From contig NIVC01000763.1 of assembly GCA_002269645.1 (NCBI GenBank), forward strand, positions 186,001-250,000: 64,000 nucleotides of DNA, given 5' to 3'. Every line of letters starts with the position of its first letter. Within the stretch, counting starts at the first letter, position 1. The notes beneath the pieces are model-generated. The model did no database searches. It was not told where the DNA came from and worked only from the letters and a program-made list of their open reading frames with translations. The translations under genes and the position numbers were made by a program. The DNA is from Macrostomum lignano. Its lineage: Eukaryota. Shown here one piece after another: positions 1-64,000 of the stretch.

Positions 1-970
1 TTCTTTCAAAAGATTTACAAATGTACTTTTGGTGTATACGAGTTCACAGGGTAAAAACTGACATTGGCTAAATGTACTTTTACAGTGTACATCGGCCAAA
101 TGCACTCTTAAAAAGTACATCCGGCAAAATGTACTCTTATAAAGTACCTCACCGAATGTACTTTTGTTGTGTACACTATGAAAAGACTTTGAAGAAGGTG
201 ATTTTGTCACGTATATTTTAAGTGTTCTTCAGATTGCAATTAATATCAGTTAATGAAGTTATTTAGAAAATTAGCCAGTCATCAATATCTGGATTAGTTT
301 CAGTTTCAAGCAATTTTCAAGCCCTTTCTCGCCCGAACCGGAAGTGAAGTGTATAACTTGGCGTGCGCGATCTCAGTCATGCAAGTCTTTGTACGATTTT
401 TTTGCCTAGCCTAATATCTGTTAACTATAGTATTTTTGTCAGCAGTGATGAATGAAATAAATGCCCTTGCTTTTAGTTACCCCCCCTCCCCCTGGTTTCA
501 AACTCAGAATTGCGTCCCGTTATTGTATATTATGTTTGCATGATTTTTTTTCACTACTCACTACTCACAGTAGACTGACACGGCCGTAATCGCTTGTAGA
601 TTTATAATCTTATCCGTATTTAACTGCCGTGTTAGCCTCCTGACTCATGTCCGTCTGCTAGTAGGTGTTTGACGCCTCAGCTTTTTGTGTGTTTTTGTTT
701 CATATTTAAATATTTAAATATTGACGTTTGCGTTATATATATGCGTGTATAGTGTCAACGTTGAAATACATTTTTGTAATTACCGCGTCAGTCTAGCGTT
801 ATAATATATTCGTGTACTTTTATGCGTGTGCGCTTCTCTGTAGATGCCTAGTTAACCGCGCGCTTGCCCTTTGAGTTGCGTAGCTTTACAGAACTGACTG
901 AAAATATTGCCGCACTACTCATGCCGCACTACTCACGCCTCATCTCTGCCTCCACTTTGTCATGTACCTT

Positions 971-1830
971 CTGTGTCTCACCCCTCCCAAGCTGTGTCTC
1001 ACGCCCCCCTAGCTGTGTCTCACCCCTCCCAAGCTTTGTCTCACCCCTCCCCAGCTGTGTCTCACCCCTCCCCAGCTGTGTCTCACCCCTCCCCAGCTGT
1101 GTCTCACCCCTCCCAAGCTTTGTCTCACGCCTCCCCAGCTGTGTCTCACCCCTCCCCAGCTGTGTCTCCCCCCTCCCCAGCTGTGTCTCACCCCTCCCCA
1201 GCTGTGTCTCACCCCTCCCCAGCTGTGTCTCACCCCTCCCAAGCTGTGTCTCACGCCTCCCCAGCTGTGTCTCACCCCTCCCCAGCTGTGTCTCACGCCT
1301 CCCCAGCTGTGTCTCACCCCTCCCCAGCTGTGTCTCACCCCTCCCCAGCTGTGTCTCACCCCTCCCAAGCTGTGTCTCACGCCTCCCCAGCTGTGTCTCA
1401 CCCCTCCCCAGCTGTGTCTCACCCCTCCCAAGCTGTGTCTCACGCCTCCCCAGCTGTGTCTCACCCCTCCCCAGCTGTGTCTCACCCCTCCCCAGCTGTG
1501 TCTCACCCCTCCCCAGCTGTGTCTCACCCCTCCCCAGCTGTGTCTCACCCCTCCCTAACTGTGTCTCACCTCTCCCCAGCTGTCTCACCCCTCCCCAGCT
1601 GTCTCACCCCTCCCCAGCTGTCTCACCCCTCCCCAGCTGTGTCTCACCCCTCCCTAACTGTGTCTCACCCCTACCCAACTGTATCTTACCTCTCCCTAAC
1701 TGTGTCTCACCCCTTCACAACTGTGTCTCACTGTCTGTCCTCAGCTGTCTCCCACCCCACTCTTAGCTGTCTCATGCCTCTCTCAGCTGTCTCACCCCTC
1801 CTCCAGCTGTCTCACCCCTCCCTCAACTGT
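971..1830. repeat. 21-bp minisatellite (CAGCTGTGTCTCACCCCTCCC)n, degenerating at the right end
   Basis: Direct tandem copies; explains the 7-aa periodic ORFs at 864-1866. Confidence 0.97.
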
Positions 1831-2265
1831 CTTACCCTTTGTTCGCACGATTTTTTCCCTAGCTAGCGGTTAATTTCAGCTTTTAGGGATCGAGTTTTTC
1901 TGTAACGTTTTCTGTAGCGGCGCCTCTGGTCTGCGCTCTTCAAGTTCACCTGTATTTTGCGTCAGTTTTTGTCACCCAGATCACGTTTGCCGATCTCCGA
2001 ATCTGAGGAGTGGAGCTTTTGCGGCGATACGAAACGTTTCGATGCTGAGCCACCGCTCCAAGCAGAAGATTAAACACGAAATTCGGCAAGTTTTGTCTTA
2101 AATTTTTTCCGACTCTGATGGCCAGATTGATGGCGAAATTTTTCTTAATGAAATCTTGGTTAATTTATCTCTTACTTTCACTGTTATGCTTGTTAAAATT
2201 CTCTTTTTCTCTTAGCTGTCCAGACTGATTTTGTGTTGACCATCTTTATTCGTGCTAATTAGAAT

Positions 2266-3245
2266 GTGTGCCACAGCCCTCAGAGGCCATCCATCCAGAG
2301 ACATGCACATTAGCATGTGTGCCACAGCCTCAGAGGCCATCCAGAGACATGCACATTAGCATGTGTGCTACAGCCTCAGAGGCCATCCATCCAGAGACAT
2401 GCACATTAGCATGTGTGCCACAGCCTCAGAGGCCATCCAGAGACATGCACATTAGCATGTGTGCTACAGCCTCAGAGGCCATCCATCCAGAGACATGCAC
2501 ATTAGCATGTGTGCCACAGCCTCAGAGGCCATCCAGAGACATGCACATTAGCATGTGTGCCACAGCCTCAGAGGCCATCCATCCAGAGACATGCACATTA
2601 GCATGTGTGCCACAGCCTCAGAGGCCATCCATCCAGAGACATGCACATTAGCATGTGTGCCATAGCCTCAGAGGCCATCCATCCAGAGACATGCACATTA
2701 GCATGTGTGCCACAGCCTCAGAGGCCATCCATCCAGAGACATGCACATTAGCATGTGTGCTACAGCCTCAGAGGCCATCCATCCAGAGACATGCACATTA
2801 GCATATGTGCCACAGCCTCAGAGGCCATCCATCCAGAGACATGCACATTAGCATGTGTGCCACAGCCTCAGAGGCCATCCATCCAGAGACATGCACATTA
2901 GCATGTGTGCCATAGCCTCAGAGGCCATCCATCCAGAGACATGCACATTAGCATGTGTGCCACAGCCTCAGAGGCCATCCATCCAGAGACATGCACATTA
3001 GCATGTGTGCTACAGCCTCAGAGGCCATCCATCCAGAGACATGCACATTAGCATATGTGCCACAGCCTCAGAGGCCATCCATCCAGAGACATGCACATTA
3101 GCATATGTGCCACAGCCTCAGAGGCCATCCATCCAGAGACATGCACATTAGCATATGTGCTACAGCCTCAGAGGCCATCCATCCAGAGACATGCACATTA
3201 GCATGTGTACCACCCACAGCCTCAGAGGCCGTCCAGAGACATGCA
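2266..3245. repeat. 50-bp minisatellite (GCATGTGTGCCACAGCCTCAGAGGCCATCCATCCAGAGACATGCACATTA)n with 46-bp variants
   Basis: About 20 tandem copies; early units lack one CATC. Confidence 0.97.
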
Positions 3246-4164
3246 CTTTTCATTGACCTCATCTGCGCCAAAAATCCCCATGTTTTGAGGCTTTCACGCG
3301 ACTCCGGCTGTGTTTGCTCGGAACGTGTCTTTCATAGAGCTGGGGCATAATTTGTGCGGGGTTAAGTCAAGACAAATAAGAAAAGACGACACATACAGCG
3401 AGCAAGCAAGGACAACACATTTTTTAGTATCTCTGTCGCATTGTATTTTCTTAGTCAAAGCAAACACTGATAGAAAATAGAGAGTTGCAGGGAACCGGAG
3501 ACTCACGCCAAGTTAGTTATGAAGCGAAGCTGAAGGCGCAACAAGCTGCTGGGCCGGCATTTCTGTCTCTTGGAGAGGTTTATTCGCATCTCATTTTGCT
3601 CGAAAAGCTCAGTCAACTGAAAAAAAAATTTACAAGACCAAGCCGCTTGCAAGCTTTGGCTGAAGTCAATAAAATACGAGACAATTAGCTATACTTGATT
3701 ACATTTACTTGTCTGCCGATGTGCGTAAAGCGCAGAGGAAATGTGTATTAGTGCCTTGAAAAATAGTAGAAACAGCAAATAGTGAAATCGTATTGAAATT
3801 TTAACACAAACATTGAATATTGCGTGGTTCGAGTAAACAAAGTTATTCCAAAAGACGAACAGTTCATCTTTTTCATTGCAACGTCATGTTACAGCTGTGC
3901 TGGGTCGAAGAACGTACACGTACGTACAAAGTCTGATTGACTTGTATACAACGATCTTAGCAAAGCCATTTAACTAAACCGCTATTGTATACTTTACATG
4001 CGTATTTTTACGGGTATGCTAGAGTTGCAAAAATTGGAGGAAAAATGAAAGCTGACTGAACATATTAGATTTCTTTACCCCATTTATCGCTGTTTTACTC
4101 GGAGGGGTTGGGATACTCGTACATGTATGTGTACCAGTTGATTTAGTTGACCTAACGCCTCATT

Positions 4165-5232
4165 TTCTATCCCGCTATCACATTGCTGAAGTGTGAATTG
4201 GAGTGAGGGGGTTAATCGATTGACTTTCTGGTCGGACCATTCAACCCCACCCACTCCGTTTTCTATCCCTCTAGCCCATTTATTGCTGAAGTGTGAATTG
4301 GAGTGAGAGGGTTTATCGATTGACTTTCTGGTCGGAACATTCAACCTCACCCACTCCGTTTTCTATCCCTCTAGCCCACTTTATTGCTGATGTGTGAATT
4401 GGAGTGAGGGGGTTAATCGATTGACTTTCTGGTCGGACCATTCAACCTCACCCACTCCGTTTTCTATCCCTCTAGCCCATTTATTGCTGAAGTGTGAATT
4501 GGAGTGAGGGGGTTTATCGATTGACTTTCTGGTCGGAACATTCAACCTCACCCACTCCGTTTTCTATCCCTCTAGCCCACTTTATTGCTGATGTGTGAAT
4601 TGGAGTGAGGGGGTTAATCGATTGACTTTCTGGTCGGACCATTCAACCTCACTCACTCCGTTTTCTATCCCTCTAGCCCATTTATTGCTGAAGTGTGAAT
4701 TGGAGTGAGGGGGTTTATCGATTGACTTTCTGGTCGGAACATTCAACCTCACCCACTCCGTTTTCTATCCCTCTAGCCCACTTTATTGCTGATGTGTGAA
4801 TTGGAGTTAAGGGGTTAATCGATTGACTTTCTGGTCGGGCTCTTTAACCCCACCCACTCCGTTTTCTATCCCTCTAGCCCACTTTATTGCTGAAGTGTGA
4901 ATTGGAGTTAAGGGGTTAATCGATTGACTTTCTGGTCGGGCTCTTTAACCCCACCCACTCCGTTTTCTATCCCGCTAGCCCACTTTATTGCTGATGTGTG
5001 AATTGGAGTTAAGGGGTTAATCGATTGACTTTCTGGTCGGGCTCTTAAACCCCACACACTCCGTTTTCTATCCCTCTAGCCCACTTTATTGCTGAAGTGT
5101 GAATTGGAGTGAGGGGGTTTATCGATTGACTTTCTGGTCGGACCATTCAACCTCACCCACTCCGTTTTCTATCCCTCTAGCCCACTTTATTGCTGATGTG
5201 TGAATTGGAGTGAGGGGGTTTATCGATTGACT
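4165..5232. repeat. ~100-bp satellite, about 10.5 copies, alternating 100/101-bp units
   Basis: TTGCTGA(A/T)GTGTGAATTGGAG recurs at 4183, 4283, 4384, 4484 and onward. Confidence 0.95.
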
Positions 5233-5651
5233 CCGTTTTATATCCCGCCAGCTCCCGATTTAGTGTTAACATTAGTATATGGATTTTAAATGTGGATTTG
5301 GAGGGAATGTGCTTTCCTATAATAATGCTGATTTGTCAATTTGTTAATCTACGCTCGTAGTAAATATTCTTTGTGAGAGGGCACTGAACACTAACTAAAG
5401 ACGCGCTTATGCAAAGTGTTTGCGTGCATGTGAGAATTTAATAAATTAAAAATATTAAAAAACTAATTCTCTATAGATATAATCACAATTACTATCACAC
5501 GTTCTACGCTGTACTTCTACTGTTACAATAGACAGTGGATGTGACAGTTAAGCATCTGTATGCATCCTAGTAGCAGTTCTGAAGCCTATAGCCATTGCAT
5601 CTCACACTTCCTTAATCTTCAATCGCCATAAGCAGAGACGATTTGAGAGGC

Positions 5652-6125
5652 CTAGAGATCAGACGTGATCGGCGCAGCCTCATCGCCGTTGGCCTTAGCA
5701 ACCAGCGCGCCCTTCGAACTGTTGAGCGGCTGCTCAGCGGCTGGAACTGATGGAGCGGCTCGATTTGGATTCTGCTGCCGGCCGCCGCCGCCGCCGCGTC
5801 CTCTACCGGCCACGGCGCTCGCCCGGCCGAATGTGACGGCGAAAGTCTGGCGAAACTGGCTGGACATTTTGGTGTAGATGAAAAAATTCACAGGATAAGT
5901 GACCAAGATGGTGAAGTTGATCACTGGCAGAGCAAAGCCCATGAATTCCAGTGAGGGCAGGTTGCTGAGGTTCAGCGCGTAGACGGACATGACGACCGTC
6001 ATGGGGAGCTCCACTACCATGAATATTCCCACCACAGTGGTTAGCATGGCTGTCGTGTTGCTGGGTTCTTCGCGTCTGCGCTGATGCGCGCTGCTTGACG
6101 AACCGGTGGCTGGAGCTTTCTGATC
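5652..6125 (-). CDS. SPR/MIP(FMRFamide-like) peptide GPCR, exon 3 (TM6-TM7, C-tail, stop)
   Basis: Acceptor tttcgccag|GAT; TTAMLTTVVGIFMVVELP (TM6) and YPVNFFIYTKMSSQFR (TM7/helix 8). Confidence 0.9.
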   Translation of the reverse strand, partial: DQKAPATGSSSSAHQRRREEPSNTTAMLTTVVGIFMVVELPMTVVMSVYALNLSNLPSLEFMGFALPVINFTILVTYPVNFFIYTKMSSQFRQTFAVTFGRASAVAGRGRGGGGGRQQNPNRAAPSVPAAEQPLNSSKGALVAKANGDEAAPITSDL

Positions 6126-6218
6126 CTGGCGAAAGATTTCGATTAGAAATTCTTTGATTTCATTTTTTTATATGATATCATTTTGTCATTAATATTTCAG
6201 AAACTCAACATTGCATAC

Positions 6219-6772
6219 CTTTTGGATCAGCTGCTGCTGCTGTTGCTGCTGCGTCCTTCGCCCGCTCAGCAGCAGCTTCCTCCGCTTGGCGGCCTTTCGC
6301 ATTCCGTTGACCAGCAGGCTGGTGAACACCAGCAGCAGCACGGATGGCACCAGGTTCACCAGGAGAGTTCTCGTATAGATCAGGCCTTCGAACAGCGACT
6401 GCTGGTTGGCAAAGTTGCAGGAAACCACCAGGTCGGGTCGTCCAGCGTCCGACGCCATGGCGAAGGTGTACGGCCCGTCCAAGTACAGCCAGATGGCCAT
6501 GAAGGCTGTTGTCAGCGCCAGCACGATGACAATGGAGACAACCGAGGTTCGGTTGGTGCACAGACGCTGCACTGACATGGGGAAGGTGATGTAGATCCAG
6601 CGCTGGATAGCCAGGATCACAGTGAACCAAATTGAGGCTGTGTGAGCGATGGTCGGCAGGGTGGTCATCATGATGTTTACCAGGTTCGCCGCCGCGGGGC
6701 TGCCGCAGACGCGGGCCACGGTCCAGCCGTGGGCGAACTCGGACAGCAGGTACCAGGGCAGCGGGAAGATGC
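6219..6772 (-). CDS. SPR/MIP-like GPCR, exon 2 (TM2 end-TM5)
   Basis: Acceptor cacctgcag|GC, donor AAG|gtatgc; HTASIWFTVILAIQRWIY matches the SPR-family TM3 motif HTASIWLT.LA.QRYIY. Confidence 0.9.
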
Positions 6773-7527
6773 CTGCAGGTGCGTGGGCAAGCAGTTTGGG
6801 GCTGCGATTCTCAGGAAGACGATTGCTGTTTCACTTGTGAGCATATTTACTCGTAGACGTTTCCACATCTGACGAATTCAAAGTTAACTTTTGCAAAAGA
6901 ATTGATGATGTAAAAAGGACACCACATACATTCGAGGCTTTGTAACACTAGTACTGACCTTCCTTCACATTTCTTGGTGTAACTCCTAACTGAAGCCACA
7001 TGAAAGAGAAGTTCGAATGACAGTTTTTTCGTTGAAATCTTTAGTCTGACACATAAAACATAAAAATTGGTCAAGGTAATGAGGAGCTAGAGCAAACATT
7101 CCGGGACTGTTGGGACACACCTCGTAAATGACAAACACAGGAACTTGCAATAAAGGACTACCTGAGTTGGATTTGCTTGCAATTCGTCATTTGAGAGCCC
7201 GAAGAAATTTCAAACAATACAAAACCTGCTGCTGTTATAAACAGCGCTAATAAAAGCAAGGGTTATAATCAGGACACGCCTGGAGAGGCAGCTGTGTCCG
7301 CCTTCCAGGTGCTCTGGCGCGAAGTACCGATTAAAGGAAGGGAAGCAAAGAAGGCACTTGAAAAGGAAATTGCTACCCAAATCTCCTGCGCGCTATTTCC
7401 GAGCGAGCAAAAGAGAAAAGGTGAAAATTTGCGTGACAAGCGGCCTGGGGCAGGGCAACGTGGGGACAGTAATGATGGGGAGCGGCTGAGAAGCTGCGGA
7501 CTGGCTTTTGTGACGAGAATCTACGCT

Positions 7528-7655
<128 letters not shown>

Positions 7656-9282
7656 TCATCTACATCGCTTGACTTCCGGATCAATCTAGTCTTGAAGCAA
7701 GTGAATGATTACGAAAAACTACTTTGCAGAGCAATCTGCTTTTTAAGTCGTGCCTCTAATTTTCTCCTGTGGTTTTTGCAGTCTGTTAGCAGCAAAAAAG
7801 AGATTTTGCTTCTATCGAGTCGTACGCCAGCGTTTTGAATAAAAAAATTTCATTTGCAAACTGCATTTCGCCGGCTTCCCAGTTGCCAGCAGCCAACACA
7901 CTCAGCCAGTGCCACCTGCCAGTCTTCAAGTGCCTCTCCCGAGGCTAAAATAGTCATTTTCTAGCCGTGAGTAGGTTTGCAAATTTTTTCTCAGCGTGTT
8001 AGATTCTCGGAAACGAGAGGGAAGATGGGGAGAGAGAGACCGGGAGGGATTCGAATGGATTGCGTGGGCGTGTTGAATGCTTCCTTTATGACTTTGATCT
8101 CGGATCCACAGGCAAGCAGGGGATGCTCTGCTGCTCCTAGTAGCTCTTACAGGCAGCATGGTAGCTATTAATCTTTCTTCCACCTTGTCTGCGTGTGTCC
8201 CATTCCTCCCAGTGGTGTTGGCAGTTTGCAGCTGGCAACCCACTGCCGTCTTCCCCTGCCCACTAAAAGTCCAGCCCAGCTGGGTTCTCAAAGCAGAGGC
8301 CTGAGATTTGCTGTCTCCTCTGCCCCCTCCAAGCACTTGCTCACTACATCGCTTCATCTCACTCCCTATAATCTGAAATCCTCCTCGGTCACCCAGATCT
8401 CTCAGGATCAATAACAGGTCTGCAATCAGGCAGACTTAAGCTGGGCTCCGCTAACTCTGCATGGACAAAGCAGTGACGCGAAGAGTTCAAAATTCGCTAC
8501 AATCGATCAGCTGCATTCGGGATAGGAGGGCTGAAATCCTCTTAATTAGGAGACTTATCCATATGGTAACTTAATCCGGTTTTTGCGGCCATGGCTTTCT
8601 TGGAAGGTTTGTGCATAATTTTTAGCTACATGCATTTAAGCTTTCTTGGGTTTGCAAAAGACTCAAGGGGAGAGGGGGAGCTCAAGAATAGGTAAAGATA
8701 ATTGAGCGATAGCAGGTACGCCCAGATCGATACAAATTTGTGTGTCTTCTATGTTTTCCTGGGCTTTGACTAATCAGCGAGAGCAGCACGCATGCAATAA
8801 CGATCTCTACTACTTCCTACTGTCTAATTATGCATCAAGGCAGTGACACAACTGCATGAAAGGTTTTATTTTCAATAAATCCTATAGATAGAACGAACTT
8901 TTGCTAAAAGGTTCACTTGAAATTACTGCTGGGGACAAAAATTTTCCATTTTCAAGTCTGGCACTTTACGTGGAATACCCTGTATATTTGCAAATGAAGC
9001 AAGTGTGTGTGTTCTGTCCAAGGCTACTCTTGTAATTTTACCTAGGTAATATTTCTTAGAAATGCTACCGTAGACAAACAAGCTTGAAGCAAAGCTGCAA
9101 AGAGATTTCAGTTGTGCCTGACTCCTGTCTTCTGCATGTTTTCTAGCAGACTTCACTCGACCAGTTTGCCTGTCCTCAATATACTTCTGCATTTAATCGA
9201 GAAACTTGTTGCATTAGCTAATTCATAGAAGAATATTGAATCAGCCGTTTTAATGTACACGTCTTGATCAGTAATCTAGTGA

Positions 9283-9564
9283 TCGAATGGATTGCTGATG
9301 AAGGAATAGAATGGATTGCTAAACTAGTCAGCATCACTGATGAAGGAATAGAATGGATTGCTAATCTAGCCAATATCACTCATGAAGGAATAGAATGGAT
9401 TGCTAATCTAGTCAACATCACTGATGAAGGAATAGAATGGATTGCTAATCTAGCCAGCATCACTGATGAAGGAATAGAATGGATTGCTAATCTAGCCAGC
9501 ATCACTGATGAAGGAATAGAATGGATTGCTAATCTAGCCAGCATCACTGATGAAGGAATAGAAT
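9283..9564 (+). repeat. 42-bp minisatellite family, array A (GAAGGAATAGAATGGATTGCTAATCTAGCCAGCATCACTGAT)
   Basis: About 6.5 tandem copies. Confidence 0.95.
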
Positions 9565-10818
9565 GACACAGAGCGCTCGACTTCCTCAATGCCTTCCTAT
9601 CTCTCCTCAATGCATTTTGCAAAAAAAACCGACTTCAAAGTAAAGTGGCTGCCCCTGTGCCATATCGCTTATCGGAACGTTAAAGCTCATAAATATTCAG
9701 CAGAAAAATCTGTTATCTGTTGCCATTTTTGACTGTATAGACAAATGCTGCAACGGACATTGCTGATGGGTTGGCAAGCGGAACCAACGCTGGTACCTGC
9801 TAGCCAAGCAGACTGCAGCCTCCTTAATGGATATATGTGTGTATACAGGAGTACATCTGCCAGTGTGGGTCAGCCTCGGCTCTCTTATCTTTCTATTCGG
9901 GATAAACTCCCCAATTTCATTATTGATGACTACCGGACTTGCAGACCTACAGCAAGCAATAAATGATTACTGTTGCTGAAACTTCACCGAATCCTTCCCT
10001 CAAACCACGTGGAAAAATGACAAAAAAGTCCAGTTGAAAGCGTAGGAAAGGCAGGCCTTCAAAAGATTCATGGGGCCTCGACTACTGCAAGACTGCACTG
10101 CAAGGATACCAATGGTTTCAGCTTTCAGAGATGAAGGAAAGCTGGATACTTGGGATAAAACTGAGGCAATTGCTCCTGTGTTGGCCAGTCGCTCGGTTAA
10201 AGCAAACAAGGGGGTCTGCTGAAAATATAAATATATATTGGGCTGAGCACCATATTACCTGGCAACAGGTGCCTGCAGGGGGACTTCAATGAGCGCTTGA
10301 GGGTGTGCGAGAGCGGGATGAGGCTTGAAGGGGAAAGAGAGGCAGAGCCATGGAGCTCTGATAGGAGCATCTGGAACGGAAGCTCACTAAAAATCTACTT
10401 CTATTTCTTTAGCGCTCAACTTCAATTTTGAATCTTGCAACGCAGAGGAAAATACATTTTTTGCTAATTAGTAAATTCACTGCTTTGCCATGGATTGTTG
10501 CATTTAAAGGAAATCGGGGGTTTTCCAAACCGGATTTCTGGGCCAAGTACTCCATGGCCGGGCTCCATGAAAAATGCAAAGCAATGACGGCGGCCAGGGA
10601 TAAATACCGATAGCTGCTTGCTGCGAGTCGTGAGACGATCTGAAAAGTCGGCAAAGCTCTTTTATTTGTCCCTTGGGGAGGCTGGGGAATCCTAAGGAGG
10701 GGAGCTGAGGAGCAGCCAGAGATGCGCTGACAATGCGCTGATAAACGAAGATGAGTTCAGTAGTGCACTCCAGTGAGATGAGCTTCAGACCGCTTTGGAA
10801 TGGCGGGTATGTGAACTC

Positions 10819-11430
10819 TAGAATGAATGGATTGCTAACCTAGCCAGCATCACTGATGAAGGATTAGAATGGATTGCTAATCTAGCCAACATCACTGATG
10901 AAGGATTAGAATGGATTGCTAATCTAGCCAACATCACTGATGAAGGAATAGAATGGATTGCTAATCTAGCCAGCATCACTGATGAAGGAGTAGAATGGAT
11001 TGCTAATCTAGCCAGCATCACTGATGAAGGAATAGAATGGATTGCTAATCTAGCCAGCATCACTGATGAAGGAATAAAATGGATTGCTAATCTAGCCAGC
11101 ATCACTGATGAAGGAATAGAATGGATTGCTAATCTAGCCAGCATCACTGATGAAGGAATAGAATGGATTGCTAATCTAGCCAACATCACTGATGAAGGAA
11201 TAGAATGGATTGCTAATCTACCCAACATCACTGATGAAGGAATAGAATGGATTGCTAATCTAGCCAGCATCACTGATGAAGGAATAGAATGGATTGCTAA
11301 TCTAGCCAACATCACTGATGAAGGAATAGAATGGATTGCTAATCTACCCAACATCACTGATGAAGGAATAGAATGGATTGCTAATCTAGCCAGCATCACT
11401 GATGAAGGCATATAGTGGATTACTAATCTA
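10819..11430 (+). repeat. 42-bp minisatellite family, array B
   Basis: About 14.5 copies of the same unit as array A. Confidence 0.96.
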
Positions 11431-11834
11431 GACAACAGTTTAATAGCTCCATTCTTCGAAAAAATCGAACTTCAAAGGGTCAAAGACTTATCGAACTGCC
11501 CGCCTCTGAGTTCGCCTTTGAAAATCGACCAAGCGGCTGCCCGCCCCAGGTGGTAAAAGTTCAAGCTGGAGCCGCCGTTTCTGCGGCCGGAACTGGCCAG
11601 CGAGCCGGGCTTTTTAACCTGAACCGGATGCCTCTGCACGCAATCTTGCGTGCCGATAAATTCAATACAGAGGCTCGCTGAGTGGTCAAACTTTCCCTCA
11701 GCCGCTTCCTCTGATCGCTTTTGTGATTTTAGAAAAACTGCCGGATTGAGAAACTCGCCTTGACAACTGACTGGGATTGGGGTTGACGCGTTGATGAGGA
11801 AAATGGGGAACAGGGGAGCAGAGGGACTGGTTTC

Positions 11835-11986
<152 letters not shown>

Positions 11987-12816
11987 TGATTTGAGCAGGA
12001 GGAGGCGGAGGCATGGCAGATCCAGGATGCCCGTCGCTGCCAGGTGAGCTGGGCTTGTTTGCCAATTTGAAGATTCGAATCCTTTCACGCATTCACCTTT
12101 CCCCCCATTTCCTCCCTCCGCGCCTTCCGGACGATCTTGGCCATTGATCTCCGACTCTTCACTCCTAGCAACGGGGTGTTTGCCCTCCATCAGCCTCCCA
12201 GCCTCCGCTGCCAGGCAGGAAACGCTCGGCAGTTTCACAGTATTCCCATTGACACACGAGAAGCATTCGCTTGCGCCTTTTTGGTTGTCGCGCTGCTCCC
12301 GACTCGGCTGACTGATTAAAAACCAAAGCCAAGCGAGTCTGGCAGCCCGCCGCCCCCATACAGACTCGATAGAGTGTGGAGATGAGGCGGAAACACGCGT
12401 TAAAGTGAGTTATTGGCAACGGGAGGTCGTTGCAGTGCATGGCTCAGATGGCCTGAGATGGGTCTAGTGATGAGGGTGCTTTTACATCCTAATGCGAGAG
12501 GCTGACTGGACCAGACTGTCCTTGCCTGCCTAGGATAAAGCCCTCCCTCTTCTTCCGGAAGAAAGGAGGAACAAGTGTCTCCCCGGAGAGAGAAGAGGGA
12601 TGGAGACCAGGCCAAGGAGGGGGCTCCCCCTACTCGACAAAAAGCTGCAGTAAAAAAAGAGTAGCCAAGAGTGACCGGGGTTGATGCTCAAGCGCTCGAT
12701 CCCCAGGATAGAAGCTATGACTCGCTCAAGGACTCACGGCGGAGAGAGCGGGAAGACCTTTAATGCTGGTCCGGAAATGTTGCAGAGTTTTCCCTGGCCT
12801 CTCATGCACGAGATGG

Positions 12817-14463
12817 CGAGCAGTGATCACATCACACACACTAAACGGTGAGCAGTGATCACATCACACACACTAAACGGTGAGCAGTGATCACATCACA
12901 CACATTAAACGGTGAGCAGTGATCACATCACACACACTAAACGGTGAGCAGTGATCACATCACACACACTAAACTGTGAGCAGTGATCACATCACACACA
13001 CTAAACGGTGAGCAGTGATCACATCACACACACTAAACGGTGAGCAGTGATCACATCACACACACTAAACGGTGAGCAGTGATCACATCACACACACTAA
13101 ACTGTGAGCAGTGATCACATCACACACACTAAACGGTGAGCAGTGATCACATCACACACACTAAACTGTGAGCAGTGATCACATCACACACACTAAACGG
13201 TGAGCAGTGATCACATCACACACACTAAACGGTGAGCAGTGATCACATCACACACACTAAACTGTGAGCAGTGATCACATCACACACACTAAACGGTGAG
13301 CAGTGATCACATCACACACACTAAACTGTGAGCAGTGATCACATCACACACACTAAACTGTGAGCAGTGATCACATCACACACACTAAACTGTGAGCAGT
13401 GATCACATCACACACACTAAACTGTGAGCAGTGATCACATCACACACATTAAACGGTGAGCAATGATCACATCACACACATTAAACGGTGAGCAATGATC
13501 ACATCACACACATTAAACGGTGAGCAGTGATCACATCACACACACTAAACGGTGAGCAGTGATCACATCACACACACTAAACTGTGAGCAGTGATCACAT
13601 CACACACACTAAACTGTGAGCAGTGATCACATCACACACACTAAACGGTGAGCAGTGATCACATCACACACACTAAACTGTGAGCAGTGATCACATCACA
13701 CACACTAAACGGTGAGCAGTGATCACATCACACACACTAAACTGTGAGCAGTGATCACATCACACACACTAAACGGTGAGCAGTGATCACATCACACACA
13801 CTAAACTGTGAGCAGTGATCACATCACACACACTAAACGGTGAGCAGTGATCACACACATTAAACAGTGAGCAGTGATCACACACATTAAACGGTGAGCA
13901 ATGATCACATCACACACATTAAACGGTGAGCAATGATCACATCACACACATTAAACGGTGAGCAGTGATCACATCACACACACTAAACTGTGAGCAATGA
14001 TCACATCACACACACTAAACGGTGAGCAGTGATCACATCACACACACTAAACTGTGAGCAGTGCTCACATCACACACACTAAACTGTGAGGAGTGATCAA
14101 CATCACACACAATAAACGGTGAGCAGTGAGCACACAAATTAAATGGTGAACACTGAGCACACAAATTAAATGGTGAGTAGTGAGCACACACACTAAACGG
14201 TGAGCAGTGAACACACATATTAAACGGTGAGCAATGATCACATCACACACATTAAACGGTGAGCAATGATCACATCACACACATTAAACAGTGAGCAATG
14301 ATCACATCACACACATTAAACAGTGAGCAATGATCACATCACACACATTAAACAGTGAGCAATGATCACATCACACACATTAAACAGTGAGCAATGATCA
14401 CATCACACACACTAAACGGTGAGCAATGATCACATCACACACACTAAACGGTGAGCAGTGAGC
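12817..14463. repeat. 32-bp minisatellite (AAACGGTGAGCAGTGATCACATCACACACACT)n abutting the GPCR exon 1 donor
   Basis: About 50 copies, with some 27-bp deletion variants. Confidence 0.97.
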
Positions 14464-14483
14464 ACGCAGCCTCAAATACTTAC

Positions 14484-14823
14484 CTGTTAACATATCCACA
14501 ATTGCCATGGCCAGAAGAATGATATTAGTGGGACTAATCATGTGCTTCCTCGTGAGCACAATGCAGATTAGCAGATTAGTAACCAGGGAAATGAGTATCA
14601 CAGGCGGTGCCAAGTAGGTGTTTAGCAGTACCCTGAGCACATCCTTGCTGCTCCGGCCTTCCCAAGAGGTATTAGTGGGGATCTCGTGTTGCAGAGTGCA
14701 AAATCCGTTGACTGACACGTTTAACTCGGCGAACTCCTGGCCTTTGTACCACAGGTGGTAATCACGGGACAGGTCTGCCGGCAGCTGGGGGATGCAGGCG
14801 CAGATGGTGCTGCAGGTTAGCAT
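14484..14823 (-). CDS. SPR/MIP-like GPCR, exon 1 (N-terminus, TM1-TM2)
   Basis: ATG at 14823; LVTNLLICIVLTRKHMISPTNIILLAMAIVDMLTG; donor ACAG|gtaagt phase 1 joins exon 2 in frame; total CDS 1368 nt (455 aa); 7.7-kb intron 1. Confidence 0.85.
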
Positions 14824-14867
14824 GCTGCTGGTTACCGGGTTCTGCAAAGATAGGAGAGATTGATGAC

Positions 14868-15315
<448 letters not shown>

Positions 15316-15697
15316 TCTGTCTGCTACAATTTAACAGATTGGCCTTGACAGAAATCCGACAGCTACTCGATTCTCAGCCTCAATGCTATTCCTTGCCGCG
15401 TTGCACCTGAAGAAACTCGAAACTGCAGTAGAATTTCAATCAGTTCAGACAGCGAATCCCTCCTAAGCCACTGGGATGAAGCTCCCCATGTCTTAATCGG
15501 CTTTCCTGTCACGCGTCAGACTCAATTTCAGTTTTCTTTTTGAAATTAAAATATGAAAATTTCGCTGTAAATGATTAACCACTGAGGCCGGCTTCGGAGA
15601 ATCTCAAGAGCGACATGCTTTGGTGTCTGCAGATTTCTTGAAATGCTCTTCAACTGTTCTCTTCTTTGCGGGCTTGATACACTTCATTCCTGGCGTT

Positions 15698-16605
15698 GGC
15701 TAGACTAGCAATCCATTCTATTCCTGACTTTGACTAGATTAGCAATTCGTTCTATTCCTGACTTTGACTAGATTAGCAATCCATTCTATTCCTGACTTTG
15801 ACTAGACTAGCAATCCATTCTATTCCTGACTTTGACTAGATTAGCAATCCATTCTATTCCTGACTTTGACTAGATTAGCAATCCATTCTATTCCTGACTT
15901 TGACTAGATTAGCAATCCATTCTATTCCTGACTTTGACTAGATTAGCAATCCATTCTATTCCTCACTTTGACTAGACTAGCAATCCATTCTATTCCTCAC
16001 TTTGACTAGATTGGCAATCCATTCTATTCCTGACTTTGACTAGATTAGCAATCCGTTCTATTCCTCACTTTGACTAGATTAGCAATCCGTTCTATTCCTG
16101 ACTTTGACTAGATTAGCAATCCGTTCTATTCCTCACTTTGACTAGATTAGCAATCCATTCTATTCCTCACTTTGACTAGATTAGCAATCCATTCTATTCC
16201 TCACTTTGACTAGATTAGCAATCCATTATATTCCTGACTTTGACTAGATTAGCAATCCATTCTATTCCTGACTTTGACTAGATTAGCAATCCATTCTATT
16301 CCTGACTTTGACTAGATTAGCAATCCGTTCTATTCCTGACTTTGACTAGATTAGCAATCCATTCTATTCCTGACTTTGACTAGATTAGCAATCCATTCTA
16401 TTCCTGACTTTGACTAGATTAGCAATCCGTTCTATTCCTGACTTTGACTAGATTAGCAATCCATTCTATTCCTCACTTTGACTAGACTAGCAATCCATTC
16501 TATTCCTCACTTTGACTAGACTAGCAATCCATTCTATTCCTGACTTTGACTAGATTAGCAATCCATTCTATTCCTCACTTTGACTAGATTAGCAATCCAT
16601 TCTAT
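15698..16605 (-). repeat. 34-bp minisatellite (CTTTGACTAGATTAGCAATCCATTCTATTCCTGA)n related to the 42-bp family, inverted
   Basis: Reverse complement shares the 25-bp core GGAATAGAATGGATTGCTAATCTAG with the 42-mer. Confidence 0.95.
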
Positions 16606-16896
16606 TGTTTCATTTTGCAAAATTTCAGACAGAGCAGGAAATTAGAAGAAACTGTTTCAAACTTACATTCACTCGCTGATCGCAGGCCAAAGAGATGTCC
16701 TCAACTTATTATCGAGAGTTAAGTTATTAGCGAGAAAGAAGACAGGACAGGCAACTGGTGCTTCTTCCGGGAGCCAATTGAATTTTCTGGCATTTGCCAT
16801 TGGTTGGTCCGCGAATTGGGGCACATGGCGATGTGTACTTTCGTGCTCCAGACTTTAGGCGGGCATTTTGTTGCCCTGTAACCCATGGTTGCCGCT

Positions 16897-18487
16897 ATAC
16901 TGACACAATTTCTAATCCAACTGACACAATTTCTGATCCTACTGACACATTTTCTGGTTATACTGGCACAATTTCTGATCCTACTGACACAATTTCTGGT
17001 TATACTGACACAATTTCTAATCCTACCCACACAATTTCTGATGCTACTGACACAATTTCTGATCCTACTGACACAATTTGTAACCCTACTGACACATTTT
17101 CTAACCCTACTGACACAATTTCTGATCCTACTGACACAATTTCTGATCCTACTGACACATTTTCTAATCCTACTGACACAATTTCTAATCCAACTGACAC
17201 AATTTCTGATCCTACTGACACATTTTCTGGTTATACTGGCACAATTTCTGATCCTACTGACACAATTTCTGGTTATACTGACACAATTTCTAATCCTACC
17301 CACACAATTTCTGATGCTACTGACACAATTTCTGATCCTACTGACACAATTTGTAACCCTACTGACACAATTTCTAACCCTACTGACACAATTTCTGATC
17401 CTACTGACACAATTTCTGATCCTACTGACACATTTTCTAATCCTACTGACACAATTTCTAATCCTACTGACACAATTTCTGATGCTACTGACACATTTTC
17501 TAATCCTACTGACACAATTTCTAATCCTACTGACACATTTTCTAATCCTACTGACACAATTTCTAATCCTACTGACACAATTTGTAACCCTACTGACACA
17601 ATTTCTAACCCTACTGACACAATTTCTAATAACACCACTATGACCCTACTGACACAAATTCTGATCCTACTGACACAATTTCTAATCCTACTGACACATT
17701 TTCTAATCCTACTGACACAATTTCTAATCCTACTGACACATTTTCTAATCCTACTGACACAATTTCTAATCCTACTGACACAATTTCTGATGCTACTGAC
17801 ACAATTTCTGATCCTACTGACACATTTTCTAATCAGACTGACACAATTTCTAATAACACCACTATGACCCTACTGACACAATTTCTAATAACACCACTAT
17901 GACCCTACTGACACAATTTCTAACCCTACTGACACAATTTCTAATAACACCACTATGACCCTACTGACACAATTTCTAATAACACCACTATGACCCTACT
18001 GACACAATTTCTAACCCTACTGACACAATTTCTAATAACATCACTATGACCCTACTGACACAATTTCTAATAACACCACTATGACCCTACTGACACAATT
18101 TCTGATCCTACTGACACAATTTCTAACCCTACTGACAATTTCTGATCCTACTGACACAATTTCTAATCCTACTGACACAATTTCTAATCCTACTGACACA
18201 ATTTCTAACCCTACTGACACAATTTCTAATCCTACTGACACAATTTCTAACCCTACTGACACAATTTCTAATCCTACTGACACAATTTCTAACCCTACTG
18301 ACACATTTTCTAACCCTACTAACACAATTTCTGATCCTACTGACACAATTTCTGATCCTACTGACACAATTTCTGATCCTACTGACACAATTTCTGATCC
18401 TACTGACACAATTTCTAACCCTACTAACACAATTTCTAATAACACCACTATGACCCTATTAACACACTTTCTGATCCTACTGACACA
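16897..18487. repeat. 21-bp minisatellite (CTACTGACACAATTTCTAATC)n with a 273-bp higher-order duplication and a 35-bp variant unit
   Basis: Variant CTGGTTATACTGG at 16954 and 17227 (13 units apart); explains the NPTDTIS ORFs. Confidence 0.96.
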
Positions 18488-18817
18488 ACTGCAATCCAAA
18501 AGAAAGTGCTGTTTGTCCCTAGCTGGGCCATTTCTCAATCTCAGGAAAAATGATGGAACGCATCCAATTTCTTGTAATGGAAATTCCAGATTTCACCAGT
18601 GCCTGGCTCCGTGTTTTTGTATCGGTCACGCACTGCAGCATCCAAGCTGCATCTCATAGCTTTTCAATACGGACTCTGAAGTCATACTGTTGCATTGATT
18701 CATGACCGCAAAAGTTCAAAACATTTTTGCCAATGGCGAATGACTGTCATGTACAGTTTTTAAATAAATTATTTGTTTCTTAATTATCTTGGCTATTATA
18801 TTCTATTCTATTCCTTC

Positions 18818-18926
18818 ATCAGTGATATAGGCTAGATTAGCAATCCATTCTATTCCTTCATCAGTGATTCTGGCTAGATTAGCAATCCATTTTACTCCCT
18901 CATCAGTGATGCTGGCCAGATTAGTA
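18818..18926 (-). repeat. 42-bp minisatellite family, short inverted array C
   Basis: About 2.5 copies, reverse complement of the array A unit. Confidence 0.9.
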
Positions 18927-19369
18927 ATCGATTCTTTGTCATGAAACTTTGCGGCCGAAAACTGAAAGGCCATTTTAATGCAATGAAAAAGCATTTTAAT
19001 TTACAACGCTCATTGTTCTCGGATTTAAAGATGTTAAAATGCCATTTTCAGTGATAGTCGGCTGCAGTAGCTGTGTACGGAAATCCATTAAGCTGATTGC
19101 TTCTGTCGGTACTGCACCTTTTGATTTGCTTAAATCGGTTTAATTAAAACCCGGGCACTCTACCGGCTGTTGAAATCAACAAGTGCCGGGGCCTGAAGCA
19201 GCCTCCCGGACTGCAGTTTCCATATTTGGAAGTGTCATAATGTCTCTCCGTCGAAATTCTAAGCTGAAATCAAAAAAGCGATTTTTCTCCAGAACAATGA
19301 AAATTGATGCCTGTCATGTGTTATTCGAATTCATCCGCCAGTCAAATGTAAAAATAGCACTTGCTCGAA

Positions 19370-20395
19370 TGTAAATCCGATGTCTATACATGTAAATCGC
19401 ACTGTTAGAATGTTAATATGATGTACTATATATGTAAATCGCACCTGTTAGAATGTCAATATGATGTACTATACATGTAAATCCACCTGTTAGAATGTCA
19501 ATATGATGTACTATACATGTAAATCGCACCTGTTAGAATGTCTATCTGATGTACTATACATGTAAATCGCACCTGTTAGAATGTCAACCTGATGTACTAT
19601 ACATGCAAATCGCACCTGTTAGAAGGTCAATCTGATGTACTATACATGTAAATCGCACCTGTTAGAATGTCTATCTGATGTACTATACATGTAAATCCAC
19701 CTGTTAGAATGTCAACCTGATGTACTATACATGTAAATCGCACCTGTTAGAATGTCAACCTGATGTACTATACATGTAAATCGCACCTGTTAGAATGTCA
19801 ATATGATGTACTATACATGTAAATCGCACCTGTTAGAATGTCAACCTGATGTACTATACATGTAAATCGCACCTGTTAGAATGTCAACCTGATGTACTAT
19901 ACATGTAAATCGCACCTGTTAGAATGTCAATCTGATGTACTATACATGTAAATCGTACCTGTTAGAATGTCAATATGATGTACTATACATGTAAATCCAC
20001 CTGTTAGAATGTCTATCTGATGTACTATACATGTAAATCGTACCTGTTAGAATGTCAATATGATGTACTATACATGTAAATCGCACCTGTTAGAATGTCA
20101 ATCTGATGTACTATACATGTAAATCGTACCTGTTAGAATGTCAATATGATGTACTATACATGTAAATCCACCTGTTAGAATGTCTATCTGATGTACTATA
20201 CATGTAAATCGCACCTGTTAGAATGTCAACCTGATGTACTATACATGCAAATCGCACCTGTTAGAATGTCAACCTGATGTACTATACATGCAAATCGCAC
20301 CTGTTAGAATGTCAACCTTATGTACTATACATGTAAATCGCACCTGTTAGAATGTCAACCTGATGTACTATACATGTAAATCGCACCTGTTAGAA
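19370..20395. repeat. 43-bp minisatellite (TGTAAATCGCACCTGTTAGAATGTCAACCTGATGTACTATACA)n
   Basis: About 23 copies. Confidence 0.97.
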
Positions 20396-21164
20396 GGTCT
20401 ACTTTTAATCCGCATGAAACCACAGCCTAAGTTACCCCACCATTGTTCTCACAAAAATGTAAATGGCACGAATGTAGGAAATTTCCAAGGACTCAAACCA
20501 GCGAACCAAAGAGCTCAATTATTCTCGTGTAGCCCCTCCCCCACAAAGCCTGAATCCGAAAGTCAGGAGCGCACAAACAGCCAAGGCTGTAAATCATGCC
20601 TCCATCGATTAGTGCTTGGCGAAATCTGGCCTCGCACCCCCCCCCTCCGGTCTCGTACGGCACAATGGCAAACTGCAGTGCTGAGTAGATGCCGATGGCA
20701 GCAATTCATCCATTTCTCTATAATTGCGCTTCGCCCCGGGGGGCGGGCCATTGCTCATTCTTAATTCTTTGCCTTCTCCCCAGCTGAGACAGCAAAGCGA
20801 TAAGAAGATTGAAGCTTTGTAGCAAATTATTGTGGCCAGGGACTCCCATCAGTTTCCCGAAAATTGCGTGGTCGCTACGCCAACTGCTGTACCAGACAGG
20901 CTTGTTAGTGAAGCTGGTCACTACTTCAACTTTATCTGAATAGAATTCTCTCTGTACTACTATCAGCAGTAGTATAGTATATTATTATCTCAAAACTAGT
21001 AGTATTGACAAACAACGCAGGATCACTGCTAACTTCTCATGTGGCAATTGAAAAAATGGTTTTTTAGAAAACAGAAAATACTATGACTATAAAAACAGTT
21101 TAACAATAATTTTATCTTAATCTAATAATCTTATCTTAAGATTAATAATCTAATCTTATCTTAA

Positions 21165-21840
21165 CCTACTGACATCTCACCCTACTGACATTTCACCTTA
21201 CTATAATCTTACACTTTTAAAATCTCACCCTACTGACATCTCCTCCTACTGACATCTCACCCTACTGACATCTTACCTTACTGGAATCTTACACTTTTAA
21301 AATCTCACCCTACAGACATCTCACCCAACTGACATCTCACCTTACTGACATCTCACCCAACTGACATCTCACCTTACTGACAACTCACCCTACTGACATC
21401 TTACCTTACTGGAATCTTACACTTTTAAAATCACACCCTACTGACATCTCACCCAACTGACACCTCACCTTACTGACATCTCACCCTACTGACATCTTAC
21501 CTTACTGGAATCTTACACTTTTAAAATCTCACCCTACAGACATCTCACCCAACTGACATCTCACCTTACTGACATCTCACCCAACTGACATCTCACCTTA
21601 CTGACAACTCACCCTACTGACATCTTACCTTACTGGAATCTTACACTTTTAAAATCACACCCTACTGACATCTCACCCAACTGACACCTCACCTTACTGA
21701 CATCTTACCCTACTGACATCTCACCTTACTGACATCTCACCCTACCGACATCTCACACTTCTGACATCCTACCGTACTGATATCTCAGCCCATTAAAATC
21801 TCAGCTCTCTGACATCTCATCCCTCTGAAATCTCACCTCT
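21165..21840. repeat. 16-bp minisatellite (CTGACATCTCACCCTA)n with interspersed CTGGAATCTTACACTTTTAAAAT higher-order block
   Basis: Direct. Confidence 0.93.
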
Positions 21841-22186
21841 CTAGTAGTAATGGATCATAGCAAACATGGAAACAAAACAGTTGAAATTTGTTAAGCAGGC
21901 AAAACACGCATTAAAAGAAGTCAAACACAAATTTTGGCTGAGTATGAAAACTGAATTGCATTATGATTGACAATACAACTATGATCAATGAATAGTTTCT
22001 TTTTATAGTTGTAACAAGTACAATCCAATGACGTACAATAAGATGCAAAATTCGGATATATTAAAACTATGTTTGAAAATACAATTAAATAAAATTTGAC
22101 ACCAAAAAACTACTTTTGCTACTTGTAAGTACGAGCGTTCGAGCAGGTACGAGTAGATGTATCTGCAAGAGGAATGGGCGATTTAA

Positions 22187-23188
22187 GAATCCCATAGACA
22201 TCTAATCAGAATCCCATAGACATCCAATCAGAATCCCATAGACATCTAATCAGAATCCCATAGACATCCAATCAGAATCCCATAGACATCTAATCAGAAT
22301 CCCATAGATATCTAATCAGAATCCCGTAGACATCTAATCATAATCCCATAGACATCCAATCAGAATCCCATAGACATCTAATCAGAATCCCATAGACATC
22401 TAATCAGAATCCCATAGACATCTAATCAGAATCCCATAAACATCTAATCAGAATCCCATAGACATCTAATCAGAATCCCATAGACATCTAATCAGAATGC
22501 CATAGACATCTAATCAGAATCCCATAGACATCTAATCAGAATCCCATAGACATCTAATCAGAATCCCATAGACATCTAATCAGAATCCCATAGACATCTA
22601 ATCAGAATCCTATAGACATCTAATCAGAATCCCATAGACATCTAATCAGAATCCCATAGACATCCAATCAGAATCCCATAGACATCTAATCAGAATCCCA
22701 TAGATATCTAATCAGAATCCCGTAGACATCTAATCATAATCCCATAGACATCCAATCAGAATCCCATAGACATCTAATCAGAATCCCATAGACATCTAAT
22801 CAGAATCCCATAGACATCTAATCAGAATCCCATAAACATCTAATCAGAATCCCATAGACATCTAATCAGAATCCCATAGACATCTAATCAGAATGCCATA
22901 GACATCTAATCAGAATCCCATAGACATCTAATCAGAATCCCATAGACATCTAATCAGAATCCCATAGACATCCAATCAGAATCCCATAGACATCTAATCA
23001 GAATCCTATAGACATCTAATCAGAATCCCATAGACATCTAATCAGAATCCTATAGACATCTAATCAGAATCCCATAGACATCTAATCAGAATCCTATAGA
23101 CATCTAATCAGAATCCCATAGACATCTAATCAGAATCCTATAGACATCTAATCAGAATCCCATAGACATCTAATTAGAATCTCATATC
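22187..23188. repeat. 22-bp minisatellite (GACATCTAATCAGAATCCCATA)n just downstream of the UBE4A stop
   Basis: About 45 copies. Confidence 0.97.
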
Positions 23189-23202
23189 AGAAACACCCCT
23201 CA

Positions 23203-23470
23203 TCACTTTCTCCTTGACGCCAGCCAGTCCCGCACCCGATCGCGCAGGTCGGCGTCCTCAATAATCTCCGACATGGTGAGCGGCTGCCTATTGAACGGGT
23301 CGGTGGGGTCCGACAGCAGGTGGCGCTGAATGGTAGCCCTGTCCACCGTGACCCGCGACGAGGGCAGCACGACCGGGTCTCGCATCAGCGATCCCATTAT
23401 GGGATCCAAGAACTCGTCCGGCGCGTCCTCTGCGCTTTCGTCCTCGGCTTGACGCGCCGCTTCGGCCAGT
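23203..23470 (-). CDS. UBE4A: UBE4A exon 7 (U-box, stop)
   Basis: Acceptor ccctgcgcag|A; [51 protein letters not shown] is a canonical Ufd2 U-box. Confidence 0.95.
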
Positions 23471-23542
23471 CTGCGCAGGGGTAGGGTGGGAGAGCAGAGA
23501 TTAATAGCACTTCACTCACCTGGAAACTTCATATTTTAGGCG

Positions 23543-24285
23543 TCTGACACCCTGAGTCTCCTGACACCTTGAGTTTCCTGACACCTGACACCCCCAACTA
23601 CTGACACCTCCAATCTCCTGACAACTTTTATCTCCTGACACCTCCAGCTTCTGACATCTCCAGCTCCTGACGCCTCCAACTACTGACACCTCTAACTACT
23701 GACACCTCGAGCTCCTGACAATTCCAGCTTCTGACACCTCAAGCTCCTGACGCCTCCAACTACTGACACCTCAAGCTCCTGACGCCTCCAACTACTGACA
23801 CCTCAAACTACTGACACCTCCAACTACTGACACCTCGAGCTCCTGACAATTCCAGCTTCTGATACCTCAAGCTCCTGACGCCTCCAACTACTGACACCTC
23901 AAGCTCCTGACGCCTCCAACTACTGACACCTCAAACTACTGACACCTCCAACTACTGACACCTCCAGCTCCTGACACCTCCAACTCCTGACATCTCCAGC
24001 TCCTGACGCCTCCAACTACTGACATCTCCAGCTCCTGACGCCTCCAACTACTGACACTTCCAGCTCCTGACACCTCCAATCTCCTGACATCTCCAGCTCC
24101 TGACGCCTCCAACTACTCACACCTCCAGCTCCTGACACCTCCAATCTCCTGACACCTCCAATCTCCTGACACCTCCAGCTCCTGACACCTCTAATCTCCT
24201 GACATCCCAATACAAGACACCTCTAAACCCTGACAAGGTTCTGACACGTCCAACTTCCTGACACCTTTAATTCTCTGACACTTAA
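23543..24285. repeat. 16-bp minisatellite (CTGACACCTCCAGCTC)n filling UBE4A intron 6
   Basis: Direct, many variants. Confidence 0.93.
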
Positions 24286-24332
24286 TCCCTTAACAACCCC
24301 CAGAGCCCCTGCACTTCCGGGAGGCAATCTAC

Positions 24333-24731
24333 CTGGCCTGCTCGGCAAACTCGGCAAAAGAATTGGCCAGTCCCGGATCGGCCACCCGTCCGAGCAGCTG
24401 GGCGGCGGACTGCATGAGGCCGGGCGAGTATGACCGGCTGTCCCGCACCACGGCAGACAAGAACGGCTCCCCGCCGCTGCTCAGGTTCACCAGCAGCCGG
24501 CAGATTGAGGCCAGCAGTTCGCGCGGCCGGAACTGATAAGCGGCTTTGTCGCGCACGGTCAGCTCGCTTCGCTTGGGACCGGCCAGGTGGGCCAGGAAGT
24601 AGTTCAGCGTGCCGGCCACTCGGTCGGCCAGCATCGGGTGCAGCAGGACGGACAGGACGTCCGGAGCTTCCGTCAGCAGTTCCAGCGCCTGCAGAGTGTC
24701 CTGGCTGAGCTGGTTGTGAAATCTGGTCAGC
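24333..24731 (-). CDS. UBE4A: UBE4A exon 6
   Basis: aacccgcag|G ... CAG GCC AG|gtaga; RFHNQLSQDT...LADRVAGTLNYFL (Ufd2P core). Confidence 0.93.
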
Positions 24732-24769
24732 CTGCGGGTTGGGGATCGATTTGGGGATGCGGAGTTTAG

Positions 24770-25470
24770 GAGTTCTGAATATGGGGATTTAGGATTAATG
24801 GCTAGGGGATTAACGAGTTCGACTTGGAGAAACTGGTTTTTGCGATGCCGGTTAAAGGATTTGGTAATCGGGGAGGTAGCCCTTAAAGTGTTAAAGAAGC
24901 ATACGGGATTAGGAATTAGGCGTACGGGAATATGAGATCTGGGATCTAGGATTAGTTGATTTGGGATTAGAAGATTGAGGATTAGGGGTTAGGGGTTAAG
25001 GAGTTTGAGATTAGGGTTAGGGGGTTTGGGATTTGGGATAACGGATTAGTGGATTTTGAATTAGGATTTGGGATTAGGGGATTTGGGATTAGGGGATTTC
25101 GGATTAGATTATTTGGGATTAAGGGATTTGTCATTAGGGGATTTGGGATTGGGGTATATGAGATTAGGGGATTTGGGATTAGGGGATTTAAGATTAGGGG
25201 ATTTCGGATTAGGGGATTTCAGATTAGATGATTTAGGATTAGGGGATTTGGGATTAGGGGATTTGGGATTAGGGGATTTAAGATTAGGGGATTTGGCATT
25301 TGGGGATTTGGGATTAGGGTTAAGGTTGATTTGGGATTAGGGTTAAGTGGATTTGGGATTCGGGAATCCAGGATTAGGAGGGCATGGATCAGGGGATTCG
25401 GGATTTGGGTTAGGGGATTGGAATTAGGGGTTAGATCTCAGATTCTGGGTTCAGGGATTTCGGATTCAAG
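24770..25470. repeat. G-rich degenerate 15-bp repeat (GGATTAGGGGATTTG)n filling UBE4A intron 5
   Basis: Direct; includes TTAGGG-like words. Confidence 0.88.
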
Positions 25471-25509
25471 TTAATGATGTGGGGATAAACTAGAGCCATC
25501 GCCCAGCAC

Positions 25510-25937
25510 CTGGCAGTGTGCAGAAACTGGGACTCGGCCTCCTCCCGCTCCCTCTGGCCACCAGCATCGGGCCAGGCGCCGTCCTGCCGTTGAACCTCAA
25601 GGGTTTTCAGCTGGGTCAGGTAGCTCAGCGCCTCGTCCAACAGAAACGTGGCATCGTTGAGCAGCAGATTGAGAAATTTCAGAAACAAAGGCGCCTCGGC
25701 GTCGTCCAGATGCCGCATTGCCTGACGCGCCAGGAGGCACAGGCGGTCGCGGTGAGCTGGCATGGACCAGAGACAGCGCAGCACGGAGTACATGGGTCTG
25801 CGGTAGCTGAACTTCATCTCGAATTGCACCGACTCGCCTGACAGTTCAATGCTGACGAATACGCTTAGGAGAGAGGCCGCCGTCTGCTGCGCCAGCGGGT
25901 GCGAGGCCAGCAGCTGCTCCCTGCGGTGAGTTGGCAC
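25510..25937 (-). CDS. UBE4A: UBE4A exon 5
   Basis: caccaacag|GTG ... GCC AG|gtgct; QFEMKFSYRRPMY and FLKFLNLLLNDATFLLDEAL are UBE4A hallmark motifs. Confidence 0.95.
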
Positions 25938-25939
25938 CT

Positions 25940-26710
25940 GTTGGTGAATGGAATGGGTTTGGTGAATAGTATAAGGTAAAGTGAATATCAAGAAGTTGGT
26001 GAATGGCATAATGGAGCTGGTGAATGGCATAACGGAGTTGGTGAATGGCATAACGGAGTTGGTGAATGGCATAACGGAGTTGGTGAATGGCATAACGGAG
26101 TTGGTGAATGGCATAACGGAGTTGGTGAATGGCATAACGGGTGAATGGCATAACGGAGTTGGTGAATGGCATAACGGGTGAATGGCATAACGGAGTTGGT
26201 GAATGGCATAACGGGTGAATGGCATAACGGAGTTGGTGAATGGCATAACGGAGTTGGTGAATGGCATAACGGGTGAATGGCATAACTGAGCTGGTGAATG
26301 GCATAACGGAGTTGGTGAATGGCATAACTGAGTTGGTGAATGGCATAACTGAGCTGGTGAATGGCATAGCAAAGTTAGTGAATGGCATAACTGAGCTGGT
26401 GAATGGCATAACGGGTGAATGGCATAACGAAGTTGGTGAATGGCATAACGGAGTTGGTGAATGGCATAACGGAGTTGGTGAATGGCATAACGGAGTGGGT
26501 GAATGGCATAACGGAGTTGGTGAATGGCTTAACGGAGTTGGTGAATGGCTTAACGGAGTTGGTGAATGGCATAACGGAGTTGGTGAATGGCATAACGGGT
26601 GAATGGCATAACGGAGTTGGTGAATGGCATAACGGAGTGGGTGAATGGCATAACGGAGTTGGTGAATGGCATAACGGAGTGGGTGAATGGCATAACGGAG
26701 TTGGTGAATG
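25940..26710. repeat. 21-bp minisatellite (GGTGAATGGCATAACGGAGTT)n filling UBE4A intron 4
   Basis: Direct; 16-bp deletion variants. Confidence 0.97.
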
Positions 26711-26715
26711 CACAC

Positions 26716-27267
26716 CTGCGGAGCACCCTCCTCGCTCGGCAGGGGGCACAGGGCGCAGAGGCCCTCGGCCAGACTGGCCCTGAGATGCGGATTGCGCAGC
26801 AGCCTCGGACAGCCCATAAACAGCAGCAGGAAGGTGAACAGCGGCTCCAGCGAATGCGGACACATCTCCAGCATGTCCGGCCGCTGCTGACGGAAGAACA
26901 GGGCGCACTGGACAACGCCTTCAGCCAGCGATTCCGGCAGCCTATGCAGCCACCAGCAGCCATCGCTGCAGGCATCAATGATGCCGTGATTGCCCTCGGG
27001 CAGGCGGCTCCATCTGGTCGGAGCTCCCGGCGCCTCAAGGGTTGGCGCCGGCGCCAATGCGAAGTGCGTGAGCAGGCGCGAGGTAGCCAGCAGGAAGCCT
27101 AGGAGAGGATCCAGCAGAGCTGGCGACCTCAGGCTGGCCCGGTGAGCCAGGTAATGCGCTGTGAGCCGCTCCAGGGCTGCGGTGTGGGAGGCCATGGCCG
27201 GGTGGCCCTGTGGCATCTGCTGGTGCTGCTGCACGGCGTGCTGGAGCCGGCCCAGCTGCTGCTGCAC
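26716..27267 (-). CDS. UBE4A: UBE4A exon 4
   Basis: cacccgcag|GTG ... CCG CAG|gtgtgc; LPESLAEGV and LRNPHLRASLAEGL. Confidence 0.93.
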
Positions 27268-27293
27268 CTGCGGGTGTGAATTCACCTTCAGGT

Positions 27294-27490
27294 AACTGAC
27301 TGACTGACTGACTGACTGACTGACTGGCTGACTGACTGACTGACTGACTGACTGACTGACTGACTGACTGACTGACTGACTGGCTGACTGACTGGCTGAC
27401 TGACTGACTGACTGACTGACTGACTGACTGACTGACTGACTGACTGACTGGCTGACTGACTAACTAGCTAACTAACTAACTAACTAACTA
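27294..27490. repeat. (TGAC)n grading into (TAAC)n, filling UBE4A intron 3
   Basis: Direct. Confidence 0.97.
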
Positions 27491-27496
27491 ATTTAC

Positions 27497-27716
27497 CTCC
27501 TGCAGTTGTTCGCAGGCCAATGCAAACCCCAGTCGAACGCCCCGCTGGCAGAGAAAGAACAGCTCCGTCAGCACATGTGGCGGATCGGTGGGGCCTTCGG
27601 CGTTGAAGGAGGCGGCGGTCGAGTCCGAAGGCGACGAGGCGCTGCCACCGATGCTGCCAGATAGGGAAGTCTCTTTGGACAGGGTGCGCAGGGGGCACAG
27701 GTCGCTGCGAACATAC
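27497..27716 (-). CDS. UBE4A: UBE4A exon 3 (not in the ORF track)
   Basis: atcccacaag|G TAT GTT ... CAG GAG|gtaaat; YVRSDLCPLRTLSKETSL...VLTELFFLCQRGVRLGF, frame continuous with exons 2 and 4. Confidence 0.88.
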
Positions 27717-27842
27717 CTTGTGGGATGGTGGTAGGAACGTCACTTTATAGATCCCGGGGATAGGATATGACAGATCCCTGATAGATCCCTTTCAAATATA
27801 TATTCTAAAAATTGCTATTCAATATCGATGTAGATAGAAAAT

Positions 27843-28868
27843 TAATGGTCAGATCCCAGTGAATCAATGGTCAGATCCCAGTGAATCAATGGTCAGATCC
27901 CAGTGAATCAATGGTCAGATCCCAGTGAATCAATGGTCAGATCCCAGTGAATCAATGGTCAGATCCCAGTGAATCAATGGTCAGATCCCAGTGAATCAAT
28001 GGTCAGATCCCAGTGAATCAATGGTCAGATCCCAGTGAATCAATGGTCAGATCCCAGTGAATCAATGGTCAGATCCCAGTGAATCAATGGTCAGATCCCA
28101 GTGAATCAAAGGTCAGATCACAGTGAATAAATGGCCAGATCCCAGTGAATCAATGGTGAGATCCCAGTGAATCAAACGTCAGATCCCAGTAAATCAATGG
28201 TCATATCCCAGTGAATGAAACGCCAGATCCCAGTGAATCAATGGTCAGATCCCAGTGAATCAAAGGTCAGATCCCAGTGAATCAAAGGTCAGATCCCAGT
28301 GAATCAATGGTCAGATCCCAGTAAATCAATGGTCAGATCCCAGTGAATCAATGGTCAGATCCCAGTGAATCAATGGTCAGATCCCAGTGAATCAATGGTC
28401 AGATCCCAGTGAATCAATGGTCAGATCCCAGTGTTTTATGTCAGATTCAAGTATTTCATGTCAGATCCCAGAATTTCATCTCAGATCCCAGTATTTCATG
28501 TCAGATCCCAGTATTTCATCTCAGATCCGAGTGTTTTATGTCAGATCCCAGTGAATCAATGGTCAGATCCCAGTGAATCAATGGTCAGATCCCAGTGAAT
28601 CAAAGGTCAGATCCCAGTGAATCAATGGTCAGATCCCAGTGAATCAATGGTCAGATCCCAGTGAATCAATGGTCAGATCCCAGTTAATCAATGGTCAGAT
28701 CCCAGTGAATCAATGATCAGATCCCAGTGAATCAATGGTCAGATCCCAGTGAATCAAAGGTCAGATCCCAGTGAATCAAAGGTCAGATCCCAGTGAATCA
28801 ATGGTCAGATCCCAGTGAATCAATGGTCAGATCCCAGTGAATCAAAGGTCAGATCCCAGTGAATCAAA
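27843..28868. repeat. 22-bp minisatellite (GATCCCAGTGAATCAATGGTCA)n filling UBE4A intron 2
   Basis: Direct. Confidence 0.97.
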
Positions 28869-28875
28869 ATCTCAC

Positions 28876-29318
28876 CTGGGATCCACCAGCAGCAGGCGGT
28901 CGGACACCGGGTCAGTCAGCGGCCCGGCCAGCTGGAGCAGCACGGCACAGGCGTTCAAACAGCAGCCGTCGCTGGCAAAAGACATGCCCAGCATGACCGG
29001 GTCCATCGTATGCCTGGCGGCCAGCTTAGCCTTGCCAGAATTGGCCTCCAAAAACTCGGCAAACCACAACAGCAGTTGGCGCCTAGCAGATCTGAATAGG
29101 GCTTTGAATACTGAGACAATTTGAGACAGATTTGCTGCGCTCAGGTCCCACAGACTGCGCTCGGCTGCGTCGTAGGCTTGTTGAGTCATCTGGCTAGCCG
29201 AGGGGAACAGCGAGTCCGGCTGTTGAAGGCCTCCCAGCTGGGGCAGGCCGCTTGGAGACAGGAGCCGGCCCAATGCTGTGCCTACCTGTGCCTGGCGACC
29301 GGCGCCTTCCGCTAGCGG
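28876..29318 (-). CDS. UBE4A: UBE4A exon 2
   Basis: ccgaacag|CCG ... CCC AG|gtgag; LGRLLSPSGLP...FASDGCCLNACAVLLQLAGPL...VDP. Confidence 0.9.
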
Positions 29319-29339
29319 CTGTTCGGATTTTGAAGGGCG

Positions 29340-30080
29340 GATTTGAGGATCAGGGAATGTCAGATTGAGGATCAGGGAATGTCAGATTGAGGATCAGGGA
29401 ATGTCAGATTAAGGATATGGGGATTAGCGAATGTCAGGTTGAAGATATGGGGATGAGGGAATGTCAGGTTGAGGATATGGGGATCGGGGAATGTCAGATT
29501 AAGGATATGGGGATCAGCGAATGTCAGGTTGAGGATATGGGGATCAGGGAATGTCAGGTTAAGGATATGGGGATCAGCGAATGTCAGGTTAAGGATATGG
29601 GGATCAGGGAATGTCAGATTGAGGATATGGGGATCAGCGAATGTCAGGTTGAGGATATGGGGATCAGGGAATGTCAGGTTGAGGATATGGGGATCAGAGA
29701 ATGTCAGATTATGGATATGGGGATCAGCGAATGTCAGATTGAGGATTTGGGCATCAGGGAATGTCAGGTTGAGGAAATGGGATCAGTGAATGTCAGGTTG
29801 AGGATATGGGGATCAGTGAATGTCAGGTTGAGGATATGGGGATTAGGGAATGTCAGATTGAGGATTTGGGCATCAGTGAATGTCAGGTTGAGGATATGGG
29901 GATCAGTGAATGTCAGGTTGAGGATATGGGGATCAGGGAATAACCAGTTGGGATTTGAGGATCAGGGATAGTCAGATTGAGGATATGAGGATCAGGGTTA
30001 GTCAGATTGAGAATTTGAGGATCAGGAAATGTCAGGTTGAGGATATGGGGATCAGGGAATGTCAATCTGATGATTTGGAT
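29340..30080. repeat. 30-bp minisatellite (GATATGGGGATCAGGGAATGTCAGGTTGAG)n filling UBE4A intron 1
   Basis: Direct; 10-aa periodic ORF. Confidence 0.95.
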
Positions 30081-30108
30081 ATAAGAATCCACAAAACATT
30101 TATCCCAC

Positions 30109-30957
30109 CTGACGCAGCCGTGACGCAGCCAGCAGTGCCCTGGCGCAAGTGGGGAGGCTGGCGAGCAGCCGGAGCAGCTGCATCAGCCTCTGGTCGGTGA
30201 GCAGCGGGCAGTGCAACGATTCGAAATGTCGTTCGTCTCGCATAACTTCGTCGCAAATTTTCGCGACAAACTGTTTAACAACCGGGCCATTCTCGTCGGC
30301 ATCTCCGCTAGGCAGACTGGCCGAGAGAAAGTCGGACACTAGCGGGGGCAGCTCGCGCCTGTCGCCGCCCAGTCTGAGAGCCACATCGAGCAGCTGGCGG
30401 ACGGCGGCTTCCGGCTGGCACTCGGTGAGCACGTCCGGCTGGGCGAGGTACTCCCGCAGCTGGCCAGTCAGCTGGCTCCGACAGGCGGACACAATTTCGG
30501 ACAGTCTACGATCGGCCGCGGATTTCAATTCGGGCGGCAAAACGACAGGTGAGTCGGCCAGCTCGGTCAGGTTGCCATAGCAACGGAAGCTGTAAAGTAC
30601 AACATTGGATGCAGTGAGCAGCTGATCGGCCAGAGCCGCACCGAAACTGTCCGGTCCGATTAGCCGCCTGTCCGGATAGACTTCGGCCAGCGAGGCCAGA
30701 TGCTTCGGCTGGGCAACAGTCGGTGGTAGCGGAACTGCAGAGACACGTTCGGAGTCGAAGGTGACACCGAAGCAGTACTCGACGACATAGTTCCACAGCA
30801 GGCCGCGACGGTGCTCGTCCGCCAGCTGGGCGTGCAGCGAGGAGCACAGGCGGCACGCAGACCGGTGCTGAGCGTCCGAAACATCGTGCCGACTCTGCTG
30901 CGGCTGCAACTGCTGCTGCTCAGCTGCCAGAGCAGCGAACGGATTCAACGAGGACAT
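30109..30957 (-). CDS. UBE4A: UBE4A exon 1
   Basis: MSSLNPFAALA start; donor CGT CAG|gtggga; the 7 exons sum to 3159 nt (1052 aa), close to animal UBE4A length. Confidence 0.85.
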
Positions 30958-31056
30958 GAAACAGGCGTTTAGCGTCAGTGATGAGCACACCTGGCCCAAG
31001 TGTGTTTAAAGCTGCTGGCTTAAACTTAAAGCTTCAAGATGCCGGGAACAAAGACT

Positions 31057-31137
31057 AGATCCCAGGATCAAAGGTCAGATCCCCGGGATCAAATGTCAGA
31101 TCCCCGGGATCAAATGTCAGATCCCCGGGATCAAAGG
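31057..31137. repeat. Short 21-bp array (GATCCCCGGGATCAAATGTCA)n
   Basis: About 4 copies. Confidence 0.9.
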
Positions 31138-31179
31138 TTAAAAGTAGATGCCAGCAACAAAATTAGAAGTCTATAAGAT

Positions 31180-31520
31180 AAATTGTTTACGAGGGATTGG
31201 GAATCGAACCCCCCGACATTCAAGTCGTGAGTCTGACGCTCTAACCACTAGGCTACAACCACTGATCCGGGATCAAATTTTTTGTGTTCTTGAGCAAGAC
31301 ATTTAACTCTGCATTGCTTCAGTTGTAAAATGGGTGCCAGCATTAGCTGGGATAATTGAGGGTGTGTGGCAACCCCCCAGTCCTTGGACTGAACAGCCGA
31401 ACGCAGCCTTCAGATGCGGCTGAGCTGTCGTTTGCAAATCTGGCCCAACTGGGGCAGGAGTAATCAACTATTATTATTAGTATTCGAAAAACGTAATTTC
31501 TTTTTTTTCTTTTGTTAAAA
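31180..31520 (+). mobile_element. tRNA-derived CORE-type SINE (family A) with an inverted head
   Basis: Head 31180-31260 lies on the minus strand (GGTTGTAGCCTAGTGG...GGTTCGATTCCC; A and B boxes); body 31283-31520 lies on plus and matches the 51443 copy. Confidence 0.88.
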
Positions 31521-31689
31521 GAAAGCCCAATTACGGCATGTGTAATCAATAATGGATGTGATACCTAAGGTCACATCCCCGGGATCAAAGTTCAGGTCTC
31601 AGCCTCTCGTAATCAAAAGTCAGATCAAAGGTCAATAATCCTGGGATCAAATCTTAGATTTTTGACCACCTTCATCTTTGATCTCAGTT

Positions 31690-32378
31690 AAAATCCCAGA
31701 ATCAAATGTCAGATCCCAGAATCAAATGTCAGATCCCAGAATCAAATGTCAGATCCCAGGATTAAATGTCGGATCCCAGGATTAAATGTCAGATCCCAGG
31801 ATTAAATGTCAGATTCCAGGATTAAATGTCAGATCCCAGGATCAGATGTCAGATCCCAGGATTAAATGTCAGATCCCAGGATTAAATGTCAGATCCCAGG
31901 ATCAGATGTCAGATTCCATGATCAGATGTCAGATCCCATGATCAAATGTCAGATCCCAGGATCAGATGTCAGATTCCATGATCAAATGTCAGATCCCATG
32001 ATCAAATGTCAGATCCCGGGATCAAATGTCAGATCCCAGGATCAGATGTCAGATTCCATGATCAAATGTCAGATCCCATGATCAAATGTCTGATCCCGGG
32101 ATCAAATGTCAGATCCCCAGGATTAAATGTCAGATCCCAGGATCAGATGTCAGATCCCAGGATTAAATGTCAGATCCCAGGATTAAATGTCAGATCCCAT
32201 GATCAAATGTCAGATCCCATGATCAAATGTCAGATCCCAGGATTAAATTTCAGATCCCAGGATCAAATGTCAGATCCCAGGATTAAATTTCAGATCCCAG
32301 GATTAAATGTCTGATCCCAGGATCAAATGTCAGATCCCAGGATTAAATTTCAGATCCCAGGATCAGATGTCAGATCCC
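31690..32378. repeat. 20-bp minisatellite (GATCCCAGGATYAAATGTCA)n
   Basis: About 34 copies. Confidence 0.96.
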
Positions 32379-32925
32379 GCTGATTTCAAAGCAAAATCTG
32401 ACTACGTGAGCCAGTGTGCAGAAATCTTATCAGGGACTATCTACGGTGCAGTTAGTCGAATTCTCTATCTCTAGAAAATCTATATCTCAGCAATTCTATC
32501 AAGTATTTTTTAATTAATCATAAACAATAAAAACCGAAGTTACCATGCAAGCTGTTAAAGAACTAGTTTATATATTATAGCAATATTCCCTAAAGAACAA
32601 ACAGATTTATTTATCAGCGATATGCATTAGATGGTGGATAGTTAGTTAGATTAAGAGCGAAAGTTGAATATTAAGACAATCGGGGACTTTTGAATATCTG
32701 TTGATAATGTATTATCGCATTTGGGATCCTCTCACGCTACTAAGAGTTCAGCCTGGGGTGTTTACGGATCGAGAAATTGGAATAATTGCACACAGTAACA
32801 ATGGGGATAAAGCGGGGGATTAACAGGGATAGAAGAACAGTGCTTATAAAGTGACTTAGTCCATGTCTAGTCAGGCCTATTGCAGTCTTTCTCAATGCAG
32901 AGTCGCTCTCAGGTCCGCCGCTGTC

Positions 32926-34341
32926 TCACACTGGCGACCGTCTGGGCGCGTGAGCCACCGCCACCCGATGATGCTGCTGCTGATGGTTGCCATGGAAACG
33001 CCGGCCAGTCAGGCCGAACGTCTCCCTGTTGAGCGCATTCTGCCTGGCGGCCTCTTTGCGGCCCAGCCTGGCTGAGTCGCCACCGGCGGCGGCGCCGGCA
33101 TCTGCGTCGACCCGGCTGATGTCGTCGAAGAAGCTGCGGTCCCGGTCGTAGCCGGCGCCGCCCAGCTGATGCTGGCCATCGGCAACGGCGGCGGCCATCA
33201 GAGCCGACGCTGACGACGAAGCGACGGCGCCGTTGACGCCATTAGTCGAAGAAGCCGAATTCTCCTCATCCGAGGCGCCGTTGATGCCGCCGTTGGCAAC
33301 GACGACCTGCTTAGCAGAAGTGGAATTAACTGCCGTGAGCAATAATTTCGCCATCTCGGCGTTGGCCGTCTCAAAATCATAATCGGCGGAGAAATATTTG
33401 GCCGGATTGGCCGAAGCCTCAGCAATGCCGTTCGACTGGTGCGTCCGGCGCGAGTTACGGCCGCGGCCGCCGCCTCCACCGCTGCCGATCAAACGCGGCG
33501 ATAAGCGAAGCCGCTGAGCTCCTGGGCCGCCGCTGCCGCCGCCCTGAACTCGTCGAAAGTGCATCACGGGCCGGCCGCCTCCGCCGCCTCCAGCCGATGG
33601 CCTCATCCCGTAGCCATGGTTACCAGGCGCTGCGGCAAACTCGACAGCGGGGTACATGCTAGCCGGGCGATACTGCGGGTAGTAACCGGCTCCGTTGCCT
33701 CGATAGCTGACATTGTACCTGGGATAGACGATGTAGTCGTTGCGAGAACGCGGCTGCTGCTGCGGCGGGGACTGCATCGGCAGCTGCATCATCGGCGGCG
33801 GCGGCGCCAGATGCGGATGCTGCGGTGGCGGCGCCTGCTGCTTCATCTGTTGAGTCTGGCCGCGACCACCGGATCTGCCGCCAGCGCCGCGGCCAGCCGA
33901 GATGCCCCTGGGCTGGCGCCGCCGGCCGCCGCCTCCACCAGCCGCCCTGCCTCCCGTGGCCTCGCCGCCTCCACCGGTTCCGTTGACAGCCGACGAGCTT
34001 GAAGATGCATTGGCGTTACCGGGTCCCTTCACCTGTACGCGGATAATAGCAGGGTCGGGCACCGGCCGGGACAGTGGAGTGTCAATCACTCGCAGCTCAG
34101 TGATGTCCGCGGCCCGGAAAATGATGTACTCGAATGTTTCGGAAGACGGCGGCACCCGACGCTCGCACTGGCGCTCCTCGGTGCCGAATACTCGCACGTG
34201 GTCGAGCGTGACAGACGCCTCCTTCTGGTCGATGCTGTGTAGGAAGCCTTCGTACCGAATCCCGGCTTTGGATAGCAACGATATCGTGGACCCGATGTAG
34301 GGCACTTGAGACGCGGACGAAGAACCCGATGGCGGTGCCAT
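32926..34341 (-). CDS. LSM14: LSM14/RAP55/Trailer hitch/Scd6 family P-body protein, single coding exon, about 471 aa
   Basis: N-terminal LSm14 domain PYIGSTISLLSKAGIRYEG; RGG-rich linker; DYDFETANA (FDF-type), SFFDDIS (FFD) and NRETFG (TFG) motifs; first ATG at 34341 (the track start at 34383 is GTG). Confidence 0.93.
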   Translation of the reverse strand: MAPPSGSSSASQVPYIGSTISLLSKAGIRYEGFLHSIDQKEASVTLDHVRVFGTEERQCERRVPPSSETFEYIIFRAADITELRVIDTPLSRPVPDPAIIRVQVKGPGNANASSSSSAVNGTGGGGEATGGRAAGGGGGRRRQPRGISAGRGAGGRSGGRGQTQQMKQQAPPPQHPHLAPPPPMMQLPMQSPPQQQPRSRNDYIVYPRYNVSYRGNGAGYYPQYRPASMYPAVEFAAAPGNHGYGMRPSAGGGGGGRPVMHFRRVQGGGSGGPGAQRLRLSPRLIGSGGGGGRGRNSRRTHQSNGIAEASANPAKYFSADYDFETANAEMAKLLLTAVNSTSAKQVVVANGGINGASDEENSASSTNGVNGAVASSSASALMAAAVADGQHQLGGAGYDRDRSFFDDISRVDADAGAAAGGDSARLGRKEAARQNALNRETFGLTGRRFHGNHQQQHHRVAVAHAPRRSPV

Positions 34342-34964
34342 TCGCTCTGGCTCACTTGAACTACTCGGTTGATTCGCAGACACTTTAAAAAGAAACTTTT
34401 TACGCGATTAGACAAGTCTCGCTCGCTTCGAGACCCTTCTCTCTGCCTTTTTCTCTTCTAGCAGACAGGTCCGCGGAATCGATAGCTTTGCCAGCGACAC
34501 TTTCGGCCATAGACTATGAATAAAACCCTCTTACTCCTCTTAGCTGAAGGCTACGAGAAAGCTTTAACTTGATGTGAAAGCTAGAATATTTTTTAAAAGT
34601 GCAACACCAAAGCTTGCAGCCTGGGCTCTGGGACATAGACAACACAATCAAAGAGAAAAAAGATAGCTACTGAGAAAAATACAAGCAACTAATTGAAGCT
34701 TCGTCTGACATCAGTTAGTAAAGTGGAGCGCCAGTTAATTAAAAGTACATTGAGTTATCGATTGCTATCAGAATGGGGAATAAAAAGGGGCACTCAGCCC
34801 GGAGGGCTTGGTGCGGCTTGGGAGTTACTGACTGGTGATCTTGCATTGCTGGTGAGCGGCCCGTGTTTCAGGAAGATACCGCGCTCTGTGCTGATTTTGA
34901 GCTGCTATTGCGCTAGGTGAACCTACCTGTGCAGTTGGAGCCAGAGGGTAAACGGACTGCCTGG

Positions 34965-35222
34965 TAAGGCCTCATGCGCAACACCCGGCCGACCCGGCTG
35001 GCTGGCGAGGGGCCCAGCCAAGGTAAGTCGCAAAAATGCTCACCCGACAAAATAGACGTACATGTATTACTAATTAGATGTCGAGGCATTAAGCCTTAAT
35101 AAGACAGTCAAGTTGCTCCTGCTGTTTACCCGAAATTAGTTTATTTTGCTTTAGGGTTTTTTCACAGGTTAGTCGCATTTTTGGTCGCATTGCCAGTGTA
35201 AATCAGGGGGTTGCGTATGTAT
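34965..35222 (+). repeat. Diverged direct repeat, copy 1 (partner 37092-37333), containing a GT-AG intron-like segment
   Basis: GGCGAGGGGCCCAGCCAAGGTAAGTCGCAAAAATGC vs GGCAAGGGGCCTAGCCAAGGTAAGTTGCAAAAATGC. Confidence 0.8.
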
Positions 35223-36174
35223 GCTCATGCGTGAGCCCTAGAAGTAGCATGCCCTGTCTGAAGGTGGTACCCACCAGGAATTTGGATTCTAGGCTTTGGG
35301 TGTGTTCGGCGCCTGGGTGAAAGGCTATCATCTGTTTGTGGCACGCACCACCTGGTAGTGCAATTGCCTACCAGTATAGTTGCCTACAGTGACCCTGTCT
35401 GGAGGGAAATTTTCGCCAGAGGATGATAGTCTCTGAGGAGGCTGGACCTAGTCCATTAAATGCAGTTTGTAGGAGTCAGACTGTGCAATAAAAATTCGCT
35501 TTGCAGCATGGACCCCAAAATTTTTGCCCTTGAAGGTGCCCAATCTTGCCTGTTATAGCTTAGGCTCACCCTCCAGCCTCTTTTCAAAATAGTATGCAAA
35601 TCTTTGTGATGTAGCCTTACAATTAGCTTTGTGCTATGAAAAGGATTCTATTCCAGGTGGCCTAGGTCTTGTATCCCTGATAGACCCACCCTTCTATTCA
35701 TCTCCACACTGGAGCCTTAATTTGGGCTGATCGGCGATTAGCCCTGCTAAGCACCCCATTTAACAACAACAAAATGGAATAGTTAAAAAATCTGTTATGC
35801 TAAGGCTTCCAGATTTTTTCTCTGTAGGGTTGCTTTATAAAGGTTGATATCAAACATTTGTTTAAAGGGTAGAAAATATTAGAATTTTAGAATTTTCTAA
35901 TGTCTCATTTCTCTTTTCTCTCTGGCAATTAATGACTAATTAAATGCCACAATCTTATGGCAAACTATCTTATGGCAAACTATCTAACTCAATTTGAAGT
36001 GACTTAATAAATCAATAGCCATCTATTAGCATCTTTAATAATGATCTTAGAAAAAAACCAACACTTATATTCTGAGAAATAGGTTGTTAACTCTATTAAC
36101 ATGAAGACATTAGACATGAATTTACAGTTTACCCAAAACTATATAACTAACCATAACTAACCTAGTAAAAATTG

Positions 36175-36357
36175 GGTTTTAGCTTAGTGGTTAGAGTGTC
36201 AGACTTATAACTAGAGGATAAAGGGTTAATCTTAGCCTATTTGAAACAATTTGTCTTTAAGCAAGAAATTTAACCTTATATTGCTTTAGTTCCCCTAGCT
36301 ATAAAATGAGTATTAGTATTAGCTAGGATAATTAAGGGTATATAGCAGTTCCTAGTC
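36175..36357 (+). mobile_element. Hypermutated copy of SINE family A
   Basis: Colinear with the 51443 and 31180 copies from A box through CORE; differences dominated by CA>TA and TG>TA. Confidence 0.88.
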
Positions 36358-37091
36358 ATTTCGTATCTGCCATTTCATCATCTGGGGTGTCTGGTTTTCT
36401 CACCTCAACTAGGGTCACTTTGTCATCTTAATTAGCATTCACTACTTGAAGAGAGTCATTTTGTCATCCACCAATCTCCAATCATATTAGTTCCAACTTC
36501 CAAGAAAATTAATGTGGCGATCAAACATTTACTTGGAATCTTAATGATCCCACCCATTTTGTCATCTTGATTGATAAAACCTGTCAATCAATTGGTTCTG
36601 CTTGCTGCAGCTTAATAGTCAATAAAAACAAAAAATAGTTTACACTAACTCAAATTGCATACAGTTTGATTGGTTGATGACAAAGTATTCACTATAACTA
36701 AATATTTGATCACTTTGTCATATTATTTTTCAAGCTTCTTTGCTTTTTCTAGTCACTTTGTCATCCAATTTGACAAAATAAAATATGATGATCTGACCAG
36801 TGACCTATATAGCAACTTTGTAGTTCTTAGACTAAATAGCTATATAAGCCTTTAGATATATAATGCAATAGTTGTGGCTGAGCTATTAGTTAGGATAAGT
36901 GTAATTAATTATCTATTATTATAATTATTAAATCTTATTATTAAAACATTCATATGTAACAAAATCAAGTATATAAAAGTATTTATAGAATAGGCTTTGT
37001 TTAAAATAGCATAGTTAATAAAAAAATAAAACAAAATAAATAAACTATTACAAAACCAATATATAAAAAAGTATTAAACCTAATATATATG

Positions 37092-37333
37092 GGTCATACC
37101 CAGCTGACATGGCCAATCTGGCCAGCTGGCAAGGGGCCTAGCCAAGGTAAGTTGCAAAAATGCCTACCAAAAAAATAGACAGAACTAATTAGATGATAAA
37201 AGCATTTAGCCTTACCAAATTTTAATTTAAACCATTAATTTTTGTTTATGTTTTTATAGGGAAGTCACACTTTTAGTCAAAAAGTAAACATTTTGCATTG
37301 CTGGTATAATGCAGCCTGGGATTGTGAATGTAT
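37092..37333 (+). repeat. Diverged direct repeat, copy 2 (partner 34965-35222)
   Basis: See copy 1; cut at its right end by the MITE. Confidence 0.78.
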
Positions 37334-37335
37334 TA

Positions 37336-37727
37336 GGCTTTTCACAAAGATTGGTTCTAGAACTAGAATAATTCCAATTCCAGAACCAGAATTTGTAGGA
37401 AAATGAAAAGCTTCAAACACATTTTTTGTTTGTTAGTCTATACAATTTAATTTTGTCTTTCCTTGACTTTGTTTCCTCTTGGATATGACAAAAAACGGAA
37501 TAATTAATACCAATAATAAAAAATGCCAATTTCAAATACTTTACTGTTAAATACTTTTACTGTTAATTAAAGTGTAAACATGACTTCTCGTCTCAAGTTC
37601 TCGAGAAAACTGCTCGACCCAAATTCCAGAACCAGAACACGGTTCTGGAACCGATTCTGAAAACGGAACAGACAATATGAAAAGCTTCGAACCGATTCTG
37701 GTTCTGGAATTGGTAATATGAAAAGCC
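37336..37727. mobile_element. ~392-bp MITE with TIRs GGCTTTTCA...TGAAAAGCC and TA target-site duplication
   Basis: TA|GGCTTTTCA at left, TGAAAAGCC|TA at right; subterminal CCAATTCCAGAACCAGAAT inverted at both ends; no ORF. Confidence 0.8.
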
Positions 37728-39478
37728 TATATGAAATCTAGCATATTATCTTTGTTCTTCATTGAAAGCATAGTTGTAAATTGCAATTAGGTCTATCTAA
37801 AATAACACTTTTCATATAAGAAATTGATACATGAATCCAGATTTCCCTTTTAGTTTACAATAAATAAATATAATGTATATATATGATGAGATGAAATAGG
37901 TACCCTAAAATTAATTTGTCACTTTTTAAAACTAAAACGGTCCCACAAATTCTACGAAGTTAAATATTATAACAAACAAATTATTTATTACGGATTCAAA
38001 ATCTTTTTTGTCCACGCTGACTAGCAAGTTGAGAATCTGTAGAGCTAATGAAAAAATCGAAATGCTGTCTGGATAATTTTCTCTCAGAAAATGTAAGAAA
38101 ATTTGATTCCATCCCCTTTATGTTCATAAAATGAAAAACTGAAAACGCATTTAAATCAAACTAATTGATGGATCAACTGACAGGCTGTTTATAATTATAA
38201 GGTGCTTAGCATTAATGCTGAACAATTAAACAGTTACATGCACCATGTTTATCCCAAGGAACACTGGTTTATGCACGGTACAAACTACTCTCGGCTTGCA
38301 GCAGGTATAGTACATATGTACATGTTATCGTGTGCTTATAGTGTTGTCTACGTGCAAAGATCTTTTTGGGCCTGAAGAACCACAGCTTTTACTCGATTTC
38401 AGGCTGGGTTATGCCTCAGGCTGTGCCTCAGGCTCGGAGGCACCGCGCGCAGGTGTCGCGGTCTCTGATGCAAAAACCAATCAGGATTTTTGATGCCTTT
38501 GCTTTTTTAGTAGATCATTCATCTTACACATGTAAGCGCAGCATTTCTATATCCTATATGAATGAAGAAGGTAACGAAAAATCCAATAATAACTGAATAT
38601 GGAATGCCACATTGATTATTGATTCACGGAAAAGACATATATATCAATAATGCTAATAAAATTAGGACAGAGCGGCAAAACCCAATAAAATTTCTCTTCT
38701 GTTACCAAGTGAACGCGGGCTTGTGGATTATTCAAGATTTGAGACCAACCTTGAGCTGACGAACAGATGGATAGCGATGACTGACGCATTTTTCGGTGTG
38801 AGAATGCATCAATTCGGCATTGCAGATCATTATTATAACTGCAGGCAGCTAATCAGCCGAAATTTAATAATATAATGACGAATACCTAAATACCGAACTC
38901 TAGCTCATACCTAAAGAGGCGAATCACCGGATTTTCACTTCAGTAATTATTAAAGGTAATTAAGCTAATGAAAAATTAAATAAAACATTCAAGTTCAAAA
39001 ATAAATCTCAAATATAGAAAATTTTTAGCTTTTTTATTTGTTTCTCAATTGGATCTTGAGTCGAATCAGGAGTGCGAGGGCCAAAATGTGGTGTGTCAAC
39101 GCGACACCCAAACCCTCATTCGCGGACCGATTGAGGCTGACTGCAATTAGTCTGTTCAATTTACGCAGAACAGATTCGCTAAAGTTTCGCTAAAATTATC
39201 ATAACTTTCCTTAGGGCAGAACTATAACTTTCATAGTGTTGCTATGTTTTTTCACAGGGTTTGGTGGGTATAGCGTTGCCAACCCAGGTCCCAATTCTAG
39301 AATCCCTTGTCTTAGCTTGATTAGGCGCATGCTGTCTCATTGGAATTCTGAGCAGATGCGGGCTCCATCAGCCTGCTCAGCTTTTACCCGATGCCGCCCC
39401 GTCGGCATTGGCTGAGGCGCAACGCTATAAAAACGGCATCGCCAAAACTCCTCCCTGACAGCAGGCAACACTGAGAAC

Positions 39479-39857
39479 ATGGACGGCTCCATACTGAGCC
39501 TGATTCTTCTGCAACTCGTAGCGACCCCCTCCGTTCTTGCCATCAATAGGGAGGTCGGCAGCTCGAATCCCTTTAAGCACAGTTGGCTCCACGAGCACTC
39601 GCGCCTGCCGCCCGACCTGGAGATCGAAGGTCGAACCCGTCAATTCCCCAACGTCAGCGTCTTCCGGGTGCTTCGTCACGGCTGCTTCGACCTGGACGTG
39701 ACGCAGTTCTGCGGCAACCGGCTCAGCGGCTACGCCTGCCTGTTCTGGATCGACACGCACGCTGCGGACAAAGCCAACAGTGTCAACGACGCGGCAAAAC
39801 TGGAGGACAATCTCAGGAAGGCTGGCCTGGATGCCAGCTTCTTTGAGACGCTTGACT
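39479..39857 (+). CDS. Divergent class A-like 7TM receptor, exon 1 (signal peptide plus extracellular domain)
   Basis: MDGSILSLILLQLVATPSVLA signal-like; donor GAC T|gtgag phase 1 joins the acceptor at 39983 in frame. Confidence 0.72.
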
Positions 39858-39983
39858 GTGAGATGATCGTCTGATTTTGGATGCCTCAAATCGGAGTAAA
39901 AAATCCATAGCCAAAACTTCATGTAGCCGAAACTTAATATTTCAAATACTCGTATCTTACTAATTCCATAAATTCACCCACAG

Positions 39984-41377
39984 TCTCAAGCGGAGTCGGC
40001 GAAGTTTCTCAACAGGCCGGCGCCTTGTCGTCAGGTAATTTCGCTGAGGCAGACTTTAAGTTAGTAAGCAGCTTTAACGGCTCCGCTGCCACGCGCACTT
40101 TTCGCGGCCTTCCGCCGCTGGTGGAATCGACGGAGGACGATGAGCATGAGCCAGTCTCCGACGGAAGTCGACAGCAGCGTCCGCAGCAGCCACTGCCGCA
40201 GAAATCCGATGAAGAGCAGCCGGACTGCTCCGTTTACAGAGGCCGAGAAGACATCCCAGCTCACTGGCGTCGACCGTTTGCCGTCGGCCTGCCATTCGTC
40301 ATCGTGATTGGAGGATTCGGCTGCGCCGCCACCGCGCTCGCCTTCACCCGCCTCGGCCGTCGCAATCTGCCAGTCTGCTGTTATCTTGCCGTAGTGTCCT
40401 GCGTTGACGTTCTGGAGCTGCTCATCCGAGCTGGAGATCTCTGGCTACGCGCGGTCTCCAGCACCGAAGTGACGTTTATGCTGGTGTTTGCCTGCCAGAC
40501 CTGCTGCCAGGTTTATCCGATGGTATACAATTTTGCGCACCAGTTGCGGCAGTTCTGCTGCGTAGCCGCCGCAGTGGACACTCTGCAGCTCTACAATCGG
40601 CCTGCCCAAGCTTACAGCCGACTAACCCGGGATCGAGTGTTCAACAGCTGCGCCCTGTTCTGCGCCATCCTGCTCAGCGTCAACTGCCAGTTTCTCTGGA
40701 CGTTCAGCTTGTCGCGCACGGACGGGGACAGCCCGGCAGGAAACCGGGGCTACCACTGCGGCTTCTCGGACAAGTGGGTGTCGCTCGTCTATCGATCGCT
40801 GGTCTGGCCGGGACTTGACTTCTTTCTCGGCGACTTTCTGCCAACTGTCGCGGCTATCTGCTGCGGCGCCGGCGTTCTCTGCCTGCGCATTCGACGACGA
40901 CATCACGCGACGGCGCGAGGAGCTAGCGACGCGGCTGTCAAGGAGGAGCTGCGACTGGCGGCACTGCTGGCCTCAGTGGGCTGGCTGCCGCTCTGCTTAC
41001 CCGAAGTCGCATTCCATGCCTACCGCCTGTGGTCAAGCGCCGAGCACACGCTCCGGCACCACATTCTGCCGCCGCAGAGTCTCCGCCGACTGTTGGACAA
41101 TCGACAAGCGCACCTGGGCTGGGCAGATCGAAAAAACCAGCAGGTGTTTTATTTTAGCGTCGACACGAGCTGCTGGCTGGCCCGGCTAGTCTGGCTGTGC
41201 GGTCGAGCCGCGCTTTTGGCGTTGGCGTCGCCGCCGTTTCGAAAGGAAATCGGACAGATTTTCCTGCGACCAGTTCTGAAGCTTGCGGAGCCGGCGATGA
41301 TGCGGTGGGGCTGTGGCCGGAACCACCGGGCTGACGGCGAAGCAGAGATTGTTGAGATGGTATCTAGCGAAGTGTGA
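39984..41377 (+). CDS. Divergent class A-like 7TM receptor, exon 2 (seven TM segments)
   Basis: Acceptor cacccacag|TC; seven hydrophobic segments, TM3 Cys and ECL2 YHC, TM5 WPGLDFFLGDFLP, helix 8 SPPFRKEI; total 590 aa. Confidence 0.8.
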
Positions 41378-41397
41378 TCGAACTGTTTTCTGTAGAA

Positions 41398-41722
41398 TTT
41401 TTATTAGAGGCAGGGGCTGCGTGCACCCTGGTGCACTTTAAGCGACATTGTCGCACAACCGGCGAGAGGCATTGCTGCATATTCCGCCGACTCCCCTGAG
41501 AAGGCACACAAGCGCGCGGATACGTACGCAGTCATACGCACAGGAACACACTCACACAGGAGAGTACAGCGGCCTTGGGGTTGGCCTTCAAGGGCGTTAA
41601 TTGCACGAGCAGACCCAAGCCGAGATTCCAATTTAGCCCTAAATTAATGTGACTGCATTCGGGATCGAGTCTGGGCCGCAGGCAAATAAGAGAGCCGTGC
41701 TAGACCACTAGGCTACGGCTCT
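41398..41722 (-). mobile_element. tRNA-derived SINE (family B), apparently full length
   Basis: Minus strand: AGAGCCGTAGCCTAGTGGTCTAGC (A box), GACTCGATCCC (B-box-like), A-rich tail; about 175 bp shared with 53068-53299. Confidence 0.82.
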
Positions 41723-43235
41723 CCTCAATTCTAGAGTTTTAATTGGTAGATTAAATTGATTTCATACTCACATCAAAACGGGGCAATGTTAAACAACCTC
41801 TAATTGCCAGCAAGCTTTAAACCTTGAAATTTGGAATCAATTTTCAGTCAAACGAATTGCAAGTACGAGTACATGACTTTTAAAAATCGATTTTTGATGA
41901 AAATCAGCTGCAAAATATTTTTTATCTGTAAGCCTGTCCCTTTCGTGGTGGTGGCAATTGACTGGTCGGGCATGCCCTGTTTGATAGCTCTCTTCCTTGC
42001 TTTGTCTACTTTGTACACTCTGTGTACTTTCTCTCTCTTCGTCGCACCCCTCCCACTCCGTCTCTCTACCCCGTGCGCATCCCCCTCCCTCCCTCTTCAT
42101 TTCTCTACCCCGTGCGCACCCACCTCCCTCCCTCCCTCTTCGTTTCTCTACCCCGTGCGCACCCACCTCCCCCAATCTGGTTTTAAGGCTTTCTCGCGTT
42201 GATTTAGCTTGCTTTAATTGTCTGTTTGCGCGGAGTCAATTTTTGTCTTTTGTTGCTCTCGTCTATCCTAGTTCATATAATTGCTACTCCTATCCCTTAA
42301 TTCTCATTGATTTCTTTTTAGTATTCTCGCGTCGAAATAAATTCATATTAACTGTTGTAACTCTATGGGGCTCTTTGATCACTTGCCTCACTCCACCATG
42401 TTGATGTTCACGTCTTGTCTTCCTTCGTGCTCCGACCGTGAAATTAACAACGAAAAACAAAAAGTTTTCCTCAAAGCGTCATTAAAAGAACGAAAGATAG
42501 CCAAACTGAAAATGTCACTACAATGTTTACTATGTAGCTCATTGCTTATGACTGAACTCGCCACTAATTGACGAAATACACAAGTACCGATGGAAGCAGG
42601 TTTAGTTATATTCGACTCCTTAAACCTTCTATTGTAGGCTTTATGAACGCATAGCTGTGTAAATTCGGTTGGGATATAAATTCACTTTTTTCGTTCAAAG
42701 GATGCTACTATAAGTAGTATTACAGTGAAGGGGACTCCGCCGGAAAACAGCTGTACAATACACATTTAGCATACAAAACCCAGAAACCTTTTGTTGCGTT
42801 CGTATCGTGTCAAAGCTCAATCTGTAGCTTGAAAATGCTTCAAAATCGCAGTGGTAAACTATTTTTAAATTAAATAGACATCCAATTTGCACTGAACTAA
42901 AGTTCCTCAACCCAGTTTTGTCTAAGGCTATTTGTCTGACCTATCAAACGTGCACATGGGAATGCAGCACTAATATTATCTATACAATTATAGATATACT
43001 TGACGTTCACAAGTTAACGTGAATTTTCAATTAACACCGACTCAATCAAAAAGTTGCTTTAAACAGAAGGCCTCAGAACGCTTCCGAAGCTTGAAATGTA
43101 AGTTTGGACTTCTTGTCGTGATTGAAAGTGCTTGACAACTTCTCACTGAAACGGAAAATCGAAGGCGTAAAAATGCACTTTTGACTGTAGGTTTTAAGCC
43201 GCGAAAACTATATTTGGACAGGCCAATGAACGACT

Positions 43236-44700
43236 ATGGCAAGCTTTTTCAACCAGTATATTTTGCTACTTCTGATCTTATGCAAGTTAAAGGGCCTTAA
43301 ATTTCTACTAATGGCTTTGCTGATTGCGTGCGCTTTCTCGAATCACTTCATCTACGGAATTGTTCGGCTGGCGATTTCCTCAATACAGATTGAAAACTTT
43401 CAGACTGTTGCCCCAGGCGATGTTGCGAAGCGCACTGTAATTCTCGGCAACTGGGACCATTTTCAGCAGGAGAAATCCATTATCGAACAGTACTACTCTG
43501 CTGGAGGTTTGAACAAAATCGAAGTTACATTTAACAATTGTCGGCGCGATGACGACTGCGAGCAAGCGTTTTTCTCAGCCCTGGTCGGTAGGATGTCGGA
43601 GAAGTTCACCAGTCTGGTAAATTTTCCAGACAATGGAAAGAGTCCGGCGGAACTGCTTTGTCAGACTAGAAGAGGACACGAACTGCACTGCGCCCTGCTC
43701 GGCAGCTTACTGCTCATGACTCAAATCAGCCAGAGACTGCGGCGATTCGGAACGGTAAAAATGTTTCAGGCAATTGTTGACGCGCAACGCGAACTGGACT
43801 TGCCGGAGCCTGCAACTCTGTGCGCAAAACATCCAGACTTCAGGACTGTGATGCCGTACACAATAACTGTGCAAGTGATTCTGCTGCTCTTCAGCTTTTG
43901 CTTTTATGCTTTGGTATCTACAGTGGCTTGCGTTTGCCAACTGAAAGATCGAGGCTTCCTGCAGATGCTTTTCCAAAGGGGACTGTCGGTGCAGGCCTAC
44001 TGGCTGACTCTGTGGACAGTCACTATAGCTGAGCTGGCGATTGTCTCCGCTGCTCTGATCGTGTCCTACCACAGTCAGTGCCCCGCGTTTTACTCGGCAA
44101 GCCGCCTCTCTGCCGTATTTTTTGCTGCCATAATCCACATGGCCTGTCTGGCATCTGGGATCCTGTTGCTGACAATCCTGATGCGCGACAGTTTCCAGCT
44201 TGGCTTGGTCGCTGTAATTCTTACACTTCTATGCGTCTCAGTGGCCGTAATGCTAAGGGCGTCTCAAGGTCTATTGAAAGGCAAGCTGAAGATTATCCGG
44301 CACCTGTCTATAGTGCTGGCGCCGGGTCACATGGCTGAGCGGCTGCAGGAGGCCTTGCTCAAGCACGTCGAGTATGGGGATTCCAACAGTTATCAGGATG
44401 GGTGGAGTGCAGTCAGCTACTGCCTACTTGCTTTTATAATAATATTGACACTCTACTTGGACTATGTGCTGCCACATGGCAACGGGTTCCGGCTGCCCCT
44501 GCTCTATCTATTCATGATGGGCTTTTGGGTGCGAAATCGCGGCGTGAAAGTACCAACAGCTGGTCAAGAAAAATCAAACTACTCAAAAATGGAGACTGAG
44601 AGCGAGTTTCAAATTCCCATTGTCTGGCTCAGAAACCTGGTCAAACGATGCTCCTCGAGAGGCGACAAGAATAATTGGACCTCGGCGATTGTCGAGTCTG
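43236..44700 (+). CDS. ABCA-family transporter paralogue 1, exon 1 (TMD1)
   Basis: Multi-TM, LPHGNGFRLPLLYLF ABCA post-TMD motif; donor TCT G|gtaagt. Confidence 0.88.
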
Positions 44701-44777
44701 GTAAGTCAGTGCTTTCGATATGCTTTATACTTTCGATAAACACAGTCTTACAATTGTTTTTAACATTTTTCCGGCAG

Positions 44778-47473
44778 TGACTTTTTACCAAGACTGCATT
44801 GCCGCCATTGTGGGCCACGGCAAGTCAGGCAAGACAACGATCGGAAATATCCTGTCGGCAATCGACAGTCCAGACTGCGGCTTCGTCTCGATTAACGACT
44901 GCGACATAAGCAGCTCGGCAGCCAGGATTCATATGAAATCATTCATAGGCCATTGTCAGCAGAAAAATTGCCTGTCTCATGGATTGACTCTAAATGATTC
45001 TATTAGACTACTGTTAGTAAGCTGCAAGCATACCAATTGCGAAGTAGAGCTGGATAAATTTCTAGAAGCTTTCAATCTTGCAGAGAAGAGAACAGCCACA
45101 GTTGGTTCCATGAGTTCGAGTGAAAGAAGACTGCTTTGCTTTGTCCTTGCTTTGTTGGGCGAGCCGAAACTGTTAGTGCTGGATGAGCCCACGAGAGGTC
45201 TGGATCCGTACATGAGACGGCGTATCTGGAACTTTCTGCAAGAGTTTAAAACAGATCGATGCATCATTTTCATTACCAAGCATATTGATGAGGCGGAGCT
45301 TCTGGCTGATCGAGTGCTATTTACAGCAAATGGCAAAGTTGTATGCGGCGGCTCGGTTCCGTTTCTACAGAAGCTGTTTACCTGCGGCTATAAATTTAAC
45401 ATTGAGTTGAAAATTGAACGACTGGCCAGAGCTATTATGCATGACCTGCGCGGGAGGCTAAAACATATCAGATCCAGTAGCGTGTGCAAAAGTAACATCA
45501 AGCTGGAATTGAGCTCAATGGACAGCAAGTTGCTTTCAACTGTGACAGCAGAGCTGGAACGCCTCTCCGATCATATTCAGTCCATGAGCTTAACATCAAC
45601 TAGCTTGCGTGAGATGTTCTCTAAGCTCAGGGACCAATCGTCAGACGAGATCGCTACCATGCTCGACCCTGACCCAGTGCAAACTGAATCAGACGCAAGC
45701 ACGACTGAAAAAATGAGTGTGCTCTCTGGAGCTTCTAGGAAACCATCGGTGGCCGGTACTGTACTCTCCTTAACATGCAGCGATCCGCCTCCGTGGCCCT
45801 GGGTTGACAGCTTTGCAACACTGATGTTTGTCCGACTGCTAAGAAACAGACCCAAGATTGCACGGCGATTGGGTGCTGCGGCTGTACTGTTGGCTCTTCT
45901 CATCGCTCTGGCGGCGATGGAGCGAATGGCGAAAAATGACGAGCTGCAGGTGCACCAGCTGATTGGCAATGCCAGCCTTGCCGCCCTGGACTTTGCCGAC
46001 TGTTTGACTGATGCGGACGCGTTCAACTCTGCATCGAGCGCGTTTCACGGAGACATCCAGACCGGGAACTGCTTTCATCCTCAATCACCAACGAGGAAAC
46101 TCAACTCAATGAGCAAGCTTAGCTGGCAAAGCTTTCGAGCTCACTATCTGAGCAATCCGGACATGTACAAGGCGCTCTTATCCTATTGTAAAGAGGCAAG
46201 CGGCTGCACTTCTCCGTATCGAATAGCGTATGTGTCGAACACGTGCACTTGTCCAGTGGAATTCAATCAAATCAGAGAAGTCTACACTGGATCGGTCATC
46301 GACTATAGGCATTATTCCTCACATTTGATGGCAGAAAAAGCGCTTGAAACATTTCGGCATGTATTGAAATATTATGCAGCTAACTTTGTTAAAAATGGTT
46401 CAAATCAAGGCCTGATGGTAAACGTGGTCTACGACTTTAGAAGCATGACTATACCCACGTTTGGAGCATTCTTTCAGCTGCTGCTAATTGCAAGCATGCC
46501 AGCAATGCTAATTGAGGACATCGCCGAGGAAAGCAAGCTGAGAAGAATTCTCGCAATTATGGGCTTAAGCAGAGTCCCGTACTGGCTTTCGATATTTCTG
46601 CTTCATTGGACTCAATGCGCGACAGTGTACGTGCTCAGCGTTGCAGTTCTAGTCAGCATCATCTCCAGCGGCTACCTGAGCTTGCACTACCTAGTTGGAA
46701 TTGTACTGCCGACCTTGGTACTGGGCATTTCAAGCAACCAGTTGCTCGTCCACCTGATCAGTAGATTATTTGATGGATCAGCTGCTCAAGTGGCTGCCAG
46801 CTACTACCTGGTCTGCAGCTTCAGCGTGCTGTCATTGCTGGCGGCGCAGCTCAGCAACCGGGCCGGTCTCGCCCTGCTGTTTTTACTGCCGCCGGTGGCC
46901 AGCATGTCGCCTACGTTCTATGGATCAAAGTTGATCTTCTATGCGCTGTCTTATCACAGGGCGCGTACCATGTCCGGCGTCCCTGACGGGGCTGAACTGT
47001 ACTTTGGTCAGACGCATTTAATGTACTCTGTACTAGCCATGCTCATTCACTGTGCTCTGCTCTGCGCTGTATTAGTTTTAACTGAGCGACATCGAAAGCA
47101 GAGCAACGTGCTTCGTGAGCAAAGCCGCTGCGATGACTCAATCAGCAGAGTCCAGTCAGTGCAAGAGTTCATCGTCCGCGATGACGCTTTGCTCCACGTG
47201 CGTCACCTCCGGGTGACGTTCTCAAACGGCTCTGCTGAAGCAGTCAAAGATCTGGCATTCAGTGCGGCGGCGGGCGAAATCCTAGGCTTCGTAGGACCGA
47301 ACGGTTCTGGAAAATCAACGATTCTGGAGGCGCTGGCAGGCGGACTGGCCGGAGCTGAATGCAGCGGAGAGTCACTTCTGCGCCAGCCCGGCGAGGACTG
47401 GCGGGAGTGCAGCTGTGCGGATCCGGAGGGGTGCGTTGGCTTCTGGCCTCGATGGGGACCGCTGTTTCCGCAG
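44778..47473 (+). CDS. ABCA paralogue 1, exon 2 (NBD1, TMD2, start of NBD2)
   Basis: ccggcag|TG; GHGKSGKTT, LDEPTRGLDP, GPNGSGKST; donor CCG CAG|gtgaga. Confidence 0.92.
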
Positions 47474-47559
47474 GTGAGAACTCTTTATTGACAGTCCAAT
47501 TGTTTTCTGAAATGTCAGCCAATCAAAGCCATTGCTTCATTAATAAAACGCGCTCGCAG

Positions 47560-47978
47560 ATCACTGCGCTTGAGCACCTGGCATTCTTTGCTCGCTGTCG
47601 AATGCCGCACATGCATCGCTCCCAGCTGGCAGTTCACGTTGGTGAACTGCTGCGTCTGGTAGATTTGGAGTCTGCGTGCAACACGCGTGTCGCCTGCCTG
47701 AGTAGCGAGTCGACTCGCCTACTCTGCCTGGCCGTCGCGATGCTGGGCAACCCGACTCTGTTGCTGCTTGACGGCTGCGCCAGTGACGGGCTGGACCAGC
47801 AGAGCCGCAAGGCTGTGCAGTCGGCCGTCCGGTCCTGGCTGGCCGAGAAGCCCGATAGTCGGACTGTCGTGCTTTCCAGCCGGAGTGCTGACGAGGCCGA
47901 GGAGTTGTGCAACAGCGTTGGAATTCTTAACGACGGCTTGTTGGTTCACCTGGACTCAACTGAGAGCTTCAAGCAGCT
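47560..47978 (+). CDS. ABCA paralogue 1, exon 3 (degenerate NBD2)
   Basis: ctcgcag|ATC ACT GCG CTT GAG CAC; donor CAG CT|gtgagt. Confidence 0.88.
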
Positions 47979-48084
47979 GTGAGTGTTGAGATGCTGTTGG
48001 CTTTGCGCTTCTCCACAGCTCACAACTGGGTGCGATTCTGGGCCACAAAACCAATGTAGGGCTTTCTGTAATTTTTAGGACATT

Positions 48085-48099
48085 GTCTGTGTGTCTGTG

Positions 48100-48147
<48 letters not shown>
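48085..48147. repeat. (TGTC)n microsatellite in ABCA paralogue 1 intron 3
   Basis: Direct. Confidence 0.95.
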
Positions 48148-48148
<1 letters not shown>

Positions 48149-48238
48149 TCCGAATTGATTCACGTCATGTCCCAAAAGCCCCACGCAGTCGAGACTAACA
48201 AAAACACAATCAGCGTTTCATAAACTTTTTCATTTCAG

Positions 48239-48620
48239 CCACGAGCTTCATTACTTCATTGATGTTTTATGCCTAGGCAACAAGAAATTCGACTCTGAAT
48301 TATTCGAGAGAAACTTGGCAAGAAACACCGCTGAAGAACCGCTGAAGAAGTACGCCAACTCCAGTCTAATCGAGTCGCTGCCTCACCGAGTCACATTCGT
48401 GGCAAAAATCGACCAGCCGGTGTGGAGCGCGATCAGGTGGCTCTGCCAGCTGCACGAATCCGCAGTCATCAAACTTTTCACTCTACGGCCGATGACGCTG
48501 GACAGAGTGTACAGACAGCTCATCAGAACTCGCCTCCAGCGACTGAAGACATCTGACCTGCTGGCCGACCATTCCGATGATGAGGATCAAACGGACGAGG
48601 GGGTTCGTGATGCTTCGTGA
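48239..48620 (+). CDS. ABCA paralogue 1, exon 4 (C-terminal regulatory domain, stop)
   Basis: catttcag|C CAC GAG in frame; MTLDRVYRQL resembles the ABCA TLEQVF motif; total 4962 nt (1653 aa). Confidence 0.85.
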
Positions 48621-48994
48621 CGTGACGGTGCTGAGCGTGAAATATTAAATCCGGAAAATATTATTTACGTAGCTAGTACAGAAAAAGTATTTATTATATT
48701 TATAACAAATAAAAATGACGCGTAAAAACTCTTAGTTTACAGTTTTTGTATCTCGATAAAAATCCAATAAAATTATAAGCATTTAAAGTACTGATTAAAA
48801 ACTCAAATTTAGTTCAAATTTATCACAACAATTAGTTCATATTGCACGGATTTGTAAATTTCAAGTTGATCGTTTGTTGTTAAACAGGGGTGGGAGGCGT
48901 GTGCCAGACTGATCCTCCCAAGCCACCCCCCCCCAACGACAAAATCCGAGTGTGCGTGCAAAAAGTTTTGGAAAATTTCTGAAAAGCGGTCCGG

Positions 48995-49390
48995 TCCGAG
49001 AGCGGAAACCCCAGCCGACAAGATCTATAGAGTCCCCGAGTTTTGGAAAGGGCTTTAAGATTGAAGCGAGTCTGGGCAGCTATCTTTACCAAGGGCGAGT
49101 CTCCTGTCAGGTAGGCCCCCAGGATTAGACCTCCTACATAGGGCTCAAGCCACAAGGCTATTTTCACCACCCAGCTTTAATGAATTTGGAATTTCTCGGT
49201 AGCGGTCCGAGAGCAAGGACAACTAAAGTAACGTATAGTAGTCCTTGTCCGAGAGCGAGAAACCCGAGTCTACGGAAATGGCTCTAATATTGGAGCGAGT
49301 CTGGACAGCTTATTTACCTAGGGCGAGTCTCCTATCAGGCAGGAAGCCCAGCTACCTATAGGTCTGCAAGCCTCAAGGCTTTTTCGCTAT
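48995..49390 (+). repeat. Two diverged direct copies of about 150-175 bp (48995-49170 and 49247-49390), origin unknown
   Basis: Shared GTCCGAGAGCG...GAGCGAGTCTGG...AGGGCGAGTCTCCT...CAAGGCT. Confidence 0.65.
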
Positions 49391-50291
49391 CCATGCAGCT
49401 CAGATAAGCCCAGGCCAAGGGGTTGGAGAAGGGGCACCAATGAGCAAAAGGGACCACCGGGACTCAGCTAGTTTTCCCCGATTCGGGATGAACATCAATC
49501 CCAGGACGCCAATCCACTGTCAGAGACGAGCGCCAAGACACAATAAGCAGAGAGACAACCAGAGGAGCCAGCAGATGGAACGAGGCAAGCAAGATGGAAC
49601 CAGGAAGGGCAGAGCTCATAACTCCAAAGATTGAACGGCTGAGAAAACACAAATCTAAAAGCACAAAGGGATAAAAAGAATTGGGAGGAGCGCCTGAACC
49701 CTTATTCTGGGGCTCAGCCTCAGGGCTGGCATCAGCTGGGCTCTACCGTACACTTTTGTGAATGGTCGTCTTTCCTGCAGGGCGGGTACAACCAGGGGGC
49801 TCAAGTCCCGTTCTAGCCACACTGCAGTCCAGAATCACAATCACTCCAGGTACCAAGGCAGGGTACAATGTGCATCACCTCCGGTAAGGACACTTAGAAA
49901 TTGAGCTACCCGAGGGGCAGGTCAATTGGATTGCTCACAACCCGAGAAATACCGCCAGAAGGCAGCCGGGGTAAAAACAGTCAGAGATCGGCTTTACGGT
50001 TCATTTGAAATCTAGCTATCTTTTTTACGTGTTCATTTATTGAAAAGTACTTCACTCATGAATTTACGAAAATTGAATCGTATTTCAAATGATGAACAGA
50101 ACTATGCGTTTTTCATAATTGGGTTTACAAAAATATTTCATTTTTTATTCGAACCCACCTGAACTGTCAAAACGTTTCTTCGAAAACTTCGGCATCCATA
50201 CGCTCGTATTTAACTGAAGTAGAAGATCTCTGACGCTTCTGAATGTAAAGAATTTTAAGAGAGACGGTTGTCTGTTATCGGTTATATAGAC

Positions 50292-51065
50292 TGTGGGTAA
50301 GGAGTGAGGTGGGTAAGGAGTGAGGTGGGTAAGGAGTGAGGTGGATAAGGAGTGAGGTGGATAAGGAGTGAGGTGGATAAAGAGTGAGGTGGATAAGGAG
50401 TGAGGTGGATAAGGAGTGAGGTGGATAAGGAGTGAGGTGGATAAGGAGTGAGGTGGATAAGGAGTGAGGTGGATAAGGAGTGAGGTGGATAAGGAGTGAG
50501 GTGGGTAAGGAGTGAGGTGGATAAGGAGTGAGGTGGGTAAGGAGTGAGGTGGATAAGGAGTGAGGTGGATAAGGAGTGAGGTGGATAAGGAGTGAGGTGG
50601 ATAAGGAGTGAGGTGGATAAGGAGTGAGGTGGATAAGGAGTGAGGTGGGTAAGGAGTGAGGTGGATAAGGAGTGAGGTGGGTAAGGAGTGAGGTGGATAA
50701 GGAGTGAGGTGGATAAGGAGTGAGGTGGGTAAGGAGTGAGGTGGATAAGGAGTGAGGTGGGTAAGGAGTGAGGTGGATAAGGAGTGAGGTGGGTAAGGAG
50801 TGAGGTGGATAAGGAGTGAGGTGGGTAAGGAGTGAGGTGGATAAGGAGTGAGGTGGATAAGGAGTGAGGTGGGTAAGGAGTGAGGTGGATAAGGAGTGAG
50901 GTGGATAAGGAGTGAGGTGGATAAGGAGTGAGGTGGATAAGGAGTGAGGTGGGTAAGGAGTGAGGTGGATAAGGAGTGAGGTGGGTAAGGAGTGAGGTGG
51001 ATAAGGAGTGAGGTGGGTAAGGAGTGAGGTGGATAAGGAGTGAGGTGGATAAGGAGTGAGGTGGG
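50292..51065. repeat. 16-bp minisatellite (GGTGGRTAAGGAGTGA)n
   Basis: About 48 copies, single A/G variant site. Confidence 0.98.
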
Positions 51066-51442
51066 TTAGCTTCGTTTAAAAGCATTGTATTTCAAAATCT
51101 TCTAATTCGTGTTTTTTGCATTCCTTTGACTTGAAACTAGCTTTTAATGTGCGGAATGGAATGTAGCTGAACTTACAACTTTCTCGCATAAAATTTCGAT
51201 TCCTATTCTTTCTGTAGGAGTTTTCTAAAAAAGTAGGATAATAAAAAATTATGAGTGCTTGGAATGCTGCACTGGAACTTTGCCGTTGAAAAGTTCAAAA
51301 TAAATGAACTTCTCTTTCCTATTTCTAGCGGAGAACCGCTGCTCCAGTGAGCTCCCGGCAGTTCTCTTTATTTGCTATATCAAGCTTGTAAAACCCTTTT
51401 TACCGCTAAAAATCTAGATGGCAATATTCCGGGTTTATTCTA

Positions 51443-51790
51443 GGTTGTGGCCTAGTGGTCAGAGCGTCGGACTCGCGACTTGAAGGTCTGGGGTTCGATT
51501 CCCGATCCTACTGGAACAATTGTGTCCTTGAGCAAGACCACTTAACTCTGCATTGCTTCAGTTCACCCAGCTGTAGAATGGGTGCCAGCATTAGCTGGGG
51601 TAATTGAGGGTGTGTGTGGCGACCCCCCAGTCCTTGGACTGAACAGCCGTACGCAGCCTTCAGATGCGCCGCGCAATAGCTGCGGCTGAGCTGTCGGTTG
51701 CACATCTGGCCCCATTGGGGCAGGTGTAACCAACTATTATTATTATTAGTATTCGAAATACGTAATTTCTTTCTTTTTTCTTTTGTTTCT
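51443..51790 (+). mobile_element. tRNA-derived CORE-type SINE (family A), intact orientation
   Basis: A box TGGCCTAGTGG, B box GGTTCGATTCCC; CCTTGAGCAAGACCACTTAACTCT...TCAGTT...CTGTAGAATGGG resembles the MIR/CORE consensus; (ATT)n tail. Confidence 0.9.
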
Positions 51791-51897
51791 CTTAACTCAA
51801 GTAAATCTACAATAGAACTCAAAAGAAAGGTCAAAAGAACACTTTTAAGTATAAAGCATCTGGAAACTCACCCCCGACTCCAAAACTAAAATTTCAG

Positions 51898-52362
51898 GAA
51901 AGGTGAAAGTCGCCTGCCGGGTGAGCTGGCCGGACTGCTAGCGCAAAATACAATGGACAATAACATGCATTCCTACGGACAGGCGCTGCACAAACAGCAC
52001 CACACGGTGTCAGTGGATAAATACTATTTCCAATACAAACTGGACGCTCCGATAAACTTGAGAGGCGTCATTATCTGGGGCAAGTACGGCTGCTGCAGAG
52101 CAGACTTCTCCGAATAGGAGTTGTCACATCAAACAATGTGAAGATGTGCCGCTTTGATAAAGACTATCTACCAGGCAAATACTATGCCGTTCAGGACCAG
52201 TGCAAGCACGACTCGATCAAGGGGATATACATTAATCACAGATTTGGCGAGAAAGTAATCACAGTGTCGGAGGCGGCATTCTACGAGCGTATGCTTATTA
52301 ACTCCGATTGGACTTGGGGAAAGCTCAGAAATAAGCAATATACGAGCGTGCTAACCCATTGA
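51898..52362 (+). pseudogene. Putative F-type lectin (fucolectin/FTP)-like exon with a 1-nt frameshift at about 52108
   Basis: Acceptor aatttcag|G; TMDNN...HHT...YFQYKL...VIIWGKYGCC, then after the shift RIGV...C...C...IYI...VSEAAFY, paralleling the FTP pattern DGN/HT/W.VDL/DCC/CEV. Confidence 0.45.
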
Positions 52363-52374
52363 GCCAATGGGAGT

Positions 52375-52695
52375 CAAATGAGAATGAGAGTGAGAATGAG
52401 AATGAGAATGAGAAGGGAGCCAAAATGAGAGTCGACATCGTCATTCATCATGGTTACCGTGCAGAGAGCTGCAGAATGTCTGTCCTAGTGTCTTAGTGTC
52501 TTAGTGTCTTAGTGTCTTAGTGTCTGTCTGTCTATCTGTCTGTCTGTCTGTCTGTCTGCCTAACCCCTCACCCCTCACCCCTCACCCCTCACCCCTCACC
52601 CCTCACCCCTCACCCCTCACCCCTCAACCCTCAACCCTCTCCCCTCACCCCTCACCCTTCAACCCTCAACCCTCTCCCCTCTCCCCTCTCCCCTC
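52375..52695. repeat. Cluster of short repeats: (GAGAAT)n, (TAGTGTCT)n, (TGTC)n, (CCCTCAC)n
   Basis: Direct. Confidence 0.9.
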
Positions 52696-53067
52696 ATCCG
52701 GGAATATGAGTCGTGAATACACACAAACATGCATGAAGCGTAATCCTGGTACCATTGCTTCGATAAAATTTTTGCACGTTCAATTAAAATCTCAATTGAG
52801 GAAAATTCAAGGTGCATTCAAGGTGCAAGATGCATATATTCATGCAAAAGTTATAAACAAAAATATTTCATAGTTTATGGTTTAATCCGGTTGTACCGTG
52901 TTTAGCCGGTCATCAAAACTACAATTCTATAAGATCAAAAGGTGAATTCGACCTGCATGCCGAAGTTTATTCAATAACACGGGGACTTAGACCGAACAAT
53001 ATGTAAGTTCGTTATGAGATTTACATTGTAAATATAATTAATATCCAACAGCTATGGTCTCAATGTT

Positions 53068-53299
53068 AGAGCCAACCCCCCCCCCCCAAGGCGCAGTGAA
53101 GTGTACATGCCTAACAATTGATAAAGTTAGGGCCGCTGTACACTCCTGTGTGAGTGTGTGCCTGCGTAACGTATCCGCGCGCTTGTGTGCCTGCTCAGGG
53201 GAGTCGGCGGAATGGGCAGTAATGCCTCTCGCCGGTTGTGTGCCAATGACGCTTAAATTGCGCCAGGGTGCACACAACCCCCCTGCCTCTAAAAAAAAA
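53068..53299 (+). mobile_element. 5'-truncated SINE family B copy with A9 tail and 14-bp TSD
   Basis: ATGGTCTCAATGTT at 53054-53067 and 53299-53312; body homologous to the reverse complement of 41400-41590. Confidence 0.88.
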
Positions 53300-53493
53300 T
53301 GGTCTCAATGTTGCTATTGAAAATTGTGTAGGTTTATGTAAACAATTTTCAGCCTCTAAACTTCCATTTACGAGTCGATAGGCAGACGCCCATTACTCTG
53401 TTGCATGCCACCCAGCAACGAAAAATTAGAATCCCTAAGCCAGGTTCACTTTTGTTCCAGACTGCACAGTGCGCGGTGGTTGGTGAGAGCGTC

Positions 53494-55078
53494 ATGACAA
53501 CCAAGCCGGAAGTCGGTTCCACTTCGGTTCAGACACCGGAACACGAAGCCAGACAAAAAAATAATGCACAGAAGCTCACTGCACAAGAGCGAACTCAAGG
53601 TCGGACAATTTATTTAATTAAACTGCTTCTCCGACTAAAAAACATCAAGTTTCTCTGGATGGTGATTGTGCTGGTGTCCGCATTTTCCAACTACTTCATC
53701 TTCCCTATTGTTGACAGTTGGATGGGAAATCTAGCCCAAACGTTGTCAAAAATTGACGCAGCAGAATTTTATTGGAGCAGCTTGGTAATGCTGCAGGTGC
53801 ATAAGTACAGTTTGAACTTTGTTCAGCTGATGGAAATGATCAAGGAAAGCCAGGGCAGCTACAGTGCCGCAGGAAAACTCATTAGAATGTGCAACGGCAC
53901 CGAGTCCTGCAAAAAAAGCTTATTCTATTCGCTGTACGGCCTCTACAACACCAGCTTGTACACTGCCTACGTCGATTTCGCTGAGCCCGATGCCATCCCC
54001 AGCATCACGTGTCAACTGGCCTACGGGGCCGATCTTCACTGCCCGTTTTTCGGTCACGTTGTCTCCGTTACCAAAAGTCCGGTTCTCTACCACGGCGGCA
54101 ACCGGTTTAAGGAGGTGAACTTTTTCAGTCTGATAACGCACTCGCAGCGAACCCTGAGGAGCGACTCCCGCTCCATGTGCGGCAGGCACACGAGATTCGA
54201 CCTCGTGTTCTCAAGGACCATCATGCTGCAAACTATATTAGTGATCGTCTCAACAATGTTCTACTTTGTAGTTGGGACCATCAGCTGCATTGTGGAGCTG
54301 AAGCGGAACGGCTTTCTCGCGATAATGTTTCATAAAGGCTTGCCGATTCGAAGCTACTGGGCTGCGGTCTGGTCGGTGACAGGCGTGGAGGTCCTGCTGA
54401 TCTCCTTTCTGCTGTCCTTGTCCATCTTTCTTCAGTGCCCGGGCTACTACAGCATCTCGTCAATGCTTTTGGCCTTTGTTGCAGTCTTCTTTCAGCTGAG
54501 TGGCATGGCCGCGTTGTCGCTACTGCTTACGGTGCTAGAGAAAAGTCTATTTCACATCAGTCTAACCATGACACTAATTGCCCTGTGCTCATGTTCCTTT
54601 GTTCTGATATTACGATTGCTGCTGCACAACGTAACGGTGCTGAAAGTGGCTTTTCTATTCATAATGCCGCTGTCGCATGTTGGCGAGTTTCTTCAAGCCG
54701 TCTTGCTGTCCGTCATTCTGCCAGACAGTGTCACAGCTTATCATTACCTGATCGTACTGTTTCTCATCGTATTTACTATCGCCACTATCGCGCTGACTTT
54801 GTACCTGGACTTTATTCTGCCCTCGGGCAACGGCATGTGTCTGCCATATGGCTACGTCACGGATCGGCGCTTCTGGACAGCTGGGCAGCGGGAGCCAAGT
54901 CAGTCTGCGGTTGAAGATCCCCTGGCAGGTGAGGAGCTGACGGACACGCCGAATTTCGAACCAATGACGGACGGCTTCAATCCCATTATTCGAATCAGTC
55001 AGCTTTGCAGAGTCTATTCGAAGAAATTCTGCCAAAAAACGGACAAGGAGGACGTTATAGCTTTGAGCAACGTTTCAG
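53494..55078 (+). CDS. ABCA-family transporter paralogue 2, exon 1 (TMD1)
   Basis: ATG 53494; LPSGNGMCLPYGY motif; GC donor TCA G|gcaagt at the same codon position as the GT donor of paralogue 1. Confidence 0.86.
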
Positions 55079-55224
55079 GCAAGTAAAGTTTTAACGTGCA
55101 CTGAAAATCCTGTTTTGTATAGGTAGTCAACTACCATTTTCCCAATAGAAACAATTTCAAAAAGGGTTGGGTGTGCAATTTTTTTATAATTGCCTTGATA
55201 ACTCCTCGTATAATCCATTTGCAG

Positions 55225-57967
55225 CGCATATTTACGAAGGCCAGATTACAGCAATCATCGGACACAACGGCTCGGGAAAGACCACCCTGCTAAACATCTT
55301 GAACGGTACCGACCAATCAACGTCTGGCAGAGTGTCCGTGAACGGCCTGCTGATGGAGAACTGGGTCAACCGGCTGCGGCTGAACCGCATCATCGGCATC
55401 TGTCCGCAGGAGAACTCGCTGTGCAGCAGCCTCACAGTTGGGCAGACAATCGAGCTGGCACAGCTTAGCTGCGGCCACAGTCCAGAAACTTGGGAAGAAG
55501 AGGCCAGTCGCCTTTTCAAGGCGCTGCGTCTTAGCAGTCATCGGGGCTCGAAAGTCACCGAGCTTAGCAGCGGATTCTCAAGAAAGCTTTGCACCGCTGT
55601 GGCTCTGATTGGCGACGCCAAGGTGCTGTTCCTGGACGAGCCAACGAACGGTGTTGATCCGGTATCGAGAAGGCTGATATGGAGACTGGTGCAGGAGTGC
55701 AAGACCAAGTGCTCAATCATTCTGAGCACGCAGGCGATGGACGAAGCCGACACGCTGGCGGATCGCAAGATTTTCCTGTCCGGCGGATCCGTGCTCTGCG
55801 CCGGGTCGTCCCTGTTCCTGAAGAGCGCCTTCGACTGCGGCTTCGACTTCAACGTCACATTGAAGCACCCTTCGTATGTGCCTCTGCTGATCAAGCAGAT
55901 TCAGCAGGAATTCGCCAAAGTCAAAGTGAAGAACAGGCTTTCAACTAGCCTGGTTTTTCACTTGCCGGCCACGGAGATCAACTCGCTATTCGTGTTGGCC
56001 CAATCTCTGGAGCGCCGAAGCAACTGGATCACAGCGTTCGGCTTGCTGCAAGCGTCGCTCTACGACATCTTCATGCGATTGCGGGATCTGCGGCCAAGCG
56101 AAGTTGAGAAGCTATTTAAGGAGGGTCGCATTGGACTGCTGAGTGCCGATGAAGAGCCGGATGAGCTGGAGGACCAATCCAGCAAGCCCAGTCAGTCTCG
56201 CCTCGCCGAAATGTTCACAGAAATGGAGAAGAAAATCTGTCCTTCTTTCCTGATGCGTTTCCGCGCAATTGCGTACCTCAACGTGTTGCGCGTTGTTCGA
56301 TCCCGAATTCGATTAGCAACCCGAATCATCTCACCAGCTGTGCTCCTGGTACTTTTGCTAATCCTAGCCGTTGTGGAGCGGGGAGCGAACAATTCGAAAA
56401 TGATATTGCGCAACAATCTTACTAATTTTGGGGAAGCTTTCAGCAAAGGCATTTGCCTGTACAGGGAAGGCGATATCGTTGGTGACATTAACGCCTCTTG
56501 GTGCTCCGTTATATTGAAAAGTCATCGCCTGAAGGTCAGAGGGGAAAATTTTGTGAAAATGCAAATACCCGATGGTGCACAATTTTACGAATACATTCAG
56601 GAGCCAGCTCAACTGGACCGCATCAAAGCAGCATGCAACTCGCCAGAAGATCTTGTCGGGTGCCCAATAGTTTTCACGGACACGTGGGACGCTTCGCAGT
56701 TGAATTCGGCTCGCAAACTGTACGTTGGCTCATTTAGCACGTTTGAGCGGCACAACTCCTTCAGAGATGCCTCCGTGTCCATGGGCGCTTACACCAAGTT
56801 TTCAAGGTTCATAATGGCTAAGAAGCTGGGCCAGGAACATCCAGTTTCAGAAAACGCTTACAAAGTGATGGCACTGACTGCCTACAACTTTAGAAGTACA
56901 TTTATTCCCCTGTACGGCGCTTTCGTCCAGCTCATCATTATTGCTATTGTGCCAGCAACGTTCCTTGACGACCTCATGGAGGACAGAGACACTAAAATTA
57001 AGAACCAGCTGTCTTCAATGGGCGTTGAAGACGTGCAATATTGGATCATCATGTTTCTCGTGCACTGGATTCAATACGCCATCATCTACCTTTCCAGTGT
57101 CGTTCTAATAGTTGTAATAAACTTTATTGGCTATGGAAACAGCTTTTATCTAGTTGGGGTTGTACTGCCGACTCTCGTGTTAGGCCTGAGCAACAACCAG
57201 CTTTTGGTGTACATCCTTAGCTCTTTGTTGAACAAATCAAACCCGGTAGTGTCCGTGATACACTTGTTCTTCTCAATATTTCTAGTCTTCATCATTTTGG
57301 CGGCTCAGCTGGACAATGTCTTCGGAATTGTGCTGATTTCGGTTCTTCCTCCATTCACTGCCATCGCGCTCACATTCTACGGCACGAAGGCAATTTTCTA
57401 TACGCTTTCCTACTTTGAACTGAAACGAATCAGCGAAGTAAAGGGGGGAATAAGATTGGTCTACTTTTCCCAGCCGCACGTTTTAAGCTCGCTAATTGCT
57501 TTGGCAGTCCACTCGGTTTTGCTGGCAGTCCTGATGTTCTTTCTGGACGAGAGGGCCACCATTTCGCAGAAGATCCACAGCCTAATTGGCTCAGCAGAAA
57601 CTGACTTCAACAAAGACAGCGACAGCATCGGCTTGAAAGAGGAGACCCGGAGTCTGACCAAAGAGCGGAGAAATCCGGACAACATGCTGGAGATCCGGCA
57701 TCTCTCAGCGGCCTACCAGAGCGGCAACAATGTTGTTAGCGACGTCACCCTGTCCACGTCTCCTGGCGAGATTTTCGGACTACTCGGCCCGAATGGCGCC
57801 GGGAAGAGTACAACCCTGTCTGTCATTGTTGGCGACCTTCGAGCCAAGGAAGGCTGCTGCGAAGTACAAGTTGTCAATCAGTGGATGGCGAGCCGCCTCG
57901 CTGCCAGGCGGGGTCGGATCGGGTACTGCCCGCAGTACAATCCGCAGTACAGCGACGTCACTGTCAG
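55225..57967 (+). CDS. ABCA paralogue 2, exon 2 (NBD1, TMD2, start of NBD2)
   Basis: tttgcag|CG; GHNGSGKTT, CPQ, LSSG, LDEPTNGVDP, GPNGAGKST, YCPQYN; donor GTC AG|gtgaga. Confidence 0.94.
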
Positions 57968-57989
57968 GTGAGAAGGCCTCGTGTAAAAT

Positions 57990-58390
57990 CCGCCCCTTAC
58001 AACACCCGCCCCTCACAACAACCCGCCCCTCACAACAACCTGCCCCTCAAAACAGCCCGCACCTCACAACAACTCGCCCCTCACAACAACCCGCCCCTCA
58101 CAACAACCCGCCCCTCACAACAACCTGCCCCTCACAACAATCCGCACCTCACAACAACCTGCCCCTCACAACAACCTGCCCCTCACAACAACCTGCCCCT
58201 CACAACAACCCGCCCCTCACAACAACCTGCCCCTCACAACAATCCGCACCTCACAACAACTCACCCAAACCACATCCGCCCCTTACAACACCAGCCCCCT
58301 CACAACAACCCACTCCAAACCACATCCGCCACAAATAACACCAGCCATAAACAGCACCCACCCCAAACAACACCCGCCCCTCACAACACT
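57990..58390. repeat. 17-bp minisatellite (CCCCTCACAACAACCTG)n in ABCA paralogue 2 intron 2
   Basis: Direct, degenerating rightward. Confidence 0.92.
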
Positions 58391-58510
58391 ACAAGCCTTA
58401 CAGCAACAATAATTCGGGTCCAATGTTATGCTAGTGCGTTTCCTTCAGGCATTACAGTGACATTGTGTTGTGAACACGATTAATTACTAAATTATGTTAT
58501 TGATCCGCAG

Positions 58511-58894
58511 GGAACACCTAGAATTTTACGCTAGCATAATTGGCGCCAAAGAGTCAAAGGATGTTATCGACGTCCTACTTCAGTGTCTGTGCTTGACAGA
58601 ACACGAGAAGAAGACTAGCAAGCAGTTGTCATATGGTTTTAAAAGACGCTTATCTTTAGCTGCCATCCTGCTTGGCAACCCGTGTCTGCTTGTCATAGAC
58701 GAGGCTTCAACCGGAGTGGACCCCGAGGGCAAGCGCATTCTGTGGAAGGCCATCCAGTCCTTGGCCAGTCGTCGGAATTCCATTGTGGTCACAACGCACA
58801 GCATGGAGGAGGCCGAGGCGCTGTGCCACCGAGTCGGCGTCTTGAACCACGGCCTTCTGGTGGGCCTGGGCTCCGTTCAAGAGCTCAAGAGCAG
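58511..58894 (+). CDS. ABCA paralogue 2, exon 3 (NBD2)
   Basis: atccgcag|G GAA CAC; LSYGFKRRL, IDEASTGVDP, TTHSMEEAEALC; donor AGC AG|gtaagt. Confidence 0.94.
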
Positions 58895-58924
58895 GTAAGT
58901 GGCCCGAAATAATATTGATAGCAG

Positions 58925-59578
58925 TGGCCTATCCGAGCTCTCATCTAGCCTGTCCGAATTCTCATTTGGCCTGTCCGAGTTATAATTTAGCCCGACTGAA
59001 TTCTCATTTATCCTGTCCGAGTTCTCGTTTAGCCTGTCCGAATTCTCATTTATCCTGTCCGAGTTCTCATTTATCCTGTCCGAGTTCTCATTTATCTTGT
59101 CCGAGTTCTCGTTTAGCTTGTCCAAGTTATAATTTAGCCCGACTGAATTCTCATTTATCCTGTCCGAGTTCTCGTTTAGCATGTCCGAATTCTCATCTAG
59201 CCTGTCCGAATTCTCGTTTAGCTTGTCCGAGTTCTCACATGACCTTTCAGAATTATTATTTAGACTGTCCGAATTCACATTTGGTCTGTCCGAGTTTTTG
59301 TTTAGCATGTCCGAATTCTCATTTTTCCTGTCCGAGTTTTCGTTTAGCATGTCCGAATTCTCATTTATCCTGTCCGAGTTCTAATTTAGCCTGTCCGATT
59401 TCTCATTTATCTTGTCCGAGTTTTCGTTTAGCATGTCAGAATTCTCATTTATCCTGTCCGAGTTCTAATTTAGCCCTCCGAATTCTCATTTATCTTGTCC
59501 GAATTCTCATTTAGCCTGTCCGAGTTCTCATTTATCCTGTCCGAATTCTAATCTAGCCTGTCCGAATTCTCATTTAGT
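58925..59578. repeat. 21-bp minisatellite (TGTCCGAGTTCTCATTTAGCC)n in ABCA paralogue 2 intron 3
   Basis: Direct. Confidence 0.94.
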
Positions 59579-59675
59579 TTGAACAAGAGAGGGTAGCCGA
59601 TTTCAACTCCGCAGCCATCCTTCCTTAAGCCTAAAAACCAGCATCTCAACTTAGTTCATCCATGCCCTTTCCAAG

Positions 59676-60051
59676 GTTCGGCCTGTTCTACACGTTGGAG
59701 GTTCTCGTCCGAACCGACCGAGGCAACTCAGCCGCGGTGGTCGCCACCAAGAGGGCCGTCATAGTCGACGCTGTCTCGAAGAAGTTTCCCAACACCGCGG
59801 TGATTGAAGAATTCGCCAACAGGGTGATCTTCTCCATCCCAATGTCCAGCATTGTCCGGCTGTCGCTGGCGCTGATGTGGCTGGCGGAGACCCGGGCAGC
59901 GATCGGGATTCTGTACTTCTCGTTCTATCAGATGTCTCTGGACCAGGTGTTCAGCCGGATGATTCTGCTGCACAACCGGCAGTTGTTTGGCAACGCTGAC
60001 GGGTCTCTGAGTTCGATAGATGACGAATCTGTTGAGCAGGACGATGGATGA
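59676..60051 (+). CDS. ABCA paralogue 2, exon 4 (stop)
   Basis: tttccaag|G TTC GGC; YQMSLDQVF; total 5088 nt (1695 aa). Confidence 0.9.
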
Positions 60052-61489
60052 TTGGATTTTAGGGAACAAGCATTGCTCACAAATATTGTATTTTAGTTTG
60101 CATATTTTATAGCGTACAGGATTATCAGATCTATGGTTATCAAGTTCTACTCAAGTAGAATGACCGGAAAACTCGTTTCTTAGAAAATTTCAGGAGGCAT
60201 AGAAAATACACTACGGAGATAGGAAGCTTTCATTTTTTCGGCACAAAAATAGTTATTGCTTTTGATTGGAGGCAGACCCAAAGTTCATCTTTTGATATGC
60301 TGTGCCTTTTCTATTGCTTTATCTATATTCATAAAGCTTTTCGTTTGGAAAAGTAGAATTCAATGTTTTCATTGTACATTACAATTGTATATGTCCGTAT
60401 GGACAATTAAAATGGCACGGCTCGTCTCATTGGTTTTATGGATCTATTTTATTATTCTTAGCTGACTGTGTAACAATATGTGTAACAGAGATGATGAAAT
60501 AGATTCATAAAAAGAAAAAATTGAGCTGTGCCATGCATTTTTATGATTTTCAGGTACAGGAAACATAGAAACGAGGTTTCCTGTCCTTCTATTAGAGTAT
60601 TCTTTTGGTTAAATACAGCCGCAACGATTGCTAAAATTTATTTAATAAATTGCATCGATTGCAAATCAAATTTCTGAGAGTCTGCAGCGATCTCTAGAAA
60701 GTAAAAATTGCGGAAGAATAGTGAGGCTTAAGATTTCCTTGCCCCAGCAACAGTAAAATCAATAGCTGCAGAGTCCTGCCGGGGCAGTCATTGAGAGGAA
60801 TGGCTCATTCAGAAAGACAGTCATAGTTGCCGCTCACTGGCATCATCAATATTTCAACTGGCTTGCCTCCTAAGCTGCTGAGATGGGGGTTGCTAAGGAA
60901 GAGAAGAACCCAAGAGCTGCCTGGCAGATGGCGGACCATTGTTCTAATTGCCTGCCGAGAAGCTGGAAAGGCTGTTAGTTGATGCAGGGTAGTTTAGCGA
61001 CGTAGTGCAAGGCAGGTAGAAGAGGCCTGCTTATATTTTTCCCCTAAAAGTTTTCCTGGCTCTGAGATGCAATTTAAACAGACTAAAATAGACAATAAGT
61101 AGAGCTGTGGCGGTAGCGGCCCTCCACCTGCCTACGAGTCACAGCTGTCTACCTGTCTCAAAACGCCTCTGGAAAAAACGAACTACCCAGTGCCGAGGCT
61201 GCACTTCTTTCATTTCGGTTTGAGGATGCAGAAGAGACGCCTTGCTGGAAAGGAGCTCTTCAAGAGCCTGTGAGTGACATCGCTCGTGCTTGCTCGCGAG
61301 TAGGGCGTACCATTAGAACAAGTTTCTTACTCATTTAGTCACGCTCGTGATTCCGCTTGTAGTTCTTAATTCAAAGAGATTCATGCTGCTTACACAGGTA
61401 TATTTTTTAAAGATGCGAGACTTGAATTCACGGTAAACCATAAGCCAAAATCTCAGCAAATAGAACAGTTGTTGAAATGTATTTTTTTG

Positions 61490-61662
61490 TTGAACTCCGC
61501 CCAGTCCTCGCTCACGTCACGCTGAACTCCGCCCAGTCCTCGCTCACGTCACGCTGAACTCCGCCCAGTCCTCGCTCACGTCACACTGAACTCCGCCCAG
61601 TCCTCGCTCACGTCACACTGAACTCCGCCCAGTCCTCGCTCACGTCACGCTGAACTTCGCCC
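61490..61662. repeat. 32-bp tandem repeat (GAACTCCGCCCAGTCCTCGCTCACGTCACGCT) overlapping the lectin gene 3' end
   Basis: About 5.5 copies. Confidence 0.93.
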
Positions 61663-62360
61663 AGCCCTCGCCGTTCTCGATCTCCGACTCGACCTGAGCG
61701 GCACAGCTTCGACCTCCTGTTGTACAGCGCGCGTCTGCAGTTTTTGTCTCGGCCAGCCGCCGCTACGCAGCTCACAGAGCTCGGCATCCCGGTCAGGTCT
61801 TTGTAGCAGTACTCGGTGCTCGGGTTGTAGCTGGTCCGCTTGAACTCCACTCGCCTCCAGGCGGCCGGCTGCAGCTTTGCGGCAGGTCGAGTCGCGGGCC
61901 GGAACTCGCACAGGTAGCCGAAGCTTCCATTGGAGCAGACAGTGTTAGCGAGTCCTTTGGCGAAGGTGTGTTCCAACAGCAGAAGGCAGTCTTCGAATTC
62001 CTTATTTGGATCGTCGTGTCTCCAGAGCTAGTCATCGAGAGGCAGAATGCCGTTGTCGTTGACTCGCTGCCAGCCAGATCTGGAGGTGCTTCGCTCATCG
62101 GCGAGGTTTGAGACGCTGACCCACAGGCCCCGGCTGTAGCTCCGGTAACTGAGGGAGCTGCGGCTGTTCGCCAGCTCGCCCCCGAGCGCCGCGCACTGCA
62201 GGTTGGCCTCGCACCAGGAGTAGCTTTGGTTATTGTTCTTGTAGAGACACTTTCTGGCCGAGCTGCTAAACGGACTCGGACAGAGCAGCTGACCGCGGAC
62301 TGAGCACAGCAGCATCAATACAGTGAGGGCACTCGATTCCATCTGCATCCTGGGCACCAT
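61608..62360 (-). pseudogene. Secreted C-type lectin plus PAN/apple-like protein interrupted by an in-frame TAG at 62028-62030
   Basis: Signal-like LTVLMLLCSVRG; WCEANLQCAALGGELA, LWVSVSNL; after the TAG the same frame continues LWRHDDPNKEFEDC...GYLCEF (CTL motifs), then SCVAAAGRDKNC...YN...KLC. Confidence 0.72.
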
Positions 62361-62599
62361 TCCCAAACTCTCGCTAAGTCAGCCTGCTTTTTAAATCAAA
62401 GCTCATTAAAAATTTTGTGGCAGGTGTCTTGTATCCCAAGACGTTTTTCTAGATTTTGAGTGGGATGCAGCTCGCCGACTGTGTGTCAAAAATGTGTCGA
62501 AGCAATCTGCTTTAATTAGAAGGGTTGAAACCCAGTCAGAAGTCTAGCATTACATATAGGCCTAACCATGGCGGCTCTGATGCAAAATGCCTAAGCGAG

Positions 62600-64000
62600 T
62601 TTCTGACAGATTCTCTACACAGATGCTGACAGATGCTGACAGATGCTGACAGATTCTCTTGACAGATGCTGACAGATGCTGACAGATTCTCTTGACAGAT
62701 GCTGACAGATGCTGACAGATTCTCTACACAGATGCTGACAGATGCTGACAGATGCTGACAGATTCTCTACACAGATGCTGACAGATGCTGACAGATGCTG
62801 ACAGATTCTCTTGATAGATGCTGACAGATGCTGACAGATTCTCTTGACAGATGCTGACAGATGCTGACACATTCTCTTGACAGATGCTGACACATTCTCT
62901 TGACAGATGCTGACACATTCTCTTGACAGATGCTGACACATTCTCTTGACAGATGCTGACACATTCTCTTGACAGATGCTGACAGAATCCCTTGACAGAT
63001 GCTGACACATTCTCTTGGAAGATGCTGACACATTCTCTTGACAGATGCTGACAGACTCTCTTGACAGATGCTGACAGATGCTGACACATTCTCTTGACAG
63101 ATGCTGACAGAATCCCTTGACAGATGCTGACACATTCTCTTGGCAGATGCTGACACATTCTCTTGACAGATGCTGACAGACTCTCTTGACAGATGCTGAC
63201 AGATGCTGACACATTCTCTTGACAGATGCTGACACATTCTCTTGACAGATGCTGACACATTCTCTTGACAGATGCTGACACATTCTCTTGACGGATGCTG
63301 ACAGATGCTGACACATTCTCTTGACAGATGCTGACACATTCTCCTGACGGATGCTGACAGATGCTGACAGATGCTGACACATTCTCTTGACAGATGCTGA
63401 CACATTCTCTTGACAGATGCTGACACATTCTCTTGACAGATGCTGACAGAATCCCTTGACAGATGCTGACACATTCTCTTGGCAGATGCTGATACATTCT
63501 CTTGACAGATGCTGACAGACTCTCTTGACAGATGCTGACAGATGCTGACACATTCTCTTGACAGATGCGGACAGATGCTGACAGATGCTGACACATTCTC
63601 TTGACAGATACTGACAGAATCCCTTGACAGATGCTGACACATTCTCTTGGCAGATGCTGACACATTCTCTTGACAGATGCTGACAGACTCTCTTGACAGA
63701 TGCTGACAGATGCTGACACATTCTCTTGACAGATGCTGACAGAATCCCTTGACAGATGCTGACACATTCTCTTGGCAGATGCTGACACATTCTCTTGACA
63801 GATGCTGACAGACTCTCTTGACGGATGCTGACAGATGCTGACACATTCTCTTGACAGATGCTGACGCATTCTCTTGACAGATGCTGACGCATTCTCTTGA
63901 CAGATGCTGACAGAATCCCTTGACAGATGCTGACACATTCTCTTGGCAGATGCTGACACATTCTCTTGACAGATGCTGACAGACTCTCTTGACGGATGCT
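62600..64000. repeat. Modular array of 10-bp (GATGCTGACA) and 13-bp (CATTCTCTTGACA) blocks with a 125-bp higher-order repeat; runs off the window end
   Basis: GAATCCC variant at 62985/63110 and 63617/63742 (125 bp apart). Confidence 0.96.

What the first reader, a model, noticed from the sequence alone, without database searches (positions are those of the whole stretch)
35800..37400. RIP-like CpA>TpA hypermutation in an animal genome
I aligned the 77 nt starting TTAAC at about 36270 with SINE copies at 51542 and 31304. Thirteen of 16 CpA/TpG sites are TpA (8 TG>TA, 5 CA>TA), against 3 of 21 other C/G sites where the sister copies agree. Example: CCAGCTGTAGAATGGGTGCCAGCATTAGCTGGGGTAATTGAGGGTGTGTGGC becomes CTAGCTATAAAATGAGTATTAGTATTAGCTAGGATAATTAAGGGTATATAGC. 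Head CpGs are also lost (CG>TG, CG>TA). Changes on both strands with CpA preference are the hallmark of fungal repeat-induced point mutation (Neurospora, RID-dependent), which I do not know to be established in animals. The surrounding ~1.5 kb is TpA-rich and almost CpG-free, while nearby exons are CpG-rich. Inference: a locus-targeted C-methylation/deamination system (non-CpG DNMT3-like or a deaminase) acting on repeats. Caveat: the young tandem arrays remain CA/TG-rich.
Basis: partly seen in the sequence, partly recalled or inferred. Interest (0 to 1): 0.88.

Follow-up and report, generated by a model that had tools for sequence, protein, structure and literature searches.

The report
One C-to-T hypermutated SINE in flatworm
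One old SINE copy in the flatworm Macrostomum lignano carries far more C-to-T changes, on both strands and mostly at CpG and CpA, than its neighbours, which looks like fungal repeat-induced point mutation (RIP) but rests on a single copy and is not a locus-wide or currently active system.

Summary
The window is Macrostomum lignano contig NIVC01000763.1:186001-250000. A tRNA-derived SINE copy (36175-36347 plus 36815-~36970) is split by a 458-bp MITE-like insertion. Against two sister copies it shows 59 C>T/G>A changes, 5 T>C/A>G and 10 transversions.

Mutated fractions are CpG 13/18, CpA 24/38, CpC 9/33 and CpT 6/33. There is no 5'-neighbour effect, and C>T and G>A are interleaved.

The signature is confined to the SINE, not spread over 1.5 kb. 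The nested insertion, the left flank, a duplicated segment 170 bp away and more than 20 minisatellites lack it. The insertion's 9-bp target duplication (TATATAGCA) is already in mutated form, so the changes came first.

The 3'-neighbour specificity and strand symmetry argue against APOBEC/AID and ADAR. They fit a DNA-methyltransferase-type process (5mC at CpG and CpA, then deamination). Published reviews state this species retains DNMT1 and DNMT3.

Canonical RIP is not supported: the other SINE copies and the tandem arrays are untouched. With only three copies reachable, a burst cannot be separated from slow copy-specific decay. A genome-wide per-copy analysis is decisive.

The parts
36175..36347 (+). 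5' part of the hypermutated SINE copy: tRNA-like head (A box TAGCTTAGTGG kept, B box lost) and body up to the insertion point.
   Evidence: blastn to 51443-51611, 71% identity. 92% identity in the purine/pyrimidine alphabet. Alignment. Weak tRNA match of 20.6 bits with the T-arm missing. TpA o/e 1.38, CpA/TpG o/e 0.55, no CpG.
36339..36347 (+). Target-site duplication, left copy (TATATAGCA). It is already in the mutated form of the consensus GTGTGGCA.
   Evidence: Read from the sequence and the alignment.
36348..36805 (.). Nested 458-bp MITE-like insertion. It has about six copies of AGTCACTTTGTCATCC in both orientations and weak terminal inverted repeats. It does not carry the hypermutation signature.
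   Evidence: the repeat finder. TpA o/e 0.59, CpA/TpG o/e 1.49, TpA/ApT 0.59.
36806..36814 (+). Target-site duplication, right copy (TATATAGCA), identical to the left copy.
36815..36970 (+). 3' part of the hypermutated SINE copy. It aligns to about 36925; the (ATT)n tail and 3' end beyond that cannot be aligned.
   Evidence: blastn and purine/pyrimidine hits to 51609-51700. Alignments. TpA o/e 1.56, CpA/TpG o/e 0.66, no CpG.
36926..37093 (.). Very AT-rich stretch (GC 16%) after the SINE. It is probably a decayed tail/microsatellite. It has a weak RIP-like index and no ancestor to compare with.
   Evidence: A purine/pyrimidine-alphabet match to the 58.9-kb minisatellite was judged spurious.
51443..51787 (+). 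Young full-length reference copy of the SINE, with intact A and B boxes (GGTTCGATTCC).
   Evidence: tRNA model 22.1 bits with a complete T-arm.
31270..31516 (+). Second reference copy, 5'-truncated body with two deletions.
31181..31262 (-). Head fragment of a SINE copy on the opposite strand. It shares several states and a 1-bp deletion with the old copy, so it belongs to the same subfamily.
37094..37214 (+). Local control: a duplicate of 34972-35098 containing CCAAG|GTAAGT. It has lost all CpGs but kept its CpA/TpG, with an ordinary substitution spectrum.
   Evidence: 14 C>T-type changes of which 8 are at CpG, 3 T>C, 10 transversions.

Best explanation
A roughly 345-bp tRNA-derived SINE copy inserted in an AT-rich, CpG-poor non-coding stretch, probably the first intron of a plus-strand GPCR-like gene. 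While resident as double-stranded DNA it accumulated dense cytosine-to-thymine changes on both strands, aimed at cytosines followed by a purine. Every CpG was lost, about 60% of CpA/TpG became TpA, and CAG was hit hardest.

The most likely mechanism is copy-specific cytosine-5 methylation by a DNMT-type enzyme, which reads the 3' neighbour and works on either strand of duplex DNA, followed by deamination of the methylated cytosines. The deamination could be spontaneous over time or enzyme-assisted in a burst. The process ended or became irrelevant before a MITE-like element inserted into the copy.

A smaller, sense-strand-only excess of C>T at CpC/CpT is probably transcription-associated deamination of the non-template strand.

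Shown: the spectrum, the context, the strand symmetry, the confinement to the element, and the order of events relative to the insertion. Inferred: methylation as the cause, the targeting mechanism, and the tempo.
For: Spectrum: 59 C>T-type changes against 5 T>C-type and 10 transversions. Three-way parsimony puts 47/5/7 on the old-copy branch in 233 columns.

Context: CpG 13/18, CpA 24/38, CpC 9/33, CpT 6/33. CpR versus CpY gives p=1.5e-6. CAG is 12/14 but CTG only 3/15. There is no 5'-neighbour effect, and C>T and G>A are randomly interleaved (runs test z=-0.13).

Strand symmetry at CpA (10/15 top, 14/23 bottom) and at CpG (7/9, 6/9). On the bottom strand CpA is 14/23 against CpY 3/34, p=5e-5.

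Confinement to the element:
- The nested insertion has TpA o/e 0.59 and CpA/TpG o/e 1.5.
- The left flank is normal.
- The duplicate 170 bp away has an ordinary spectrum (SINE versus duplicate p=8e-4).
- Minisatellite singleton variants show C>T 45, T>C 55, transversions 89, with no CpA excess.

Timing: both copies of the insertion's TSD are TATATAGCA, the mutated form.

Identity and enzymes: the contig belongs to assembly GCA_002269645.1, accession NIVC01, the M. lignano Mlig_3_7 assembly. Reviews state this species keeps DNMT1 and DNMT3 and has low-level 5mC (PMC11292947; PMC9246332; PMC10658182). DNMT3A/B and the rotifer N4CMT are described as methylating CpG and, more weakly, mainly CpA/TpG (PMC10406627).

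Local CpG depletion: CpG is nearly absent from 35.1 to 37.2 kb while neighbouring exons have CpG o/e of about 1. This fits a locally methylated patch in a mostly unmethylated genome.
Against: Only one mutated copy is available, so targeting and tempo are unproven.

The CpA conversion rate (about 25 times the transversion rate per site) is as high as fully methylated CpG would give in mammals. From my own knowledge, non-CpG methylation that dense in an animal germ line is not established.

The flanks and the nested element lost CpG without losing CpA. So if methylation is the cause, its CpA component must have been limited to the SINE.

The two other SINE copies show almost no CpA>TpA, although one has about a third of the old copy's clock-like changes.

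The polarity of the changes rests on the intact B box of the young copies and on parsimony. It does not rest on a family consensus.
Confidence: 0.4

Rival explanations
1. Ordinary slow decay. This is simply the oldest of the three copies, sitting in an AT-rich, historically CpG-methylated patch. It decayed under a strongly GC-to-AT-biased, context-dependent spontaneous mutation spectrum. The apparent confinement arises because the flanks are already near equilibrium and the nested element is younger.
For: The copy is older by clock-like changes (12 T>C plus transversions, against 4-5 for the 31-kb copy). It has indels and a lost B box. The surroundings are GC 28-30% with CpG o/e 0-0.16. Part of the C>T excess is strand-asymmetric (CpY 12/32 versus 3/34), as expected for transcription-associated deamination.
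Against: The per-site C>T to T>C ratio is about 10-13, implying an equilibrium GC below 10%, yet the flanks sit at 28-30%.

The element overshoots its flanks in TpA excess and CpA/TpG deficit (1.4-1.6 and 0.55-0.66, against 0.76-0.89 and 1.1). A context-free simulation does not reach this.

The duplicate at 37094-37214 has a comparable transversion distance, keeps abundant CpA/TpG and has 6 non-CpG C>T against 10 transversions. It may be under constraint, however.

Minisatellite variants show no C>T bias and no CpA excess.
Confidence: 0.25
2. A true RIP analogue. A homology-sensing, germline or premeiotic pathway detected the SINE as repeated DNA and mutated it in one or a few bursts, as RID/Dim-2-dependent RIP does in Neurospora.
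For: The changes are transitions only and on both strands. CpA is preferred. The RIP indices are positive (TpA/ApT 1.55, (CpA+TpG)/(ApC+GpT) 0.71). The signature is confined to a repeated element, with weak shoulders of about 170 bp that could be leakage. The excess over clock-like changes suggests a burst.
Against: Two other copies of the same family within 15 kb are not mutated. More than 20 tandem arrays up to 1.6 kb long remain CpA/TpG-rich; by my knowledge of Neurospora these would be ideal RIP substrates. CpG is hit at least as hard as CpA, unlike the Neurospora order CpA>CpT>CpG>CpC (my knowledge). The literature searched describes RIP as fungus-specific. No RID-like gene could be looked for.
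Confidence: 0.1
3. Editing before or during integration. The SINE RNA or cDNA was deaminated by an AID/APOBEC-like or other single-strand deaminase, and the edited copy was then inserted.
For: The confinement to the element would follow automatically. There is a sense-strand-only excess of C>T at CpC/CpT (12/32 versus 3/34).
Against: C>T and G>A are both frequent and randomly interleaved (35 and 24, runs test z=-0.13). Known retroelement editing is strand-biased G>A, and a screen of 19 invertebrate genomes found none (PMC4866542). The specificity lies in the 3' neighbour with none at the 5' neighbour, the opposite of AID/APOBEC (my knowledge). ADAR editing would give A>G, the wrong direction given the intact B box of the young copies.
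Confidence: 0.07
4. An AT-rich ancestral subfamily. The TpA states were already present in the source gene of an older subfamily, so the copy is not mutated at all.
For: The old copy shares several A/T states and a 1-bp deletion with the head fragment at 31181-31262, so subfamily structure exists. A three-sequence tree cannot be rooted.
Against: About 47 changes are private to this copy, and nearly all are of one transition type. The B box needed for Pol III transcription is destroyed in it but intact in both other heads. A source gene with this sequence could hardly have been active.
Confidence: 0.05

Closest known systems
Fungal repeat-induced point mutation (RIP; Neurospora RID and Dim-2 pathways)
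   Same: Almost exclusively C:G>T:A transitions, on both strands. There is a strong CpA>TpA preference. TpA/ApT is high and (CpA+TpG)/(ApC+GpT) is low. The signature is restricted to a repeated element.
   Different: CpG is hit at least as hard as CpA. Other copies of the same repeat and all tandem arrays in the window are untouched. The element is only about 345 bp. The organism is an animal, and RIP is described as fungus-specific. No evidence of homology sensing or premeiotic timing exists here.
Deamination decay of 5-methylcytosine in methylated transposons (DNMT1/DNMT3 systems; DNMT3 side activity on CpA)
   Same: Total loss of CpG. Specificity set by the 3' neighbour. Action on both strands of duplex DNA. 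CpA, especially CAG, is the next-best context. The host is reported to retain DNMT1 and DNMT3.
   Different: The CpA rate here is far higher, relative to the clock, than known non-CpG methylation levels would give (a few percent per site in the stick insect and mouse ES cells). The CpA effect is limited to the SINE, whereas CpG loss extends over about 2 kb.
AID/APOBEC editing of retroelements
   Same: Clustered C>T/G>A hypermutation of a retroelement copy.
   Different: Known editing is strand-biased (G>A on the sense strand) and depends on the 5' neighbour. It was reported absent from 19 invertebrate genomes (PMC4866542). Here the changes are symmetric, interleaved and depend on the 3' neighbour.
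Bdelloid rotifer N4CMT (4mC on transposons at CpG and CpA/TpG)
   Same: An animal system that marks transposons with cytosine methylation of the same CpG plus CpA/TpG specificity (PMC10406627).
   Different: 4mC deaminates to uracil, which is rapidly removed, rather than to the more mutagenic T:G mismatch (same paper). The enzyme is a horizontal acquisition of rotifers. Nothing links it to flatworms.

Membership tests
Fungal RIP | Mutations are C:G>T:A transitions almost exclusively | tested here: met
   59 C>T-type against 5 T>C-type and 10 transversions. 47/5/7 on the old-copy branch.
Fungal RIP | Dinucleotide preference for CpA, giving TpA excess and CpA/TpG deficit (RIP indices) | tested here: met
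   CpA 24/38 against CpC 9/33 and CpT 6/33, p=6e-5. TpA/ApT 1.55 and (CpA+TpG)/(ApC+GpT) 0.71, outside a context-free simulation. CpG is hit equally hard (13/18), which is not the Neurospora order.
Fungal RIP | All sufficiently long copies of a repeat, and tandem duplications, are mutated | tested here: not met
   The copies at 51.4 kb and 31.2 kb carry 0-1 private C>T. More than 20 tandem arrays keep high CpA/TpG and show no C>T bias. These sequences may be younger than the event.
Fungal RIP | Mutation confined to the duplicated segment, with limited leakage | tested here: met
   The signature covers 36175-36347 and 36806-~36970, with weak shoulders. It is absent from the nested insertion and the flanks.
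Fungal RIP | Dependence on a RID/Dim-2-type cytosine methyltransferase homologue and premeiotic timing | not testable with these tools
AID/APOBEC retroelement editing | Strand bias (G>A on the sense strand, in runs) | tested here: not met
   35 C>T and 24 G>A, interleaved, 29 runs against 29.5 expected.
AID/APOBEC retroelement editing | Preference set by the 5' neighbour (TC, CC, WRC) | tested here: not met
   By 5' base: C 18/36, G 17/43, T 9/21, A 8/27. The effect lies at the 3' base.
5mC deamination under DNMT1/DNMT3 methylation | Loss of CpG to TpG/CpA in the affected DNA | tested here: met
   No CpG is left in the old copy. About 11 ancestral CpGs became TA (6), TG (3) or CA (2) (alignment).
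5mC deamination under DNMT1/DNMT3 methylation | The host encodes DNMT1 and DNMT3 and has 5mC | not tested
   Taken from the literature only: M. lignano is reported to keep DNMT1 and DNMT3 and to have low 5mC (PMC11292947, PMC9246332, PMC10658182).
5mC deamination under DNMT1/DNMT3 methylation | The affected cytosines are methylated in the germ line, including CpA | not testable with these tools
   No methylome data are accessible. The 2022 review says genome-wide patterns are unknown in free-living flatworms.
tRNA-derived SINE | tRNA-like head with Pol III A and B boxes, non-coding body, repeat-like 3' tail, dispersed copies | tested here: met
   The young copy has TGGCCTAGTGG and GGTTCGATTCC and matches the tRNA model over 71/71 positions at 22.1 bits, below the gathering score of 29. 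ARAGORN calls no tRNA. There are three dispersed copies with an (ATT)n tail.
MITE / non-autonomous DNA transposon (the nested insertion) | Target-site duplication, terminal inverted repeats, small size, no coding capacity | tested here: inconclusive
   The 9-bp TSD is perfect and the size is 458 bp. Subterminal repeats of one 16-nt motif occur in both orientations. The terminal inverted repeats match at only about 11 of 16 positions by eye, and no other copy is in the window.

The most novel reading that the evidence does not exclude
Macrostomum lignano, a flatworm that unusually retains DNMT1 and DNMT3, has or once had a transposon-directed cytosine hypermutation pathway. It would be a functional analogue of fungal RIP that converts CpG and CpA (especially CAG) to TpG/TpA on both strands of individual repeat copies. 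Genome-wide there would be a discrete class of SINE and other transposon copies carrying this signature.
Probability: 0.12. Interest if true: 0.85.

Novelty: new variant of a known kind. Interest (0 to 1): 0.5.

Why it matters
Mutational inactivation of repeats by directed C-to-T change is regarded as a fungal speciality. In animals, the known transposon hypermutation is strand-biased APOBEC editing in vertebrates.

A two-strand signature specific to CpG and CpA, confined to one SINE copy, is seen here in a flatworm that kept DNMT1 and DNMT3. It hints that cytosine methylation can act as a local mutagen on animal transposons well beyond CpG.

If many copies show it, this would link DNA methylation, transposon defence and genome composition in a spiralian model that can be manipulated by transgenesis and RNAi. 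If they do not, the copy is a curiosity. The assembly is public, so the test is cheap.

Tried and rejected
Attempts to get more SINE copies all failed:
- A protein search with a SINE-derived ORF found nothing.
- Four DNA pattern scans of the metagenome and prokaryote genome collections found nothing.
- Only one window gene (LSM14-like) is on record in the assembly's annotation. It is the only called gene within 10 kb on either side and its 90% cluster has no other member. So neither duplicated loci nor more of the contig could be fetched.

Other dead ends:
- A search with an ABCA-like ORF gave no close relative.
- Rfam at gathering thresholds and ARAGORN found nothing in the window.
- A purine/pyrimidine-alphabet search for hidden, heavily transition-mutated copies of the SINE found none.
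- An all-against-all search in that alphabet was dominated by low-complexity matches.
- An apparent match of 36962-37311 to the 58.9-kb minisatellite (129 bits against a null maximum of 99) was rejected because the region has no 21-bp periodicity.
- A supposed 400-bp non-coding duplicate at 41.4/53.2 kb shrank to a 177-bp repeat. It was too similar and too short to serve as a spectrum control.

Alternative mechanisms rejected:
- Plant-like symmetric CHG methylation: CAG 12/14 but CTG 3/15.
- ADAR hyperediting of an AT-rich ancestor (the mirror-image polarity): both A>G and T>C would be needed on one RNA strand, and the young copies have the intact B box.
- An assembly or bisulfite-type artefact: the effect is local, context-specific and predates a transposon insertion.
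Full report
**What the window is.** A single-exon LSM14-like gene (32926-34341, minus strand) matches exactly one public record: NCBI assembly GCA_002269645.1, contig NIVC01000763.1. This places the window at 186001-250000 of that contig. Papers tie GCA_002269645, NIVC00000000 and Mlig_3_7 to the free-living flatworm Macrostomum lignano. They describe a genome in which simple and tandem repeats make up 15%. The window fits that description. It holds UBE4A-like exons (best relatives about 40% identical, from rotifer, tick, spider and gastropod). It also has GPCR-like and ABCA-like genes with very long exons and more than 20 minisatellite arrays. So the source is an animal genome.

**Anatomy.** The window contains three copies of one tRNA-derived SINE.
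- A full young copy lies at 51443-51787, with A box TGGCCTAGTGG and B box GGTTCGATTCC. It matches the tRNA model end to end at 22.1 bits, below threshold.
- A 5'-truncated copy lies at 31270-31516. It abuts a head fragment on the other strand at 31181-31262.
- The diverged copy under study runs from 36175.

That copy is split. Its body stops at 36347 and resumes at 36815. Between the halves lies a 458-bp element flanked by a perfect 9-bp duplication, TATATAGCA (36339-36347 and 36806-36814). The element carries about six copies of the motif AGTCACTTTGTCATCC in both orientations, as in a MITE. The duplicated 9-mer is the already mutated form of consensus GTGTGGCA. So the changes discussed below came before this insertion.

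**The observation.** I then excised the insertion and inferred the ancestor from the two sister copies. Over the whole element there are 35 C>T and 24 G>A, against 3 A>G, 2 T>C and 10 transversions. A three-way parsimony count over 233 well-aligned columns puts 47 C>T-type, 5 T>C-type and 7 transversions on the old-copy branch. The 31-kb copy has 1, 1 and 3. In a purine/pyrimidine alphabet the old copy is 92% identical to the young one, against 71% in ordinary letters. The divergence is therefore almost entirely one kind of transition.

**Context and strands.**

| Context | Mutated / sites |
|---|---|
| CpG | 13/18 |
| CpA | 24/38 |
| CpC | 9/33 |
| CpT | 6/33 |

- CpA against CpC+CpT gives p=6e-5, and CpR against CpY gives p=1.5e-6.
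- No CpG survives. By reading the alignment, about 11 ancestral CpGs became TA (6), TG (3) or CA (2).
- Within CpA, CAG is hit hardest (12/14), while its complement context CTG is not (3/15). This excludes a symmetric CHG-type rule.
- The 5' neighbour has no effect: C 18/36, G 17/43, T 9/21, A 8/27.
- C>T and G>A are randomly interleaved along the element (29 runs, 29.5 expected).
- Split by strand, the CpA and CpG components are symmetric: 10/15 and 14/23, 7/9 and 6/9.
- The CpC/CpT component is not: 12/32 on the sense strand against 3/34 on the other, p=0.008.

So there seem to be two layers. One is a strong, strand-symmetric CpR-specific process; on the bottom strand CpA is 14/23 against CpY 3/34, p=5e-5. 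The other is a weaker sense-strand process. I attribute the second, by inference only, to transcription-associated deamination of the non-template strand. The copy lies between a splice-donor-like site at about 35024 and a plus-strand GPCR-like ORF at 40025.

**Locus or element.** It does not. Normalised for base composition:

| Segment | TpA o/e | CpA/TpG o/e |
|---|---|---|
| SINE halves | 1.38 and 1.56 | 0.55 and 0.66 |
| Nested insertion | 0.59 | 1.49 |
| Left flank 35761-35999 | 0.76 | 1.1 |
| 37215-38000 | 0.76 | 1.1 |

The element has 51 TpA against 35.8 in shuffles (p=5e-5) and 17 CpA+TpG against 29.7 (p=1e-3). Its indices are TpA/ApT 1.55 and (CpA+TpG)/(ApC+GpT) 0.71. A simulated context-free C>T decay of the young copy gives 1.07 and 1.05, so the observed values lie outside its 95% range. 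A sliding scan shows the signature rising at about 36000, collapsing inside the insertion and returning at 36800-37100.

Two internal controls have ordinary spectra.
- A duplicated 125-bp segment (34972-35098 and 37094-37214) lies 170 bp from the SINE. It differs by 14 C>T-type changes (8 at CpG), 3 T>C and 10 transversions. The AT-side copy keeps abundant CpA/TpG. The SINE's ratio of non-CpG C>T to other changes is higher, p=8e-4. This segment may be functional, so it is an imperfect neutral control.
- Singleton variants in 23 minisatellite arrays give C>T 45, T>C 55 and transversions 89, with no CpA excess. The SINE differs from this spectrum at p=1e-12.

What is regional is CpG loss. CpG o/e is 0-0.33 from 35.1 to 37.2 kb, against about 1.0 in the neighbouring exons.

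**Polarity.** A three-sequence tree is unrooted, so direction needs outside evidence.
- The two other heads keep a perfect B box, while the old copy has lost it.
- The 47 changes are private to one copy and of one type.
- The mirror-image reading, an AT-rich ancestor hyperedited A>G, would need both A>G and T>C on one RNA strand.

The old copy does share a few A/T states and a 1-bp deletion with the head fragment at 31181-31262, so subfamilies exist. Those positions were excluded from the counts. A full family consensus is still needed.

**Mechanism.** Dependence on the 3' neighbour, indifference to the 5' neighbour, and symmetric, interleaved action on both strands describe an enzyme that reads CpN on duplex DNA. 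That points to a cytosine methyltransferase type, not a single-strand AID/APOBEC deaminase. Retroelement editing by APOBECs is strand-biased G>A and was not found in 19 invertebrate genomes (PMC4866542). DNMT3A/B and the rotifer N4CMT are described as methylating CpG and, more weakly, mainly CpA/TpG (PMC10406627). M. lignano is reported to retain DNMT1 and DNMT3 with low overall 5mC and unknown genomic pattern.

My best account is therefore copy-specific methylation at CpG and CpA followed by deamination. This produces a RIP-like outcome.

The weak point is quantity. In rate terms CpA conversion (1.0) is about 25 times the transversion rate (0.04). That is what fully methylated CpG gives in mammals (my knowledge), whereas reported non-CpG methylation in animals is a few percent per site (for example). 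This could mean an enzyme-assisted burst, that is, a real RIP-like activity. It could also mean an unusually dense non-CpG mark. One copy cannot decide.

**Against canonical RIP.** Two other family members within 15 kb and all the tandem arrays are unmutated. CpG is as affected as CpA. The literature searched treats RIP as fungus-specific.

**Against plain ageing.**
- The per-site C>T to T>C ratio is about 10 or more, which would drive GC below 10%, while the flanks sit at 28-30%.
- The element overshoots its flanks in dinucleotide bias.
- The neighbouring controls are normal.

**What could not be done.** No further sequence of this genome was reachable.

**Verdict.** It is wrong about the extent, which is the element and not the locus. 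It is unproven as a system. I rate it a possible new variant of methylation-linked transposon decay, of moderate interest. There is roughly a one-in-eight chance that it marks a genuine RIP-like pathway in an animal.

Noticed in passing
36348-36805: A 458-bp MITE-like element is inserted in the old SINE. It has a perfect 9-bp TSD (TATATAGCA) and about six copies of AGTCACTTTGTCATCC in both orientations. There is no other copy in the window.
   Followed up: partly
34972-35098 and 37094-37214: A duplicated segment of about 125 bp (73% identical) ends in CCAAG|GTAAGT, a 5' splice-site-like junction. It may be a duplicated non-coding first exon of the plus-strand GPCR-like gene (ORF 40025-41377). 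The downstream copy has lost all its CpGs.
   Followed up: partly
whole window, e.g. 16898-18440, 21165-21837, 23584-24223, 27840-28867, 62603-64000: Many different minisatellites share the core CTGACA/TGTCAG. The hexamer occurs 273 times against about 31 expected. Several arrays lie in introns of the UBE4A-like gene.
   Followed up: no
11836-11986, 15127-15322, 7528-7662, 48084-48148, 52477-52558: The tetranucleotide microsatellites form a series linked by single transitions: (CCTG)n switching to (TCTG)n within one array, and (TCTA)n ending in (TCCA)3(TCTG)2. It is unclear whether this reflects C>T mutation spreading by slippage.
   Followed up: no
31181-31516: A SINE head fragment on the minus strand abuts a 5'-truncated body on the plus strand. 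They sit between two related minisatellites (31042-31138 and 31693-32378). This is either two insertions or an in-place inversion.
   Followed up: partly
41398-41574 and 53298-53131: A GC-rich dispersed repeat of about 177 bp, in inverted orientation and 85% identical, lies upstream of each of two tandem ABCA-like paralogues (ORFs from 43236 and 53401).
   Followed up: no
33001-34400 and 40001-41400 versus 35100-37200: Exons have CpG o/e of about 1.0-1.2 at GC 60-67%. A 2-kb non-coding patch has CpG o/e of 0-0.33 at GC of about 30%. This suggests rare, local germline methylation in a mostly unmethylated genome.
   Followed up: partly
25846-27285 (minus strand): A 21-bp minisatellite (25994-26710) lies inside a long open reading frame that also contains UBE4A-like sequence. 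I did not determine whether the array is intronic or translated.
   Followed up: no
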